A stretch of DNA of 64,000 bases from positions 1 through 64,000 of IMG/VR virus record IMGVR_UViG_3300017748_000002; one strand, given 5' to 3'. Below, in pieces: positions 1 to 64,000 of the stretch. The translations under genes and the position numbers were made by a program. A model generated the notes under the pieces. It searched no databases and had not been told where the DNA came from. It was given only the letters and a program-made list of their open reading frames with translations. The first letter of the stretch is position 1. Each line of letters opens with the position of its first letter. The DNA comes from a virus.

Positions 1-17
1 GCAAAGGTCTATCAATA

Positions 18-1247
18 ATGGAAAACTTTAAGAATTATATAACTGAAAATAAAAATACTCATATGACTCACATCGAAGACAAAGTTGTCTATGGTGGAGT
101 TGACGGAGCACGACAAGCAATCAATGCTCTTCGTTCTTTACGCGACATGCTAGGAGGTGTGAAAGGTGGAACTGTTTCTGTTAAGTGGGATGGTGCACCT
201 GCTGTCTTTGCTGGTACTGATCCTCGTGATGGTAAATTTTTCGTTGCAAAGAAAGGTATTTTTAACAAATCTCCCAAAGTCTACAAGACACCGGCAGATG
301 TTGATGACGATACTTCTGGCGATCTGGCTGATAAGCTTAAGCTCGCACTTAAATACTTACCAGAACTTGGTATAAAAGGAGTTATTCAAGGTGATTTTCT
401 CTATGGCCCGGGTGATATTAAGAAAGCTCGAATCAAAGGACAGCAGTATATTACGTTTCACCCCAATACAATTGTTTATGCAGTACCGGCTGGCACGGAA
501 ATGGCCAAGCAAGTATCGACAGCAAAGATTGGAATCGTATGGCATACGAGCTACTCAGGAAACTCGTTCGAAACGATGAAGGCATCTTTTAACTTTGATG
601 CGAGTAAACTGAGAAATTCTAGGAATGTTTGGTCACAAGATGCAAATCTACGTGACTTGACAAACATGACTATGTCAAAGAAAGAAACTGACGAAGTGAA
701 TAAGCTATTGTCAAATGCTGGTAGAACTTTTAATAAGATTGCTGGTGGAGCTCTTCGTCAATTAGAAGCAAATACAGAATTAACAAAACTCATTGAAACA
801 CATGCCAACTCTTTTGTTCGGGCTGGACAATTACCGCCTGATCCACGTAAGAGAGTTACTAACTTGATCTATTGGATCGAGAACCGGTTTAAGAAAGAGA
901 TAGATAAAAGAGGAACACCACAAGGTAAAGCAACTCAACAGAAAAAGCTTGATGACATCCTCACATTCTTTTCAAAAGAAAATAAAACAAACCTAGAAAT
1001 GATTTTTGAATTGCAACAAAATATCGTTCTAGCGAAATTAAAACTTATAAATAGTTTAAATAAACTTGGAAACGTTGGTACGTTTCTAAAAACAAACAGA
1101 GGATATCGTGTAACAGGACAAGAAGGTTACGTTGCAATCGATAAACTTGGTGGTGATGCAGTGAAAATTGTTGACCGTATGGAATTCTCATATGCCAACT
1201 TTTCACCCAATATATTAAAAGGATGGGATACACCAGGGAGAAATTAA
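18..1247 (+). CDS. Conserved T4-like phage protein (DUF6267-like) with ATP-dependent ligase/nucleotidyltransferase-type motifs; putative head-internal protein
   Basis: 409-aa ORF with KNTHMTHIED N-terminal signature; KWDG, IQGD, EGYV and AVKIV in the order of ligase motifs I, III, IV, V; N-terminus MENFKNYITE. Confidence 0.65.
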   Translation: MENFKNYITENKNTHMTHIEDKVVYGGVDGARQAINALRSLRDMLGGVKGGTVSVKWDGAPAVFAGTDPRDGKFFVAKKGIFNKSPKVYKTPADVDDDTSGDLADKLKLALKYLPELGIKGVIQGDFLYGPGDIKKARIKGQQYITFHPNTIVYAVPAGTEMAKQVSTAKIGIVWHTSYSGNSFETMKASFNFDASKLRNSRNVWSQDANLRDLTNMTMSKKETDEVNKLLSNAGRTFNKIAGGALRQLEANTELTKLIETHANSFVRAGQLPPDPRKRVTNLIYWIENRFKKEIDKRGTPQGKATQQKKLDDILTFFSKENKTNLEMIFELQQNIVLAKLKLINSLNKLGNVGTFLKTNRGYRVTGQEGYVAIDKLGGDAVKIVDRMEFSYANFSPNILKGWDTPGRN

Positions 1248-1693
1248 TGGCAAACTTTGTGTCATTCAAAGATATGTTAGCTACGCCAGATGCATATGCT
1301 GGCTATGACGATCAGCTAAAATACCGAAAGCAGAAGAATAAGCGGATGGGTTACGAAGAAGCGGAACCTACCGAAGAAGAACTGTCAATTTCTGGTAGAC
1401 GCAAACTCGCTCGAGTAATGAAGCGTCGTAAGTCTCAACTTAAAAGATCTCGTGAACGCGCTAAAAAGCGTATGGCTACTAAAGATGTACTCAAGAAGCG
1501 TGCACGCCGTCAATCTCGTGGAGCTGCTGCAAAGATTCTTACTAAAGGTAAGGCCAAGTCAGATCTCTCAGTAGCAATGAAGAAGAGTATTGAAAAACGC
1601 TTGTCACAAGGTGGATGGCAGCAACGTATCAATGTGCTTCAAAAGAGATTGATGCCTAAGGTGAGAAAACAGGAAGTTGGCAGAAAAAGATGA
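1247..1693 (+). CDS. Basic (Lys/Arg-rich) hypothetical phage protein
   Basis: ATG at 1247 overlaps upstream TAA (TAATG); ORF track extends it to 1223. Confidence 0.7.
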   Translation: MANFVSFKDMLATPDAYAGYDDQLKYRKQKNKRMGYEEAEPTEEELSISGRRKLARVMKRRKSQLKRSRERAKKRMATKDVLKKRARRQSRGAAAKILTKGKAKSDLSVAMKKSIEKRLSQGGWQQRINVLQKRLMPKVRKQEVGRKR

Positions 1694-2742
1694 TTTCGAG
1701 CTTTAAAAGCTATTTAGTTGAAGAAGAAAAGCTGGTTTATTTTACATTTGGTAGAATGAATCCGCCTACGATTGGCCATGAGAAACTTTTGAATAAGCTT
1801 GCAGCAAATGCTCGTAGTTCATTTCCATATCGTGTTTACTTATCTCAATCACAAGACAAATCAAAGAATCCATTAGATTATAAATCAAAAGTCAAGTATG
1901 CTCGGAAGATGTTTCCTAAGCATGCTCGTTCTATCATGATGGATAGAAAAGTAAAGACACCTTTTGATGCTATGACAAAACTATATGACGAAGGCTTCCG
2001 TAAGGTTGTCATGGTTGTTGGTTCAGACCGAGTCAATGAATTTGAACTTCGTCTTAAAAAGTATAATGGTAAAAAAGGTAGTCACGGATTCTATAATTTC
2101 AAAGACATCTATGTTATTTCAGCTGGTGATAGAGATCCAGATGCTGAAGGTGCAACTGGCATGTCCGCCTCAAAGATGCGTAAAGCTGCAGGTGACGATG
2201 ATTTCTCAATGTTTTCTCAAGGTCTTCCAAAAGCTATTTCAAATGCTGATGCTAAGAGTATTTACAACGGCGTTCGTAAAGGAATGGGACTTAAAGAACA
2301 AAAAGAATTTAAGAATCATGTACAACTGAAGCCGGTATCTGACCTTCGCGAAAGTTATGTACAAAAAGGCCTATATAAAGTTGGTGAGCAAGTTGTAATT
2401 AAAGAAAAAGGTATTGTTGGAAAAATTAATGTCCTTGGTTCGAACTATTTGATTGTTGAATCAAAGGGTGATACATGGCGTGTATGGCTTGATGCTGTTG
2501 AAAAAATGGATGAAGCCAAGCAAGATCCAGATATTAAAGATCGGCCCGGTGCTCAACCAGCTGGTTATCATACTGGCCTGAAGAAATCAACAAAGGTTGC
2601 TCGTGATCGACACTTTAAGAAATATGGCAAGAAGCCTGATGATCAAGATTCAGCTTACAAGCCAGCACCTGGTGATAAAGGTGCTAAAACTAAAACATCA
2701 AAACATACTAAAAAATTTAGACAAATGTTTGGAGACGACTAA
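1690..2742 (+). CDS. Cytidylyltransferase-like (HIGH-superfamily) nucleotidyltransferase of T4-like phages
   Basis: FGRMNPPTIGH motif, VVGSDR, SASKMR (KMSKS-like); ATGA overlap with upstream gene. Confidence 0.8.
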   Translation: MISSFKSYLVEEEKLVYFTFGRMNPPTIGHEKLLNKLAANARSSFPYRVYLSQSQDKSKNPLDYKSKVKYARKMFPKHARSIMMDRKVKTPFDAMTKLYDEGFRKVVMVVGSDRVNEFELRLKKYNGKKGSHGFYNFKDIYVISAGDRDPDAEGATGMSASKMRKAAGDDDFSMFSQGLPKAISNADAKSIYNGVRKGMGLKEQKEFKNHVQLKPVSDLRESYVQKGLYKVGEQVVIKEKGIVGKINVLGSNYLIVESKGDTWRVWLDAVEKMDEAKQDPDIKDRPGAQPAGYHTGLKKSTKVARDRHFKKYGKKPDDQDSAYKPAPGDKGAKTKTSKHTKKFRQMFGDD

Positions 2743-3146
2743 TGGCTGACGACGGTGTTCTTAATAAAGCACAGCAAAAGATTCGTAATCAACGAATCAA
2801 AGCTGCAGCGGTGAAAGTACGTAAAGATCGTGAGCGTATGGCCAAAAAAGATGCTAAAGAAAAACAAGCAAAAAATGATAGGAACAAGGGAATGAGATTC
2901 AAAGAGCATACAGAAATGATGGAAGATGCTACAGCTGGTTTGAAAAAGAAAGCTGAAAAATCTGGTATGCCATTAGGTGTTCTTCGGCAAGTATATAATC
3001 GCGGTGTTGCCGCATGGAAGACTGGTCATAGACCGGGGACAACTCCACAACAATGGGGTTTTGCTCGAGTCAATTCATTCGTAACTAAGTCCTCAGGCAC
3101 TTGGGGAAAAGCAGACAAAGATTTAGCAGCAAAGGTAAGAGGATAA
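2742..3146 (+). CDS. Conserved phage protein (DUF5824-like)
   Basis: KKAEKSGMPLGVLRQVYNRGVAAWKTGHRPGTTPQQWGFARVNSF signature. Confidence 0.65.
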   Translation: MADDGVLNKAQQKIRNQRIKAAAVKVRKDRERMAKKDAKEKQAKNDRNKGMRFKEHTEMMEDATAGLKKKAEKSGMPLGVLRQVYNRGVAAWKTGHRPGTTPQQWGFARVNSFVTKSSGTWGKADKDLAAKVRG

Positions 3147-3844
3147 TGAAAACTTTCGATCAAATCAGAGAAGATAAAGGTTTCATACCTCATATGATGT
3201 ATGATCCCAAGACTGGTAAAGGCTACAAGGCTGACAAACCAGAAGATCATGAGCGCATGAAAAAAATGGGATATACTCATGACAAGCCAAAAACAGAAGA
3301 TAAGCCGGAGCGGAAATCAACTCGTGAATCAGTTGTATGGGAAGCTATTGACCCAAAGATGCAAAAAGTAAAACAGCTCGCTCGTCTTGGTCTAGTCAAT
3401 AAGATGGATATTACACGCCTTATTCGTGCAATGAAATCCATTGAGACTGGTGAAAGAGTGGCAGAAAAAGATAGAAAAGTTATCTTCAGTGCGTTTGGAG
3501 ATCTTGTTGACATCATCACTGGTGATACAACTATCTTCACAAAGACTCGAAAAGCTGTCCAAAAAGAAGAAGTTGAACTTGATGAAGGTAAGTTCAAAGA
3601 CATGGTTATCCGAAAGCAGGACAAAGCAATGGGTGCTAAGCCTGTACCTCGGCCGAAAAAAGAAGCGAGAGTCATAGATCCAAAGGCTATGTCAGCATAC
3701 CAAAAATATGCTAAAGCCAAAAGAGTAGATGATGATTCTATTCGCATGGCTTGTGATAACCCCGATCATCCTGAAACAAAGCGTATGATGAAAAATAAAT
3801 CTTTTGCTACTGCGCTTAAAATGTATAAGGCAGCAACTGCGTAA
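3146..3844 (+). CDS. Hypothetical putative head-internal protein
   Basis: TAATG-coupled start at 3146, N-terminus MKTFDQIRE; ORF track starts at 3101. Confidence 0.65.
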   Translation: MKTFDQIREDKGFIPHMMYDPKTGKGYKADKPEDHERMKKMGYTHDKPKTEDKPERKSTRESVVWEAIDPKMQKVKQLARLGLVNKMDITRLIRAMKSIETGERVAEKDRKVIFSAFGDLVDIITGDTTIFTKTRKAVQKEEVELDEGKFKDMVIRKQDKAMGAKPVPRPKKEARVIDPKAMSAYQKYAKAKRVDDDSIRMACDNPDHPETKRMMKNKSFATALKMYKAATA

Positions 3845-3969
3845 TGGAAAAATGTCACAAATGCGATCATAAATGTCATTGCGGAGAAGAATGCAAAGAG
3901 TGCGCGAATGATGTTTGTTATCGCTGTGATTGCGATAATAGTTACCACTTCATAGGTGAAAAACAATGA
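3844..3969 (+). CDS. Cys/His-rich micro-protein, metallothionein-like (41 aa)
   Basis: Hand translation MEKCHKCDHKCHCGEECKECANDVCYRCDCDNSYHFIGEKQ; coupled to both neighbours (TAATG, ATGA); below ORF-track size cutoff. Confidence 0.7.
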   Translation: MEKCHKCDHKCHCGEECKECANDVCYRCDCDNSYHFIGEKQ

Positions 3970-4190
3970 AAAGATTCAAAGAATTCGTAGAAGGTTCGGA
4001 GACTTGGGAAAAAGGCTTTAAGCGCCGTGTAGTAAAAACTACAAAACCTGAGCACAAAGAAAAAGGTTATAAGTGGAGGATCAAAGGTAAAGATCGTCCT
4101 AACATTTCTATTAAGCTTTATAAGTCTAAGCCGAATCAAGCTGAATTTAATAAGCAGATGAAAAGGGTTGCTGGGCATGAGTTTGGATAA
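3966..4190 (+). CDS. Small basic hypothetical protein with capsid-targeting-like N-terminus
   Basis: 74 aa, starts MKRFKEFVE. Confidence 0.7.
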   Translation: MKRFKEFVEGSETWEKGFKRRVVKTTKPEHKEKGYKWRIKGKDRPNISIKLYKSKPNQAEFNKQMKRVAGHEFG

Positions 4191-4533
4191 GTTCAAAAAA
4201 TACAGAGAAGACTGTATTGATAATATATGCGAAAGCATGTACGATGATCTTGTTGTTGAAGAGTCTGAGTACCAAGGTCGTAAAGTAAAGCTGAACGATC
4301 CTATTCGTACTTCAGAAAATCCTGACAAGAAGTTCAAAGTTTATGTAAAGAACGCAAAAGGTAAAGTAATTGTCGTAAGATTCGGAGATCCTAATATGGG
4401 AATTAACCGTGATGATCCAAAAGCCAGAAAATCATTTCGTGCCAGACATAATTGTGATCAGAAAAAAGATAAAACAACTGCGGGGTACTGGTCCTGTTAC
4501 CAGTGGAGAGCAAGTGCAAAGGTTGACAGCTGA
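4177..4533 (+). CDS. Conserved phage protein (DUF6321-like)
   Basis: VRFGDPNM...ARKSFRARHNC...AGYWSC signature; ATG at 4177. Confidence 0.7.
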   Translation: MSLDKFKKYREDCIDNICESMYDDLVVEESEYQGRKVKLNDPIRTSENPDKKFKVYVKNAKGKVIVVRFGDPNMGINRDDPKARKSFRARHNCDQKKDKTTAGYWSCYQWRASAKVDS

Positions 4534-4534
4534 A

Positions 4535-4807
4535 ATGAGCACTGATCAAAGATTAGATCGTATCGAGGAAAAAATCGATCGACTAGCGGATGCTATGATC
4601 GACTTAGCGCGAGCTGAGGAAAAGATAGCAGCTTTGGCAGAATCTCAAACGCATCACACCGAAAGATTAAACAGATTGTCGACAAAAATAGATGATATTG
4701 CGGCCATTGCCGCAGATAATACTCGAACGGTCCAACTTATCAATAAGCTGTTCTGGGTAGTGATGGTGGCTGCTATTGGCGCCATAGCCTCAAACATCTG
4801 GATGTAG
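4535..4807 (+). CDS. Coiled-coil protein with C-terminal transmembrane helix (XhlA/holin-like)
   Basis: MSTDQRLDRIEEKIDRL heptads then hydrophobic LFWVVMVAAIGAIASNIWM. Confidence 0.6.
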   Translation: MSTDQRLDRIEEKIDRLADAMIDLARAEEKIAALAESQTHHTERLNRLSTKIDDIAAIAADNTRTVQLINKLFWVVMVAAIGAIASNIWM

Positions 4808-4818
4808 GAGTAAAACAG

Positions 4819-5721
4819 ATGACAAAATATATAGATGGTGTTAGGGCCGCACTCGAAGAAATGGCTCAAAAGAAAGAAGGTAACGCCTTCACAAAAGCTC
4901 TCATGGCAGCTCGTGAAAAGGGTGATGCTACATTTACTGTTGCTGGTAAATCATATAAGTGCGAAGATTATGACGAAGAAGGCAACATAAAAGAAGCAAA
5001 AGAAATCACTTATCGTGTTGGTGATAAAAAGCAGCATGGTAATATGGGTGCAAAAAATCTTAAAGATCTGATGGATAAACTAAAAGCTGCTAAGTTTGAT
5101 ATGAAGTCTTTAGAAATTTACGATAAAGATGCTAAAAAGCAAATCATGCAAAAAGGTAAAATGGTAGAAGCCACAGAAGAAGCCACAGAAGCAATGGATC
5201 CAGTAAATCCAAAGGCTGCTAAAAAAGATTTCAAAGATCGTAAAGACAAAGACATCGATAATGATGGCGATGTTGATAGCTCTGATGAATATCTCCATAA
5301 GAAGCGTAAAGCTATTTCAAAGTCTAAAGGTAAAAATGAAGATGAGCCTGATGGCGATAATGGTGAAACCGCAACCATGAATCCTAAGAAGGAAAGTAAA
5401 GTGAACAAAGAATCTACAATTCGTGATCGTCTCTTGTCAATTTGGGAAGATGCTGCCGGTGCTAAGCGTACGGCTGGTGCCACTCCACCAGAAAATGTTG
5501 ATGGTGGTAAGGACGGCAAAAGCCCAAGAAAAGATATGCGGAACGCTCACTCAGCTGAGAAGAAGGGTGAAGCTAGTAAAGAAGCTGACGACTCAGATGC
5601 AGCTGAAAAATCTACTAAGCCCGCAGCAATGCGTGGAAATGATAACAACATGGGCGATCGTCAAATCATTAATAAAATCGCCAATGCTTATAAAACACTG
5701 CAAAAAGGGAAAGATGCGTAA
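4819..5721 (+). CDS. Highly charged putative prohead core/internal protein
   Basis: 300 aa, K/E/D-rich; DKDIDNDGDVDSSDEYL motif; good RBS (AGGAG). Confidence 0.6.
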   Translation: MTKYIDGVRAALEEMAQKKEGNAFTKALMAAREKGDATFTVAGKSYKCEDYDEEGNIKEAKEITYRVGDKKQHGNMGAKNLKDLMDKLKAAKFDMKSLEIYDKDAKKQIMQKGKMVEATEEATEAMDPVNPKAAKKDFKDRKDKDIDNDGDVDSSDEYLHKKRKAISKSKGKNEDEPDGDNGETATMNPKKESKVNKESTIRDRLLSIWEDAAGAKRTAGATPPENVDGGKDGKSPRKDMRNAHSAEKKGEASKEADDSDAAEKSTKPAAMRGNDNNMGDRQIINKIANAYKTLQKGKDA

Positions 5722-5984
5722 TGTCACTTAAATCAGGACCAAAGGGTGCAATCCCTACTCACCGCGGATGGGTCGATCCACGTAGTGGCGAACTTCTCAA
5801 GTCTCAGCGTATTACTCAAGAACAACTTGATGAATACAACGGGGTTCAAATGTTAGCAGAGCCAGCTCCGGTTATTGAACCTGAGCCAGAAATGGAATTG
5901 ATTGTTGATTATGAACCAGAACTTGTAGAAGAAATGCCAAAGCCAAAAAAGAAAAAGAAGAAAAAGCTTGGTCTTTTTGGCTAA
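5721..5984 (+). CDS. Hypothetical protein
   Basis: 87-aa ORF coupled by TAATG; acidic Pro-rich middle, poly-Lys tail. Confidence 0.65.
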   Translation: MSLKSGPKGAIPTHRGWVDPRSGELLKSQRITQEQLDEYNGVQMLAEPAPVIEPEPEMELIVDYEPELVEEMPKPKKKKKKKLGLFG

Positions 5985-6016
5985 TCTGTTTGCTAGTTTT
6001 TTGAATATATAACTTT

Positions 6017-6385
6017 ATGATGGTATTTAATGAATTAACAGAAGAGAACGTACTTCTATACGCAGCGAAAGCTTATTATAAACCACAGTTCTCAGACATT
6101 GAAGAGTTCTACGAGGACTTGAAGCGCTTTAAATATATTAAGAGACTAGTTAATAGATACCTTGAACAAGGTGAATTGGCCGAAAGACTAATCATTAATC
6201 ATTTGATTGTTGTCTTCAATTCTTTTGGTATCGAGCCAGCGGTTAATATTTTAAAATTAAAGTTAGACGACAAACACTGGCCAACAATTAAACCGTTTTT
6301 GATTTATTTGAAATATATTACAGATGATCAAATTACTGGATTTACAATGGACAGGTTGGTCGTAGATAGGCTGAGAAAAATATGA
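6017..6385 (+). CDS. Conserved T4-like hypothetical protein
   Basis: FNELTEEN...YAAKAY...EEFYEDLKRFKYIKRL...RLIINH pattern typical of marine T4-like phages. Confidence 0.7.
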   Translation: MMVFNELTEENVLLYAAKAYYKPQFSDIEEFYEDLKRFKYIKRLVNRYLEQGELAERLIINHLIVVFNSFGIEPAVNILKLKLDDKHWPTIKPFLIYLKYITDDQITGFTMDRLVVDRLRKI

Positions 6386-6966
6386 GTATTCTTAAACGCG
6401 GCGCTGATATGGTCTACACCTTCCGGTTTATCCGGATGCTTGTCATGTCATGGACAAGCTGGGAGGCATACAAACAGGGAGTAATTGACCGCAATGGAAA
6501 ACGCATTAAGACACAGCCTCTTGATACGGAGCCTCGTAAGTCCAGTTATACTCCTTTCATCCGTCTTGCTGCTAACATTAAGCGGATGCTCAATAAAGTC
6601 CCCGGTCTCGGAAATAGTCTCGGATCGTTTGCTGCTGGTTTGTTTCTCATCAAAGAACGATTCGATCTGGCCGACCATCAGCTTGAAAAAATCTTGTCCG
6701 AGTTCGGCCTCGAACCAACAGACTTCCTCGAAGAAAATGCTCAATGGTTCGTCCTCGAAGACGGAACCTTGGGGCCCGGGGTTTATCGAATTAAGAATGT
6801 AAAAGTTTGTAATAAATCATTCGAAGAAATAGTATTACCAAAAGACCAAATAAAAGTTTTTGATGGTACTCCAATTGGTGATATTTTTGGTATTAATGTT
6901 TTTGAAGCAGTACACCTCAAGACTAATCAAAAAATATACATTACTATAAGCGAGATTTACAAATGA
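6382..6966 (+). CDS. Conserved T4-like hypothetical protein
   Basis: 194 aa, ATGA overlap; W..WEAYKQGVID.NG.RIK motif. Confidence 0.65.
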   Translation: MSILKRGADMVYTFRFIRMLVMSWTSWEAYKQGVIDRNGKRIKTQPLDTEPRKSSYTPFIRLAANIKRMLNKVPGLGNSLGSFAAGLFLIKERFDLADHQLEKILSEFGLEPTDFLEENAQWFVLEDGTLGPGVYRIKNVKVCNKSFEEIVLPKDQIKVFDGTPIGDIFGINVFEAVHLKTNQKIYITISEIYK

Positions 6967-7232
6967 AACCAGGACTATGGGCTAACATCCACAATCGTAG
7001 AAAGTCTGGAAAGAAGATGCGTAAAAAAGGCCAAAAGGGTGCTCCTTCGCCAGAAGCTTTGGCAAGAGCACAAGCATCAAGTGAAGAGATGACAACCACT
7101 GCATCGATTCCAAATCCAGCAGACACAGCAATGGGTCCACGATTTACTACACATAATGTAATGGATCGTAGAAAGAAAAAGAAACCTTCGCTGTTGAAAC
7201 GGTTTAAGAGTCACATGGACGATAATGCTTAG
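6963..7232 (+). CDS. Small basic hypothetical protein
   Basis: MKPGLWANIH...MRKKGQKGAPS; ATGA overlap. Confidence 0.65.
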   Translation: MKPGLWANIHNRRKSGKKMRKKGQKGAPSPEALARAQASSEEMTTTASIPNPADTAMGPRFTTHNVMDRRKKKKPSLLKRFKSHMDDNA

Positions 7233-7728
7233 AATTTATATTATAATTGTCATAGTCATGGCAATGGCCGGTGTTGGTTATGCCGCTAAGTATTATTATG
7301 ACACAACTCAAAACAAAATAGCAATTCTTACAGAGAATAACGCTCAGCTTGAAGTTGCGGTACAAACTGCCAACGAAAGCTTAGAAGTTGCTATTGCAAA
7401 TCAAAAGAAATTAGCTGAATTAAATAATAATCTACAACTAGATTTACAAAGAGCTGAACAATATGGAGATAGTCTCCGCAATAAGTTAGCTGAATTAGAT
7501 CTAGTAAGAGACGCATTGTTAGATGCAAAAAACTTAGAAGGTAGAATGAATGGCGCAACTGCTAAACTCTGGCGTGAGATTACAACCGATACTGGTGGTG
7601 ATGGCAGCCGCGATATTCCTGACTGGCTGCAGCAGCCTCAGGATGCCAGCGGAGATCAAAACAGTAACCAAGATCGAGAAAGTAACAATACCGACGGTAG
7701 CTCGTCCGAAGCCAGTACAACTCAATGA
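7225..7728 (+). CDS. Putative inner-membrane spanin (Rz-like)
   Basis: N-terminal TM helix followed by long coiled coil; overlapped by a lipoprotein gene in another frame. Confidence 0.65.
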   Translation: MLRIYIIIVIVMAMAGVGYAAKYYYDTTQNKIAILTENNAQLEVAVQTANESLEVAIANQKKLAELNNNLQLDLQRAEQYGDSLRNKLAELDLVRDALLDAKNLEGRMNGATAKLWREITTDTGGDGSRDIPDWLQQPQDASGDQNSNQDRESNNTDGSSSEASTTQ

Positions 7729-7945
7729 TGTTCGTGTTTACGTCGTAAACGCTGATATCTACGAAGAATTTGTTAAAGAGTTTACCGAAGAAAACGGTGA
7801 ACTTGCTTTTGTTGCGTTGTCAATGCAAGATTACGAAAATTTAGCACTCAATATTTCTGAGCTAAGAAGATATATAAACCAACAGAAGAATATAATCATT
7901 TATTATGAGAAGGCGGTGACAGAGGAACCAAAGGAGACAGAATAA
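7550..7945 (+). CDS. Putative outer-membrane spanin lipoprotein (Rz1-like)
   Basis: Lipobox AIFLTG-C; Pro-containing segment; overlaps 3' end of i-spanin; true start may be 7574 or 7601. Confidence 0.65.
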   Translation: MAQLLNSGVRLQPILVVMAAAIFLTGCSSLRMPAEIKTVTKIEKVTIPTVARPKPVQLNDVRVYVVNADIYEEFVKEFTEENGELAFVALSMQDYENLALNISELRRYINQQKNIIIYYEKAVTEEPKETE

Positions 7946-8532
7946 TGGAATTCATTATCGACCAACTCATAACATGGTGGCAGTTTACCGTAGTCGGTAT
8001 TCTTATTATTATTGGATGGCTAATCAATAAACTAGGTGTAGACCAAGACGAAGAGCTTATTGGCTTTGAATATACTGTAATGCCACAGCTTAAACCAATT
8101 CCTATTCCAACGGCCGGTAAAGGTTTCTGGGGCGCAATATGGATGTGGTTAACTGGTACACGTCATTGGGAAGTAGCTAATGACTGGATATTTAGTATTG
8201 AAGGCGAAGAATATATAATACCACAAGGATTCCAATTCGATGGCGCATCTATCCCTAAGTTTTTGCATACATGGCTGTCACCAACCGGTGTTCTTTTAAT
8301 GGGTGGATTAGTACACGACTATGCTTATAAGTACGCTACACTCTTAAAGTCAGACAAGACATCAACCATGGGCGAGATTAATCAAAAGAAAGCTGATCAA
8401 ATTTTTAGAGATATTAATATTGAACAAAACGGTTTTCACTTCCTCAATAATTTGGCCTACTGGGCGTTACGTATCGGTGGCTTTATGGCATGGAATGGTC
8501 ACAGAAAAGTAAATGCGCAGATTGGAAAATAA
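7945..8532 (+). CDS. DUF1353-like membrane-anchored protein
   Basis: IPQGFQFDGASIP...GLVHDYAY...ADQIF motif; N-terminal TM. Confidence 0.75.
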   Translation: MEFIIDQLITWWQFTVVGILIIIGWLINKLGVDQDEELIGFEYTVMPQLKPIPIPTAGKGFWGAIWMWLTGTRHWEVANDWIFSIEGEEYIIPQGFQFDGASIPKFLHTWLSPTGVLLMGGLVHDYAYKYATLLKSDKTSTMGEINQKKADQIFRDINIEQNGFHFLNNLAYWALRIGGFMAWNGHRKVNAQIGK

Positions 8533-8877
8533 ATGAATATGAAGTTTGGAATCGGTGTTGTTGTTGCTATTGTTATGCAAGTGAGCGCATTTGTGTGGTG
8601 GACAGCACAACAAGCACAAACCATAGAAACTCTGAAAGATCAAGTCAGTGAACTTACAAGTAAGATGGCTGTAGAAGATGAAGTTAATATGGCTCGTGAC
8701 ATTGCTGACATGAAAAAATTGTTAGCAGAACAAGATAAATGGATTACACAAAACTACAATGATATCGAAGACTTGATTGACTTTGCTACATTTACTGAAA
8801 ACAAATGGGCTAATGCTTATGATGAAGATCCAGGGTATAACAGGGTCTTTGGCAAAAAGCCAGCAACGAGGGATTAA
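8533..8877 (+). CDS. Hypothetical membrane-anchored coiled-coil protein
   Basis: N-terminal hydrophobic helix plus coiled coil. Confidence 0.6.
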   Translation: MNMKFGIGVVVAIVMQVSAFVWWTAQQAQTIETLKDQVSELTSKMAVEDEVNMARDIADMKKLLAEQDKWITQNYNDIEDLIDFATFTENKWANAYDEDPGYNRVFGKKPATRD

Positions 8878-8879
8878 TT

Positions 8880-9092
8880 ATGACAAACCTAAGAGACGAT
8901 ATTCTCACCGCCTTTGAATCACACGCAAAAGGCCATATTGATAAACATCGGATGAACGTTGAAGTTTATCTCACCAATCCAGCTGGTATCGGCGAACATT
9001 CTGATATTATGGAATCAATCGAAGTTGAGATGGAACAGATTGCAAAATACGATGATTTCTTAGAAATGGCAAAGAAATATTTTAGCGATTAA
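8880..9092 (+). CDS. Conserved small phage protein
   Basis: 70 aa, NVEVYLTNPAGIGEHSDI motif. Confidence 0.65.
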   Translation: MTNLRDDILTAFESHAKGHIDKHRMNVEVYLTNPAGIGEHSDIMESIEVEMEQIAKYDDFLEMAKKYFSD

Positions 9093-9115
9093 GAAAAATA
9101 AAAAAAATATTTTTT

Positions 9116-9157
9116 GCTCATTAAATGGTTTACAAAATCAGCATATTGATATATAAT
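9116..9157 (+). promoter_or_regulatory. sigma70-type early promoter with upstream GCTCA element
   Basis: TTTACA (9129-9134), 17 nt, TATAAT (9152-9157); GCTCA 8 nt upstream of the -35. Confidence 0.75.
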
Positions 9158-9202
9158 AGACCAGATATAAAAAAATAGAATCACACCAATAGGAGAGTTT
9201 TA

Positions 9203-11419
9203 ATGGCAACAGCTCATGTTGACACGAGGCAGTTTTTGTCTCAAACAAAATTTTATGAAGGATACTCTCGTTTTATAGACGATGAAAAGCGTTACGAGAG
9301 TTGGGAAGAAGCTGTAGATCGCGTGATTGGAATGCACGCAGATAACTACAAAGAAAAAGGCAACGAGCTAGGGCCATTTTTAGAAGAAGCACGTCAGGCA
9401 TACAAAGAACAGCGAGTACTCGCAGCACAGCGTTCTTTGCAGTTTGGTGGTGATCAATTGCTCAAACATCAAATGCGTATGTATAACTGTACGTCATCTT
9501 ATGCAGATCGTCCAGAGTTTTTTGGTGAAGTTTTCTATATTCTATTATGTGGTGCTGGTGCTGGCTTCTCGGTACAAACACATCACATCGCAAAATTACC
9601 ACAAATCGCCGCACGTACAAAACAAGCAAAAGGCTATATTGTAGAAGACTCTATTGAAGGTTGGGCTTCAGCACTAGACGTGTTGATGGCATCTTATTTT
9701 GTAGGTGGTGGTAAATATCCAGAGTTTGAAGGTCGTAGAGTATTCTTTGATCTTACACAGATTCGTCCAAAAGGCGCTAAGATCTCTGGTGGATTTAAAG
9801 CTCCAGGTCCTGAAGGCTTACGTAAGTCTCTTGACAAGATTGAGCACTTACTTCAAAGCAAAGTGATTGACCAAAAAGAGCCTATTGACTTACAACCAAT
9901 TAATGTTTATGATATTACCATGCATGCGGCAGATGCTGTATTGTCTGGTGGAGTACGTCGTTCAGCTACTATTTGTTTGTTCTCACCGACTGACGAAGAA
10001 ATGATGACAGCTAAAACAGGTAACTGGTTTATTGATAATCCACAGCGTGGTCGTTCAAACAACTCAGCCGTTATCGTACGTGATGAAGCAAAGAAAGAAG
10101 AATTTGCTAAATTAATGGAGTCTGTTAAGTCATTTGGTGAACCCGGTTTTGTGTTTGTAGAGTCTACCGAGCATACAACAAATCCATGTGTTGAGATTGG
10201 TATGTATCCACAGATTGATGGCGAGTCTGGTTGGCAAGGTTGTAACCTTACTGAAATCAATGGTGGTGCTTGTAAGACAGAAGAAGACTTCTACATGGCA
10301 TGCCGTGCAGGTGCTATTCTTGGAACGCTACAAGCTGGCTACACAGACTTCAGATTCCTCAGCCCAACATCAAAGAAGATCTTTGATCGTGAAGCTTTAC
10401 TTGGTGTATCGATAACTGGATGGATGAATCAACCGGATATTTTGTTCAATCCAAAAGTCCTTGAAAAGGGAGCTAAAATTGTTAAAGAAGTTAATAGAGA
10501 AATCGCCGGCATTATTGGTATTAATCCTGCCGCTCGGACTACTTGTGTTAAGCCTAGCGGTAATGCTTCAGTACTACTCCAGACCGCGTCTGGTATCCAT
10601 GCTGAGCACTCACCAACGTATATCAGAAATGTCCAGATGAATAAAGAGTCTGAGATTACTCAGGCAATTATCAAGTCAAATCCATATATGGTAGAAGAAT
10701 CTGTATGGTCTGCATCAGGAACTGATGTTGTTGTGTCGTTTCCAATCATTCCTCATAAAGGATCTTTGATGAAAGACGATATGCTTGGTGTTACACATTT
10801 AGATAAAGTCAAAACAGCTCAAAAGCATTGGGTTGTGGCTGGTACTAATGAAGAACTTTGTGCAGATAAAGGTATCCGCCATAATGTTTCTAATACTATC
10901 ATTGTTGATAATTGGGACGAGGTTGAGTCGTATGTATTCAAGAATCGCCACTCATTCTCAGGTATCTCATTCCTGTCTATGTCAGGCGATAAAGACTACA
11001 ATCAGGCTCCAAACACTGCGGTTATCAATGCTAAGCAGATGGTAAAGCAATATGACGAAGCTGCAATCTTTGCATCCGGTCTTGTTGTTGACGCATTAAA
11101 AGTCTATAATAACCTATGGGATGCTTGTTCTACAGCTCAAGGATATGGCATAGATATTTCTTTAGAATGTGCTGAGAATGCGGCACGTGCTGATTGGAAT
11201 AGACGGTTTGAAAACTTTGCAAATAGCTATTTAAAACGTGATGTCAAAAAGGCTGAACACTGTTTGAAAGATGCTTATCTACTTCACAAGTGGAATAAGA
11301 TTCAAACTAACCTGAAGCCAATTGAATGGAAAACTGGATTGACAGAAAAGAAGTATACAGATGTAGATACTATTGCAGCAGCTAGCTGTGCTGGTGGAGC
11401 ATGTGAAATTGACTTCTAA
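9203..11419 (+). CDS. nrdJ: Class II adenosylcobalamin-dependent ribonucleotide reductase (monomeric RTPR type)
   Basis: MYNC, GGVRRSA, TNPCVEI, CNLTE, TTCVKPSG and C-terminal CAGGACEI redox pair; no nrdB partner adjacent. Confidence 0.9.
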   Translation: MATAHVDTRQFLSQTKFYEGYSRFIDDEKRYESWEEAVDRVIGMHADNYKEKGNELGPFLEEARQAYKEQRVLAAQRSLQFGGDQLLKHQMRMYNCTSSYADRPEFFGEVFYILLCGAGAGFSVQTHHIAKLPQIAARTKQAKGYIVEDSIEGWASALDVLMASYFVGGGKYPEFEGRRVFFDLTQIRPKGAKISGGFKAPGPEGLRKSLDKIEHLLQSKVIDQKEPIDLQPINVYDITMHAADAVLSGGVRRSATICLFSPTDEEMMTAKTGNWFIDNPQRGRSNNSAVIVRDEAKKEEFAKLMESVKSFGEPGFVFVESTEHTTNPCVEIGMYPQIDGESGWQGCNLTEINGGACKTEEDFYMACRAGAILGTLQAGYTDFRFLSPTSKKIFDREALLGVSITGWMNQPDILFNPKVLEKGAKIVKEVNREIAGIIGINPAARTTCVKPSGNASVLLQTASGIHAEHSPTYIRNVQMNKESEITQAIIKSNPYMVEESVWSASGTDVVVSFPIIPHKGSLMKDDMLGVTHLDKVKTAQKHWVVAGTNEELCADKGIRHNVSNTIIVDNWDEVESYVFKNRHSFSGISFLSMSGDKDYNQAPNTAVINAKQMVKQYDEAAIFASGLVVDALKVYNNLWDACSTAQGYGIDISLECAENAARADWNRRFENFANSYLKRDVKKAEHCLKDAYLLHKWNKIQTNLKPIEWKTGLTEKKYTDVDTIAAASCAGGACEIDF

Positions 11420-11561
11420 GGTACCTTCACCGTGTATTCAAGTCTGTACAGTCGTTGATGGTTTTTGTCTTGGTTGTGAGCGCTCTGCAAAAGAAATTGC
11501 AGAGTGGCTCAGAGCTACCGATGAAAGAAAGCTAGAAATCTTAGAAAGGATCGGGCAATGA
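11403..11561 (+). CDS. DUF1289-family Cys-rich small protein
   Basis: PSPCIQVC...FCLGCERSAKEIAEW; start uncertain (GTG 11403). Confidence 0.75.
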   Translation: MKLTSKVPSPCIQVCTVVDGFCLGCERSAKEIAEWLRATDERKLEILERIGQ

Positions 11562-11713
11562 ACGAATATCGTGTAGAGTGTCATGCCTGTGATGATGAGA
11601 TGATTGTGATATGCGGTACAGACGTTCCATCTTTTTGCCCACTATGTGGAGAAGAAGATTTAATTGTAACAAGATTTGACAAAGAACTTGATATTGAGGT
11701 TGAAGACGAGTAA
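11558..11713 (+). CDS. Zinc-ribbon micro-protein (51 aa)
   Basis: Hand translation MNEYRVECHACDDEMIVICGTDVPSFCPLCGEED...; CxxC...CPxCG; ATGA overlap. Confidence 0.7.
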   Translation: MNEYRVECHACDDEMIVICGTDVPSFCPLCGEEDLIVTRFDKELDIEVEDE

Positions 11714-11724
11714 TATATATTCGT

Positions 11725-12126
11725 ATGTGGACATATGAAAACAAACCTTTTGACACAACCCCAGATGAATATCAAGGCTTCGTTTATCTCATCACAGAGC
11801 TGGATACAGGTAAGAAATATATCGGTAAAAAGAACTTCTGGCGGCCTAAAACATTACCAAAAAATTCAAAGAGAAATCGAAGAGTACGAACAAGAGTTGA
11901 ATCTGACTGGAGAGATTACTATGGATCCAGCAAAGAAGTGCAACAACTCGTCGAAGACAAAGGAAGAGAAAACTATTCTAGAGAAATCTTACACCTTTGC
12001 AAGTCTAAGGGATCTATGTCGTACTATGAAGCAAAGCTTCAGTTTCAATACGATGTTCTCTTAAGTGATGAATATTATAATGAATTTATTGGGTGCAAAA
12101 TACACTCAAGACATGTAAAAGGATAA
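11725..12126 (+). CDS. GIY-YIG (Seg-like) nuclease-domain protein
   Basis: GFVYLIT...KKYIGKK, YYGSS, YYEAK, YYN motifs. Confidence 0.8.
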   Translation: MWTYENKPFDTTPDEYQGFVYLITELDTGKKYIGKKNFWRPKTLPKNSKRNRRVRTRVESDWRDYYGSSKEVQQLVEDKGRENYSREILHLCKSKGSMSYYEAKLQFQYDVLLSDEYYNEFIGCKIHSRHVKG

Positions 12127-12134
12127 ATAGAATT

Positions 12135-12557
12135 ATGAATAAATTATTAGTACATGAAGTTCTTGACAAAGTTCGAAAAGCTCGACATAAGAATATTAAA
12201 ATTGAGATCCTCAAGAATAATGATTCTTGGGCGCTTAAAGACATTTTACGTGGGACGTTCGACACAACAATCAAATGGAATCTTCCAGGGGGTGATCCAC
12301 CATATACGAAGTGTGATCCCCATAACGCTCCTACCAATCTCTACAAAGAACATAGAAAGTTTGTATATTTCGTGAAAGGAGTTCGCGAAAGCAACCGCTT
12401 GCATCCAGCAAAGCGCGAAAGTATTTTCATCGGTTTGATAGAGGGTATTGACCCTTCTGACGCTCAGCTCGTCATTAATATGATAAACAAAACTAAACCA
12501 GAAGGCATCACTCGAAATATTGTGCAGGAGGCGTTTCCAAACCTATTGCAGGACTGA
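12135..12557 (+). CDS. Conserved T4-like hypothetical protein (DUF6433-like)
   Basis: LVHEVL...KIEIL...W.LP.G.PPY...KRESIFIGLIEG..P.DA..AFP pattern. Confidence 0.7.
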   Translation: MNKLLVHEVLDKVRKARHKNIKIEILKNNDSWALKDILRGTFDTTIKWNLPGGDPPYTKCDPHNAPTNLYKEHRKFVYFVKGVRESNRLHPAKRESIFIGLIEGIDPSDAQLVINMINKTKPEGITRNIVQEAFPNLLQD

Positions 12558-12584
12558 TGTCATAACCCTAACCGGAGACAATAA

Positions 12585-12737
12585 ATGCCAGCAATACAAC
12601 TCGAAAGACTACGTAACGACATCCTCGAATTGGATGTTTACATCAAAAAGCTAAAGATAAGAGGGTCGTTGGACCGAGTTAAAAAATTGTATGAAAAGAA
12701 AAACTTTTTGAAAGAAAGGTTAGCCGCAGTCATTTAA
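12585..12737 (+). CDS. Hypothetical micro-protein (50 aa)
   Basis: Hand translation MPAIQLERLRNDILELDVYIKKLK...; RBS GGAG upstream. Confidence 0.6.
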   Translation: MPAIQLERLRNDILELDVYIKKLKIRGSLDRVKKLYEKKNFLKERLAAVI

Positions 12738-12740
12738 TTG

Positions 12741-12769
12741 TTTACATTGCCTCTGTTCTGTGATATAAT
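12741..12769 (+). promoter_or_regulatory. sigma70-type early promoter
   Basis: TTTACA, 17 nt, TGnTATAAT. Confidence 0.75.
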
Positions 12770-12798
12770 ATACTTATCAATAGAGCAGAGGTTTTTTT
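12750..12798 (+). terminator. Intrinsic terminator-like hairpin enclosing the -10 of the promoter
   Basis: CCTCTGTTCT...AGAGCAGAGG stem followed by T7. Confidence 0.55.
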
Positions 12799-12801
12799 AC
12801 T

Positions 12802-13380
12802 ATGAATTTGTTTATCTTACACGAAGATCCAGTCATTGCTGCGCAGATGCAATGTGACAAGCATATTCCAAAAATGGTTGTAGAGTCTGGTCAAATGTTG
12901 TCCACAGCACATCGAGTGCTGGATGGCATTCTTGATCGTAGGCCGTCAAAGTCTGGCAAAACAAACGTGAAGTACTGGGATCTATATCTTGGTCGAGATG
13001 ACCTTGAAGGCGAGTTACTACTTTACAAAGCTGTACATGTAGGCCATCCATGTACTCAATGGACTATGCGCACAAGCGATAATTATGATTGGCACTACCA
13101 ACATTTTATTGCACTTGCTCAAGAATATACATACAGGTATGACAAAGATCATAAGACAGCTGTTGAACTTGGTGCAGCACTCTACAATAAACCGGACAAC
13201 ATTCCTCAAGGGCCGTTGACTCCATTTGAATTGGCTATGAAATCAAACCCTGAATGTATGTTCCAAGATCCAGTAAAGTCATACAGACTTTTCTATCAAA
13301 CAAAACAAGAGCGTTTCAAAATGGTATGGACGAAACGCAACAGACCGGAGTGGTTTAATAATGTACACAGCGATGGATAG
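12802..13380 (+). CDS. Pyrimidine-dimer DNA glycosylase / endonuclease V-like protein
   Basis: MNLF.L..DP..AAQ..CDKH..KM..ES.QMLSTAH, H..HPCT.W, Y..RY.K.H motifs. Confidence 0.75.
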   Translation: MNLFILHEDPVIAAQMQCDKHIPKMVVESGQMLSTAHRVLDGILDRRPSKSGKTNVKYWDLYLGRDDLEGELLLYKAVHVGHPCTQWTMRTSDNYDWHYQHFIALAQEYTYRYDKDHKTAVELGAALYNKPDNIPQGPLTPFELAMKSNPECMFQDPVKSYRLFYQTKQERFKMVWTKRNRPEWFNNVHSDG

Positions 13381-13531
13381 ATATAAAATCCTACAAAACG
13401 AAATCAAATTACTTGAAGATAGGTTACAGCCACAAGACACTGGCCACCTAAACACTGCAATCGCCGTATTACAAGGGCGGTGCAGAGAACTAGAAGAGGA
13501 AATCAATGCCCGTTTACACGCTACGCGATGA
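13361..13531 (+). CDS. Hypothetical micro-protein (56 aa)
   Basis: Hand translation ...MDRYKILQNEIKLLEDRLQPQDTGHLNTAIAVLQGRCRELEE; fills the gap between neighbours. Confidence 0.55.
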   Translation: MYTAMDRYKILQNEIKLLEDRLQPQDTGHLNTAIAVLQGRCRELEEEINARLHATR

Positions 13532-13739
13532 AAAAACTCGAGATGAGTGGGAAGTCAATATGTCTTACGACGAGTTACAAATCGTTCTCGACACAATGGA
13601 AAACGTGTCTCATGTTTTGCAACCATCAAACTTTATTACTCAGCATGGTAGTATTCACAGCCGTACTGATACTGATTTCCGTAGTCATTTGAAAGCAATT
13701 AAAAAGAAATATCCTGGGAACACGATTGATAACTCATGA
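13506..13739 (+). CDS. Small FmdB-like phage protein (Cys-less)
   Basis: MPVYTL...E..MSY.E...F...LKAIKKKYPG pattern, upstream of phoH as in marine T4-likes. Confidence 0.6.
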   Translation: MPVYTLRDEKTRDEWEVNMSYDELQIVLDTMENVSHVLQPSNFITQHGSIHSRTDTDFRSHLKAIKKKYPGNTIDNS

Positions 13740-14428
13740 CTCAAAAAAATAATTCATCACGTGTAAAACCACAAGATCTTTATCAGTTTGATCCTATTAC
13801 AAAGAATCAAGAAAAGACTTTTAATCTATGGGATGAGGAAGAGAACCTTATTCTTATGGGATCAGCAGGTACAGGTAAAACATTCATAGCACTATACCTT
13901 GCTCTCGATGAAATGCTAAACAACCCTAGTAAATTGTATGATAAAATCATTATTGTACGTTCGGTTGTGGCTGTCAGAGAGATTGGTTTTCTCCCTGGAA
14001 AGCTAGAAGAAAAGACATCTGTATTTGAAACTCCATACAGAATGATTTGTGATGAGTTGTTCCAAACGAGTACTGCTTATAATAAAATGATAAATAGTCA
14101 TCAGATACAGTTTGAAACAACATCTTATATACGTGGTAAAACGTTTGATCGTGCTATCATTGTTGTTGATGAGATGCAAAATTTAAACTTTCACGAACTC
14201 GATTCTATCATGACTCGTGTAGGTGAAAATTGCCGGATTATATTTGCCGGTGATTATCTTCAGTCTGATTTCAAAGCTGAAGGTGAGAAGGACGGACTAC
14301 TGAAATTCGTTAGTATCATCGAAAGAATGAAAAATTTCTCAGTAGTTCAATTTGGTTGGGACGATATCGTACGCTCTGGTATCGTCAGAGACTATATTCA
14401 AACTAAGGAGATGATGGGACTCAAATGA
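13736..14428 (+). CDS. phoH: PhoH-family ATPase
   Basis: Walker A GSAGTGKT, IGFLPG, YIRGKTF, IVVDEMQN, GD..QSD, DIVRSG. Confidence 0.92.
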   Translation: MTQKNNSSRVKPQDLYQFDPITKNQEKTFNLWDEEENLILMGSAGTGKTFIALYLALDEMLNNPSKLYDKIIIVRSVVAVREIGFLPGKLEEKTSVFETPYRMICDELFQTSTAYNKMINSHQIQFETTSYIRGKTFDRAIIVVDEMQNLNFHELDSIMTRVGENCRIIFAGDYLQSDFKAEGEKDGLLKFVSIIERMKNFSVVQFGWDDIVRSGIVRDYIQTKEMMGLK

Positions 14429-14429
14429 T

Positions 14430-14762
14430 ATGCTTAAATATATCTTCCTATGTGTTGCGTTAATCGTAACACCAGCTATGGCCGGACCGCAATGGTTTGC
14501 TAAACCGGTTCAATGCGATATAATAGACAACGTCGACGATCTAATGATGGAACGTGGACAAGAACCACTCTTTGCTGGAATAGGTGCTGCAAGAATAGGT
14601 GATGATAGAGCAGTACTTCCTGTCATCGTATTTGCTAATTCAGATGATTATAGTTGGCATGTAGTAGAATATAATATCGATCAAGATCAAGCATGTATCC
14701 TTGCTGTTGGCGATAATTTAGATTTTAGTGCCGCAGATTGGTATTACACAAAAAATGATTAA
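14430..14762 (+). CDS. Secreted/periplasmic hypothetical protein
   Basis: Signal peptide ending AMA; KPVQC...C pair. Confidence 0.6.
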   Translation: MLKYIFLCVALIVTPAMAGPQWFAKPVQCDIIDNVDDLMMERGQEPLFAGIGAARIGDDRAVLPVIVFANSDDYSWHVVEYNIDQDQACILAVGDNLDFSAADWYYTKND

Positions 14763-14777
14763 TTTGTGAATCAGTTG

Positions 14778-14806
14778 TTTACTTTTCCGAATAACTATGG
14801 TATAAT
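14778..14806 (+). promoter_or_regulatory. sigma70-type early promoter
   Basis: TTTACT, 17 nt, TGnTATAAT. Confidence 0.7.
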
Positions 14807-14835
14807 AAATAATAATTGAAAAAGGAAATCAAACT

Positions 14836-15513
14836 ATGGAGTTTATCCATGAAAAAATCGACATGGGCTATGAGAGCTTGGACAGAACAGATAGCCCTGA
14901 CGGGAGGCGGTATCTTACCTTGGACGGTAATGCTTATCCTTCTGTTACTACTGTCCTTAGTATCTTAAGCGAAGAATCAATTGCTAAATGGCGTAAGCGT
15001 GTTGGCGAAGAAGAAGCGAATCGTATTGGTGGACGTGCTGCGGCACGTGGCACAGCAGTACATAGTCTTATTGAAAAGTATCTACAAAATGACAAAGACT
15101 GTAGAGAAAACTTCTTGCCACATGTAGTACAATCTCTAGAAAACCTTAGACCATTGTTGGATAAGCATGTCACAAAAGTCTATGCGCAGGAAGTGCCACT
15201 ATATTCTGATCACCTACAACTGGCAGGAACATGTGATGCTGTGGTTGAGTGGGATGGAGTACCTACCATCGTTGACTGGAAAACCAGCCGGCGGCCAAAG
15301 AAAAAAGCTAACATTGGTAACTACTTCATGCAACTTGCCGCCTACGCAGTAATGTGGGAGGAACGTACTGGTATGGCTATCAACCAGACTCGTATTGTTA
15401 TGGACGTAGATGACTTCCATCCAGTTATGTACAAAGAAACACGTGATGCTTGGATCGACAAAATGATTGAGACACGTGACGAATACAATCGAAGAAAGTT
15501 GTTTCATGGATAA
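14836..15513 (+). CDS. PD-(D/E)XK exonuclease (RecB/Cas4-like, conserved in marine T4-likes)
   Basis: YPSVTTVL, RGTAVH, AGTCD, IVDWKTS, Q..AYA motifs. Confidence 0.85.
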   Translation: MEFIHEKIDMGYESLDRTDSPDGRRYLTLDGNAYPSVTTVLSILSEESIAKWRKRVGEEEANRIGGRAAARGTAVHSLIEKYLQNDKDCRENFLPHVVQSLENLRPLLDKHVTKVYAQEVPLYSDHLQLAGTCDAVVEWDGVPTIVDWKTSRRPKKKANIGNYFMQLAAYAVMWEERTGMAINQTRIVMDVDDFHPVMYKETRDAWIDKMIETRDEYNRRKLFHG

Positions 15514-15631
15514 AGGCCTTAGAATACTTAAGTCAGAAGCGGCACGTACTCGCCGACGAAAACGTAAAAACATTCTATTAGAAACAACGGTACGTCTCTA
15601 TAGTAGACTCCGAAAGAAAAGAAAAAAGTGA
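15506..15631 (+). CDS. Very basic micro-protein (41 aa)
   Basis: Hand translation MDKGLRILKSEAARTRRRKRKNILLETTVRLYSRLRKKRKK; ends at a terminator. Confidence 0.5.
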   Translation: MDKGLRILKSEAARTRRRKRKNILLETTVRLYSRLRKKRKK

Positions 15632-15649
15632 GCTACGGCTCATTTTTTT
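15622..15649 (+). terminator. Intrinsic terminator with cUACGg tetraloop (possibly bidirectional)
   Basis: AAAAAA-GTGAGC-TACG-GCTCAT-TTTTTT. Confidence 0.8.
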
Positions 15650-15657
15650 ATGAAATC

Positions 15658-15700
15658 TGCTCACTTTTTTGTTTACGTATGAAAAGAATTAGTGTATAAT
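15658..15700 (+). promoter_or_regulatory. Early promoter with TGCTCA-N8 element
   Basis: TGCTCACTTTTTTG, TTTACG (15672-15677), 17 nt, TATAAT (15695-15700). Confidence 0.75.
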
Positions 15701-15734
15701 ATAACTATAAAATGATGAAGAGGAGATTATCATT

Positions 15735-15968
15735 ATGTCTAAGCCAATTTCAAATGCAGCCTTCAAAAGAATGATTCTTCAAGAGTCTGCCGAAAAGCAA
15801 CAAGAAATTATTAGTCGTCAACTAAGAATCCTTCCGCGGATGATTATGGATGAAGTTGCTCGTATGCCACAGTTGCCTACATCACCTAAAGTGATTAAGG
15901 ACCTAGAATCAAAACTAAAGTTGGTTCAATCAATGTGGACAGACATTTTGGTGGCTCGTCATGTTTAA
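15735..15968 (+). CDS. Hypothetical early protein
   Basis: 77 aa, strong AGGAG RBS after promoter. Confidence 0.7.
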   Translation: MSKPISNAAFKRMILQESAEKQQEIISRQLRILPRMIMDEVARMPQLPTSPKVIKDLESKLKLVQSMWTDILVARHV

Positions 15969-16077
15969 TTTTCTTCTTGGTCTTACTATAGGTATTCTGC
16001 TTGGTATACACCAACCAGATGCTGTTATTGCGGTATATGAAACTATTACAGGAGCTATAAGTGACAATTTATCTTGA
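15961..16077 (+). CDS. Small membrane peptide (38 aa)
   Basis: Hand translation MFNFLLGLTIGILLGIHQPDAVIAVYETITGAISDNLS. Confidence 0.45.
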   Translation: MFNFLLGLTIGILLGIHQPDAVIAVYETITGAISDNLS

Positions 16078-16585
16078 TATGGATGGTGTGATTGCTGATT
16101 TCTTTAATGGTCTTGCTAGACGATATGGTGTAAGCCATTGGAAGTCTATCCAAGATCGTGAGATTAAGTTTAGAGAACTCGCTAATACTGACTTCTTCTA
16201 CAACTTAGATATATTTCCAACAACTTACGAACTTGTAAAACGTGTCAAGTTAGTAGCCGCTCGAGAAGAAACCGAATGGGGTATCTGTTCATCTCCACTA
16301 CGCGGTGATAGAGATAACTCAGCATATTGGAAAAGACAATGGCTAAATCGATGGGACATTCTTCCACCATTGGTTGAGAACATGATTTTTACCAGTAACA
16401 AGCATAAATATGCTATAAGTCCACTGACTCGTAGACCAAATATTCTTATCGATGATAAACCAGAAAATATCAGTCGATGGAATGAAGCTGGTGGTATCGG
16501 TATTCGCTACCAAGCAAATGAAGACGATCTTGAAGAATACCTGTTTGTTGAATTGGAGAAAGCATGCAAATTGGCGAAATACTAA
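16061..16585 (+). CDS. HAD-family 5'(3')-deoxyribonucleotidase-like protein
   Basis: IYLDMDGVIADF (DxD), CSSP, K..W, ILIDD motifs. Confidence 0.85.
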   Translation: MTIYLDMDGVIADFFNGLARRYGVSHWKSIQDREIKFRELANTDFFYNLDIFPTTYELVKRVKLVAAREETEWGICSSPLRGDRDNSAYWKRQWLNRWDILPPLVENMIFTSNKHKYAISPLTRRPNILIDDKPENISRWNEAGGIGIRYQANEDDLEEYLFVELEKACKLAKY

Positions 16586-16782
16586 GACTACGATCTGACT
16601 TCGAAGACATCACTCATGGTTATAATATGCCAGAAGGAAGTCATATAAATACGCTTGAGTGGTTTGTTGAGAATGGACATAGATCCAACTCGCTTCGTAA
16701 TGGTTTTAATGATGCATATGTAATAGCACAGATAATCCTTACGGAGCATAACACATGGCAGAAGACAGTAAACCAACAGTAA
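16564..16782 (+). CDS. Hypothetical protein
   Basis: 72-aa ORF overlapping both neighbours. Confidence 0.6.
   Translation: MQIGEILRLRSDFEDITHGYNMPEGSHINTLEWFVENGHRSNSLRNGFNDAYVIAQIILTEHNTWQKTVNQQ
16644..16651 (+). promoter_or_regulatory. Possible T4-type late promoter upstream of the glycan island
   Basis: TATAAATA inside the 16564 ORF. Confidence 0.35.
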
Positions 16783-17099
16783 CTATCGATGCAGAAGCTA
16801 TCGAAGGTGCAGATACTAATGGTGATGGTCACGTTTCTAAAAAAGAAATGGACATGCATCTTGAATTTAAACGGAAAGCGCTTGAAGACGCTGATGCTCA
16901 GAGAGATGCAATTCGTAAGATGGCATGGTTCTCACTTGTTGGATTGTTGATATATCCAATCGGTATTGCAATCACATCAGGATTTGGTATGGATAAAGCA
17001 TCCGAACTCATTGCTGACATTGCGCCTACATACTTTGCATCAATTGCAGTATTAGTTTCAGCCTTCTTTGGAGCAGATGCTATCGCCAAAAAGAAGTAA
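16755..17099 (+). CDS. Membrane protein with EF-hand-like loop (holin-like)
   Basis: DTNGDGHVSKKE loop plus two C-terminal TM helices. Confidence 0.6.
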   Translation: MAEDSKPTVTIDAEAIEGADTNGDGHVSKKEMDMHLEFKRKALEDADAQRDAIRKMAWFSLVGLLIYPIGIAITSGFGMDKASELIADIAPTYFASIAVLVSAFFGADAIAKKK

Positions 17100-17112
17100 T
17101 ATATAACTTATA

Positions 17113-17913
17113 ATGAAAAATTTGATATTACAATATTATATTCCGTATGAGTCTTTTGATGCGGATCTAGGTGGAGTAGAATTACCAGATTGGGCCAAGG
17201 CTGGATCAGAGTGCGCGCAAATGTATGCCGAGTTTTGCGAAGCAGAATACAAGCTAGCAAACGACAGGTATTTCGAACATCTGGATCCACGCCTTGACTC
17301 ATTACGTATCTTTTATGATCCTCAATACGAAGAGTACGATAATATCCTGACACTCGATCTGGATATGTTAGTTACAACTCCCTTTAACATTTTTGAAAGC
17401 TTTAACACCGGTGCTGATGTAGCAATGGTGCATGAGCTAGGTGTACATACTGGCAATCCAGCAGGTTGGCTTAAACGTGTTATGGATGTTCCAATATATC
17501 AAAGAGGCATTATTGCGTATGGCCAACATCTGTTTGGTAAAGACTGGATGTTTCCAAAGTCAGTCTTGTATCCAAATGAAAGATTCCGTTATCTCAATGG
17601 TGGACTTCAATTATGGACCAAACATGGTAGAGAGAAAGCACGTGAGCACTTTACTTCAGTTGACAACTATGTAATGCATACACGATATACAGAACAAATG
17701 TATGTTAACCTTCAACTCAGTCAGTCAATCTTTAACGTTAACGAGCTTGATACACATTGGAATAGAATGCCTTATCAGTGGAGTGGTGGACAACCGGATG
17801 GTAGAATTAATCACTTCCTCGCAAGAGATAAGTTTAATATGCCGAAATTATGGAAAGGTATGAAAGATGGCAAGATATCTAGAAATTGCAGCTGGTGCCA
17901 AACGAGGTCTTAA
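17113..17913 (+). CDS. Glycosyltransferase, GT-A fold (GT8-like)
   Basis: LDLD DxD motif, YLNGG, EQ, WN, NHF motifs. Confidence 0.7.
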   Translation: MKNLILQYYIPYESFDADLGGVELPDWAKAGSECAQMYAEFCEAEYKLANDRYFEHLDPRLDSLRIFYDPQYEEYDNILTLDLDMLVTTPFNIFESFNTGADVAMVHELGVHTGNPAGWLKRVMDVPIYQRGIIAYGQHLFGKDWMFPKSVLYPNERFRYLNGGLQLWTKHGREKAREHFTSVDNYVMHTRYTEQMYVNLQLSQSIFNVNELDTHWNRMPYQWSGGQPDGRINHFLARDKFNMPKLWKGMKDGKISRNCSWCQTRS

Positions 17914-18484
17914 CTGGGACGCCGTAAGAGACGTTGCAGATCCTGCAAAAGGTGTAGAGAAATACGATATGCGTGATCTCCCTATGAGAGGAGTCATGGA
18001 TAATACTTATGATGGTGTATATAACGAACACTTCATAGAACACCTTACTCAAAAAGAAGGTATAGACTTTCTTATTGAAATGAAAAGAATTATGAAACCC
18101 GGTGGTACAATTCGTATTGTCTGGCCACCACGAGAGTTTGTTGATAAGCTACTTGGTGAATGGTCACTTACACCAGATGAAGAGTTCTTTTGCGCAGCCT
18201 ATTATAATTTTTACGTAGTCAAACACGGGTTCTGTCCACCAGAATTCCGTGATCGTTCTATTAGAGAACAGTGTGGTAGAGCTTTGTTGTGGCAACAGGG
18301 TGAACACATCTACGTATGGGGAAAGGCCGAACTGATGGAAACTCTCAAAGATTTAAAGTTTGTCATGGTGAAAGAACACAAGTACTTTGAAAGCCGTGTA
18401 CAAGACTTTAAAGGTATTGACACACCCGGAAAAATCAGACTACTACACTCAGCCGTTTTGGAGGCACAAAAGCCGTGGTCATAA
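17867..18484 (+). CDS. Class I SAM-dependent methyltransferase
   Basis: YLEIAAG, EHFIEHL, RIMKPGG.IRI..P. Confidence 0.8.
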   Translation: MARYLEIAAGAKRGLNWDAVRDVADPAKGVEKYDMRDLPMRGVMDNTYDGVYNEHFIEHLTQKEGIDFLIEMKRIMKPGGTIRIVWPPREFVDKLLGEWSLTPDEEFFCAAYYNFYVVKHGFCPPEFRDRSIREQCGRALLWQQGEHIYVWGKAELMETLKDLKFVMVKEHKYFESRVQDFKGIDTPGKIRLLHSAVLEAQKPWS

Positions 18485-18768
18485 TTACAACGTTTGAAGG
18501 CAACCAAAAAGCTTTTCACCATTATTGGCTACCACTCATGTACAAGCATCAAGAGTGCGAGTTCCGTGTAACCGGAAAATTTGTCTTTCCAAAGGACTTA
18601 AAAAATCTGAAGGTGAACTCTCTCGATGAAAGTGGTGGACCAATACTTAAATGCCCTATCAATAAGCTTCCTACTTACAGAGGCATGATTGAACTACAAA
18701 AGAAGAACAAGAACTGGATTGGTACATGCCAACAAATCGGAGAAGACTGGTTCTATGACCTCGATTAA
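18475..18768 (+). CDS. Hypothetical protein
   Basis: 97-aa ORF in the operon, overlapping both neighbours. Confidence 0.55.
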   Translation: MVIITTFEGNQKAFHHYWLPLMYKHQECEFRVTGKFVFPKDLKNLKVNSLDESGGPILKCPINKLPTYRGMIELQKKNKNWIGTCQQIGEDWFYDLD

Positions 18769-19777
18769 AGAATATCTAGTAGTAGGCGCTGGATTCTCAG
18801 GTTGCGTCATTGCACATGAACTGGCAAAAGCTGGCCATACAGTACATGTAATTGATTCAAGAGATCACATTGGCGGTAATGCGTATGATTATACTAATGA
18901 GCACGGCATACGTATTCACAAGTATGGACCACACTTATTTCATACAAACAATAAAAAGGTTTATGACTGGGTTACGCAGTTTGGTGAGTGGGTTGAATAT
19001 AGGCATAAGGCTAAAGCTGTCCTCAGCACTGGCCAATACGTTACGCTTCCAGTCAATAGAGAAACCAAAGAGATCGTTGGCGAAGACAATATTATTAGCA
19101 CGTTCTATGCCCCATACACATATAAGATGTGGGGAAAAACCATAGAAGAACTTGATCCGTCTATTATTAAAAGAGTTGCAGTAAGAGATGATGACAATGA
19201 AGAGTACTTTCCTAATGACGAGTTCCAAGTCTTACCAAAAGATGGTTATGAGGAAGTGTTCAAAAAGATTTTAGATCATAAGAATATTACAGTAGAATTG
19301 AATAAACCATTTCAAAAATACATGGAAGGTTGGTACCAACATGTGTTTAATTCAATGGCCATTGACGAGTACTATGATTACGAATATGGTGAACTGCCTT
19401 ATCGTTCTCTTAAATTTCACAATGTAGATCTACCAGTACCGAAACTGTTACCGGCCGCGGTAGTTAACTTTACACACGATGGGCCGTACACTCGAATGAC
19501 AGAGTGGAAGAATATGCCAGCACATGGTGTTAACGATACAATGACTTCTGTAACGTACGAAGAGCCATGCGACTATAAGGATAACGACTATGAGCGGTAC
19601 TATCCAGTCAAAGATATTGATGGTAGTAATAGAATCATATATAATAACTATAAGAACATAGCTAATAAAAATGTGACATTTATAGGCAGATGTGGAATGT
19701 ACGTATACGTTGATATGCATCAGGCAATCAACTCATCACTGGCAACAGTGGAAAAATTTCTGGAGAATAAAGAATGA
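18755..19777 (+). CDS. glf: UDP-galactopyranose mutase
   Basis: VVGAGFSG FAD motif, IGGNAYD, HKYGPHLFHT, YT.KMWG, LPYRSL, RYYP, GR.G.Y.Y.DM. Confidence 0.93.
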   Translation: MTSIKEYLVVGAGFSGCVIAHELAKAGHTVHVIDSRDHIGGNAYDYTNEHGIRIHKYGPHLFHTNNKKVYDWVTQFGEWVEYRHKAKAVLSTGQYVTLPVNRETKEIVGEDNIISTFYAPYTYKMWGKTIEELDPSIIKRVAVRDDDNEEYFPNDEFQVLPKDGYEEVFKKILDHKNITVELNKPFQKYMEGWYQHVFNSMAIDEYYDYEYGELPYRSLKFHNVDLPVPKLLPAAVVNFTHDGPYTRMTEWKNMPAHGVNDTMTSVTYEEPCDYKDNDYERYYPVKDIDGSNRIIYNNYKNIANKNVTFIGRCGMYVYVDMHQAINSSLATVEKFLENKE

Positions 19778-20643
19778 AAAATATAATTTACCAATACTGG
19801 AAAGGCGATATGAAGCCGGGTGTGGAATACAGCTGCAAGCTTATGAAAGAGTACGCTGATCGGATTGGTGCTGAATACAAATTTGATTTTAATACAACCA
19901 TTGCCGGTCAAGTAGTGAATGTTCCAATCTATTATGAGCCAGCCAATCCATTAGTCGATGATTCATTCGATGAATACGACAATGTGATGCTATGCGATGT
20001 TGATGTTTTTCCTACCGAAGGCTTGTCAGATAATATCTTTGATTTGTTAGACGGTGAAGATGCTGGTATCTGTACAGAGCCAAAGCAGCCGTACTTCAGA
20101 ACGATATATAATTCTGGTGGCATCAATAGTAAGATCGATAAAGAATGGGCTGAGGTCTGTAAGAAACATTGGGGTGTAGAATATCCAGTAGATGAAAAGC
20201 AAAGGCCTGAAGTATTCAATACTGGAGTTGTTGTTATCTCAAAAGCTGGTCTGGCAAAGATGAAGTCTGAATGGCCAACATTCCAAGAGTACGTTGATCG
20301 GATGAATGGCTTTCCTAAATTCTACAAATTGTTTCAAGACTATTTCTCAGCGTTTATCCATTTACCGGGATTTAATTTAAAGCGGTTACCAAACGAATGG
20401 AATTGCTATATGCATAAAGTAGGTTCTCATCCGAATGCAAAGATTGGTGATAACAGGCCTGAAAATGCTAAGTTAGTCCACATCATGTTTCGTACTGCCG
20501 ATGATTGGCCTACTGATGTTCTTTGGAGGATAACAAATAAGCCAATTGCTGAATGGGATCTTCCACTACATAAAGAATGGCCTAATGATCCACCTCGAGA
20601 AAGTAATAGCCTTTTAGATCAATTGGCAAATATTAATGCGTAG
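19774..20643 (+). CDS. Glycosyltransferase, GT-A fold
   Basis: CDVD DxD, FNTGVV, QD, EWN, VH motifs; paralogue-like to 17113. Confidence 0.72.
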   Translation: MKNIIYQYWKGDMKPGVEYSCKLMKEYADRIGAEYKFDFNTTIAGQVVNVPIYYEPANPLVDDSFDEYDNVMLCDVDVFPTEGLSDNIFDLLDGEDAGICTEPKQPYFRTIYNSGGINSKIDKEWAEVCKKHWGVEYPVDEKQRPEVFNTGVVVISKAGLAKMKSEWPTFQEYVDRMNGFPKFYKLFQDYFSAFIHLPGFNLKRLPNEWNCYMHKVGSHPNAKIGDNRPENAKLVHIMFRTADDWPTDVLWRITNKPIAEWDLPLHKEWPNDPPRESNSLLDQLANINA

Positions 20644-20803
20644 AGATAAACCGGCTGATCCAGCACAGTATATTAAGGTAAGAATGGGTCAACTGTTAGA
20701 TGAATCAAATAAATGCAGTGATGCGTATGATGCTCAATGGTACAATAGAATAGCAGAAGAACTTAATTGGGTATTGAAATTTTTGGAGAAGAAGAATGAT
20801 TAA
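20636..20803 (+). CDS. Hypothetical micro-protein (55 aa)
   Basis: Hand translation MRRDKPADPAQYIKVRMGQLLDESNKC...WYNRIAEELNWV; overlaps both neighbours. Confidence 0.55.
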   Translation: MRRDKPADPAQYIKVRMGQLLDESNKCSDAYDAQWYNRIAEELNWVLKFLEKKND

Positions 20804-21365
20804 TGCTGAACTCAGTCATGTGACTACACTTGAAGAATTTTATGAATCAATTCGATCTCAACAAGAAGCTGCTCATGGAAACGACTATTGTGCAATGCAT
20901 GATACTATTAATGAATTGGTTCAAGACTGTAATTCCTATAAAGAATTAGGTGTACACCAAGGCGGTACACTTGCAAATGCTCTTCTTCAACCTACGATTA
21001 AATACGTAGAAGGTGTTGATATTGACATGCATCGATATAAGAAATTCCTTCAGCCAATTGCAGAACAATATGCTAAAGATAATAAAAAGATTCTGAAAAT
21101 AAGAGAAGTTGATTCAACCGGTATTGACTCTCTTGGCTATTCAACTGACATTCTAGTAATTGATTCTTACCATAAAGCCTTTCATATGGAGAAAGAATTA
21201 GAGCGGCACGGTCAGTACGCCAAGAAGTATATTGCTGCACATGATACTCATCTACCAGACGATCAATTATACTGGTGTCTCGCAAATTGGGCTGCAGAGA
21301 ATGGTTGGACCGTTGTGACAAGAAGTAAAGAAAACGTTGGATTTACGGTGATACAGCGTGACTAA
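20796..21365 (+). CDS. Class I SAM-dependent methyltransferase (Methyltransf_24-like)
   Basis: ELGVHQGGT, GVDID, DILVIDSYH, HDT motifs. Confidence 0.75.
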   Translation: MINAELSHVTTLEEFYESIRSQQEAAHGNDYCAMHDTINELVQDCNSYKELGVHQGGTLANALLQPTIKYVEGVDIDMHRYKKFLQPIAEQYAKDNKKILKIREVDSTGIDSLGYSTDILVIDSYHKAFHMEKELERHGQYAKKYIAAHDTHLPDDQLYWCLANWAAENGWTVVTRSKENVGFTVIQRD

Positions 21366-22032
21366 TATTATATTACAACACTTCGATGGTAAACTGAGGC
21401 CACTCGACGAGCTATCAAAGACCAATATTGAAGCATATGCTAAGATGGTTGGTGCTGACTACGAGTTAGTTACAGGTAAACCATTTCGTTCTCATCTGAC
21501 TTCTCCATGCCAAAAGGTATACATGTTAGATGAAAGATATGATAAATACAATCAGGTTCTCATGCTTGATATTGACATGTTTGCTCCTATTGGTATGAAA
21601 GAAAATGTGTTTGATCTTCAAGGTGTAGGTCTCTATGCAGATACACAGAGCATGCTCCATCGAAAGATAGCCGCCACTAATCCAATGTTTGCGAGTCTCA
21701 AAGCTGCATACTGGGGTGGTGCCATCTATAAGATGGATAGACCAATGAGACAAAAACTACGTAGACACTTCGGTGGTGATGAATCGTGGATGAATCCGTA
21801 TAATAAGTTATATCAATTCGAGGATGAAGGCATTATGCACACTCTTGCAATGCTATCGAATTACAGGCATAATCCTGAAATGTATCTTGATCGTAAGTGG
21901 TGTCAATGTTCTTTCTTACCAAATCCCGAAAAGGCTGGTTTTATTCATGTAAGAACAAAGATTACGCCACAAGGACCAAAGCGAGAAAAGATGGAAAACT
22001 GGCAAGAACTACATGATAAAGGTATCCTATGA
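21358..22032 (+). CDS. Glycosyltransferase, GT-A fold
   Basis: QK, MLDID DxD, GG, DEG, FIH motifs. Confidence 0.65.
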   Translation: MTNIILQHFDGKLRPLDELSKTNIEAYAKMVGADYELVTGKPFRSHLTSPCQKVYMLDERYDKYNQVLMLDIDMFAPIGMKENVFDLQGVGLYADTQSMLHRKIAATNPMFASLKAAYWGGAIYKMDRPMRQKLRRHFGGDESWMNPYNKLYQFEDEGIMHTLAMLSNYRHNPEMYLDRKWCQCSFLPNPEKAGFIHVRTKITPQGPKREKMENWQELHDKGIL

Positions 22033-22724
22033 TCAATGCATACGTAATACGAATGTTTAATGATGAGATCTCTAATCGTGCCGTCTATAAGCTAGAAGAT
22101 TCTCTACCAACCAATGTAAAGCTTATTGAGTTTGATGCAATTAAACCAACTCAAGTCAAGAGGCTTATGGAAAAGCATAGAGTTCATTGGAATTATCCGT
22201 GGAATGGAGAACACCACGATATTGCGTCAGGCCTTATCAAAAAAGCATATCCGACAAAGGTAGCAAATAAAAGGATTGCATGTTTCCTTTCTCACTATCT
22301 TCTATGGCAAAGATGTATTAAGTATGATGAGCCAATCATTATACATGAACACGACGCCATTTACTTTAATGCTACACCATTACCAATCGAAGATTTTGCA
22401 CAATCTTACTACGATATTATTGGTTTGAATGATCCACGTAATGCTACAAGGCTTGCTGCAGTCTATGATCGTGTGGTACAAGAATCTGAAGGAGATATTG
22501 TACGTGCTCCTGTCATTGATCAACAGATGATCCCTCAGGGAATCGCCGGCAATAGTTCCTATTACATTAATCCACGAGGTGCACGAGAAATGGTGTCTCT
22601 GACTTCACGGTATGGCGCATGGCCAAATGATGCTCTGATGTGCAGGCAATTAGTACCAAAGCTTGGCCAGACTAAAAACTATTATACATATGTACAAGGG
22701 CTAGGAAGTACTACATCATCATGA
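22029..22724 (+). CDS. Glycosyltransferase family 25-like
   Basis: AYVI, FDAI, IACFLSHYLLW, IIHEHDA, SYYINP.GA, ND. Confidence 0.8.
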   Translation: MINAYVIRMFNDEISNRAVYKLEDSLPTNVKLIEFDAIKPTQVKRLMEKHRVHWNYPWNGEHHDIASGLIKKAYPTKVANKRIACFLSHYLLWQRCIKYDEPIIIHEHDAIYFNATPLPIEDFAQSYYDIIGLNDPRNATRLAAVYDRVVQESEGDIVRAPVIDQQMIPQGIAGNSSYYINPRGAREMVSLTSRYGAWPNDALMCRQLVPKLGQTKNYYTYVQGLGSTTSS

Positions 22725-23368
22725 AATCCTTTGTTATTACGATTAAAGACAATAAAGAGTCTGTTGAAGCTGCAAAGCTATGTATCAAATCAGCTGCTCG
22801 GTTTGGTATTACTGTAGAACACCATTGGGCCAATACACCAGAAACTCTTGACATTCATGAATGGTTTAGAGAACGTTCGATTCCTGATCAGTTTTTCCAT
22901 GAAGAATATTCACGACTTGAGAACTGCATGTGTGCCTTCTCTTCGCACTATACTCTATGGCAAGAGTGCATGAAAGCAAATACACCTTTCCTTATCTTTG
23001 AACATGACGCAGTTGTAGTGGACAAGATCCCGTTAGTTACTCGAGGCCATATTGTTAATTTTGGTAAGCCATCATATGGAAAATATGAGATTCCAAACTT
23101 TGTTGGCGAGTCAAAAATGTTTTCAAAAGAATATTTACCGGGAGCACATGCATACAAAATAACTCCGACTGGAGCAAATGAATTAATTGTAAGAGTGCCA
23201 TTTGAAGCAGGACCTACTGATCTCTATATACATAATCAAAGGTTCCCAGGTATGATTAGTGAAGTCTATCCTTGGCCAGTTGAAGTACATGAAACATTTA
23301 CCACAATCCAAAGAAAACTGGGTTGTTATGCGAAACATCAATACAATGAAAAATACCAAGTTATATGA
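22721..23368 (+). CDS. Glycosyltransferase family 25-like
   Basis: SFVI, CAFSSHYTLW, LIFEHDA, GAHAY.ITP.GA, PTD. Confidence 0.8.
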   Translation: MKSFVITIKDNKESVEAAKLCIKSAARFGITVEHHWANTPETLDIHEWFRERSIPDQFFHEEYSRLENCMCAFSSHYTLWQECMKANTPFLIFEHDAVVVDKIPLVTRGHIVNFGKPSYGKYEIPNFVGESKMFSKEYLPGAHAYKITPTGANELIVRVPFEAGPTDLYIHNQRFPGMISEVYPWPVEVHETFTTIQRKLGCYAKHQYNEKYQVI

Positions 23369-23996
23369 TAAAGCCTTCTTAACAGGGGCTGATTTAAATA
23401 CAGAATGGATGCTTCCTTGGTTCTTTGAGAATTACAAGAAGCACAATAATACTCCATTAATCTTTGCAGACTTTGGTGTCATTGATCGAGATGCAATTGC
23501 GCCACATGTGCATGCAATTATAGACATGACAAAGGTGGAAGAAAAAGGCTGGTTTAAAAAGCCAAAAGCACTAGTCCATGCACCTGCAACAAAAACAGTC
23601 TGGATCGATAGTGATTGCCAAATCAAATCTGATATCTCTGGCATCTTTGATTTACTCCTTCCAAATAAATTAAATATGGTTGAGGATCTACCATGGGCAA
23701 AACGTCGTGGTGGAGTACAATTTAATTCAGGTGTTGTAGGTATTATTGACAAGCCTTTGATTCTTGGCATGTGGGCTAATTGGGTAAAAGAGAACCCAAG
23801 TGTAGGAGATCAAGAGACTCTTACCGAGAACCTCAATCCTATTACACAAATGACATATATAAATGCATTGCCAAACGAATATAACTGGCTCAGACTACAG
23901 ATTGAAAACGACAATCAACCTGCAACAAATGCTAGAGTTATTCATTGGACCGGCCAAAAAGGAAAAGATCGCATTAGGAGTATGATGAATGGCTAG
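23346..23996 (+). CDS. Glycosyltransferase, GT-A fold (GT8-like)
   Basis: W.KKP, WIDSD, FNSGV, GDQE, YNW, VIHWTG..GK. Confidence 0.72.
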   Translation: MKNTKLYDKAFLTGADLNTEWMLPWFFENYKKHNNTPLIFADFGVIDRDAIAPHVHAIIDMTKVEEKGWFKKPKALVHAPATKTVWIDSDCQIKSDISGIFDLLLPNKLNMVEDLPWAKRRGGVQFNSGVVGIIDKPLILGMWANWVKENPSVGDQETLTENLNPITQMTYINALPNEYNWLRLQIENDNQPATNARVIHWTGQKGKDRIRSMMNG

Positions 23997-24690
23997 AGTA
24001 GTACACGTAATAGGAAATGGAGACTCTGCAAGTCTTTATGAAAGACATAAGAGAGCAGGACTTAAGTTGTGTTGCAATCAAATTCCATTTGAAGTACCTG
24101 ATAAGTGGGCTACGGTAATGGTCGACTTTAAGATGATGGATGCTCTGACTCGTGGATTTAAAGGAGATCAAACCGGTTTACATATTGCAGGTAACTGGGT
24201 TCTAGGTTTTAGACCAAAGAAATGGATGGAGGATAGACCAACCTTTCATATGGCAAAAGCTTCACAGATTCGTGAATTCTATACAGATCTTCCTCGATAC
24301 ACCTGGGACAGAAAAAAAGGTGAGGATATGGGCCTGGGATATACTAACTGGAACTGCGGTCATATGGCTACTCACTATGCATGTAACAGACTCAAGGCTG
24401 ATGAAGTTCACATGTATGGCTTTGATTCTATCTTTGATTTCAACATGAATTCATTTACAGATCTTGTATTACAGTCTGATCGTGGTCTTATGAACAACCA
24501 ACGTTTGTCATCTAACTGGAGACCAATCTGGGAAAACCTCTTCAAAGAGTTTCCAAATACAAAGTTCAAATTACACTACTTCCATAATGCATTTAAGATT
24601 AAAGCACCGGACAATATAGAAGCAATTGTTTATTCAAAGAAAACTACCAAAGAAGCAGAAGTTAACTTTGATCAAATATCAGAAGCCTGA
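23989..24690 (+). CDS. Glycosyltransferase-like protein (GT29/Maf-like N-terminus)
   Basis: VHVIGNGDS, CN, NCGH.A, EVHMYGFD motifs. Confidence 0.55.
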   Translation: MARVVHVIGNGDSASLYERHKRAGLKLCCNQIPFEVPDKWATVMVDFKMMDALTRGFKGDQTGLHIAGNWVLGFRPKKWMEDRPTFHMAKASQIREFYTDLPRYTWDRKKGEDMGLGYTNWNCGHMATHYACNRLKADEVHMYGFDSIFDFNMNSFTDLVLQSDRGLMNNQRLSSNWRPIWENLFKEFPNTKFKLHYFHNAFKIKAPDNIEAIVYSKKTTKEAEVNFDQISEA

Positions 24691-24842
24691 TCGTTGAGAT
24701 ACGTAATGGCAGATGTAGTGTGTTGCTTAAACTCATCGAGCTCGTCATTCAGTGCAACAACTCTTTTACGAAGATAATTAATCTCTCGTTGCATTTCACG
24801 TATTTCTTTCTTATAAAGTTCTTCTCGTGTTATTTGTTCCAT
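24672..24842 (-). CDS. Coiled-coil micro-protein (56 aa)
   Basis: Hand translation MEQITREELYKKEIREMQREINYLRKRVVALNDELDEFK...; overlaps end of upstream minus-strand gene. Confidence 0.55.
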   Translation of the reverse strand: MEQITREELYKKEIREMQREINYLRKRVVALNDELDEFKQHTTSAITYLNDQASDI

Positions 24843-25195
24843 TTTTCTAATAGCTCCTCTTGTAATTTATATGCTTCAATCTCAGTCGGTTTTTCATAGT
24901 ACGGTATCTCATCGCTATCCTCTATCCCACGCTCTGCCTGCCTTACATGCACCATTTCATGCCAAAGACAAGTTAACATATCTTCGGTATTAAGATCTGG
25001 ATTAATCTCTATCTCATGAACGTTCTTATCTGTACATATATGCCAACCACAAGCAGAATCACCGGTATCACACAATGTAATAGTTACATCAAGGTTCTTC
25101 TTTCGAGGCATAAGCTCTTTGAGTCCGAACAGAAAAGCTTCTTCGAGTAAATTAATCTTACAACTATCGGCGTGCAAAATATCAAATGTAATCAT
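24830..25195 (-). CDS. Zincin-like metallopeptidase (HExxH)
   Basis: LWHEMVHVRQ and downstream P.EIEAY. Confidence 0.7.
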   Translation of the reverse strand: MITFDILHADSCKINLLEEAFLFGLKELMPRKKNLDVTITLCDTGDSACGWHICTDKNVHEIEINPDLNTEDMLTCLWHEMVHVRQAERGIEDSDEIPYYEKPTEIEAYKLQEELLEKWNK

Positions 25196-25228
25196 AGTAT
25201 ACCTTCCCTCATTAGCTAAACTCTATTA

Positions 25229-25269
25229 ATTATACCATATCTGGCGGAAAAGTACACAAAAAAATGAGC
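25229..25269 (-). promoter_or_regulatory. Early promoter (minus strand) with GCTCA-N8 element
   Basis: Reverse complement GCTCA-TTTTTTTG-TGTACT, 16 nt, TGnTATAAT. Confidence 0.65.
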
Positions 25270-25284
25270 GAATGAAACAAAAAT

Positions 25285-25318
25285 GTTTAACAAAACTGTA
25301 ACATTACGAGAGCACAAT
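25285..25318 (+). promoter_or_regulatory. Pho-box-like site and -10 upstream of Na/Pi transporter
   Basis: GTTTAAC-AAAA-CTGTAAC (11-bp period), 10 nt, CACAAT. Confidence 0.5.
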
Positions 25319-25354
25319 ATCTTATAGATATATTTTTAAACGTAGAGGAAGCTA

Positions 25355-25822
25355 ATGGATAAGCTCTGGAAAAAGGTAAAAAAAATGGATTTAGGTAATC
25401 CCGTAATTACAGCTATTGTAGGATTGATTATATTCTACATCGGTCTCAAGACGTTCTCTGGTGGAATGAAATCAATGGGGAATATGGAACATCTATCATG
25501 GTTCACAGGTAATGTGATCTATATGTTTATTGGTGGTATTGTCATGACACTCTTATGGCAATCAAGTTCATTATCAACAACAGCAATTATTGCACTTGTT
25601 GCATCCGGAGCAGTTCCATTACCAGCCGCAATAGCAGCGGTACTTGGAGCCAATATAGGAACTACCGGCACCATATGGTTAGCCGGTTTTTTAGTCTCTG
25701 ATGGTTATCCAAAAGGTGATACGCTGCGAATAGCAATGGCCCATACTGGTATGAATCTTATGATGGCAATTATGTTACTTCCATGGGTGCATCATATAGG
25801 ACGTTTCCTCTCTCGATTCTAA
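25355..25822 (+). CDS. Na+/Pi cotransporter family protein (single repeat, NptA/SLC34-like)
   Basis: LWQSSSLST and GANIGTT signature motifs, hydrophobic helices. Confidence 0.85.
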   Translation: MDKLWKKVKKMDLGNPVITAIVGLIIFYIGLKTFSGGMKSMGNMEHLSWFTGNVIYMFIGGIVMTLLWQSSSLSTTAIIALVASGAVPLPAAIAAVLGANIGTTGTIWLAGFLVSDGYPKGDTLRIAMAHTGMNLMMAIMLLPWVHHIGRFLSRF

Positions 25823-25832
25823 AAAAAAAATA

Positions 25833-25956
25833 AAAAAAGTGAGCAGAAAATGACAAGTGATTGATTTCATTAGATTTTTCTGCTCACTTTTTTGTTTACA
25901 ATGGTTTCGATACATGTTATAATGTATATACAAAATGAGGAAAAGAGGAGTCCAAA
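25833..25956 (+). repeat. Promoter cassette copy 1: 18-bp inverted repeat, IHF-like site, early promoter, RBS
   Basis: AAAAAAGTGAGCAGAAAA (25833-25850) and TTTTCTGCTCACTTTTTT (25876-25893); TTTACA 25895, TATAAT 25918; near-duplicate at 26971-27080. Confidence 0.8.
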
Positions 25957-26232
25957 ATGTTTTTAGAAAATCTTACAAAGCTTGAAAAGAATCTTTGGAA
26001 CAGCCATGTTGAGTTTGTTGGTGTTGACCATGATATGGCTGAAATGTATGCCGAAGATCGTAACGATGTTCTCGAAGTAAAGAGTCGTTTCAATAAAGGT
26101 CACATGGGTTCGCTTAAAAGCTTCATTGATTGTATGGATACACATCCTCGCGAAGGTGTTGTTATCGCTTTTGCTAAAGATCTTGGCAACGATTGGGTTC
26201 TTAATAATCTTGGATATGAGGTACGTGTATAA
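25957..26232 (+). CDS. Hypothetical early protein
   Basis: 91 aa behind promoter and GAGGAG RBS. Confidence 0.7.
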   Translation: MFLENLTKLEKNLWNSHVEFVGVDHDMAEMYAEDRNDVLEVKSRFNKGHMGSLKSFIDCMDTHPREGVVIAFAKDLGNDWVLNNLGYEVRV

Positions 26233-26312
26233 TGACTAAGTTCGAATTGATCTTTGGTGGTATCACTTTTATGTTGGCTATGGCTGCACTTCCAATTTTG
26301 TTGATCTGGTAG
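26232..26312 (+). CDS. Single-TM micro-peptide (26 aa)
   Basis: MTKFELIFGGITFMLAMAALPILLIW; TAATG-coupled. Confidence 0.45.
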   Translation: MTKFELIFGGITFMLAMAALPILLIW

Positions 26313-26323
26313 AGGAGTAACCT

Positions 26324-26569
26324 ATGACTAATGAATACGGTATGAATGTTGAAGGCACTAAACGGTATGACACACGTCATGGTGGTGCATATGATCGTGG
26401 TTCTGCAGATAGCTATTACCACCGTCCACGTAGGCCTCATTATTTTGAAGGTGGCACTAATAAGTCAAATCATATTCCAGAAGAATTGATGTCTAATGAT
26501 GAGATCGAAGCTTATAATGCAGGTTATGAATACAACGAAGAAACAGGTGATAAGAAGGATTGGGGTTAA
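26324..26569 (+). CDS. Conserved phage hypothetical protein
   Basis: RHGGAYDRGSADSYY.R...PHY motif; GAGGAG RBS. Confidence 0.7.
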   Translation: MTNEYGMNVEGTKRYDTRHGGAYDRGSADSYYHRPRRPHYFEGGTNKSNHIPEELMSNDEIEAYNAGYEYNEETGDKKDWG

Positions 26570-26815
26570 GTGAAGAATCCTATTGCGAAATATCTGATGT
26601 GTGCATATGCCTATTATGTAGAGGATGATCCATTGATCTCTGACGCTGAGTTTGACGAATTAGCTCAGTATCTACTTGATAACTGGGATGATGTAGACCA
26701 TAGACATAAGCGATATATTTCAAAGTCTGATCTCAAAGCTGGTACCTTTCTAGGTAACTATCCATCAATGGTACAAGGAGCAGTTAAATCATGGCGCATA
26801 AGTCAGAATTCATAG
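26570..26815 (+). CDS. Stand-alone NAD-dependent DNA ligase subdomain Ia-like protein
   Basis: AYAYYVEDDPLISDAEFDEL matches LigA Ia motif Y..YY..D.P.ISD.EYD.L. Confidence 0.7.
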   Translation: MKNPIAKYLMCAYAYYVEDDPLISDAEFDELAQYLLDNWDDVDHRHKRYISKSDLKAGTFLGNYPSMVQGAVKSWRISQNS

Positions 26816-26988
26816 AAACAAAGAACCATCCATTTGTCGGAGTCAAGTGGCCAGTAACTGGTTCAAAGGGCGATCAATACTACGTAGAGATGGTTGACTA
26901 CGGTTTTGATTGTACTTGTATTGCCTATCGTAAGTGTAAACATATCAAGGAAGTTGAATTAAAATTAAAAAAAATGACAAGTTATTGA
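26791..26988 (+). CDS. SWIM zinc-finger micro-protein
   Basis: V.GSKG..Y.V...CTC....RKCKHI. Confidence 0.75.
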   Translation: MAHKSEFIETKNHPFVGVKWPVTGSKGDQYYVEMVDYGFDCTCIAYRKCKHIKEVELKLKKMTSY

Positions 26989-27080
26989 TTTGATTGAATA
27001 TTTCTGCTCACTTTTTTGTTTACAATCAGTTAAAAGTATGGTAGAATGTATATACAAAATGAGGAAAAGAGGAGTTCCAA
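26971..27080 (+). repeat. Promoter cassette copy 2 (IHF-like site, TGCTCA element, early promoter, RBS)
   Basis: Near-identical to 25847-25956 except for the promoter spacer; TTTACA 27019, TAGAAT 27042. Confidence 0.8.
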
Positions 27081-27335
27081 ATGTCAGTTATTATTACCAA
27101 GAATATGTCTACAACACAACGTCTAGCTGCTATCAAAAAAGCTGCTGACAAGTTTCAGGCCAAGCAAACACGCATTGGTCGCCTTCGTGATTATACCGAG
27201 ACTCCTAAAGACGAGCAAGGTATCGACACTCACAACATCAATGCTTATACAGATTCTGAAAAGTATGTTGATGAGTACTATGGCGATCGTGCACGTGCAC
27301 AGGCTTCTTATGAGTCAAGTGAAGGGTGGAACTAA
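27081..27335 (+). CDS. Hypothetical early protein
   Basis: 84 aa behind promoter cassette. Confidence 0.7.
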   Translation: MSVIITKNMSTTQRLAAIKKAADKFQAKQTRIGRLRDYTETPKDEQGIDTHNINAYTDSEKYVDEYYGDRARAQASYESSEGWN

Positions 27336-27337
27336 AC

Positions 27338-27697
27338 ATGACGATGCATTTAGTGCGCGGAATGAGCAGTATAAATACTAGGAAACGCCGGCGTAATAAA
27401 GAACCGGGTCAAGACAAAGCGCTCGAAGAACACAACAAATGGCTTCGTAAACGTGGTGTCCATCCTGATCAGTTGAAAACTAAGGAGAAGAATAATGGCT
27501 CGAGTATTCCGGACTATGCAAGCACATCGTTCAGCATCCCGACGTCGGACGTCGTTACACCCATCCAAGGAAAGCGTAACGCACAGGAATACTCTGGAGA
27601 CTATATCGTCGGACTCGCCACGATGCACAAGTCAAACACAGTTCCCGTTGGTAAAGGAACTGATCCAAAAATATACGCACAAATGAGGAGAAGTTAA
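27338..27697 (+). CDS. Conserved T4-like hypothetical protein
   Basis: MTMHLVRG...YSGDYIVGLATMHKSN.VPV motif. Confidence 0.7.
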   Translation: MTMHLVRGMSSINTRKRRRNKEPGQDKALEEHNKWLRKRGVHPDQLKTKEKNNGSSIPDYASTSFSIPTSDVVTPIQGKRNAQEYSGDYIVGLATMHKSNTVPVGKGTDPKIYAQMRRS

Positions 27698-27912
27698 TGG
27701 TTAATAATGCCTATCCACGATTTGAAATGCTCTATAAGAAGTGGAGAATTCAATGTGATAAGAGTCCATTTGTCTCGGTAGAGACGTGGGATTGGATGAT
27801 CGAAACAGAAAAAAATGGTCCAGTCTTCTGGCATAAAACAACTGGGTCACAACCCACGCCGGTTGAAATCCGTGCCTACATTGACGAGTCGAGTCCAAAC
27901 TGGTTATGCTAA
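27697..27912 (+). CDS. Hypothetical protein
   Basis: 71 aa, TAATG-coupled. Confidence 0.55.
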   Translation: MVNNAYPRFEMLYKKWRIQCDKSPFVSVETWDWMIETEKNGPVFWHKTTGSQPTPVEIRAYIDESSPNWLC

Positions 27913-28358
27913 GCGAAGCTTTGGTTTGTCTAGCTCTTAATGCATATTGGGAAGCTAGAAACCAAGATATGAATGGCATGATCGCGGTCAGTCAGGTTGT
28001 CATGAACAGAGTTGAATCAGAATATTATCCTGATACTGTCTGTGATGTTGTCTTTCAAGGTCCGACTCGACCATCTTGGAAAGATCCTGAGATTAGAATA
28101 CCGGTACGTGATCGCTGCCAGTTCTCTTGGTATTGTGATGGTAAATCTGATAAGATTCCTGATGGTGATAATGAAGCCTGGGACATGGCGCGACTTGCAG
28201 CCTTTGGTGCATACTTTGGAAAGACCGACGATCTAGTTGATGGTTCACTATGGTACCATGCCGACTATGTCACACCGGGATGGGCTGAAGTGAAAACAGT
28301 AAAAGCAACGATTGGTGATCATATCTTTTATGGTTGGAATCATGGAGAGTACGAATGA
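27906..28358 (+). CDS. Cell wall hydrolase, SleB/Hydrolase_2 family
   Basis: CLALNAYWEAR, V..VVMNRV, YP.TVC.VV.Q, CQFSWYCDG, YHADYV.P.W, IGDHIFY. Confidence 0.9.
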   Translation: MLSEALVCLALNAYWEARNQDMNGMIAVSQVVMNRVESEYYPDTVCDVVFQGPTRPSWKDPEIRIPVRDRCQFSWYCDGKSDKIPDGDNEAWDMARLAAFGAYFGKTDDLVDGSLWYHADYVTPGWAEVKTVKATIGDHIFYGWNHGEYE

Positions 28359-28490
28359 AAAAACATGTCTTATATAAGTACGGACCAGCAATTCTTGGTG
28401 TCGTTAATCTAATAGTTGCTAATGGTAATCTCATGATGATCATTACTGGAATCATTTTAATTTTTATGGCAATAATGGATTTTTTTAGTT

Positions 28491-28769
28491 ATGATGGGTA
28501 AAGATATTTTTGAAGATATTAATATTGACGCTCTTCAGTTTGATATGGAGATGGAAGACGCTGCTCGCCAGTTAGTAGATAACTATGGTAAAGAACTTAC
28601 CGAGTCAGATCTGATCTTGCTCAAAGGAATGGCAGACGGGTCTAACACCGAGAGTATTCTAGCACAGTACTGTCTTGACTACTATCTGACTCAAAACTAT
28701 CAACCTGAACGAATCGATACAAATAAGTTTCCGTCTACTGCAAAAAAGGCGTGGTGGAAACTCTGGTAA
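28491..28769 (+). CDS. Hypothetical acidic protein
   Basis: 92 aa, ends KKAWWKLW. Confidence 0.6.
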   Translation: MMGKDIFEDINIDALQFDMEMEDAARQLVDNYGKELTESDLILLKGMADGSNTESILAQYCLDYYLTQNYQPERIDTNKFPSTAKKAWWKLW

Positions 28770-28807
28770 TCGCAACCGATACTATATTTCTCGGCTCTGC
28801 TCAATAA

Positions 28808-28846
28808 GCTTAGCTTAGAGGATCTCCTTTCTTCTCTAAGCTAAGC
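28808..28846. terminator. Perfect 13-bp stem-loop upstream of an early promoter
   Basis: GCTTAGCTTAGAG and CTCTAAGCTAAGC; no clear U-tract. Confidence 0.5.
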
Positions 28847-28862
28847 AAATTAATTTAGAATC

Positions 28863-28905
28863 TGCTCATTATTTTGTTTACAAACACAGTAAAACGTGAT
28901 AGAAT
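28863..28905 (+). promoter_or_regulatory. Early promoter with TGCTCA-N8 element
   Basis: TGCTCA-TTATTTTG-TTTACA (28877), 17 nt, TGnTAGAAT (28900). Confidence 0.75.
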
Positions 28906-28920
28906 ATATCTAACAATAAA

Positions 28921-29015
28921 GGGAACAGTCGAGCGATGAACGCGGTTAAGCCTGTAACGACTATAAAATAAAGACGCAGGTGGGAAGTGGAGCGCCCTCA
29001 TAAGAAAGGCCCATC
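28921..29015 (+). ncRNA. Candidate structured leader RNA (H-type pseudoknot-like)
   Basis: GC-richer ~135-nt leader; AGTCG/CGACT stem, loop GCCTGT can pair with downstream GCAGGT across an A-rich linker. Confidence 0.3.
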
Positions 29016-29046
29016 ATATTATTTTTGATTGTTGAGGAGCAATATT

Positions 29047-30168
29047 ATGGCTATACCAAAGAGAACCAAAAAGAAAACTATTAGAGCTCGTGCCCGTACT
29101 GGTGTACTTGGAGCTCCGGTCGACAAAGGCTTTGACGCAGTCAAAGACTATTTCCATATGGAAATTGACCGTAAAGATCTTATTTCACAAACCAAAACTT
29201 TTACAAAAAACAACTTCAGTAAGACAGATGCCAAATATATCTTGGCCTGTCCTGACTATAAATTTCAATTTTCACATTATGCGGCTACTGCTTTTTGGTA
29301 TAACACTCAGCAGGAAGTCACGGAGAGATCAGAGTATTGGAAACAATCTCTGGTGAAGAAGCTGTCTGAGCTCATTGATATGGGTAAGACATTACATCAT
29401 GAAAAAGCTATGCAGGCGAAAGTAACATCGAATGTTGTTACACTCTCTCCTCAACAACGTCTGCAGGCTAAAATTTCAAACACCATCATGCAAGATCTCC
29501 TCAATCTTGAAGATGAGTGGCTTGAAGGTGAAAAAGCTTCTATCAATGTTTACGATTTGTTTCGTAAGCATGGGTTGAGTGGCAGCGCTGCTCTTCCCGT
29601 CCGTCAGGTGGTTGAGGGCTGGTTGCTTGATTATGAAGACGCATATCATAAGCGTTGTGAACAAGCAGTAGAAGGCTATTCGCATCTTAAGCGACCAGAA
29701 CTCAACCGCCGCATTAAAGAATGTCAAGCAATGCTTGAAGATCTAGATCGAATTAAATCTGCAGCGAAAGCAACTCGCAAAGCCAAAGTTGCAAAAGCTC
29801 CGTCAATGGAAAAGCAAGTCTCAAAAGTCAAGTACAAAAAAGAAGATAATGACTTTAAGATTGTTTCTATCAATCCAGCGCAGATTATTGGTAAGACTCA
29901 TCTCCTCTGTTTTAATACAAAGACTCGTAAGTTGATTGAATACAAAACAGAGTCAACCGATGGTTTTGTGATTAGTGGTACTACTATTAAGAACATAAAC
30001 AGTGAGTCTCGTGCATGGACGCTGAGAAAGCCTATGGATATATTGCCATCTGCACTCAGCTCAACACCAAAGCAATTTGAGACTTTGGTCAAACAAATTA
30101 CTACTAAACCGACCACTCCTAATGGTCGAATCAATGAAGATACTATATTGTTGAGGGTATTGAAATGA
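29047..30168 (+). CDS. Conserved T4-like hypothetical protein
   Basis: ~373 aa; EGY.HL, SINP..IIG, FNTKTRKL..Y, F.ISGTTI.N, LRKP, NGRINEDTILL pattern; GAGGAG RBS. Confidence 0.7.
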   Translation: MAIPKRTKKKTIRARARTGVLGAPVDKGFDAVKDYFHMEIDRKDLISQTKTFTKNNFSKTDAKYILACPDYKFQFSHYAATAFWYNTQQEVTERSEYWKQSLVKKLSELIDMGKTLHHEKAMQAKVTSNVVTLSPQQRLQAKISNTIMQDLLNLEDEWLEGEKASINVYDLFRKHGLSGSAALPVRQVVEGWLLDYEDAYHKRCEQAVEGYSHLKRPELNRRIKECQAMLEDLDRIKSAAKATRKAKVAKAPSMEKQVSKVKYKKEDNDFKIVSINPAQIIGKTHLLCFNTKTRKLIEYKTESTDGFVISGTTIKNINSESRAWTLRKPMDILPSALSSTPKQFETLVKQITTKPTTPNGRINEDTILLRVLK

Positions 30169-30407
30169 CAATTGAACAAGAATTTCTAACTAAGTCTAAG
30201 TTTACTAAGCTCGTTGAAGATGCAGTGAATGAGCTAAAATTAAGTTATCTGGATGCTATTCTATATCTTTGTGAGAAGAACCAGCTAGAACCAGAAGATA
30301 TGAAAAAGTTTGTCTCACCTATTATTAAGGACAAACTTGAAGCTGAGGCAATGCAGCTTAATTTCTTGCCAAAACAAAATACTCTTGATTCAGCCTTTTT
30401 CGAATGA
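30165..30407 (+). CDS. gp33: Late transcription coactivator gp33
   Basis: F...VE..V....SYLDAIL..CE....E......S..IK.K.E.EA..LNFL; directly upstream of gp32. Confidence 0.85.
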   Translation: MTIEQEFLTKSKFTKLVEDAVNELKLSYLDAILYLCEKNQLEPEDMKKFVSPIIKDKLEAEAMQLNFLPKQNTLDSAFFE

Positions 30408-30423
30408 TGAGTATATATAATTG

Positions 30424-30452
30424 TGTACAACGACGCATGAACGTTGTATAAT
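30424..30452 (+). promoter_or_regulatory. Promoter of gp32 containing a palindrome
   Basis: TGTACA, 17 nt, TATAAT; TACAACG...CGTTGTA inverted repeat overlapping both boxes. Confidence 0.65.
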
Positions 30453-30490
30453 ATAAAATCATATTTCAGCTATACAAGGAAAATACAAAT

Positions 30491-31384
30491 ATGTCTTTTG
30501 CAAATTTAAAACGCAACCGCGATCAAATCTCCAAACTCGTTCAAGCCGCAGAAACTGCCGGTGGTGGTGAAAAGAAAAACTACTCTGATGAACGTATCTG
30601 GAAACCCACAGTAGATAAAGCAGGTAATGGTTATGCCGTCCTCCGATTCCTCCCATCAGCCGAAGGTCAGGACCTCCCATGGGTTCGTTACTGGGACCAC
30701 GGTTTCAAAGGACCAACCGGTCTTTGGTATATCGAAAACAGCCTTACTTCTATTGGTCAACCTGATCCAGTCGGGGAACTTAACTCACGCCTTTGGAACT
30801 CTGGTATCGAATCAGACAAAGACCGAGCCCGTGATCAAAAACGTAGACTCCATTATGTAGTCAATGTGCTTATTGTACAAGATCCTTCAAATCCATCTAA
30901 CGAAGGTAAAGTAATGCTTTACAAGTTTGGTAAGAAGATCTTTGACAAGATCATGGATTCTATGCAGCCAGAGTTTGCTGATGAAAGTCCGGTTAATCCT
31001 TTTGACTTCTGGGAAGGTGCTGACTTTAAACTAAAAATTCGTAATGTTGAAGGATACCGTAATTATGATAAGTCAGAGTTTTCAAGCTCAACTGGTCTCT
31101 ATGATGGAGACGAAGCCAAGTTGGAAGCAGTCTATAACCAACTACATGATCTCAGTGAGTTCTCCGATCCAAAGAACTACAAAACATACGATGAGCTTAA
31201 AACCAAACTCAGCCGAGTTCTTGGAGAAGAAGCAGTAAGTTCAGGTGCTCCTACAATGAGACAAGAAGCTCAAATGAATGAGCCAGCTCCTGCTCCAATG
31301 GAACCAGTCACTGCTGAGTCTGTACCAGCCAGTGATGACGACGATACCATGTCATACTTTGCGAGATTAGCAAGTGAGGGATGA
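30491..31384 (+). CDS. gp32: Single-stranded DNA-binding protein gp32
   Basis: DERIWKP..DKAGNGYAVLRFLP, WYIENSLT, YKFGKKIFDKI, PFDFWEGADFKLK, acidic C-tail SYFARLA. Confidence 0.95.
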   Translation: MSFANLKRNRDQISKLVQAAETAGGGEKKNYSDERIWKPTVDKAGNGYAVLRFLPSAEGQDLPWVRYWDHGFKGPTGLWYIENSLTSIGQPDPVGELNSRLWNSGIESDKDRARDQKRRLHYVVNVLIVQDPSNPSNEGKVMLYKFGKKIFDKIMDSMQPEFADESPVNPFDFWEGADFKLKIRNVEGYRNYDKSEFSSSTGLYDGDEAKLEAVYNQLHDLSEFSDPKNYKTYDELKTKLSRVLGEEAVSSGAPTMRQEAQMNEPAPAPMEPVTAESVPASDDDDTMSYFARLASEG

Positions 31385-31580
31385 TCACCACAACTTTTAT
31401 TCTGATGACGGTAGCCGCGAGGCTATCGTCTTCAAGACATCTGATGAAGATGGATGGTTCGTTGATCTATTAGAAGATGACGTAGTTGTCGAAACACGTA
31501 AGATGGAAACAGATGGTGTGCTTCATAGCGAACAATACGCTGAAGACTGCGCTGAGAACTGGGTAATGTATATCTTTTAG
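31374..31580 (+). CDS. Hypothetical acidic protein
   Basis: 68 aa, HSEQYAEDCAENWV motif. Confidence 0.6.
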   Translation: MRDDHHNFYSDDGSREAIVFKTSDEDGWFVDLLEDDVVVETRKMETDGVLHSEQYAEDCAENWVMYIF

Positions 31581-33253
31581 TTCAGGTATCCACTCGTAGA
31601 AAGATTCATACGACTATTGAGTGCGCCTGAGTAATCATCGCTTTGACCAGCAGCTGGTGGTGGAGCAGAAAGCGTAGTATTTGACTGACCAATATTCTGT
31701 GTTGTATTGGTAGATCCATCAACAATCATTGGTTGGCCGGGTGGTGCATTACCAAGCGCAGTTTCATTTCTAAGGCTTTCTCCAGATGTTGGCTTTGGTG
31801 CCTTCATTGCTGCTTCGCGATTTTGAAGAGCTAGTAATGCTGCTCTTCTTTCTTCTAGTTCTTTACCCATTGAAGTTTTAGCAAACTTATCAGCACCCTG
31901 CAGGTTTTCAAATTTTTCAAGTTGTGCTACTCGCGCCATAAATGTATCACTGCCGATCAACTCGCCAGTTCTAAATTTGGTGTCTGTACTTTTTGCTTGT
32001 AGAGTAAAGTCTTGCCCTTGCCCAGCGTTAGTGGCAAAGCGCGCAACAGTTGCTGCATCTTCTGGAGATGCTCCAGCATCTAACTGTGCCTGCTGAACTT
32101 TATTAAATGTAACAGACTCATCTTCTCTTTTCTTTTGAGCCTCGGCCAGATCTTTATACATTTCAGTAGTTTTAAACCACTCACCGACTGCATAACCTAT
32201 CGTTGCAATGCCAATAATAGCTCCAAGCGGTCCAGCAAACCTAAGCATGCCTCCAGCAATTTTTAATAACGTACCACCACGTGATGCTGCTGCACCTGCT
32301 CCAGCCGCACCTGCTGTTCCGACTCCAGCAGATGCGGTAATTGCGGTACCCAATAATCCTAATCCTCTTAAAACAGCTGGAACTTTACCCCAGAGAAGTG
32401 TTAAAGCCTTAATCCCAAGTCCTAGTGTTTTCTTTCCTAAGAATCCCATAGCTCCAAGAGTAGCACCCGGAGCTAGAACTAATCCTAATCCAGCAATCAA
32501 ACCTAAAGTCTTAAATACTTTGTTCTCACCTTCGCCTATTCCAAAAAATTCAGCAATTCGCCCATTGAGTAGATCGTTAATTCCGTCTAAACCACCTTTA
32601 AGAGTTTCACGAAGGAAAGTGCCGATGCTCAGCATAACACCTTTAAGGTCATCTAAGTTTGCTATATCAGCACCAAGTAAATTACCAAATGATTTACCGA
32701 GTTCTAATAACTGTGCCGCAACTTCATCATCAATTAAGAATCCAGCCGCGGCACCAATTAGAGCGAATTTTTTACCAAGAAGAGAACCAAGAGCACCACC
32801 TTGAATTGCTCGAGTAACTTGGTTTTTCATCTCGGCAGAAGCTTCTGGACCAAGCAAAAATCCTGCAATCTCATCAGCAAAGATGCCAACTGCAAGAGCT
32901 GGAATACCACGTTTAAGAAGAACACCGGCAAGAATTCCGGGAAGAGCCATTAGAGCAGCAGGTGTCAAGAAACTACCTATTTTACCAAGCATTCCTTGAA
33001 TATTACCTAAACCTTTTTCTGCGCCACCTTTAATAGCTCCACCAGCAGCACTTAATCCACCAGCAACTCGAGAAAATCTTCCGCCTTCTCTGTCTTTCTC
33101 AAGATCTTTCAACTTAGCCATTGAAGCAGCTTTAAGTTGAGATTCTAGAGTTTTAGACAATAGATTATTCGTCGAAAGAACAGACTTCTGAGTATCTCTC
33201 AGAATTTCATTCTGCGATAATAGAGTTTCATTTACTGCTTTTAAATTTGCCAT
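31577..33253 (-). CDS. Tape-measure / baseplate hub gp29-like protein
   Basis: 558 aa, Gly/Ala-rich helical with hydrophobic segments; follows gp26/gp51. Confidence 0.6.
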   Translation of the reverse strand: MANLKAVNETLLSQNEILRDTQKSVLSTNNLLSKTLESQLKAASMAKLKDLEKDREGGRFSRVAGGLSAAGGAIKGGAEKGLGNIQGMLGKIGSFLTPAALMALPGILAGVLLKRGIPALAVGIFADEIAGFLLGPEASAEMKNQVTRAIQGGALGSLLGKKFALIGAAAGFLIDDEVAAQLLELGKSFGNLLGADIANLDDLKGVMLSIGTFLRETLKGGLDGINDLLNGRIAEFFGIGEGENKVFKTLGLIAGLGLVLAPGATLGAMGFLGKKTLGLGIKALTLLWGKVPAVLRGLGLLGTAITASAGVGTAGAAGAGAAASRGGTLLKIAGGMLRFAGPLGAIIGIATIGYAVGEWFKTTEMYKDLAEAQKKREDESVTFNKVQQAQLDAGASPEDAATVARFATNAGQGQDFTLQAKSTDTKFRTGELIGSDTFMARVAQLEKFENLQGADKFAKTSMGKELEERRAALLALQNREAAMKAPKPTSGESLRNETALGNAPPGQPMIVDGSTNTTQNIGQSNTTLSAPPPAAGQSDDYSGALNSRMNLSTSGYLN

Positions 33254-33475
33254 CTATTGCTGCTGCTGATTCTTCTCTTTCATATGCTGTATGAGCATAT
33301 AGATTATGATTTCCCTCTCCCACGGTATCATATTATCAAGTTCAGTTAACGAATATTGGTGCTCTTGAGCTAATAAAAAATTGGTTTGATAATAATTTTC
33401 TAGAGTATCATGAGAAAGGTTTATGAAAAAAAATCTTGCAGTCCCTCCACTACTAATGTGTTTTCTTTTTCGCAT
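33254..33475 (-). CDS. gp51: Baseplate hub assembly catalyst gp51-like ORF, probably expressed as a -1 frameshift extension of gp26
   Basis: YY.TNF.L.Q.H.YSLTELDNMIPWERE signature; no ATG or RBS before the conserved part; entry via a T8 run at 33426-33433. Confidence 0.7.
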   Translation of the reverse strand: MRKRKHISSGGTARFFFINLSHDTLENYYQTNFLLAQEHQYSLTELDNMIPWEREIIIYMLIQHMKEKNQQQQ

Positions 33476-34134
33476 TTTTCACAATTGAATTTCTTTTGGT
33501 ATTTCATCGATGGTACATTAGAAACAAAGTCTGCAATCTTTCCGTATTGTTCATCATTCAATGACGAAATAAAATCATCGATCTCTTCAATTGTTTCATC
33601 TTTTAATATAACATTTTCTTCCTCAGTCTGAATTGCTTCCATACAATTACGAAGTGTAGCAAGTAATTGTTCAGTCTGAGTACGTTTATCGTTTAATAGA
33701 ACTCTATCACCAATGATGTCAGTGTAAGTAGGATATTTCATTTTCAATGTATATGTGTCATTGAGCTCGATAGTCATATCTTTCTTTTCAACATCAATAT
33801 TGATTTCATTTAAATTGATAGTTAGCTTATTTTCATGACCACAGTTTGTACACTTCATGATAACATCGTTAGTTTCACCAACAGACTTTGATCGGATCTG
33901 TGTAAAGATATAATCAACATCGAATGTTGCTAATTTACCAACATCAATATTTTTAACACACGCTTGAATACAATTCAAAACTGCTTTTAAAATTTGTTTT
34001 ACGTCTTTTGATTCATATGAAATCATAAGGACTTTCTGTTCTTTTACTAAGAATGGCCTGAAGCCAACAGAGTGTCCAGTCGAAGGTACCGTCAATTCAT
34101 ACTCAGGTACATCATTTAGTCGCGGTAGTGCCAT
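33421..34134 (-). CDS. gp26: Baseplate hub subunit / assembly chaperone gp26-like
   Basis: MALP.L..P.Y.L..PSTG....RPFLVKEQK.L, FDVDYIF..IRSKSVGE, two CxxC, ends GLQDFF. Confidence 0.85.
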   Translation of the reverse strand: MALPRLNDVPEYELTVPSTGHSVGFRPFLVKEQKVLMISYESKDVKQILKAVLNCIQACVKNIDVGKLATFDVDYIFTQIRSKSVGETNDVIMKCTNCGHENKLTINLNEINIDVEKKDMTIELNDTYTLKMKYPTYTDIIGDRVLLNDKRTQTEQLLATLRNCMEAIQTEEENVILKDETIEEIDDFISSLNDEQYGKIADFVSNVPSMKYQKKFNCEKCEKENTLVVEGLQDFFS

Positions 34135-34144
34135 AATTTACTCC

Positions 34145-34774
34145 TTAAAGGCCATATCCAAGAGAAAGCTGACCAGCTGGTACTCTTTCCCAAAATCTAT
34201 AAGACATCGTAACACTGAATGTTACAAATCCGTCTTGATCATTATTATAGTCAATTTGACTCAATGTTGTCGGAAATGCGTCAACTAGCGCACAAGAATA
34301 AGTTGAAATCTGCGGGTTCATTCCAAGTGGTAGAGATATACGACCAAATGGAATAGGGTTTGCTAATTGGTGAATGGTAACTCTCTTCTTATATTCAGTC
34401 GGATAATTGACAACGTTCTTGTCCTGATTTCCGGGAGAAGTATCATGCATTGTTGCAATCCAGCTTTCAAAATAATTACGAATCGGAAGTGTTGAAGTCT
34501 CCATGAATTGAAGAGTCACATCATCCATAGCATAACCATACATTACTTTTTGCTGTTCGATACCAACTCGACGTTCATGAGTCAACATTTGTTTGCCCGG
34601 AAGAGTTGCGTTTGTACAAAGAATATTTCGTTGTGCTGAACCAAGAGCACCTGTGATTGCTCCAAGTACTCCGGTGCCACCGCCAATTGATGGTAAACTA
34701 ACCATGAACTTGTTTGTACGAGCCAGTCCTAGTCCAGCAGTGATAGCTAATTTTAATGTGTCTACGCTGCTCAT
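34145..34774 (-). CDS. gp54: Baseplate-tail tube initiator gp54-like (tail tube fold)
   Basis: GLARTNKF.V, C..ATLPG, YFESW, YP.EY, DAFPT, F.VT.SY..W. Confidence 0.7.
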   Translation of the reverse strand: MSSVDTLKLAITAGLGLARTNKFMVSLPSIGGGTGVLGAITGALGSAQRNILCTNATLPGKQMLTHERRVGIEQQKVMYGYAMDDVTLQFMETSTLPIRNYFESWIATMHDTSPGNQDKNVVNYPTEYKKRVTIHQLANPIPFGRISLPLGMNPQISTYSCALVDAFPTTLSQIDYNNDQDGFVTFSVTMSYRFWERVPAGQLSLGYGL

Positions 34775-35340
34775 CCTCTTAACTTCTTCCTCGAATCTCT
34801 ATAAACTGAATTAGCTCTTGCTTTATTCCAATCTGCCATTGGAAGGAATGTAGCGATTTCCCATTCAGGTTTGTCAACTAGAGCAAATCTGCTTTTGACA
34901 TGTTTGAACAAATAATGCTTCATTGCTGGTGCAATATATTTCTGTGGAATTTTTGCGTTATCATTTCCTAGTATTACGTCAAGAAGTTTGGCTCTGAGAG
35001 TTGGTGGCAAATAATGTAGATTCAATCCATAGAATCCACCTTTTGCCGGGCCCATCATAATGATCAGAGGAAATCCATCATAATATGGTAGAGTGTCTTT
35101 ATGCTTTGGATCATAGAAGTACATGTACATATTTCCAAGCAATCCAGTTTTAGTTATCGGTTTATTCCTAAGATCTAATGCATCGTCTTGCATAATCTTA
35201 TTGCGGTTACCGACGGTTCTGCCTCGGAACATTTCGCGTGCTTTGTTCCGAAACCACTCAATAGATTGCTTTGTCCGGGGTGTAATACCAGCGCGGAACG
35301 CTTCAATCTCGAGTTCTCTAAATAAACTTTCTCCTGCCAT
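34771..35340 (-). CDS. gp2: DNA end protector protein gp2
   Basis: SIEWFR, MYMYFYDPKHKDTLPYYD.FPL, GLNLHYLPP, KHYL..HV.S. Confidence 0.9.
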   Translation of the reverse strand: MAGESLFRELEIEAFRAGITPRTKQSIEWFRNKAREMFRGRTVGNRNKIMQDDALDLRNKPITKTGLLGNMYMYFYDPKHKDTLPYYDGFPLIIMMGPAKGGFYGLNLHYLPPTLRAKLLDVILGNDNAKIPQKYIAPAMKHYLFKHVKSRFALVDKPEWEIATFLPMADWNKARANSVYRDSRKKLRG

Positions 35341-35345
35341 ACGTG

Positions 35346-35353
35346 TATTTATA
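35346..35353 (-). promoter_or_regulatory. T4-type late promoter (gp55-dependent)
   Basis: TATAAATA on minus strand just upstream of gp2. Confidence 0.7.
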
Positions 35354-35354
35354 A

Positions 35355-35852
35355 CTATTTCTTGCGTCTTTTATAAGGCTTCAACGGCTTTAATTTACCG
35401 GGAACTTTCTTCAAGGGTTTAGACATAATCCCCATTGACGTTAATGTTTCTTCGGTCCAGATTTGAAACTCCCATTTACGATCTTTACAAAACGATTGAG
35501 CAGCTTCCCACTTATTCATATTCTTTACATAAGTGACTGCCTCATTTATGTATTGCCTTTGGTTTTTTCCGGTTTTCTTGGGCGGGGCTGTTTCTTTTGC
35601 TGGCTTGATTTCGACGAGGACTGTTTTGTTTTCAAAGACAATCTTGATATCGGGGAAATAGCGGTGATACTTTTTATCGACGTCATAGTAGTATGGAATC
35701 ACAATCTCTTCGGATGACCACTTCTTTACTTTTGGATTTCTGTCGAGCCATTTAAATGTGTCTCTTTCCCACAACGATCTATATACTACGTTGTTTGGAT
35801 CACCAGCGTACTTCTTTTTATTCTCTACAGTGTATCTTCCAGAATAGGCCAT
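35355..35852 (-). CDS. gp4: Head completion nuclease gp4
   Basis: MAYSG.Y...N..KY.GDP..VVYRSLWE, WSSEE..IPY, RYFPD, VEIKP, N..KWEAA. Confidence 0.92.
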   Translation of the reverse strand: MAYSGRYTVENKKKYAGDPNNVVYRSLWERDTFKWLDRNPKVKKWSSEEIVIPYYYDVDKKYHRYFPDIKIVFENKTVLVEIKPAKETAPPKKTGKNQRQYINEAVTYVKNMNKWEAAQSFCKDRKWEFQIWTEETLTSMGIMSKPLKKVPGKLKPLKPYKRRKK

Positions 35853-35859
35853 TTTACGT

Positions 35860-35867
35860 TATAAATA
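35860..35867 (+). promoter_or_regulatory. T4-type late promoter
   Basis: TATAAATA upstream of the gp48 operon. Confidence 0.75.
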
Positions 35868-35904
35868 CTCATGAGTTATTTGTATATCTATAGGAAAAGA
35901 ACGA

Positions 35905-36957
35905 ATGTCTTATACACTAATGGACGAGAGCTGGGCTAACCAAGGCGATCAAAGAGTCACTGGTCCCTATCAGTATCCGCTTGAAAGAAACCAGCTCCTT
36001 ACACGAATCTCATTTCAAGCAATGAAAATACTACCACCCGAGTTTAGCGTTAATTATAATGCTAGTGAGACATATACAGCCGGACCGCCAAATCAAATAA
36101 GAACTAAAGAATCTGGAAATATTACTTCAACTGGGTTAAAAATGCGGTCTATCCCTGGTGAAAAAGCGCTTATTCATGTTCCTATTAGTTTTCAAGTAAA
36201 TGATGGATTCAACTATAGTGGTGCAGAACTTGGAGCGTTTGGTGGTGCTATTACAAATGTTCTAAATCAAGGTGGATCAGTTGGTCAGGCTGCGATGGAA
36301 GGTTTAAAAGAAACCGGCCAAAGTTTTCTTTCGCTATTAAGCGCATTCGGTGGGTCTGAACAAGAACTTGGTAGACTCGGTATTGCTCGATTAGCAAGAG
36401 GTTTACCCGTTGGATCTCAGGCTGTACAGGTTGGTGCTAGAGTTTCAGTAAATCCAAATGCACGTACCGCATTTCAGAATGTTAACATCCGTGAATTTAA
36501 CTTTGCTTTCAAGTTTCTTCCAACAAGTTTTGAAGAGTCTAAACAAGTCAAAGCAATTATTAATTTCTTCAGGTGGCATTCGTATCCTGAGTTAATTGGT
36601 GATCCTAACTTTGCGGTTGGTTATGAATACCCAAATATGTTTAGAATTAAACTGCAATACACCGGTGATGGAAGTCCAAAAAATATTGGCACTCCTATTA
36701 AGCTGTGTTATTGTAAGTCAATTAGTACTACATATAATCCAACATCTACAACTGTATTCTCCGATGGTTCACCAACAGAGATTGATATGAACGTTACATT
36801 TGCAGAATACAAAGCACAGTCAAGAAACGATGTCTTTTTGCAAGACAATGTTTCGTATTACGATTTTGAAGGTGTGGCTGATGAGAATGAAGTACTTGCT
36901 CCACCAGCTGAAGGACCTCGACAGCGTACTGCTGCTGATACACCGGAGGGATTATAA
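35905..36957 (+). CDS. gp48: Baseplate tail tube cap gp48
   Basis: NP.....F..V..REF.F.FKF.P.S..ES..V..II.FFR...YP, YP..F.I, Y.P, F.DG.P; synteny. Confidence 0.8.
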   Translation: MSYTLMDESWANQGDQRVTGPYQYPLERNQLLTRISFQAMKILPPEFSVNYNASETYTAGPPNQIRTKESGNITSTGLKMRSIPGEKALIHVPISFQVNDGFNYSGAELGAFGGAITNVLNQGGSVGQAAMEGLKETGQSFLSLLSAFGGSEQELGRLGIARLARGLPVGSQAVQVGARVSVNPNARTAFQNVNIREFNFAFKFLPTSFEESKQVKAIINFFRWHSYPELIGDPNFAVGYEYPNMFRIKLQYTGDGSPKNIGTPIKLCYCKSISTTYNPTSTTVFSDGSPTEIDMNVTFAEYKAQSRNDVFLQDNVSYYDFEGVADENEVLAPPAEGPRQRTAADTPEGL

Positions 36958-37688
36958 TGTCTAATTTCTTTAAGTCTTTTCCAATTATTGATTATAAGTT
37001 TGGTGAAAACGAAGCTACAGACAAGTTTGAAAATATATCTGTGTATGCCAACATTGTTGATCAAGTAATGAACAACGTTGCTGCTTATACTGAATATTAC
37101 GCTCTTCCAGAAGATAGGCCAGATACAGTATCTGAAAAATTATATGGAACTCCAAATTATCATTGGACTTTTTATTTAACGAATGAAGATGTTCGCTCAA
37201 CTGGTTGGCCATTGTCGCCTCGTCAATTGTTCAATCAAATTACTCAATTATATCCTAGGCGTGTGATTACAACTCGAACTAAATTAACAGACAAGTTTAA
37301 AGTAGGTCAAACAATTACTGGTAGCACTTCGGCAGCGACTGCAACAATTGCACAAAGAAATCTTAATTTTGGTCAATTATTTCTCGAGGACGTGAGTGGT
37401 TCATTTCTTGTTGGTGAGAATATTAATAGTGTAAATACCGATAATGTTACTGAAACAATTGTAGCAACCAGCTTTGAGTTTCAGTATAATACTGCTCATC
37501 ATTACGAAAACGCTGAAGGCCATATTGTTGATATAGATCCTGAAGTTGGACCGGGAGCTCTTTTAACTGAAGTAACTTGGTATCAGCGTTTAGAAAGACT
37601 GAATGACGCGAAAAGGCAAATGAAAGTTATTAAACCATCAATCATTCGTGAAGTCGCTAGATCGTTTAGAGATACTGTTGGAACATAA
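36957..37688 (+). CDS. gp53: Baseplate wedge subunit gp53
   Basis: FF..FP.I.Y, DRPDTVS.KLYG...YHW, WPL, HHYE, ND.KR..K.IKP. Confidence 0.85.
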   Translation: MSNFFKSFPIIDYKFGENEATDKFENISVYANIVDQVMNNVAAYTEYYALPEDRPDTVSEKLYGTPNYHWTFYLTNEDVRSTGWPLSPRQLFNQITQLYPRRVITTRTKLTDKFKVGQTITGSTSAATATIAQRNLNFGQLFLEDVSGSFLVGENINSVNTDNVTETIVATSFEFQYNTAHHYENAEGHIVDIDPEVGPGALLTEVTWYQRLERLNDAKRQMKVIKPSIIREVARSFRDTVGT

Positions 37689-39043
37689 TGCCTCCTATTG
37701 AAAGAACAAAATCATCGTTTGAACTCGACCAGGTGTTGCTTGAATCTGAGCGACTGCCAAAATCTGTTGACCTGAAAAGAGTCGTTACTGATTTAGATAT
37801 ATTTGAACACCTTGATAAACCATATCTTACTGCAGAAATGTCTATAGCCGATCAGACAAATCTTTACGAAACTGCTGGTATAATTGGCGGTGAAAGAATT
37901 ACAATTACTATTACGTCGGCCAAAGATGATGTTTCTGTACCAATCACCAATCATTTTTACGTTACTAAAGCAAAAGTAATTTATGCTAATGATGATTCAC
38001 AACTTGTAATCTTTAGTCTTATTGAAGACATTGCTTTCATATCAAACTTATATAACGTCAATCGACATTATTCTGGTAAGTGCGGAAACATTATTGAAAA
38101 AATAGCAAAGCAATATTTCAAAGAACAACTGAGCTCAGACGAACCACTTAGCCAACTAAAAAATGAAAATCAAAATTTACACTTGATTGTTCCAAATATG
38201 GATCCATTAGAAGCTATGCAATGGGTGCGAAATAGAGCAACAACAGTTGAAGGATTTCCGTTCTATCTGCATTCGTCTTTGACAAAGGATAGTTTGTTTT
38301 TTAGAGATCTTGGTACACTCTTAACTCAACCAGTGATTAATCCAATTGAACGCTTTAGAATTGACAAAGCTTCTCTTGATTCTCCAAGTAATAAAATGAT
38401 TATTAATCATAAATTTGAGTCATTTCAAAATATTGTAACCATGATTGCAAAAGGCTTAATTGGATCTAGTTATCGTTATATCGACACTACACAAGAAACC
38501 AGTCGGACTTTTTCTTTTGATGTGAGAAGAGATCTATACGATGTGCTGATTGAAAAAGGATTTATGGCTGGCCAAGAAAATCCAGAGTTCTCGACATTAT
38601 ACAAAGTTAATGAAAAATCATTTAACGAATATAGAAGTAGAGACATCACACGAATTGGTGGATCTAACTCTCAACGTAATTTCTTTTGGAATGATGACCA
38701 AGAACACACATGGGACAATGGCTATTCAGAATCAAAAACTGCAGCTGGTTACAAACAGGTTGTAATTTCATGTGTAATGGATGACATCATCAAGAGAGCT
38801 CCTTTTACTATGATTGTTGATGGAATCAACTTTATTGACGGTGATAAACATTCAACAATTGGAAATAATATTGCTGTTGAATTTCCAAAGGCAACTGCTG
38901 ACAGAGATACAGGATCAAATCAAATAGATACAAGAAGGTCAGGCAATTATTTGATTTTTGCTTGTCGGCATATGTTTAAGAAAGAAAAATATGAAGTGTC
39001 TCTTTCATGCGTAAAGATGGGAGATTTGAGACAGAATGACTAG
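37688..39043 (+). CDS. Putative baseplate hub protein (gp27-like)
   Basis: 451 aa between gp53 and gp5; IFE.L..PYL.A...I.D, P...P..A..W, SG.YLI...RH.F. Confidence 0.6.
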   Translation: MPPIERTKSSFELDQVLLESERLPKSVDLKRVVTDLDIFEHLDKPYLTAEMSIADQTNLYETAGIIGGERITITITSAKDDVSVPITNHFYVTKAKVIYANDDSQLVIFSLIEDIAFISNLYNVNRHYSGKCGNIIEKIAKQYFKEQLSSDEPLSQLKNENQNLHLIVPNMDPLEAMQWVRNRATTVEGFPFYLHSSLTKDSLFFRDLGTLLTQPVINPIERFRIDKASLDSPSNKMIINHKFESFQNIVTMIAKGLIGSSYRYIDTTQETSRTFSFDVRRDLYDVLIEKGFMAGQENPEFSTLYKVNEKSFNEYRSRDITRIGGSNSQRNFFWNDDQEHTWDNGYSESKTAAGYKQVVISCVMDDIIKRAPFTMIVDGINFIDGDKHSTIGNNIAVEFPKATADRDTGSNQIDTRRSGNYLIFACRHMFKKEKYEVSLSCVKMGDLRQND

Positions 39044-40040
39044 TTTATACAAACAATTTTATGGTGACGGAACAAGATGGTTTATAGGTGAAGTGACATC
39101 TATTAAAGATCCTCTTCAACTCGGTCGAGTGAGAGTTCAGATTGAAGGTATTCATCACGACAATAGTAATCTAATACCGCGGCACAGGTTACCTTGGGCG
39201 CAATGTTTAGTGCCTATCACTGAAGGTGGTACGAATGGATATGGAAATAATCTAGGAATTCAAGTTGGTGCTAGAGTTTTCGGTGTTTTCCTTGATGGCA
39301 CAGATTCTCAATTACCGTTAGTTATGGGTACGTTGCCTAAATTTGAAAATACTACAAATGCTGATGGTACAATCAATCTTGCAAGAAACAATAGTGACGT
39401 ACAGAATAAATCAACAAATGTTTTAGCAACTGGAACAAATACATTAGTTGCTCGAAAAGTTTCAAACCAGACTGATCCAGTAAAAATTGCAAAAGATGCA
39501 AATTCTCGTGGAGGTGAAGAGCCGTTTGACGAACCGGATTCTCCATACAACACAATATATCCAATGAACTACGTCCATGAAACTCCTCGTGGAAATGTAA
39601 TTGAAATTGATGATTCTCATGATAGCGATGGTGATGGTAATATTACCGACTATTCACGTATTCACATTTATCATCGTTCAGGTTCCTTTGTTGAAATGCA
39701 CCCGAATGGAGATGTGGTCACTCACCACAAGAACGGATTCAAAGCAGTACATGGTAATGACAAGGTTTATATTACCGGTGATTTAGATATTACAGTCAAC
39801 GGTAACATGAATGTTAATGTCAAAGGAAATCTTACAGAAAATATTACTGGTAGCATGGATACAAATGTAACAAAAGATATTACTACTGACGGCAAAACTA
39901 TTAACTTGAATAATGGAAGTAAAGAAACAGATGGTGCTGCACGATTAAATGATACAACTGTTGATAATGATACTGAAATCAATGGAAATGACGCTGGTGT
40001 AATTACAAGCAGTTCTCAGACAGTATTCATTGGAGACTAG
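39036..40040 (+). CDS. gp5: Baseplate central spike gp5 (OB-fold plus beta-helix, no lysozyme domain)
   Basis: WFIGEV...DPLQLGRVRV.I.G.H, LPWA, VFG.FLDG...Q.P.V.G, YP.N.V.ET..G...E.DD, V.GN repeats. Confidence 0.88.
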   Translation: MTSLYKQFYGDGTRWFIGEVTSIKDPLQLGRVRVQIEGIHHDNSNLIPRHRLPWAQCLVPITEGGTNGYGNNLGIQVGARVFGVFLDGTDSQLPLVMGTLPKFENTTNADGTINLARNNSDVQNKSTNVLATGTNTLVARKVSNQTDPVKIAKDANSRGGEEPFDEPDSPYNTIYPMNYVHETPRGNVIEIDDSHDSDGDGNITDYSRIHIYHRSGSFVEMHPNGDVVTHHKNGFKAVHGNDKVYITGDLDITVNGNMNVNVKGNLTENITGSMDTNVTKDITTDGKTINLNNGSKETDGAARLNDTTVDNDTEINGNDAGVITSSSQTVFIGD

Positions 40041-40048
40041 TATAAATA
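40041..40048 (+). promoter_or_regulatory. T4-type late promoter
   Basis: TATAAATA immediately upstream of gp25. Confidence 0.75.
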
Positions 40049-40066
40049 GGTTCAAAGGAATTATAA

Positions 40067-40507
40067 ATGGCACGTCAATTTGCAGTAGAAGATGGTAATT
40101 TACAAACACGCTCTATAGTAACGTCTCGTACAGTTAATTATAAAGATGTTGACTTGACGTTTTCCAAAAAAGCGAATAACGATATCTTCAAAAAAGAAGA
40201 TGCCGCAGCTGTAAAACAAGCAGTAAAAAATATATTAATGACGAATCCTGGTGAAAAACCATTTCGTCCTTTTTACGGCGCTGGTCTAAATCGATTTCTT
40301 TTTGAATTAAGCGAAGGCTTAGAAGAAGACGAAATACAAGATGCTGTGGCTGAAGCTATTAGTAGAGACGAACCAAGAGCTGCGTTGCTCGGAGTTAAAT
40401 CTACTGTTGATGCAGACAATAATTCTATTAGAGTTCGTGTAGCATTTAGAGTACTGAACACTAGCGCAGTCGAAGAAATTTCAATTGATCTCACGAGGTT
40501 AAGATAA
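40067..40507 (+). CDS. gp25: Baseplate wedge subunit gp25
   Basis: YKDVDL.F, AVKQAVKNI..T..GEKPF.P.YG......LFE, EPR. Confidence 0.92.
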   Translation: MARQFAVEDGNLQTRSIVTSRTVNYKDVDLTFSKKANNDIFKKEDAAAVKQAVKNILMTNPGEKPFRPFYGAGLNRFLFELSEGLEEDEIQDAVAEAISRDEPRAALLGVKSTVDADNNSIRVRVAFRVLNTSAVEEISIDLTRLR

Positions 40508-42345
40508 TGGCAATTATCACATCATCAAGTCTTGATTTTGATACAATCAAACAAGCGTTAAAAACGAAACTACAAGCATCGAGCGAATTTGCTGACTACG
40601 ACTTTGAAGGCGCTGGCTTGTCTAACATTCTTGATGTATTGGCTTATAATACACACTTGAACGGCCTTGTTGCAAACATTGCTATCAATGAAACATTTTT
40701 AAATTCTGCTCAACTTCGTTCTTCAGTTGTATCTCATGCTGAAACAATTGGTTATTATCCTCATTCAAAAACTGCATCTCTTGCTACAATATCTGCTTCA
40801 GTTGCAACTTCAGACACTGTAACTGCTCAAGCAACTCTTCCAGCAAATACTACTTTCACTGGCACAATTGGTGACACATCATATACTTTCCAGACTCTTG
40901 AAGCATTTACTGCCGCCAACGATGGGGCCGGAAACTTTGCATTTCTTAATTCTTCTGGTACTGCATCTTTGTCAATCAAAGAAGGTACACTAAAAACTAA
41001 AACGTTTATTGTTGGTGATTCTACTGAAGAGCAAGTTTATATCATTCCTGATACTGAGCTTGATAAGAATACTATGAAAGTAGATGTATTTGATACAACT
41101 ACATCATCATCTTTTACGTCATACTCGAATGTTGAAAATACTGTAAGAATTGAATCAACCTCAACCATTTTCATTGTTCGTGAAACACCGAATGGCTTTT
41201 TTGAATTGATCTTTGGTGAAGGAAATGTTCTTGGTAAATCTCCAAGTGCTGGTAATAAAATTGTAGTTACGTATCTTGCAAGTAACGCTGCAGATGCAAA
41301 TGGTATTTCTACATTTACAGCAGACGACGATATTAGAATTAATGGAAGTGATTATACACTGAATGTTACAACTCTTACCGCATCAGCGGCAGGTGATGAT
41401 AAAGAATCAATTACTTCGATTAAAAGAAACGCTCCACTTGTTTTTGCTTCTCAACAAAGACTTGTAACTGCTGATGACTATAAAGCAATTATCGGCCAAC
41501 GATTTAACTCACTGATTAGTGATGTTATATCTTGGGGTGGTGAAGACAATGTTCCAGCAATCTATGGACGCACTTATGTCTCAATCAATTTCTTTGAGAA
41601 TATTCCAGAAGATATTCAGACTGCAACAAAGAATACAATCGCTACTACTATCTCAGAAAACTTGGCAGTCATGTCGATTGATACAGTCTTCGCTGATCCA
41701 GCTTTTACTTTTATTGAACTCAGAGTTAAATTTGACTTTGATCCAGAATTGACTAATGTTACTCTTGACACAACACAAAATAATATCAAATCAGCTGTTG
41801 CATCTTATTTCACTGAAAATCTTGGTATGTTCAATAAATCATTTAGACAATCTGGTTTAATTACTGCTATCGATGCTCTTTCTCCAGCAATTTTAAACTC
41901 GTCAATGACCGTGAAAGCTCAAAGAAGATTTGCTCCTACATTGAACACAGTTGGTAATTATACTGTTGATTTTCCAATGCCTATTGCTGCTCCAGATGAT
42001 GTTAACTTTGTTCTTACTTCTTCGTCAGTTACATACGATGGCAAAACCAGCGTTTTAAGAAATAGACTATCATCAACTACTATTGAAGTCTTTGATACTA
42101 TCAATGGTGTTGTGGTAGAGGATAACGTAGGATCCTACAATAAAGATACTGGAGTTATTACTTTCACTGGCTTTGGTTCTAAACTTTCTGCTTATGTTGG
42201 TGATGCTATTAAAATATCAGTCACACCGGCAAATCAACAAACAATTAAACCTTTGAGAAACTATATTCTTGATATTGATTTGAGCCTCACGACTGCTTCA
42301 GGTACGATTGATAACGATAACACTACAACTTCATTGACAGTATAA
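40507..42345 (+). CDS. gp6: Baseplate wedge subunit gp6
   Basis: LDFDTIK..L......EFADYDFEGAGLSNILDVLAYNTH, E.FL.SAQLRSSVVS.A, Q.R.VT..DY, WGGED. Confidence 0.93.
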   Translation: MAIITSSSLDFDTIKQALKTKLQASSEFADYDFEGAGLSNILDVLAYNTHLNGLVANIAINETFLNSAQLRSSVVSHAETIGYYPHSKTASLATISASVATSDTVTAQATLPANTTFTGTIGDTSYTFQTLEAFTAANDGAGNFAFLNSSGTASLSIKEGTLKTKTFIVGDSTEEQVYIIPDTELDKNTMKVDVFDTTTSSSFTSYSNVENTVRIESTSTIFIVRETPNGFFELIFGEGNVLGKSPSAGNKIVVTYLASNAADANGISTFTADDDIRINGSDYTLNVTTLTASAAGDDKESITSIKRNAPLVFASQQRLVTADDYKAIIGQRFNSLISDVISWGGEDNVPAIYGRTYVSINFFENIPEDIQTATKNTIATTISENLAVMSIDTVFADPAFTFIELRVKFDFDPELTNVTLDTTQNNIKSAVASYFTENLGMFNKSFRQSGLITAIDALSPAILNSSMTVKAQRRFAPTLNTVGNYTVDFPMPIAAPDDVNFVLTSSSVTYDGKTSVLRNRLSSTTIEVFDTINGVVVEDNVGSYNKDTGVITFTGFGSKLSAYVGDAIKISVTPANQQTIKPLRNYILDIDLSLTTASGTIDNDNTTTSLTV

Positions 42346-42346
42346 A

Positions 42347-43312
42347 ATGGCTATTAGCGCAATAGATAAAAATAGAAGAGACCCTACTCTTTTTACTTCA
42401 AAAGTAGATCAGGTTTTACCTGAGTACTTTCAAGAAGATAATTCTAAACTCATTTCTCTTCTTGAAGAATATTATAAAAGTCTTGATAGTGACAATGGAA
42501 CTATTAACTTTTCTGAAAAAATACGTGATGTTTTTGCAGCAAGAGATATTGCAGAAACTGATGATACATACTTAGATCAATTGATTGGTGAGATTGGTAA
42601 CGGATTAAAAGCATCTAGTTTCTTCGATCAACCTCGCTTAATGGCTCGTCTTCTTGCACGATTTTATCAAGCAAAAGGTACACGAAACTCTGCTGAAGGT
42701 TTCTTTCGTGGATTCTTTAACGAAGAAGCTGAAATCATTTACCCAAAGAAAGATCTTTTTATTGTAGGTGAATCACAACTTGGATTTGATTCTCAGAAAA
42801 GATTGATAGATAATCGTAGGTTCCAAGTTCTTTCAATTTTAGTTCGATCAGGTCTTTCTGTATCTGACTATGAAAATTTATATAAGAAGTTTGTACACCC
42901 GGCTGGTTTCCACTTTGCTGGTGATGTTGTGTCTGTTGGAAGTGCTTCTTTTACTCCGACAGTTACTACACATGATCCACTTGAAGTTCCAGAGCTCGCA
43001 GCGATTTACTTGTCAGAAGTAGAACTTGCACCTAGAACTTTATTCGGTGAAACAACTCTTCTATATGATTCAAGTGATGGTACTCAATTCCGTGTTGATA
43101 CTATTCAACAAGAATTACTTTACTACACAGTTGATTCAGATCTTACAGCTAGTGTCTGGGGTAAATACTATGACGACATTAAAACAATTCTCAATCCGAA
43201 TTCGTTTACATTTGATGATAGTGCTACATCCGGCCGCCCAGACTTTGCAATGACTGTAGAAACTATGGATAATGACTACTTTACTCGCATTTCATCTGAC
43301 TCTGCGATATAA
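42347..43312 (+). CDS. gp7: Baseplate wedge initiator gp7-like (short)
   Basis: LPEYFQED...LL..YY, FYQAKGT..S...FFR.FFNE, K.FVHPAGF; follows gp6. Confidence 0.7.
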   Translation: MAISAIDKNRRDPTLFTSKVDQVLPEYFQEDNSKLISLLEEYYKSLDSDNGTINFSEKIRDVFAARDIAETDDTYLDQLIGEIGNGLKASSFFDQPRLMARLLARFYQAKGTRNSAEGFFRGFFNEEAEIIYPKKDLFIVGESQLGFDSQKRLIDNRRFQVLSILVRSGLSVSDYENLYKKFVHPAGFHFAGDVVSVGSASFTPTVTTHDPLEVPELAAIYLSEVELAPRTLFGETTLLYDSSDGTQFRVDTIQQELLYYTVDSDLTASVWGKYYDDIKTILNPNSFTFDDSATSGRPDFAMTVETMDNDYFTRISSDSAI

Positions 43313-43315
43313 ATA
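43308..43315 (+). promoter_or_regulatory. T4-type late promoter
   Basis: TATAAATA overlapping gp7 stop, upstream of 43337. Confidence 0.7.
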
Positions 43316-43336
43316 ACCATTATAGGATTTAGATAA

Positions 43337-44158
43337 ATGGCAAGACAAAATATCAATACTGGCAGTACTGCGAATGACGGAACTGGTGATACGCTGAAAG
43401 CTGCTGGTACAAAAATTAATACTAACTTCGTTGAGCTCTATAGCTTTTTAGGTGGTGGAGATAGCAATAACCTGTCTTCACAAGTAACATTTGAAGATAG
43501 TGCGGTAGTATTTGAAGGTGCTACTGCAGACGCTCATGAAACTCGACTGGTTGCAAGTAATGTAACTGCTGATGTCAAAATTACTTTGCCAGACTCTGAT
43601 GGTATTGTAACGTTGAATGGTGCTACTCAGACTTTGTCAAACAAAACAATAAGTACACCTATCATTAATCGACCTCAGATTTTACATTGTATCAACGATT
43701 CATCAGGTAACCCGTTTATTAACTTTACTCGATCGGCGTCGTCTGTTAACCAGATTACAGTTATTAATGCTGCAGCTTCTGGTAAACCTCAAATCAATGC
43801 AACTGGTACAGACGGTAACATTAATCTAAACATTAACGCTAAAGGTACTGGATCGGTTGAAGTAAGTAAGGTTGCTTACGAATCGGTTACAATTACTTCG
43901 AACGGTACTGCATCAACGGCAGCTTCATATATTATATGTAATAAAGGTTCAGCTCTTGCTGTTGCATTGGCAGATGGAACGACAACTGGTGAATATAAAA
44001 TCTTTACAAACAAAGGAGCCGGGACTGCAACAATTACGCCTACAAGTTTTGGCACTAATACTAGTTTCGCAATTGCTCAAAATGAAGGAGCACAATGCAT
44101 ATGGGATGGTTCCAACTGGTTCCTCGTAGGCAATCAATCAGTAACAACGGTGGTATAA
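43337..44158 (+). CDS. Baseplate/tail-fibre connector with gp9/gp10-type N-terminus
   Basis: MARQNINTG..ANDGTGDTL..AG.KIN.NF.ELY. Confidence 0.75.
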   Translation: MARQNINTGSTANDGTGDTLKAAGTKINTNFVELYSFLGGGDSNNLSSQVTFEDSAVVFEGATADAHETRLVASNVTADVKITLPDSDGIVTLNGATQTLSNKTISTPIINRPQILHCINDSSGNPFINFTRSASSVNQITVINAAASGKPQINATGTDGNINLNINAKGTGSVEVSKVAYESVTITSNGTASTAASYIICNKGSALAVALADGTTTGEYKIFTNKGAGTATITPTSFGTNTSFAIAQNEGAQCIWDGSNWFLVGNQSVTTVV

Positions 44159-44159
44159 T

Positions 44160-45539
44160 ATGGCAGCAATTGTAACAGACGCGCTTAAACATCAAATCGC
44201 GCTTAATTTCTTCACTGAAGTCACAAGCACAACTGACTCAAATGAGTACTTTATTGGCATCGGTAAGACAGACACTTATGATTCATCTGACACTACTGCT
44301 ACTCCACTTAGCCATCAATTCGATTCTCGTATATCTCGCGGTAATCTTGAATCAATTAAGAAAATTACTGCAACTTCTTTTGTCGCGACAAGACATAACT
44401 GGTCTTCAGGTACAACATATTCTGCTTGGAATGATAAACAAGTAGGTTATCCAACACAACCATACTATGTACTGACCGAAGATAACGAAGTTTATATCTG
44501 TATTCAACAAAGCCAGAGTGCAACCGGTTCTGCAAACCCATCAACAGTCAAGCCATCTTATAGCGCCGCTGGTGCGAGTGTCTCGTCTGTATTTGAAACT
44601 TCTGATGGTTATCGTTGGAAGTATCTCTATTCTATCTCAGCTGGTGAAGCTACTAACTTCTTGACTGCTGGATTTTTTCCAACACAAAAAGTTCTAGTTG
44701 ATTCTGGTGCAGCCACTGCTTTCCAACTTCTACAGTTGAACGTTCAAAACTTTTCAACTGGTGGACAGATTCTTGGAGCAGAAATCGTAGATGGTGGTTC
44801 AGGTTATACTTCTGCACCAACAATCGCTTTCCGCGGAAACGGTGCGGGAGCTGCAGCTAGTGCTACAATCTCTGGTGGTCGTATTGTAAAAGTTACTATG
44901 GACAATGAATCTGCTGGTATGGGTTCAGGATATGATTATAGCTCAATCTCGCTCTCAGGCGGTGGAGGAACTGGTGGTTCATTAAGACCAATCATTGGTC
45001 CACGTGATGGCTTTGGATTTGATGCTCGTAAAGATTTGAAATCTTCAAGTGTTTTGTCAAACGTTAAAGCTGATGGTACCGAAACTGGAACATTTAATAT
45101 CACTAACGATTACAGACAAATTCTTGTTTTGAAAAACTTAGACCTCACTGATTCTGCTTCTCCCGGTGGTAGATATTCTGGAACATCTTCAAAAGTGAAT
45201 CGCCAATTAACTCTTACAACTGATATTGCTACAACTGGATTTTCTGTTGATGAAATTATTACTGGCGGAACTTCTGGAGTAACTGCATTTGTTGATGAAG
45301 TTGACTCAAATAGTGGTTTCACTATTCGATTCCATCAAAACGAAAAGACTCAAAACGGTCACTTCCAAAATTCAGAAGCATTAACTGGTAACTTAGGTGG
45401 ATCAGGTACAGTTGATAGTGGCAACCTCTTTAGTCCTGTTGATATTTACTCTGGAGATTTGTTATACATAGAGAATAGAGCAAGAATTGTTCGATCTTCG
45501 TCTCAAACCGAAGACCTTAAAGTTATATTGACGGTGTAA
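44160..45539 (+). CDS. gp8: Baseplate wedge subunit gp8
   Basis: MAAIVT, R.NW.SGT.Y, YYV.T....VYIC, DGYRWKYLY, SGD.LYIENR, Q.ED.K.I. Confidence 0.85.
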   Translation: MAAIVTDALKHQIALNFFTEVTSTTDSNEYFIGIGKTDTYDSSDTTATPLSHQFDSRISRGNLESIKKITATSFVATRHNWSSGTTYSAWNDKQVGYPTQPYYVLTEDNEVYICIQQSQSATGSANPSTVKPSYSAAGASVSSVFETSDGYRWKYLYSISAGEATNFLTAGFFPTQKVLVDSGAATAFQLLQLNVQNFSTGGQILGAEIVDGGSGYTSAPTIAFRGNGAGAAASATISGGRIVKVTMDNESAGMGSGYDYSSISLSGGGGTGGSLRPIIGPRDGFGFDARKDLKSSSVLSNVKADGTETGTFNITNDYRQILVLKNLDLTDSASPGGRYSGTSSKVNRQLTLTTDIATTGFSVDEIITGGTSGVTAFVDEVDSNSGFTIRFHQNEKTQNGHFQNSEALTGNLGGSGTVDSGNLFSPVDIYSGDLLYIENRARIVRSSSQTEDLKVILTV

Positions 45540-45542
45540 AGA

Positions 45543-48500
45543 ATGGCAACTACATTTACCACTACTACGTTCGGAACTACATATAAGGACGATTTTAAAG
45601 ACTCTGATAATTACCATCGGATACTCTTTAACGCTGGTCGAGCTTTGCAAGCACGTGAGCTTACGCAAATGCAGACAATCATCCAAACTGAGATTCAGCG
45701 GATGGGATCAAACATCTTCAAAGAAGGTGGTAAAGTAAATGGCGGTAACCTTACACTCAACAATTTAGAATTTATCAAGCTCACTTCAGGAGCTCTTCCA
45801 GCAGCTGCTAGTGATGTAGTTGGTGAAACATTTACTGATGGCGATGGCATTAAAGTCAAAGTCATTAAGGCTGTTGAAGCTACCGGTTCTGACCCGGATA
45901 CAATCTATGTAGAATATACTAGCACGTCAAGCGGTACAGCTGGCGCATCGGCTGTTCGTTGTTCGAATGGTGGTACACTAACTCATGATGGTGGTTCTCT
46001 CGATGCACTTACAATTGCTTCTGCAGACGCAACTGGTCAAGGCTTAGAAGCTTCAATTACTTCTGGTTCTTTTTATGTACAAGGCCACTTTGTTTTCGTC
46101 AAACAACAATCCGCATTTGTGAATAAGTATTCAAAGACTGGCACAAAAGAACTTGGATTTAAGCTTGTACAAGATATTGTTACAGCAACTGATGATAACG
46201 ATCTTTTTGATAACCAAGGCGCGGCTCCAAACAACGCAGCACCTGGTGCAGATCGATATCGGATTAGCCTTACTCTGAGTACTCGTGACTTATTAGCTGC
46301 TTCAGACAACTTTGTTTTCCTTTGTAAAATCATAAATGACAAAATCGGTAAACAAGTAACGGTTAATAGTTCTTATAACATTATTCGCGATTTCATGGCG
46401 CTAAGAACTAAAGAAGAATCAGGCGACTATATTGTAAAGAATTTTGTAGCAAAGTTTGAACCACTCAATGATTCAAATCTTAGCTTGGATGTAAGTAATG
46501 GTTTAGCATATGTTGATGGTTATCGAATTGATATTCCAGCCGAAGACATTACTGTACCAAAGGCTCAGACAACTCAAGCAGAGAATGGTGATACTGTAAT
46601 TCCTCGTTATGGTAACTATGTTCTTTTTGATTCAAACTACAATCTACCAGAAAATCACGCTAGATCAAATCTTTTTGACGGCGTACATGATTCAGCTGGA
46701 GCTGTTCCAAATCATATTGGATACGCAAGAATTCGTGGTTATGAAGAAGACGGAGCAGACCATAGAGCTTATCTCTATGATATTCAAATGAATTCTGGCC
46801 AAAACTTTGCGAACACTGCTTCAATTGGAACTGGTGCTAATGAATATCTCGCTGTAAAACAAGTAAGTGGTCGAGCAGTTATTCAAGGTACTGCTGACAA
46901 TAATTTGTTATTCCCTCTTAGTTATGCTCGTCCATCAACTATTGCCTATACATCTTCAAACGATATTACGCTTCAAAAGAAATATACAGTAACAACAAAC
47001 GCTAGTGGTGTTCTTGCTTCTAACCAAGTTATATCTGGTGGTGATACATTCACAAGTTCTACTTCTTGGGTTGCAACAGATACTTCTGGAAAAGTCGCAA
47101 GTCTTACATTTAATATTACTCTTGGTTCGCCAGCTGGTACTGAATTCAATATTACTGGTGGCGGTGGCAATACTAGAACATACGACATTTACGCTTTACA
47201 AGTTCACAAAGGTCCAAGTAACTTCTCGGCTAAGACAAAGTCTCTTGCTGCTCAACAGACTCTTACTTTGAACATGCAAAATGACTTAGATTCAGACGGA
47301 AATGGTACTCAATTCTTATCATTGAGAAAAGCAGATATCTATAAAGTTGAAGGAATTAATTTAGGTTCTACAAGTGGAGCTGATTTAACAAACTTCTTTA
47401 CTGTCGATAATGGTCAACGAGATAACTTTTATGGCATCGGCCGATTAATAAAGAATAGTGGTGTTGGTAATCTTCCAAACGGTAACGCAGTTGTCCAATT
47501 CAGATACTTTACACACAGCACATCAGGTACTCATTTCGATATAACATCTTATCCATCTGGAGATAGTGTTGGATACGATGGGATTCAAGATTACCGTCAA
47601 CAGGATGGTAATACTGTTAGCTTAAGAAATGTTCTTGATTTCCGCCCAGTGGCTGGTATTCTTGCAGATTCAGATGGTACAATGAGATACACATTTGACT
47701 CAGCCGGTAACGGTAGCCAAATTACTCCGTTGCTTCCAGCAAATCAAAACGCTTTTGATATTAATCCAACATATTATCTTACTCGTAAAGATCGACTCGT
47801 TGTTGCAACAAAAGATGAAAATCTAGATCGTTATCCACAAGCTGGCGAGCTTCGTTATATTCAAGGTGAACCAGCTCTTACTGGTGCAAAACTTCCAGCT
47901 GTACCAGATGGATCTTTAGAAATCTATCAGTTTACTTTGAATCCATTTACAATCCATGAATCTGATTTATCAAGTCGTTATGTTGAAGCTAAACGATTTA
48001 CAATGGCAGATATCGGTAATCTTGAGAAAAGAATTGATGATCTTCAAGATTTGACTGTGTTAAGTTTACTTGAAAATGCCACCGAAGCATTAACGATTGT
48101 TGATTCGGCCGGTAATGAAAGAACAAAAGCTGGATTCATTGCTGATCCATTTGATAATTTCAATTTTTCAGATGTTGAAAGAGACGAATATAGAGCATTT
48201 ATTCATGAACGTAGTGGTGTACTACATCCTCAAGCAATGTCAAATGTCATTCGTCTTCTATACGATTCTGCTAATTCTACTAGCACTACACGTGGAGTTT
48301 TCAGACCGTCAGGCGATATCTTGACTTTGTCTGTAGATTCAAGCCATGTGTTTATTGATCAACCATTAGCGACTGAAACAGAAAATGTTAACCCATTTGC
48401 GGTATTCTCTGGTGAAGGTCATATCACGTTATCACCAAGATCTGATACGTGGTACGAACGCCGTCAAGCACCTGATGCAATTGTAGATGGTGGAACTATT

Positions 48501-48656
48501 AGAAAAGTTAGAATTATCCGCATCAATGGCGGTGGCGGCGGTGATGATAACGGCGGCCGGGATAACGGTGATATTGGACGCGATCCATCTGGTACAGCTG
48601 GTGCTGGCCAATTTGGAGGTGGCGGTCCTACTGGTATGTCGGATTGGGGTGATTAA
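45543..48656 (+). CDS. VrlC/DUF4815-like virion structural protein, N-terminal part
   Basis: YKDDF....NYHRILF..GR.LQARELTQ.Q, APGADR, RT.EESGDY, DFRP, RFTM.DIG.LE.RI..L, VNPF. Confidence 0.8.
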   Translation: MATTFTTTTFGTTYKDDFKDSDNYHRILFNAGRALQARELTQMQTIIQTEIQRMGSNIFKEGGKVNGGNLTLNNLEFIKLTSGALPAAASDVVGETFTDGDGIKVKVIKAVEATGSDPDTIYVEYTSTSSGTAGASAVRCSNGGTLTHDGGSLDALTIASADATGQGLEASITSGSFYVQGHFVFVKQQSAFVNKYSKTGTKELGFKLVQDIVTATDDNDLFDNQGAAPNNAAPGADRYRISLTLSTRDLLAASDNFVFLCKIINDKIGKQVTVNSSYNIIRDFMALRTKEESGDYIVKNFVAKFEPLNDSNLSLDVSNGLAYVDGYRIDIPAEDITVPKAQTTQAENGDTVIPRYGNYVLFDSNYNLPENHARSNLFDGVHDSAGAVPNHIGYARIRGYEEDGADHRAYLYDIQMNSGQNFANTASIGTGANEYLAVKQVSGRAVIQGTADNNLLFPLSYARPSTIAYTSSNDITLQKKYTVTTNASGVLASNQVISGGDTFTSSTSWVATDTSGKVASLTFNITLGSPAGTEFNITGGGGNTRTYDIYALQVHKGPSNFSAKTKSLAAQQTLTLNMQNDLDSDGNGTQFLSLRKADIYKVEGINLGSTSGADLTNFFTVDNGQRDNFYGIGRLIKNSGVGNLPNGNAVVQFRYFTHSTSGTHFDITSYPSGDSVGYDGIQDYRQQDGNTVSLRNVLDFRPVAGILADSDGTMRYTFDSAGNGSQITPLLPANQNAFDINPTYYLTRKDRLVVATKDENLDRYPQAGELRYIQGEPALTGAKLPAVPDGSLEIYQFTLNPFTIHESDLSSRYVEAKRFTMADIGNLEKRIDDLQDLTVLSLLENATEALTIVDSAGNERTKAGFIADPFDNFNFSDVERDEYRAFIHERSGVLHPQAMSNVIRLLYDSANSTSTTRGVFRPSGDILTLSVDSSHVFIDQPLATETENVNPFAVFSGEGHITLSPRSDTWYERRQAPDAIVDGGTIRKVRIIRINGGGGGDDNGGRDNGDIGRDPSGTAGAGQFGGGGPTGMSDWGD

Positions 48657-48690
48657 TAAATGAAAAAGACAAATATAACGGAGTGTCATA

Positions 48691-50766
48691 ATGTCTAACG
48701 TTGATATTCGCAGAGAAAAAATTGGAACGGAAATCGTTGATGTGTCGTTCATTCCTTTCATGCGTGGCAGAAAAGTTTTCTTTAAGGCACAAGGCCTTCG
48801 CCCTAACACTCGGTATTTTCCGTACTTTGGTAAGAAAGCGATTGATGATTACACACGTGAAGAAACAACGTTTAAATCATTTGCAGAACGTCAGGATGAT
48901 AATTCAAACGTTTTCCAAAAAGCACTTGCGCACCCTGATGGATCTACAAATCTAATTTCTGACGCTTCAGGTGTCATCATTGGTTCATTTGTTATTCCTA
49001 GCAGAGATAATTTTAAGTTTAGAACTGGTACTCGCGAATTTAAACTGGTAGATGTATCCGGTGCAGGTACTGATGAGTCCCAAGCTATTAGTACTGCTAG
49101 AGTTCCTTTTACTTCAACTGGTATTTTACAAACATATCAAGATACTGTTCGTGTTACAAGAATTGTTACAACAACACAGATTATTCGAAGAGATCCTCTT
49201 GCTCAATCATTCTTTGTAGATGCTGTTGAAAATAAGAATGGCATTTTTATAACAAAGATTAGAGCATATTTTGCAACAAAGTCAACTGGTGTTCCGGTTC
49301 AAATGCAAATCCGGCCAGTTGTCGCTGGTGTTCCATCAAATCAACCTTTACCAGATGCTTCTAAATTTTTAGATCCAGCTAGTATTAATATTCCAACTGA
49401 TGCGTCTGATCTCAATAATATTCGTTCACATGGTACAGACTTTGAATTTGATGAGCCAGTTTATCTAGAGCCAAATAAAGAATATGCCTTTGTTATTTTG
49501 GCAGATAGCGTTGATTATACTGTTTTTGTCGCAAAGACATATGAATTCTTGATTGGTTCAACCGAAGCAAGAGTTAATAAGCAACCTACTCTTGGTTCTT
49601 TGTTTATGTCTCAAAACTCTTCAACTTGGTCGCCAGATCAAGATCGTGATATGATGTTTCAGATATATCGCGCAGAGTTTGCAAGTTCTGGTTCAGCGTT
49701 GTTCACCAATGCTACAGACATACGTGAATTAACAAATGATAATCAACTTCTTGCTGATTCAGGTGGAACTGAATGTACAGTGTTTATGGTTGGCCACGGT
49801 CTCGCAAAGAACGATAAAGTCTTTATCTCTGGTGTATCAGACGCAGATGTAAGTGGCGCGTTTAGTTTTGCCAATTCCGTTACTGGATCAAGAACAATCA
49901 CAAAGGTAGATCATACCGGATTTACTTTTGCCGCTGACTCAAACGCTCAAGGATCTCTCTTTGTCGGTGGTGATGGCATGATCGTTACTCGTAACATGAT
50001 GTACGATAGATTCAGACCAAGTGTTCAAACGCTATTACCCGGAGCCGATACAACTCTTTCTGCTACGGCAAAATTAGTAAGTGGTTCTTCATACGCTGGA
50101 AATAGAAACACAAATCCAACATATACAAAAGACGGTGCATATACACCTATTACATTGAATGAAAATAACTTTTTAACAGCACCTTGTATTGTTTTAAACG
50201 ATTCAAATGCAGTTGTTCATAGCTTGTCTGGCGCCTCATTCGATATGAAAGTCGATTTTGCTACATCAGACACAAAAGTTTCACCAATTATCGATCTACA
50301 AAGATCTGATTTGATAATGCGTGAAAACATTATTGACAAACAGGATAATTCAGCTACAAGTGGATTCAATGTTCCAATTCGATTTGTTGATGAAACTGAT
50401 GCTAGTCTTGGTTCACATGCTGCGAAACACATTACAACACCAGTTACTCTTGAAGAACCAGCTGTTGGTTTGAGCATTAAGTTTGGTGCTAATCGTCCAT
50501 CCGCTGCAGGATTTAGAGTATACTTTAAGACTGGTACACCAGATGATAACCTTGATGATCTATCATACACTGAGTTAAGTGAAGTCACAAGCAATCCAGC
50601 TGATGAACAAGTTACAGTATTCCGTGAGTACGAATATCTTGCTGGTGGTGATGTTGGTAACCTTGATTCATTTACTCAATTCCAAGTAAAGATTGTTATG
50701 ACTTCAACAAATTCATCTAAAGTTCCTGCTATTACAGACTTAAGAGTGATTGCTCTAGTAACATGA
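48691..50766 (+). CDS. VrlC/DUF4815-like virion structural protein, C-terminal part
   Basis: IPFMR.R.V.F...GLRPNTR.F..F, DPLAQSF, F.F..PVYL, GSLF.SQN..TW..DQ..D..F, SP.ID, FQVKIV. Confidence 0.8.
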   Translation: MSNVDIRREKIGTEIVDVSFIPFMRGRKVFFKAQGLRPNTRYFPYFGKKAIDDYTREETTFKSFAERQDDNSNVFQKALAHPDGSTNLISDASGVIIGSFVIPSRDNFKFRTGTREFKLVDVSGAGTDESQAISTARVPFTSTGILQTYQDTVRVTRIVTTTQIIRRDPLAQSFFVDAVENKNGIFITKIRAYFATKSTGVPVQMQIRPVVAGVPSNQPLPDASKFLDPASINIPTDASDLNNIRSHGTDFEFDEPVYLEPNKEYAFVILADSVDYTVFVAKTYEFLIGSTEARVNKQPTLGSLFMSQNSSTWSPDQDRDMMFQIYRAEFASSGSALFTNATDIRELTNDNQLLADSGGTECTVFMVGHGLAKNDKVFISGVSDADVSGAFSFANSVTGSRTITKVDHTGFTFAADSNAQGSLFVGGDGMIVTRNMMYDRFRPSVQTLLPGADTTLSATAKLVSGSSYAGNRNTNPTYTKDGAYTPITLNENNFLTAPCIVLNDSNAVVHSLSGASFDMKVDFATSDTKVSPIIDLQRSDLIMRENIIDKQDNSATSGFNVPIRFVDETDASLGSHAAKHITTPVTLEEPAVGLSIKFGANRPSAAGFRVYFKTGTPDDNLDDLSYTELSEVTSNPADEQVTVFREYEYLAGGDVGNLDSFTQFQVKIVMTSTNSSKVPAITDLRVIALVT

Positions 50767-50984
50767 TGAAACAACAAGTACAAGGGATGAACGGCTGGGT
50801 AAGAGATATACGTACTGGAGCCGTTATAAATACAAATACGAAAGATATAGCAAAAGCTAGGCATCGTAAAAAGGTTTGGAAAGAACAACAGGAAGAACTT
50901 GAAATACTTCGTAATGATGTTGCTATGATGAAACAAATGATGCAACAGATTTTAGAGGATAAAGATGGCTCAAACAACAATTAA
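50763..50984 (+). CDS. Conserved small T4-like protein
   Basis: VRD..TGAVINT motif plus coiled coil. Confidence 0.7.
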   Translation: MMKQQVQGMNGWVRDIRTGAVINTNTKDIAKARHRKKVWKEQQEELEILRNDVAMMKQMMQQILEDKDGSNNN

Positions 50985-51552
50985 TCTATCAGATCCTATT
51001 GCAACTTGGGTAACTAAGTCGAATGAAATGGGAGCCGATATTGGAGATCTAGCGACGCTAAGTGATTCAGCCGCGACGCTTGTTCATGCCATTAACGCCA
51101 TAGATTCAGATATTGGTAATCGAGCATCACTTACTACTCCGGCGGTTGACTTAGTAACTGCTATAAATAATCTTGCGAATACGTTCTTTGAGGTAACAGA
51201 TTCTGCTGATATTAAGAATTACTTTGTTAGTACTTCAGGTATTGGTGGCATTACGTTTGATAGCGGATCCGGTGGATCGCGTGGATCATTTACTCTTGTG
51301 AATGATGCAATTAACGCATCTAAGATTCAAGATTTTGCTGTCCAACAAGAACACTTTAATGATAGCTCTGTTCCAAGTCGAGCATTTAGAGCTCAGGTAG
51401 TTTCTAATTCGGCCTTAGCTGATTCTGCGGTATCATTTCACAAAATTCAAAGTGGAGCAATCAAATCGACTAACTTTGCTTCAACAACTAAATTAGAAAT
51501 TAAAAATTCAGCGGGAACAACGCTTAAAACAATGTACGGACCTGGAGTTTAA
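50965..51552 (+). CDS. Tail fibre / fibritin-like structural protein
   Basis: INLSD....W..KSN....DIGDL..L...A.LV.AIN repeats; pentapeptide-like AV...KI repeats. Confidence 0.6.
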   Translation: MAQTTINLSDPIATWVTKSNEMGADIGDLATLSDSAATLVHAINAIDSDIGNRASLTTPAVDLVTAINNLANTFFEVTDSADIKNYFVSTSGIGGITFDSGSGGSRGSFTLVNDAINASKIQDFAVQQEHFNDSSVPSRAFRAQVVSNSALADSAVSFHKIQSGAIKSTNFASTTKLEIKNSAGTTLKTMYGPGV

Positions 51553-51554
51553 TA

Positions 51555-52502
51555 ATGACAGTATTTCCACTTAAATATGATGGCAGTGATTCGCTGCAAG
51601 ATATGACTGATGCTGAACTTGAAAGAGTCACGTATTACACACAAGCAGCATACGCTGCAGTTTTGAGTGCTAATGGAATCGGATACGTTTTTGCTGGATC
51701 AGGCGAAACGGATATCGGTTCTGCGTCAGACACTAGTTCTACACAACAAACGAACGGCACTAGAAAACTTACTAACTCTGGTACTACTCAAGGTTACCCA
51801 GGCTATCCAGGGACTGGTACAGAAACAGACGCAACATACGATTACCGTCAAAACAGATCTTCACCGACTGCTGTTTCGGCTGCGGTGTTTAACGAACACG
51901 GCCCAGTGTATTATGATTCTGGAAGTGATCATATCATTCCATTTACTACCGAAGCTCAAATTGCTGATGTGATCACTAATCAAGCGATTACAAATATGAG
52001 AACTGGTGATGAGGTTGGTTCTTATAGAGTATCAACATCTACTCCTTCAAACGGAGGAGCTGGAACATGGACTGATAAAGGTACATTCTTCGCAGATACT
52101 ACTTATTCAGCTGGTACAACAACATATAAGCTTTGGGTAAAAACTGCGTTAGATAGTATTCCCGGATCAGATACGTTTCCTCTTAACCTTGAAGGTGCTG
52201 GCACAACTGGTCAGTTACAACAAGCTGAGATTACAGCTGCTAGCGGGCTGGTACAAAACGTCTTGTTACCTTCTCTGCAGCGTAAAATGTCAAGTGGTCT
52301 ATACTACACAGTGGCTACATCAACATCTGGAGAGACTCGTGGAACATTCACAAACACTCGTCAAACTGGAACAACAAATTCACAGTCTCTCGGAGTAGAT
52401 ACAATTGGCGGTGTTTACGGTACGTTTTATCGGTCTATAAGTAGTCCATCAGGCAGTGCCTCAACAGTAACAACATATTATTTTAATATGATCCCTGCAT
52501 AA
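51555..52502 (+). CDS. Putative tail/receptor-binding structural protein
   Basis: 315 aa Thr/Ser/Gly-rich, internal repeat of PL....LQ. Confidence 0.55.
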   Translation: MTVFPLKYDGSDSLQDMTDAELERVTYYTQAAYAAVLSANGIGYVFAGSGETDIGSASDTSSTQQTNGTRKLTNSGTTQGYPGYPGTGTETDATYDYRQNRSSPTAVSAAVFNEHGPVYYDSGSDHIIPFTTEAQIADVITNQAITNMRTGDEVGSYRVSTSTPSNGGAGTWTDKGTFFADTTYSAGTTTYKLWVKTALDSIPGSDTFPLNLEGAGTTGQLQQAEITAASGLVQNVLLPSLQRKMSSGLYYTVATSTSGETRGTFTNTRQTGTTNSQSLGVDTIGGVYGTFYRSISSPSGSASTVTTYYFNMIPA

Positions 52503-52512
52503 GGAATATGAA

Positions 52513-53043
52513 ATGAAAACAAGAGACGGAAGATTAGTCAATGCTCGATTTACAGATACAGATAATACGCTGATCAGAGCAGAATTTAAAAATTATGAAA
52601 ACGATGGTGCTGTAACTATTGCGCACCATGCATTTAATCCTGAAAATAAAATTGTTCATGAAATTTTACAAGAGTTTTCTCCAGAAGATCTTGAGAGAAA
52701 CTACGTAGAATTTAATAAAGAAGAATCAATTCGCGTAGCTTACTTTAACAAGTTCGCCGAAAGATTTGATGAGATTGTTGACTATCTTGATTCCGGCGTT
52801 GCACCTCAAGCACCGGCCGAAGAAAAGCCAATTAATCTTACATCAATTAAAGAAATTGGAAATAATGCTGAAGAATTCTTTAAACTGAAACTTGAAGTAT
52901 TTGAACTTGAAGAAGTAAAAAATTCAAAGAATCGCAAATGGAAAGCGAGTATGCGAAAGGCAACTACCAGCCTCGAACTTCTCTCGTTACTTTATGAGGT
53001 GTATTCGACCCTTGAAAATGAAGAAGGCGAACGTCTGGATTAA
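52513..53043 (+). CDS. Hypothetical protein (possible tail-fibre chaperone)
   Basis: FFKLKLEVFE..EVK.S.....K..MRKA; follows fibre-like genes. Confidence 0.55.
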   Translation: MKTRDGRLVNARFTDTDNTLIRAEFKNYENDGAVTIAHHAFNPENKIVHEILQEFSPEDLERNYVEFNKEESIRVAYFNKFAERFDEIVDYLDSGVAPQAPAEEKPINLTSIKEIGNNAEEFFKLKLEVFELEEVKNSKNRKWKASMRKATTSLELLSLLYEVYSTLENEEGERLD

Positions 53044-53632
53044 ACTCTTCTCCAAGAAACAGGTACTCTCCAGGATAGCGCAAGTTAGCGTCTAAAATAA
53101 AGTTATTGTTATACTGAGCCCACTTATTCCAATTAGTCATCCAAGTTTCGGGTAAGAATTTAAGCTTCAGTCTTTCTTTTACAGAGTCTTCTACAAAATA
53201 CTGTTCACCATTAACGGGGCCGCAAGTGGTCCCGTTTTTGATATAATACTCCATCCAATATTCAGAATCCGACACAAATTTATCATAGATGTATTTACAA
53301 TCTTTTGGATAATACTTTTGAAATCCACCTTGTAGTCTATAATTTAATTCTGGATCTACATCATCCCACCAACAATATGCTCCAATAAACTCACCGCGTT
53401 CGATCGGATAATTTATCGCATCCATATAATCATTGATAAAGCTCATATCTATATCAATAACTACGACTGGTTCGTCGATATCTAAAGACATTGGAACTAA
53501 CTTATTCCATTGTGCTTTTCCAATAGTCTCTTCACGAATCCAATTTACGTTTGGTATTTTTGAATCAATGTACTCTTCGTATTCTGGGCCGTATTTGTCG
53601 CCAGTACGGACAGCGTAGACTCGTGGTTCCAT
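52964..53632 (-). CDS. Glycosyltransferase-like protein (KYGPEY family, DxD)
   Basis: GDKYGPEY, WNKL, IDID, WW, GEQYF, LLHF. Confidence 0.65.
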   Translation of the reverse strand: MEPRVYAVRTGDKYGPEYEEYIDSKIPNVNWIREETIGKAQWNKLVPMSLDIDEPVVVIDIDMSFINDYMDAINYPIERGEFIGAYCWWDDVDPELNYRLQGGFQKYYPKDCKYIYDKFVSDSEYWMEYYIKNGTTCGPVNGEQYFVEDSVKERLKLKFLPETWMTNWNKWAQYNNNFILDANLRYPGEYLFLGEEFNPDVRLLHFQGSNTPHKVTREVRGW

Positions 53633-54138
53633 AGTTCGTCCTTCGCATGATTGTATAGTGTGATTGGCATTTTACCACCATCCCACAAATATGAATCACA
53701 TACTTTATCGTAAGTATTATATTCTATTTCTTTGTATAAAAACTCGTCAATGCCTTTATTATATTTTACCATATAATAGTCAGGATCTTCAGCAAACTTA
53801 TCATGAATATGCGAGTGATCTCCTGACCAAGACATGATAGAACTATTCAATGGTGTATGAAAAGGCTGCCTCCACCATGCGTGAAGAAGAGTAAATTTAT
53901 CACGCCAAAGATGATCGATAGTGCCCCCAATAAAAACGTCGAGATCAAAATACAGGTATTGTCCGGTTTTAAAAAGATCAAACAGGCGAAGCTTATCATA
54001 CACACCACCGTATAAAATATCGTCAACAACAGATAGTCTATCATATTGAGCTCCTATGTTATCTAGCATATATTCTATATTGTGTATCCAATATGATTGT
54101 CCATACGCTGGTGGTGTGTTGAGTAATACTATTTCCAT
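53545..54138 (-). CDS. Glycosyltransferase-like protein (DxD)
   Basis: DKLRLF, LYFDLDV, WW, LNSSIMSW, GIDEFL. Confidence 0.65.
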   Translation of the reverse strand: MEIVLLNTPPAYGQSYWIHNIEYMLDNIGAQYDRLSVVDDILYGGVYDKLRLFDLFKTGQYLYFDLDVFIGGTIDHLWRDKFTLLHAWWRQPFHTPLNSSIMSWSGDHSHIHDKFAEDPDYYMVKYNKGIDEFLYKEIEYNTYDKVCDSYLWDGGKMPITLYNHAKDELWNHESTLSVLATNTAQNTKSTLIQKYQT

Positions 54139-55052
54139 TTTTCAACCATCGTGTCGAGTTTACAATGACAAGAAATAATATCACAAGTATACGGATCAGC
54201 CGGTAATCTCCACACTGTATTAACGTTTCCAAGTGGCAAGTCAGCTCCAGCACAACATCTTCGAATAGTACCATCTGCTTCAACAGATAAGCTTTTAATA
54301 CCAGCCATACATTTCCATCCACGGAAATCTACTTCTTTGTTAGCGATCATATCAGGATGAGCTCGTTCTTCTCCATCGATATAGATTTTCCAAGGATACG
54401 GCCAGTTAACTTTTAATGGCAAGCATCTTTTCTCTCTCGATTGAGTGATCCACTTAATTTGTTCAGGACTATAATCCATTAGCTTACCATCGCCTTGAAT
54501 ACTTACTCGAGTCAATTTAGCATTCACATCAACAGTAGCTTTACTTTCTATAATTCTTTCAACTAACTTTTGAGCTCTATCGAAATTTTCAGGAGTCACT
54601 TGTAAATTAGCGACAATCTCTCCTTTTGATTGCATTGCTTGAATTACGTCAAAGAAATGATCATCGTCAGCAAACTCATAATGCCAACTGAATACAATGT
54701 AAGCATTAAGATCTTCAGGCCATTGATTCCAATATCGTAAAGTGCGACTTCCATTTGTACAAATTTCAATAATTCTATTTGGAGAGTTAATCTTTTTACA
54801 GAATTCGTCAAACTTTGGCATGAGTGTTGGTTCACCACCTAACAAGGATACTAACATATACTCATTATTCTTTTCAAAGTCGTTGAGAAGATCTACATAG
54901 TTTTCCCAGTCAGCTGGCCATCTGTTTTTTCCGCCATAATGATATGGATGACAATAGCTACACTTATAATTACACACGTCATGAAGCATGATATTTACAA
55001 TGCCGCAATCTGGATTGTTGTTTGTAATTCTCATACGATTATCTATTTCCAT
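54129..55052 (-). CDS. Radical SAM protein with C-terminal twitch/SPASM-like domain
   Basis: CNYKCSYC, GGEPT, TNGS; GWKCMAG...V.ADG...RCC...C...SCHC. Confidence 0.88.
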   Translation of the reverse strand: MEIDNRMRITNNNPDCGIVNIMLHDVCNYKCSYCHPYHYGGKNRWPADWENYVDLLNDFEKNNEYMLVSLLGGEPTLMPKFDEFCKKINSPNRIIEICTNGSRTLRYWNQWPEDLNAYIVFSWHYEFADDDHFFDVIQAMQSKGEIVANLQVTPENFDRAQKLVERIIESKATVDVNAKLTRVSIQGDGKLMDYSPEQIKWITQSREKRCLPLKVNWPYPWKIYIDGEERAHPDMIANKEVDFRGWKCMAGIKSLSVEADGTIRRCCAGADLPLGNVNTVWRLPADPYTCDIISCHCKLDTMVEKWK

Positions 55053-55930
55053 TTAGTTAGTATAGTTTCAAGCCGACAGGTACAAGGTTTATGAGTATCA
55101 CAAATGATCGGATCTTTCGGAAGCTCAAAATACGTATTAATATTTCCTAAGCTACCACCTACTTGTTTTGTGCATCGCCATATTTCGCCATTGGTGTGTA
55201 CATAAATTCTATCAAGGCCAGCATTACATTTCCACCCTTGAAACCAATAGTTTTCTGATGCTATCATTTCTGATAATTTGCCGGCACTACACTCGAGTGG
55301 TAAAACAAAGTTTGGACCTGATTGAGTATTATTCCAATAATGAGATTGAATCCATTTTTTCTGTTCATCAGTATATTCAAAATAGTCAGGTCCGTCGATC
55401 ACGACTCGAGTAAACTTTGGAATTGCTTCTACTCTTAATTTTTTTTCTACTATTCTATGGTATAGTGCTTGTCCTCTTTCGTAATTATCTGGAGTCAATA
55501 AGAATGTAGCCACACACATAGCTTTGTCTTGCATGATCTCGAGAACATCAAGGTAATGGTCGTCATCTGCTTCTTCATGGTGCCAACTAAAGAGAGCAGT
55601 TGCTGTATGTTTTGGTAAGCTTTCCCAGTACCGCTTTGTTCTACTTCCATTAGTAGCGTATTCAATGTACGTACGATCATCACTAATATAATCTATAAAG
55701 TCATGAAACTTTGGCCATAAAGTTGGCTCACCACCGAGAATCTGAACATACACATATTTCTTTTTTTCTTTGATCTCGTCAATTAGATCAAGGTATCCAT
55801 CCCACTTAGTAGGCCAACGGTACGACCCATCGCGATGTTCATCACTACAATAGCTACAATTAAAATTGCAGACATTATGGACAAACAACGAGACAATACA
55901 GCAATCTGGATTTGAGTTAATTATTTCCAT
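55043..55930 (-). CDS. Radical SAM protein with C-terminal twitch/SPASM-like domain
   Basis: CNFNCSYC, GGEPT, TNGS; GWKCNAG...V..NG...RC...C....CTC. Confidence 0.88.
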   Translation of the reverse strand: MEIINSNPDCCIVSLFVHNVCNFNCSYCSDEHRDGSYRWPTKWDGYLDLIDEIKEKKKYVYVQILGGEPTLWPKFHDFIDYISDDRTYIEYATNGSRTKRYWESLPKHTATALFSWHHEEADDDHYLDVLEIMQDKAMCVATFLLTPDNYERGQALYHRIVEKKLRVEAIPKFTRVVIDGPDYFEYTDEQKKWIQSHYWNNTQSGPNFVLPLECSAGKLSEMIASENYWFQGWKCNAGLDRIYVHTNGEIWRCTKQVGGSLGNINTYFELPKDPIICDTHKPCTCRLETILTKWK

Positions 55931-56556
55931 TTGCCGAGTATCATGTACCTCGTATATTGATCTGGAGTACCTTCATTAAATCTCTTCTTACCACCATAGA
56001 GTTCTTTGACATCAGCCTGAGCTGCGAGCTCTTGACCGGTCTTGACACAGTTAATATGGTCTGGTTCGTTTGTCTTGTCATTTGACTGTAGAGCTAAAAG
56101 AGTACGCTCAGGTTCTTCATAATACTCTTTTGTTGTGTTCATATTCCACATATGCTCACATGAAGTATTTATTACTAAATGTGTACGTCTTTTTTCTGTA
56201 TAAGTAAAGTAGTCCTGATTAAAAATACGTACGTTGTCATAACCAAAAAGATCACAATACTTCCAAATCATTTTACACGCCCATGAGTCAATCTCAAAAA
56301 TATCGATCTCACGAATTTGAATATTCCACTCATCCATTAGAAATTGAATAAGAGGAAACCCATACCATCCACCAATGATTTCTACACGAAACTTTCCGTT
56401 CTCATCTCTCGGAATCTGAACGTTTGGTAAACCTTCATAAACCAGCCACTCTTTACACTTAATCTGGTTTGGATGCAAAGAATCTATCCAACGATCTAAC
56501 ATAAATGAATGATTGTGACGAAGCCATTTCATCATTTCAGCATATTCAAGTTGCAT
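55921..56556 (-). CDS. Class I SAM-dependent methyltransferase-like protein
   Basis: IIGGWYG, IFEID, VINTSCEH, LQSN, HINC motifs. Confidence 0.7.
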   Translation of the reverse strand: MQLEYAEMMKWLRHNHSFMLDRWIDSLHPNQIKCKEWLVYEGLPNVQIPRDENGKFRVEIIGGWYGFPLIQFLMDEWNIQIREIDIFEIDSWACKMIWKYCDLFGYDNVRIFNQDYFTYTEKRRTHLVINTSCEHMWNMNTTKEYYEEPERTLLALQSNDKTNEPDHINCVKTGQELAAQADVKELYGGKKRFNEGTPDQYTRYMILGKWK

Positions 56557-56586
56557 ATACTACCCTCCGGATTAAATTCTTACTTT

Positions 56587-56641
56587 ATTATACACCATTT
56601 ATGTTCTCCCGTAAACAATAAAATGAGTTTTCTGCTCACTT
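56587..56641 (-). promoter_or_regulatory. Early promoter (minus strand), collapsed copy of the repeated cassette
   Basis: Reverse complement AAGTGAGCAGAAAA-CTCA-TTTTATTG-TTTACG, 17 nt, TATAAT. Confidence 0.7.
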
Positions 56642-57012
56642 ATTATTTCAAACGAATCGTATATTTCTTTGACATTATACCATCCAACTAGATCTTCGAC
56701 AGATTCAACTGGACAACAATCTCCGTTATGCTTTTCGTTATCACCGATGAGTAGTACATCTCCTTCGAGTGTAATAGGATATGTTTTTTCGCAGTTAGCA
56801 TGAACAACTAAATCAGCATTAAGATCTACGTCGTCAAACACGAAATCCTTGTTAATAAAGATAGGGCTATTCATGAATTTTGGATCGTAGTCAATTCCTT
56901 TTACGTTGATACCACATGATGCTAACTTATGTAGAAAATCTTTTCGAGCATTGCATGCTAAGAATATGATAGAATCATAGTTAAAGTATATCGATTCAAA
57001 TTTATCAATCAT
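56599..57012 (-). CDS. Degenerate methyltransferase-like protein
   Basis: GIDYD, DFVFD, DLVVHANCEK, HNGDC resembling neighbour's INTSCEH/HINC; ATG at 57012. Confidence 0.5.
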   Translation of the reverse strand: MIDKFESIYFNYDSIIFLACNARKDFLHKLASCGINVKGIDYDPKFMNSPIFINKDFVFDDVDLNADLVVHANCEKTYPITLEGDVLLIGDNEKHNGDCCPVESVEDLVGWYNVKEIYDSFEIISEQKTHFIVYGRT

Positions 57013-57697
57013 AGCTTTTCCATAATTTAACTGTATCTTTGTCAGCCTCGTCGAGCTCGTATGACTCCTCCACGATACCTTTGTTCCTCGCAATATGGGA
57101 TGTATTGAAAATAGAAATCTTTCCTTTTAACTCGAATCCTTGCCGATTATAATTTGTCACAAACCCTTCATCCCAGAACTTGAGACGATTATTTCTATGG
57201 TGTTGATAAAAGAGATATTTATCTAGAGACTTATATGTCCACTCAATCTTCTTCCAATTGTCATTAGTAAACTGAATAAGCCACTCAGGATTGTTGAACT
57301 TTACAAAAGAACTATTGACATGACAAGAACCGCCTTTACCATACCAAAGTAAAGATCGCTCGCGATAATCATTCCAATAGTTCCAAATCATGGTAAAATC
57401 GTTATCATTTTCAATGTCTGTAATATCGTCATGAATTAGCACGTCTAAATCAAGCCACACACCCTTCTCGTGTTTTTCCATAAGAATCAACTTCTCATAG
57501 GTAAACACACGATCCGTATCAAATTTTCTTAATGATTTGATATTTTTTACCTTTACTTCTTCGCGTAACATGTTATAATTATCTGTATAGCATGTTAATG
57601 TAAAGGGTTTTTTATAGTGCTTTTTGAGGCCGCCGTACAGCCGATTTACGTATTCGGGACCGTACTTGTCGCCCCATTTCAGTGTATAGAAATCCAT
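57005..57697 (-). CDS. Glycosyltransferase-like protein (KWG.KYGPEYVN family)
   Basis: LKWGDKYGPEYVNRL, CYTD, EKL, WLDLDV, VNSS; ATG at 57697. Confidence 0.7.
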   Translation of the reverse strand: MDFYTLKWGDKYGPEYVNRLYGGLKKHYKKPFTLTCYTDNYNMLREEVKVKNIKSLRKFDTDRVFTYEKLILMEKHEKGVWLDLDVLIHDDITDIENDNDFTMIWNYWNDYRERSLLWYGKGGSCHVNSSFVKFNNPEWLIQFTNDNWKKIEWTYKSLDKYLFYQHHRNNRLKFWDEGFVTNYNRQGFELKGKISIFNTSHIARNKGIVEESYELDEADKDTVKLWKSYD

Positions 57698-57705
57698 TAT
57701 AAATA
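57698..57705 (+). promoter_or_regulatory. T4-type late promoter driving the radical SAM operon
   Basis: TATAAATA 32 nt upstream of ATG 57738. Confidence 0.7.
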
Positions 57706-57737
57706 CCTCGTGTAACACTATATATAAAGGTTTCATT

Positions 57738-59162
57738 ATGAGCGTAGATGATCAGTTCCCCTCCTCCACTTTTTGTGCTTTACCGTGGATGCATCTTTCT
57801 ACTAGACCAAATGGTCATATGAGAGTATGTTGTACTGCGAATGCTTCAGGCGTCGCAGTAAACGCGAGCTCTACCAATAAGACTGTTTCAGAGTCTGGTG
57901 TACTTCGTAATGATGACGGTAAACCATCAAATCTCGCCACCACCGGTTTGATGGAATCGTGGAATAACGAATATATGCGTGGCGTTAGAAGGATGATGTT
58001 AAATGGAGAACAACCAAGCTCCTGTACAAAATGTTATAAAGAAGAAGAAGCTGGCCACATTTCTAAAAGAATCTGGGAAACTCGTAAGTGGATCAAAGAC
58101 CAAGGCGGGATTGAACCAATTATCGAAGGCACAGCAGAAGATGGATCAGTGGCTCCAAGAATACGCTATATCGACCTTCGCCTTGGCAGTAAGTGTCAGC
58201 TTGCATGCGTTATGTGCTCTCCTCATGATTCAAGTAATTGGGTAAAAGAACATAAAAAGATTTACCCTACACTTGAAAACAACAATCTGAAAAAGTCAAT
58301 GGCTTGGGAAAAAGAATCCGGCAAGTTAGCTTGGTCAGGTGGATCCTACAATTGGCATAAGAAGAATCCAAAGTTCTGGGATGAACTATACGAAACACTT
58401 CCGCATCTACGTCAATTGTACTTTGCTGGTGGTGAGCCACTCATTATGGATGAGCACTACATGTTGCTTGAGAAATGTATTGAAGATGGATTAGCACCAG
58501 ACATTGAATTACGTTATAACTCAAATGGTATTGAGTGGCGTGATGACTTGTTTGATCTATGGTCAAAGTTTCGTAATGTTATCTTTCACTTCAGTGTAGA
58601 TGACATTGAGATGAGAAATCATTTCATTCGGTATCCATCTAACTGGGAAGTTATTACAGGTTCAATTCAAAAGATGGATGATTATCCACACGGCAATCTT
58701 ACATTGACAACAGCCACAACAATTATGGCACTTAATATTATGTACATGCCAGAATTTATTAAATGGAAACTTGAATCAAACTTTAAGTTACTCAACAAAT
58801 GGCCAAATGGTGCCGGCATTTTCAATTGTCATCTTGCTTATTGGCCACCACAACTCAACGTAAAAGTTTTGCCTGAATGGTTTAAACAAGAAGTCAGACA
58901 GAAATATGAAGAAGAGTTGTATCCATATCTAGAAGAAAACTGGCAAAAATGCACAGGAGTAGAAGCTACTGACTATGATACATGGCGCAATTCCGAATAT
59001 GGAATCAATAGACTAGAAGGACTACTTACTTTTATGGAAGCTGAAGATTGGTCTGAAAGATTACCTGAAACTGCTGAATGGTGTTATAAAGTAGGAAAAG
59101 AAAGATTCCTTGATTTCAATGAAGTCTTTCCAGATCTCGATTGGTTGGAGTGGTATAAATGA
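57738..59162 (+). CDS. Radical SAM protein with N-terminal twitch domain
   Basis: FCALPW...VCC...CTKC N-terminal cluster; CQLACVMC; FAGGEP; YNSN. Confidence 0.88.
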   Translation: MSVDDQFPSSTFCALPWMHLSTRPNGHMRVCCTANASGVAVNASSTNKTVSESGVLRNDDGKPSNLATTGLMESWNNEYMRGVRRMMLNGEQPSSCTKCYKEEEAGHISKRIWETRKWIKDQGGIEPIIEGTAEDGSVAPRIRYIDLRLGSKCQLACVMCSPHDSSNWVKEHKKIYPTLENNNLKKSMAWEKESGKLAWSGGSYNWHKKNPKFWDELYETLPHLRQLYFAGGEPLIMDEHYMLLEKCIEDGLAPDIELRYNSNGIEWRDDLFDLWSKFRNVIFHFSVDDIEMRNHFIRYPSNWEVITGSIQKMDDYPHGNLTLTTATTIMALNIMYMPEFIKWKLESNFKLLNKWPNGAGIFNCHLAYWPPQLNVKVLPEWFKQEVRQKYEEELYPYLEENWQKCTGVEATDYDTWRNSEYGINRLEGLLTFMEAEDWSERLPETAEWCYKVGKERFLDFNEVFPDLDWLEWYK

Positions 59163-60481
59163 GTACGTTTTGTCCATTAGCTTGGAACTCAATTAATTTA
59201 AGAAATAATGGTGATCTTCGGATTTGTTGTAATACCAACAGCTATAGTCCGAAGAAAGGTATCATGCGTAAAGAAGATGGTACACCGTATAACGCTGGTC
59301 GTGACGATTTAAATGAAGCACGTAATGCTGAGATTGTAAAGGACGTTCGTGTTTCAATGATGAAAGGCGAATGGAATCCTGAATGTGAACGTTGCCGCCA
59401 AGAAGAAGTGAATGGTATTAGATCAAGGAGAGAATATGAATCAGAAGATTGGGACCTTACGCTTGAAGAGGCTATGGAAAAAACTAACGAGGACGGATCC
59501 ATTGATCCTACTGATTTTGATATCGAGTTTTTCGATATTCGTTACGGCAATTTCTGCAACCTTAAATGCCGTATGTGCGGGCCCACCGACAGTCACATGT
59601 GGTATTCAGATCATGTCGCCCTTTACAATACCACCAAGTATAAAGATACTCACGATCTCATCCAACTGACTAAGAATGAAAAAGGTAAATGGTCTACAGA
59701 CCAGTATGACTGGTTTAAGAACTCAAACTTCTATTGGAATAACTTCGAGAAACATACTGGTAAAGCAAAGAAACTTTACATTGTAGGTGGTGAACCACTC
59801 ATCATTGAAGAACACTTTGAATCACTTGAAAGATTGATTGCTGCGGGTAGAGCCAAAGACATTCAGATTGAATACAACAGTAACCTGACTAACGTTACTG
59901 ACCGCATCATGAAGATATGGGAAGAGTTTAAACAGGTTCGTATTGGTGTTTCAATCGATGGTTATGCTGATGTGTTTGAATATCAAAGAACACCAGCTAA
60001 GTGGAAGTCTGTTTATAAAAACATGAAAAAACTAAACGACAATCCGAATATTAATTTAAAGGGTTGGTTTGCTTTTACAGTAACTCCGTTTAATGTATTT
60101 CATTTGCCTGAGTTTATGAAATGGAAACTTGAAGAATCTGGACTCACACGGTATAATCCTATCACTGGTCCACGTCCTATTATTACTCAACATATGTGTC
60201 ATTCACCAAAGTATTACAATGTGAAAGTTCTACCGCAAATGTTGAAGGATGAAGTCTGTGATACATACCAGGAGTACATTGATTGGGTAATGGATTCAAA
60301 TCATTCTGATCATGTGAAAAAGAAATTTATTGAGATACTCGATGGTATTATGGATTTTATGAATTCCGAAGATTTTGCAACAGACCATTTGCAAGAGTTT
60401 ATTGACCATACAAAGAAACTTGATTTGATACGTGGCCAGAATATTTTAGATGTAGTGCCACAATACGAGGGATTATTTTGA
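59159..60481 (+). CDS. Radical SAM protein with N-terminal twitch domain
   Basis: FCPLAW...ICC...CERC; CNLKCRMC; VGGEP; YNSN; SIDG. Confidence 0.88.
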   Translation: MSTFCPLAWNSINLRNNGDLRICCNTNSYSPKKGIMRKEDGTPYNAGRDDLNEARNAEIVKDVRVSMMKGEWNPECERCRQEEVNGIRSRREYESEDWDLTLEEAMEKTNEDGSIDPTDFDIEFFDIRYGNFCNLKCRMCGPTDSHMWYSDHVALYNTTKYKDTHDLIQLTKNEKGKWSTDQYDWFKNSNFYWNNFEKHTGKAKKLYIVGGEPLIIEEHFESLERLIAAGRAKDIQIEYNSNLTNVTDRIMKIWEEFKQVRIGVSIDGYADVFEYQRTPAKWKSVYKNMKKLNDNPNINLKGWFAFTVTPFNVFHLPEFMKWKLEESGLTRYNPITGPRPIITQHMCHSPKYYNVKVLPQMLKDEVCDTYQEYIDWVMDSNHSDHVKKKFIEILDGIMDFMNSEDFATDHLQEFIDHTKKLDLIRGQNILDVVPQYEGLF

Positions 60482-61428
60482 AACAGGTAGCACAAAGAAT
60501 TAGTTGGAGAACACCTGAGACTCCGTTTGCCGTTCAATGGTACATGACACCAAGATGTAATTTTGATTGTGTCTACTGTATGCCATGGGATCCGGATAAT
60601 AAGTGGTCATACTATCATGACGATAAATCTAAACCACCAACATTTGATATAATGAAAACTTACGTAGATAAGATTATTGCTCATAGGGGAAATCATATTG
60701 AATGGGGTCTTGGCGGTGGCGAACCAACTGTTATTAAAGATCTTCCAAAGCTAGTAAAATATATTCGAAAAACAGATCCGTATGACTTGACAATTTGTAC
60801 AAATGGATCTTTACCAGAAAAGAAGCTTTTAAAATTATATGAAGATCTTGACGGTATGGTTATGTCATTACACATGGACTATGTTTCAAAGAATCCAGAT
60901 GAATATATCGAGAAATTGATTGCTCTCGAAGAACAACGTAGACCTGACCAAAGTTTGACAGCACGGTTTATTGTCAATCCTCTTCATATGGAATTGATCG
61001 ATAATATGTACCAAGAACTCATGATGGCTAGTATTAATAAGATCGATTTTCGAAATGTAAAGCTATTCAACGGTGAATCATTTTATAGTAATGAGCAAAT
61101 TAAAGTGATGGAATCATGGTACGACGAGTATGGTAAACAGACATCTAATATCATTCAAACGTTTGAAGATGGATCTGAAAAAGAAGTTAATTATGAATTA
61201 ATCACTTTGAATAATGAACATTCATACACTGGTTGGTCATGTATGGCTGGTATCGAACAATGCAATATTGATCCACTTGGAAGAGTCTCGGTTGGTAATT
61301 GTGCAGTTGGAGGATCTATTGGTAATTTAAATGATAATGATTTTACTTTCCCAACTGCACCTGTGACATGTACTAAACAATGGTGTTTAGATTATTGCGA
61401 TATTCGTACGACAAAATGGAAACCTTAA
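60478..61428 (+). CDS. Radical SAM protein with C-terminal twitch/SPASM-like domain
   Basis: CNFDCVYC, GGGEPT, TNGS; GWSCMAG...IDP.G....NC...C....CLDYCD. Confidence 0.85.
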   Translation: MKQVAQRISWRTPETPFAVQWYMTPRCNFDCVYCMPWDPDNKWSYYHDDKSKPPTFDIMKTYVDKIIAHRGNHIEWGLGGGEPTVIKDLPKLVKYIRKTDPYDLTICTNGSLPEKKLLKLYEDLDGMVMSLHMDYVSKNPDEYIEKLIALEEQRRPDQSLTARFIVNPLHMELIDNMYQELMMASINKIDFRNVKLFNGESFYSNEQIKVMESWYDEYGKQTSNIIQTFEDGSEKEVNYELITLNNEHSYTGWSCMAGIEQCNIDPLGRVSVGNCAVGGSIGNLNDNDFTFPTAPVTCTKQWCLDYCDIRTTKWKP

Positions 61429-62615
61429 ACTATTCTCAAACATTCTGTCCGATGCCTTTCAATCATTCTTATATCGGACCTGAGCAAATTAAAAAACCTT
61501 GCTCGCGATTTCTATTTCCGGAAATTGACCATGACAACTATGATCAATTCATTAAAGAACTTCAACAGTACAAGTTAAAAGGTGAAAGACATCCGGGTTG
61601 CCGTAAGTGTTGGGAAGAAGAAGATGCTGGTCGAAAAAGATCACTAAGGCAAATTCATCTTGAAGTCGGTGGATTTAACTATCCATTAGTACACGATCTA
61701 GATCCTCATGATCCAAAAATTCGTTGGCTTGAATTAGCATTTTCAAATCGTTGTAATATTCGCTGTCGTATGTGTGGTCCTTTCTACTCAACAAACTGGT
61801 TTAAAGATTGGGTAGCAGTAAATGAATATGCTTTTGGTGTACCGGGTGTAGGTAAAAAGAAAGAAGACATTGAAACATGGTTAGCAACAAATGGTAATAA
61901 ACCACAAGGGTTTGACATATCGGAATTAGATGAGCATATCCCACATTTACGTATGGTAAAGATGACTGGTGGAGAGCCGTTCATCATTCCGGAATATCAA
62001 CAAATTCTAGAACGTATTGATGAGATTGGTAACGCCGAAGGTATGTGGTTGAACTATAGTACTAACCTTACAGTCCGTCCAAAGAAAAGACTCAAAGAAC
62101 TCTGGCAAAAATACGAAAAGATAATGTTTGCTGCTTCGCTTGATGGAGTAGGGCATTTCCAAGAATACCAAAGATATCCGACTCAATGGTGTGACGTGAA
62201 ACAAGTGATGGATGATCTAATGGAGATTCCTAATTCTTGGGTTGGAGTCAGATCAACTATTACGATCTATAATGTTCTCAACATGTCAGGTATTGCTAAC
62301 TGGTTTGCTGAGCAAGAAGATAAATATCATGGATTCAGCGAAGACAGTTGGTTGAATTTTGTAGCTGTGTCTGAGCCAAATTTCTTATCAATCACCGTTT
62401 TACCAAAGTGGGCTAAAGATATGGTAGCTGAAAGATTATCATGGTCTGCACCATCAAGAAAAGTCCAAGATAATTTTGATCAAATAATCAATTATATGTA
62501 CAACCAAGATAATTCACACCTTCTTCCAAAATTCAAAGATTACACGAATAAATTAGATGCTGTTCGTAATGAAAGTTTTAAAGAAGTCAACCCTGAATTT
62601 GCGAGTCTAGTATGA
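61416..62615 (+). CDS. Radical SAM protein with N-terminal twitch domain
   Basis: FCPMPF...PC...GCRKCW; CNIRCRMC; TGGEP; STN; SLDG; ATG at 61416. Confidence 0.87.
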   Translation: METLNYSQTFCPMPFNHSYIGPEQIKKPCSRFLFPEIDHDNYDQFIKELQQYKLKGERHPGCRKCWEEEDAGRKRSLRQIHLEVGGFNYPLVHDLDPHDPKIRWLELAFSNRCNIRCRMCGPFYSTNWFKDWVAVNEYAFGVPGVGKKKEDIETWLATNGNKPQGFDISELDEHIPHLRMVKMTGGEPFIIPEYQQILERIDEIGNAEGMWLNYSTNLTVRPKKRLKELWQKYEKIMFAASLDGVGHFQEYQRYPTQWCDVKQVMDDLMEIPNSWVGVRSTITIYNVLNMSGIANWFAEQEDKYHGFSEDSWLNFVAVSEPNFLSITVLPKWAKDMVAERLSWSAPSRKVQDNFDQIINYMYNQDNSHLLPKFKDYTNKLDAVRNESFKEVNPEFASLV

Positions 62616-63517
62616 AATACGAAGAGTTATCATTTGACGATCTAGGAACTAAACGGCAAAGGCCGATGTTTTTAAGTACCTTTACTCAATTTCGTGCTAG
62701 CATGAATATGAGAACATACCCACATGATCCTCATGCTTATACAAAACACTTCTTAAATGAAATTGATATGTGGATTCATGCTCATAAATGGGTTCAGTAT
62801 AGAGGATTAGAACGCTTTCCAATACGTGAAGCCATACATGGAACGACTCATACACTTGATGAATTGCATTATCTACATAAAGGAAAGATTTGTGTGTTTG
62901 ACGGTGAATACAGATATCACGAAAGATTGCTTGGTTGGAAATTAAAAAAGATAAAAGCTGCTGATGAAATTTCGTTTGGTGATGTTCTTGTAGTATCATA
63001 TCCATCGTGTATTACTACAAATTATCTTCCAGATTTTGATGAAGTTCTTGATCATTGCTATAAAATAAATGTGCCAGTTCATATTGATGGAGCTTGGTTT
63101 GGTCAGTGTCGAAACTTTTATTTTAATGCTAGCCATCCAGCAATTCAATCAGTGTCTGTATCTTTATCGAAAGCTCTTGGTATGGGATCAAATAGAATTG
63201 GTATTCGTTACAGCCGAGAAAAAGTCGCAGGTCCTATTTCTATTATGAATGACTATAATTATTGTAATGTGTCTGATATGTGGATCGGTGTTGAAATGAT
63301 GAAATACTATGGTCCTGATTTTTGGTGGAAAAATTATACACCGTTGTATCAAAAAGTGTGTAAAGACTTTGGTTTAGAAGAATGCCACTCAATTCATCTT
63401 GGCAAAGGTGATACATATTATGGAATACGTACACCACTTCGATTGTTAATTGAAGGTAAGTACGATGAGCGTGGAACTGATAGAGGATTAAATGACATCG
63501 AAAGAAACGAAAAATAG
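62612..63517 (+). CDS. PLP-dependent enzyme (fold type I aminotransferase/aldolase-like)
   Basis: VHIDGAW (PLP Asp), SLSK (Schiff-base Lys), RIG. Confidence 0.7.
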   Translation: MKYEELSFDDLGTKRQRPMFLSTFTQFRASMNMRTYPHDPHAYTKHFLNEIDMWIHAHKWVQYRGLERFPIREAIHGTTHTLDELHYLHKGKICVFDGEYRYHERLLGWKLKKIKAADEISFGDVLVVSYPSCITTNYLPDFDEVLDHCYKINVPVHIDGAWFGQCRNFYFNASHPAIQSVSVSLSKALGMGSNRIGIRYSREKVAGPISIMNDYNYCNVSDMWIGVEMMKYYGPDFWWKNYTPLYQKVCKDFGLEECHSIHLGKGDTYYGIRTPLRLLIEGKYDERGTDRGLNDIERNEK

Positions 63518-64000
63518 AATCATTGATAATCCATTTGACATGGATACAATTGACATGATTCTTGAAAATACTCAAGATGAGCGTAGATACCTCGGTAAAG
63601 AAAAAAAGAACTGGGTACGAAGATTACCTGAAGCTGCTCAAGAATATATGAATAGACAGATGGATTGTTTCCAAGGTCGGTGGGTCTTTGAATACTTTCA
63701 TTCTGATGTCAATGTTTTATATCATACCGACACTATCCCTGGTAATGATGGTGATCTTGGTTGTATTGTTCCGATTGATTGGAGTGGTCATCAACCAGCA
63801 ACTCTTATGTACAAATGGTGGTCAGATCGAAGAGTAATATATGCTGGGTCAAATCAAGTTCGATATGAAGACACTGGTGAATTAGAATACTTACATTTAG
63901 GTTATCATTCAGTTGATATGATTTTTGAATGGGATAGAGAGAAAGCGCTTATATTCGATTGTAAGCAATTACATTCAGCTCGAAAGTTTAATCAAAGCGC
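63492..64000 (+). CDS. 2OG-Fe(II) oxygenase-like protein (partial, runs off window)
   Basis: Hand translation from ATG 63492: LYHTD...IVP...LIFDCKQLHSA (HxD...H facial triad). Confidence 0.65.
   Translation, partial: MTSKETKNRIIDNPFDMDTIDMILENTQDERRYLGKEKKNWVRRLPEAAQEYMNRQMDCFQGRWVFEYFHSDVNVLYHTDTIPGNDGDLGCIVPIDWSGHQPATLMYKWWSDRRVIYAGSNQVRYEDTGELEYLHLGYHSVDMIFEWDREKALIFDCKQLHSARKFNQS

Follow-up and report, generated by a model that had tools for sequence, protein, structure and literature searches.

The window analysed here, a stretch of 64,000 nucleotides from an uncultured marine T4-like myovirus, ends inside an island of 30 overlapping genes, 26.4 kb long, that occupies positions 52,964-79,410 of a 123-kb contig. 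The first ~11 kb of the island (52,964-64,000), with six radical SAM open reading frames (ORFs), lie in the window; numbering past 64000 continues that of the window, and all genes there are on the plus strand. The preliminary description had proposed that the cluster leaves the window, as it does, and the ORFs and strands it gave for the first 11 kb, the CxxxCxxC motif in all six radical SAM translations and the two divergent operons abutting fibre genes were borne out, with start codons at 57736 (minus) and 57738 (plus). All 12 radical SAM genes of the contig fall inside the island. This clustering is not due to chance, because the 11 PF04055 matches of a six-frame search all sit between 54.7 and 78.9 kb.

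The variable "host recognition cluster" is where the island is inserted, between VrlC and short fibres on one side and the long fibre and neck genes on the other. VrlC, a baseplate protein, is split. Its N-terminal part (45543..48656, plus; Pfam DUF4815, 193.5 bits) resembles VrlC regions in both C48C1 and HTVC008M. In tblastn, 100% of the C-terminal part (48691..50766, plus) aligned with the 'VrlC protein' of HTVC008M at 28.8% identity, and identity to the 'putative VrlC protein' of Mosig was 32.3%. Two short fibre-like ORFs follow (50965-51552 and 51555-52502, plus), which lack a Pfam family and have orthologues directly upstream of the island in three other loci (L006, L007 and L036). On the far side are a 116-aa fibre-associated ORF (79466-79816), the 1097-aa long fibre (79826-83119) and the neck genes (84502-87232).

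The 12 radical SAM enzymes belong to four families; five match NF033640, a model with a front auxiliary Fe-S twitch domain, and seven have Cys-rich C-terminal domains. PF04055 exceeded its cut-off (29.5 bits) in five of the six ORFs of the window (44.2, 47.7, 32.6, 42.5 and 52.5 bits). The sixth, 61380..62615 (plus; the start may be 61416), fell just under at 27.9 bits, yet reached 292.7 bits with NF033640, whose cut-off is 170 bits. As it passed together with 57738..59162 (plus, 399.9 bits) and 59159..60481 (plus, 373.2 bits), the N-terminal twitch previously read in these three was confirmed. Two further members lie past the window, at 64018-65205 and 65854-67035 (207.9 and 221.8 bits), and four N-terminal Cys residues were invariant in an alignment (A1). 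Pfam SPASM matched residues 13-100 of 57738-59162 (22.2 bits, against a PF13186 cut-off of 21.5), and 59159-60481 had 1,164 homologues at E<=1e-10.

The C-terminal twitch/SPASM clusters proposed for two R8-family genes, 54129..55052 and 55043..55930 (minus; PF04055 44.2 and 47.7 bits), and the R19-family gene 60478..61428 (plus; 52.5 bits) fared less well. The Cys patterns are there and make the assignment a putative one, but PF13186 gave only 15.9 bits for the first and nothing for the other two. The remaining radical SAM genes are three of the S3 family (69330-70316, 70309-71373 and 71364-72308; PF04055 39.6, 46.9 and 32.8 bits) and one of the R5 family (78304-79410; 57 bits). In the comparison proposed earlier, none of the island's radical SAM proteins reached the cut-off of the BtrN-like, MoaA, anSME or viperin models, and the best match to a solved structure spanned the radical SAM core only (E 4e-11). 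To judge by sequence, then, none is near a characterised enzyme. Selection on these genes is purifying rather than relaxed, with dN/dS between 0.036 and 0.149 in 11 of 12 (0.132 and 0.051 for the R8 pair, 0.048, 0.042 and 0.053 for the three N-twitch genes of the window, 0.069 for R19).

Three of the five DxD ORFs, all on the minus strand, are paralogues with an invariant D-x-D (alignment A4): GT21 (52964..53632), GT17 (53545..54138) and GT11 (57005..57736). GT17 and GT11 matched phrog_1962 'glycosyltransferase' (E 5.2e-5 and 4.2e-7), and GT21 had no Pfam or PHROG match of its own. A model of GT11 (pLDDT 65) matched retaining GT-A folds in Foldseek, namely alpha-1,3-galactosyltransferase, glycogenin, the UGGT catalytic domain and LgtC (E from 2e-6, TM 0.39-0.56). 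We read all three as GT-A-like glycosyltransferases. Of two supposed methyltransferases beside them, MT3 (55921..56556, minus) has weak matches (PF08003 E 0.035, CmoB E 8.6e-4; an Atlas cluster 'Methyltransferase domain-containing' at 0.97) and a family present in 21 of 34 sources, but m10 (56599..57093, minus) belongs to no Pfam or PHROG family. The listed TTG start of m10 gives an 89-nt overlap with the upstream gene; the family's median length is 139 aa, and translation probably begins at the ATG at 57012.

The plus-strand operon continues with a fold-type-I PLP enzyme (62612..63517), whose label was confirmed by its predicted structure (pLDDT 89.7; Z 17-18 by VIA to MalY, PatB, ACC synthase, Asp aminotransferases and MppP/Plu4); Lys187 and Asp159 were invariant in 20 sequences (A3). 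It appears from this model to group with class I amino-acid aminotransferases, C-S lyases and ACC synthase. As the 50 entries listed in the fold comparison include no sugar aminotransferase, the amino-sugar route once suggested, from a twitch dehydrogenase to a sugar aminotransferase, is not supported. The next ORF (63492..64034, crossing the window end at 64000) was called an oxygenase from an HxD...H motif seen by eye. It has no Pfam or NCBIfam family, the Atlas lead is DUF6445 in 27% of one cluster, and the label stays at motif level, as a possible cupin/2OG-type protein.

Past the window are an FkbM methyltransferase (65189-65857), a QueC-like PP-loop ATPase (67872-68618), a NodU/CmcH-type carbamoyltransferase (72915-74237), two further DxD ORFs (68557-69357 and 72265-72927) and six SGNH-like paralogues (67025-67900, 74186-75031, 74968-75729, 75722-76639, 76618-77505 and 77490-78317), in which Ser13 and His253 are invariant (A5). 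Accessory genes here matched PF05050 (43.7 bits), PF06508 (24.5), PF16861 (166.5), PF02543 (125.5) and TIGR01444 (42.1); PF13472 reached 19.0 bits, below its cut-off. Like that of the supposed oxygenase, the labels of the two further DxD ORFs and the SGNH-like set are provisional, being motif-based or sub-threshold. By prediction the 30 island proteins are all soluble, none having a membrane segment. The contig, ~73% complete, yielded no nucleotidyltransferase.

The same radical SAM core was found in 33 viral loci and on chromosomes of Bdellovibrionota. The genes do co-occur in related phages, which, like the purifying selection, is in favour of the preliminary description. In six of ten viral loci tested the ORF upstream of the cassette is a tail fibre, tail sheath or baseplate-fibre connector; three have no match and one is an HNH endonuclease. 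On large Bdellovibrionota chromosomal contigs the N-twitch paralogues, PLP-like, R5, S3 and PP-loop genes adjoin glycan-assembly genes, with two GT2 genes in one locus (L042) and four genes with GT2-type matches, a PMT_2 GT-C and a flavin oxidoreductase in another (L044). The R5 enzyme has 61-62% identity to its homologues there. This setting strengthens a glycan reading of the island.

It also bears on two other products. Thymidine and 7-deazaguanine pathways include radical SAM and PLP enzymes, the island has a QueC-like ATPase and glycosyltransferases, and some viral loci have, within the cassette, an ORF that looks ThyX-like by eye, all of which would suit enzymes building a modified base or glycosylated DNA. 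We consider this highly improbable, and the least supported of the alternatives raised earlier, as neither TGT/DpdA nor ThyX was found on the 123-kb contig, the island belongs to the tail module rather than the replication module, and in bacteria the homologues are surrounded by glycan-assembly genes. A metabolite that diffuses, of sugar-derived or nucleoside type and unattached to the virion, seems quite unlikely too. Sets of radical SAM, PLP, carbamoyltransferase, methyltransferase and glycosyltransferase enzymes are typical of aminoglycoside-like and nucleoside-antibiotic-like pathways, and the solubility of all the island enzymes would fit such a pathway. However, no scaffold-forming enzyme or exporter was recognised, the cassette is repeatedly linked to tail genes at insertion points that differ, and in bacteria the homologues occur amid glycan assembly and membrane glycosyltransferases. 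In favour of a metabolite, there is speculation in a cyanophage paper on 'antibiotic synthesis genes', a radical SAM enzyme among them (PMC12801897).

The plus-strand operon is preceded, by 32 nt, by a T4-type late-promoter motif, TATAAATA, at 57698..57705 (plus). With 10 copies where 5.5 are expected, the motif is no commoner in the window than chance allows (5 of 100 shuffles had as many). Of the 20 copies on the contig, 13 stand no more than 66 nt ahead of a start codon on the same strand, mostly of tail and head genes. RNA libraries yielded a few short contigs only. Late transcription of the island, alongside the tail genes, is most likely.

The tail proteins themselves have an unusual composition. 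Asp-Ser dipeptides number 99 in 15 peripheral tail proteins against 43.7 expected, a 2.3-fold excess that none of 1000 shuffles reached, whereas Asp-Thr is depleted (23 against 45.2). The long fibre has 40 Asp-Ser (10.6 expected) and the fibre-like ORF 50965-51552 has six (1.8 expected), while the ratio is 0.75-0.84 in island enzymes, in core virion proteins and elsewhere in the genome. In contrast, the excess is absent from 12 tail proteins of HTVC008M and eight of C48C1, relatives without the island and neither among the matches to its N-twitch enzymes; the correlation with the cassette comes from few, partly related genomes, and in some cassette-bearing loci the excess is weak or absent (ratio 0.94 in L021, 1.07 in L036).

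The serine bias suggests a Ser-specific site, which would also fit radical SAM enzymes acting directly on fibre side chains, or on a peptide encoded elsewhere, by cross-linking, epimerisation or Ser oxidation, with sugars secondary. Most characterised members of the SPASM/twitch group mature peptides or proteins, the weak NCBIfam matches of the island proteins are mainly to peptide maturases, and the PLP enzyme is of amino-acid type by fold. We nevertheless think direct modification unlikely. No gap between island genes exceeds 55 nt, so a separate precursor-peptide gene would not fit; no RiPP-recognition-type family is among the Pfam and NCBIfam matches of the island proteins; the long fibre has no Cys; and glycosyltransferase genes accompany the core in phages and bacteria alike.

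Tentatively, we favour a late-expressed cytoplasmic pathway that tailors a glycan, probably on the phage's own peripheral tail proteins. Glycosyltransferases would add sugars from host- and phage-made UDP-sugars, and the radical SAM enzymes would take hydrogen from unactivated C-H bonds, leaving residues oxidised, epimerised or rearranged. The PLP enzyme could then aminate the resulting carbonyl and the PP-loop enzyme amidate a carboxylate, before carbamoyl, methyl and acyl groups are added or removed. The acceptors would be fibres and outer baseplate proteins, possibly at Asp-Ser sites. Against this reading count the amino-acid type of the PLP enzyme, the distance of the radical SAM enzymes from characterised ones, which are mostly peptide maturases, the failure to find a nucleotidyltransferase, and the patchiness of the Asp-Ser excess. 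Of the pathway first proposed, modifying a glycan or virion proteins, the phage-encoded tailoring with sugar-handling enzymes in the tail-fibre region stands; the virion-protein target is what we infer. The view that no characterised system has this architecture is supported, although such gene content is not wholly unreported, as two papers mention it in passing, without analysis in the parts available.

The glycan might instead be the host's. An island that edits the O-chain or capsule polysaccharide on the surface of the infected cell, to block superinfection for instance, is less probable in our view, though ahead of the other alternatives. Modification of the host O-chain has been proposed for glycosyltransferases of this same region, the pelagimyophage host recognition cluster, by Zaragoza-Solas et al. 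2020 (PMC7029224). Outside the island the phage has UDP-galactopyranose mutase, a GT8 and two GT25 genes, together with an NAD epimerase/dehydratase and a protein like UDP-glucose dehydrogenase, which would serve a glycan on the phage's own tail as much as one of the host, and the membrane glycosyltransferases beside the bacterial homologues would suit envelope work as well. However, membrane proteins, flippases, polymerases and polyprenyl-phosphate transferases are all missing from the phage island. Both the late-promoter motif and the location within the tail operon suit a virion role better than early host takeover, and the restriction of the Asp-Ser excess to peripheral virion proteins likewise points to the phage's own tail.

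On the whole viral contig (123,332 bp, linear, about 73% complete according to CheckV), of which the window makes up the first 64 kb, the radical SAM (rSAM) cluster proved to be an island of 30 genes in 26.4 kb. The preliminary description had it running off the window, and the plus-strand series that starts at 57,738 does leave the window and could be traced to 79,410. Seven further genes lie on the minus strand (52,964-57,736). Most neighbours in the ORF listing overlap and the largest gap is at most 55 nt, which leaves no space for a separate RiPP precursor gene within the island. At the left edge the convergent genes 52513-53043 (+) and 52964-53632 (-) overlap by 80 nt. The start codons of the two operons (57736 and 57738) have only 1 nt between them, so both promoters would lie inside coding sequence. 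The T4-type late-promoter motif, TATAAATA, sits 32 nt ahead of the plus-strand operon, at 57698-57705 (+). Its count in the window is not above chance, but 13 of its 20 copies on the contig are at most 66 nt upstream of a same-strand start, mostly of tail and head genes, and this placement, rather than the count, is suggestive of a late promoter. Two RNA-labelled runs speak for neither transcription nor silence: two contigs (216 and 151 nt) came from X20 and five short pieces from X19, which is probably a DNA run.

All six rSAM ORFs first recognised in the window have the CxxxCxxC motif, and five of the six exceed the 29.5-bit cut-off of PF04055; the ORF at 61380 scores 27.9 bits there and 292.7 bits, against a cut-off of 170, with the N_Twi_rSAM model NF033640. 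Six more rSAM genes, all with CxxxCxxC, lie beyond the window. This makes 12 in total, 11 of which pass PF04055, and every six-frame PF04055 match on the contig falls within the island. An N-terminal twitch cluster had been described for three of the window ORFs, and all three pass NF033640 and have a four-cysteine module ahead of the rSAM core. Five island ORFs (57738, 59159, 61380, 64018 and 65854) pass this model, with scores, in descending order, of 399.9, 373.2, 292.7, 221.8 and 207.9 bits, while the other seven rSAM ORFs score 14.5-51.5 bits. The five proteins share the four-cysteine module, the CxxxCxxC motif and a GGEP motif; in an alignment of eight sequences C5, C23, C76 and C79 are invariant, N-terminal to C133, C137 and C140, as is GGEP. 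Pfam SPASM matched residues 13-100 of the 57738 ORF (22.2 bits, cut-off 21.5).

The seven rSAM proteins outside NF033640 form three families, R8/R19 (54129, 55043 and 60478), S3 (69330, 70309 and 71364) and R5 (78304). Their C-terminal regions are cysteine-rich by eye and fall below the SPASM cut-off: PF13186 scored 15.9 bits in 54129, 14.0 in 70309 and 17.4 in 71364, all against 21.5, and found no match in 55043, 60478, 69330 or 78304. Kinship with MoaA, viperin or anSME, which had been put forward for comparison, was not borne out by the NCBIfam equivalogs (moaA 46.8 bits against 284, viperin 47.3 against 180, sulfatase_rSAM 25.8 against 349). The N-twitch profile matched 21 sequences of solved structures, BtrN not among them, and the sequence searches gave no BtrN-family match. 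Searching the solved-structure sequences with the rSAM proteins gave matches limited to the generic rSAM core; the best was 8vpo, an entry that appears to belong to a paper on rSAM cyclopropyl synthases. An IscA/HesB-type A-type Fe-S carrier is encoded at contig 108,378-108,659 (PF01521, 38 bits), directly ahead of the DNA polymerase gene, and could supply the 12 Fe-S enzymes. No 2Fe-2S ferredoxin was matched on the contig, which is about 73% complete.

The rSAM genes are not under relaxed selection. Compared with orthologues in related loci, 11 of the 12 gave dN/dS values of 0.036-0.149, which are approximate because dS was high (0.57-2.85); the remaining gene, for which no orthologue reached 60% identity, was outside this set. 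Megablast of the 11 kb of the island within the window against 50,697 phage records gave no match, tblastn of an N-twitch rSAM found four distant records (22-25% identity), and R8 gave only partial matches, in six Campylobacter phage records. In a scan of IMG/VR, 33 loci had a gene orthologous to 59159 (62-94% identity). Clustering the ORFs of these loci and the contig (34 sources, many truncated and several near-duplicates) confirmed that the genes occur together in related phages: N-twitch genes were found in 33 sources, S3 in 26, the PP-loop gene in 23, MT3, the methyltransferase-like family of 55921-56556, in 21, a second N-twitch group in 19, R5 in 15, a PLP-like gene in 13 and R8 in 11. 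The block of glycosyltransferase and methyltransferase genes is inverted on this contig; it follows R5 in the plus direction in L028 and L029 and partly in L020. The cassette is also present in a phage with a complete 518-kb genome and a capsid protein that is just ~37% identical. Of 10 ORFs tested upstream of such cassettes, six proved to be tail genes (fibre, sheath or baseplate-fibre connector), one was an HNH endonuclease and three gave no match. Pfam gave no match for seven of ten further cassette families. A repeated domain of ~230 residues, which has a DGD/DxD motif and matches neither Pfam nor PHROG families, lies ahead of MT3 in many viral loci (for example L009:138-2636 and L010:2973-5081) and occurs as a single copy in bacterial loci (L044:20288-20998). 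Some viral loci also have large ORFs (474-502 residues) that by eye resemble B12-binding rSAM enzymes.

The phage is of T4 type, as its portal, major capsid, sheath, terminase, baseplate wedge and DNA polymerase all match T4-type PHROGs. With its capsid protein, the one of phage C48C1 shares 66% identity, and the ones of Melnitz and HTVC008M share ~59%. The pelagimyophage host recognition cluster is described as a variable island from VrlC to the neck genes with fibres and glycosyltransferases, for which modification of the host O-chain has been proposed (PMC7029224). The island on this contig has the same position, a variable, fibre-containing region between VrlC and the neck genes. A split VrlC lies upstream; it consists of two adjacent ORFs (window 45543-48656 and 48691-50766) and is a single gene in the annotated records of HTVC008M and C48C1. 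Downstream, a 116-residue ORF resembling an annotated 'L-shaped tail fiber protein assembly' is followed by a 1097-residue fibre (contig 79,826-83,119) and by homologues of the HTVC008M adaptor, head-closure and sheath-stabiliser genes (contig 84,502-87,232). Neither of the two relatives examined has rSAM genes at this position: C48C1 has only fibre-type genes, and HTVC008M has fibres and a minus-strand block with four annotated 2OG-Fe(II) oxygenases. With an annotated ferrochelatase, this block (record 56402-59681) represents a different oxidative set beside the fibres.

The gene content of such islands is in print twice without analysis. Zaragoza-Solas et al. 2020 (PMC7029224) do not analyse the rSAM genes of the cluster; here they number 12 in a 26.4-kb block. 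Nishimura et al. 2017 (PMC5332604) list, for a T4-like environmental viral genome, 12 radical SAM genes together with an A-type Fe-S carrier, and this contig likewise has 12 rSAM genes and an IscA/HesB-type carrier. The passage concerned gives those genes as Fe-S-related content without location, family or function.

The other enzymes of the island were assigned with varying success. The three DxD glycosyltransferase-like ORFs of the window are indeed paralogues with an invariant D-x-D (D96 and D98 in 18 sequences), and two of the three match a PHROG named glycosyltransferase. A model of 57005-57736 (pLDDT 65, moderate) matched alpha-1,3-galactosyltransferase, glycogenin, the UGGT catalytic domain, LgtC and LARGE1 in Foldseek (E 2e-6 to 4e-5), so that this protein is predicted to have a GT-A fold with DxD, like the retaining families GT6, GT8 and GT24. 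Pfam Glyco_transf_8 (PF01501) found no island ORF over its cut-off, its sole contig match being at 23,586-23,957, outside the island. Two more DxD ORFs beyond the window are named by no model. The proposed PLP enzyme has a fold-type-I structure according to its model (pLDDT 89.7; Z 17-18 over ~260 residues). It aligns with class I aminotransferases, C-S lyases, ACC synthase and MppP/Plu4, to which Foldseek adds HisC and NifS/IscS; K187 and D159 are invariant, and Pfam gave only a weak Pyridoxal_deC match. No sugar aminotransferase of the DegT/DnrJ/EryC1 type was present among the 50 VIA-align entries listed or in the Foldseek list.

The methyltransferase-like labels fared less well: the one on 55921-56556 (-) is weakly supported, and 56599-57093 (-) matched no family. 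The ORF labelled an HxD...H oxygenase keeps that label at the level of a motif, with no Pfam or NCBIfam match; in Atlas the one lead towards a 2OG-Fe(II) or cupin oxygenase is DUF6445, present in 27% of a single cluster, and Atlas look-ups otherwise returned nothing but unnamed viral clusters. Beyond the window we found a NodU/CmcH carbamoyltransferase, with PF02543 (125.5 bits) and PF16861 (166.5 bits) both over cut-off and the NodU equivalog far below it (135 against 1000), and an FkbM methyltransferase (PF05050 43.7 bits against 22.7; TIGR01444 42.1 against 37.7). A QueC-like PP-loop ATPase has an SGGADS loop and passes PF06508 (24.5 against 22) over its C-terminal 60 residues only, with PF01171 below cut-off. 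Six SGNH-like paralogues have Ser13 and His253 invariant in all six; PF13472 reached 19.0 bits against 32.9 in one of them. No membrane segment is predicted in any of the 30 island proteins.

A second group of sugar genes lies outside the island, at window 18689-23996. It includes UDP-galactopyranose mutase (Glf, 18689-19777), two GT25 genes (22029-23368) and a GT8 gene at the Pfam cut-off (23259-23996). At contig 117445-120398 an NAD epimerase/dehydratase and a UDP-glucose/GDP-mannose-dehydrogenase-like ORF (282 residues) adjoin a C5 cytosine DNA methylase. The glycosyltransferases, the enzymes handling carbamoyl, methyl and acyl groups, the carboxylate-amidating type of the ATPase, the UDP-sugar genes elsewhere on the contig (Glf, the two GT25, GT8, epimerase/dehydratase and UDP-glucose-dehydrogenase-like genes) and the GT2 and GT-C genes around the bacterial relatives together point to carbohydrate tailoring. 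Modification of the phage DNA would be the least likely reading and is very improbable. Searches for ThyX and TGT found no match on the contig at its ~73% completeness. Those for Asp/Asn hydroxylase and NTP_transferase found none either. In some other viral loci (L009:8643-9302, L015, L027 and L034) an ORF inside the cassette has what by eye resembles a ThyX motif.

In aminoglycoside pathways a twitch rSAM dehydrogenase of the BtrN type is paired with an aminotransferase. The island resembles this in having a two-cluster rSAM enzyme beside a PLP enzyme, and bacterial loci have the order N-twitch rSAM, PLP-like, GT2. By analogy, the N-twitch rSAM and PLP enzymes could be an oxidise-then-aminate pair. 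However, the twitch of the island enzymes is N-terminal, and the matches listed for the PLP enzyme place it with class I rather than with the sugar aminotransferases. A diffusible metabolite seems an improbable product of the island. Three features favour a reaction in the cytoplasm on an acceptor made by the phage: the island lacks membrane components, stands in the tail operon and has a late-promoter motif. Remodelling of the host O-chain, the published proposal for the cluster, accords with its glycosyltransferases. With the same three features favouring a phage-made acceptor, we consider it unlikely.

The tail proteins themselves offer a candidate for that acceptor. The long fibre (contig 79826-83119) has 40 Asp-Ser dipeptides where 10.6 are expected, a number reached in none of 500 shuffles, but no Asp-Thr (9.9 expected) and only seven Ser-Asp. 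The next residue is A, T, V or I at 17 of the 40 sites, with S or G also frequent. Across 15 peripheral tail proteins (window 42347-52502 and the contig fibre) there are 99 Asp-Ser against 43.7 expected, a 2.3-fold excess (0/1000 shuffles), and 59 against 33.1 when the long fibre is left out (0/1000 shuffles), while Asp-Thr is depleted. Elsewhere Asp-Ser falls short of expectation, at 0.75-0.84 in the island enzymes, in the core proteins of head and tail and in the remainder of the genome. This excess is suggestive of a phage tail acceptor. Ratios of 1.3-2.0 were seen in five other cassette loci (L006, L007, L010, L020 and L029); the ratio was close to 1 for L021 and for L036, and small ORF sets gave 0. 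All the ORF sets were crude, chosen by length (at least 150 residues) and Cys content (below 0.5%) alone, and several loci are near-duplicates. We also considered whether the excess is a general property of fibres and rejected this: p<0.05 was reached by none of 12 HTVC008M and none of 8 C48C1 tail proteins, from phages without the island.

The Bacteroidetes general O-glycosylation system works outside the cytoplasm. Its motif, given as (D)(S/T)(A/I/L/V/M/T) in PMC8550257, resembles the Asp-Ser-X sites, of which those 17 in the long fibre have A, T, V or I next. It differs in that the fibre lacks Asp-Thr and often has S or G in the following position. The Ser-specific pattern and the amino-acid-type fold of the PLP enzyme would also suit direct radical modification of the protein; the glycosyltransferases have to be set against this, and we think it decidedly unlikely.

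In one scan of species genomes, nine of the ten bacterial loci found came from MAGs of the Bdellovibrionota, where the contigs are as long as 3.0 Mb. The tenth, L037, is an 18-kb contig in a Verrucomicrobiales MAG bin; all 12 of its ORFs match the phage cassette, at up to 78% identity, so it is probably a mis-binned viral contig. NF033640 exceeded its cut-off in 31 of 151 sampled Bdellovibrionota genomes, often many times over and at most 11 times in a single genome; none of 14 control genomes gave such a match. The Bdellovibrionota loci share a core gene set with the phage, having three or four N-twitch genes, a PLP-like gene, R5 and S3; R5 (61-62%) and one N-twitch paralogue (65-67%) are 61-67% identical to the phage proteins. 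They differ in adding GT2, PMT_2 and polytopic membrane proteins, whereas the phage island is all soluble. L042 has two GT2 genes within the cassette and an adjoining PP-loop gene; in L044 the genes after the cassette encode GT2, a GT-C of PMT_2 type and a flavin oxidoreductase, and another three there give GT2-type matches. A literature search on Halobacteriovorax radical SAM gave no match.

These observations may be brought together in a scheme in which the phage encodes its own protein-modification system and sequon. In the cytoplasm, sugars would be attached to serines of hydrophobic-Asp-Ser-(Ala/Ser/Gly) sites on exposed proteins of the fibres and outer baseplate. The twelve rSAM enzymes, acting in relay, would then rebuild the sugar, or the serine itself, and the result would be a coat chemistry new among viruses. 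As the same core is expanded in the predatory Bdellovibrionota, it might be a shared 'predator surface' toolkit for docking onto bacteria. As a whole this scheme is speculative and its probability low. A parallel is the mycobacteriophage virion glycosylation of Freeman et al. (2023), in which phage glycosyltransferases encoded near the structural genes reportedly decorate virion proteins; that system is said to lack rSAM enzymes, to belong to another host and phage type and to be far smaller.

Radical SAM chemistry on such a scale is unusual in viruses, the 12 enzymes taking up about a tenth of the contig, and the host lives in oxygenated seawater. If the product decorates the fibres, host recognition by abundant marine phages would rest on hidden post-translational chemistry, and sequence-based prediction of host range would miss part of it; the Asp-Ser pattern provides a concrete site for a mass spectrometry search. 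NF033640 has thousands of diverse members: a profile search gave 7,410 cluster representatives (50% identity) at E<=1e-30. The family is catalogued and unstudied within the literature searched, as full-text searches for NF033640 and for N-terminal twitch radical SAM found no characterised member. Its top representatives (P0121-P0133 and others) are often ~800-870 residues long with two matched stretches, tandem fusions of two N-twitch rSAM units. The phage itself recurs. Two seawater metagenomes cover the full 11 kb with a handful of differences, and the stretch 57,738-63,517 (5.8 kb) is found nearly word for word in other studies, with at least 92% of sampled words present in 16 runs from 10 studies besides the possible source, dated 2019, 2023 and 2025.
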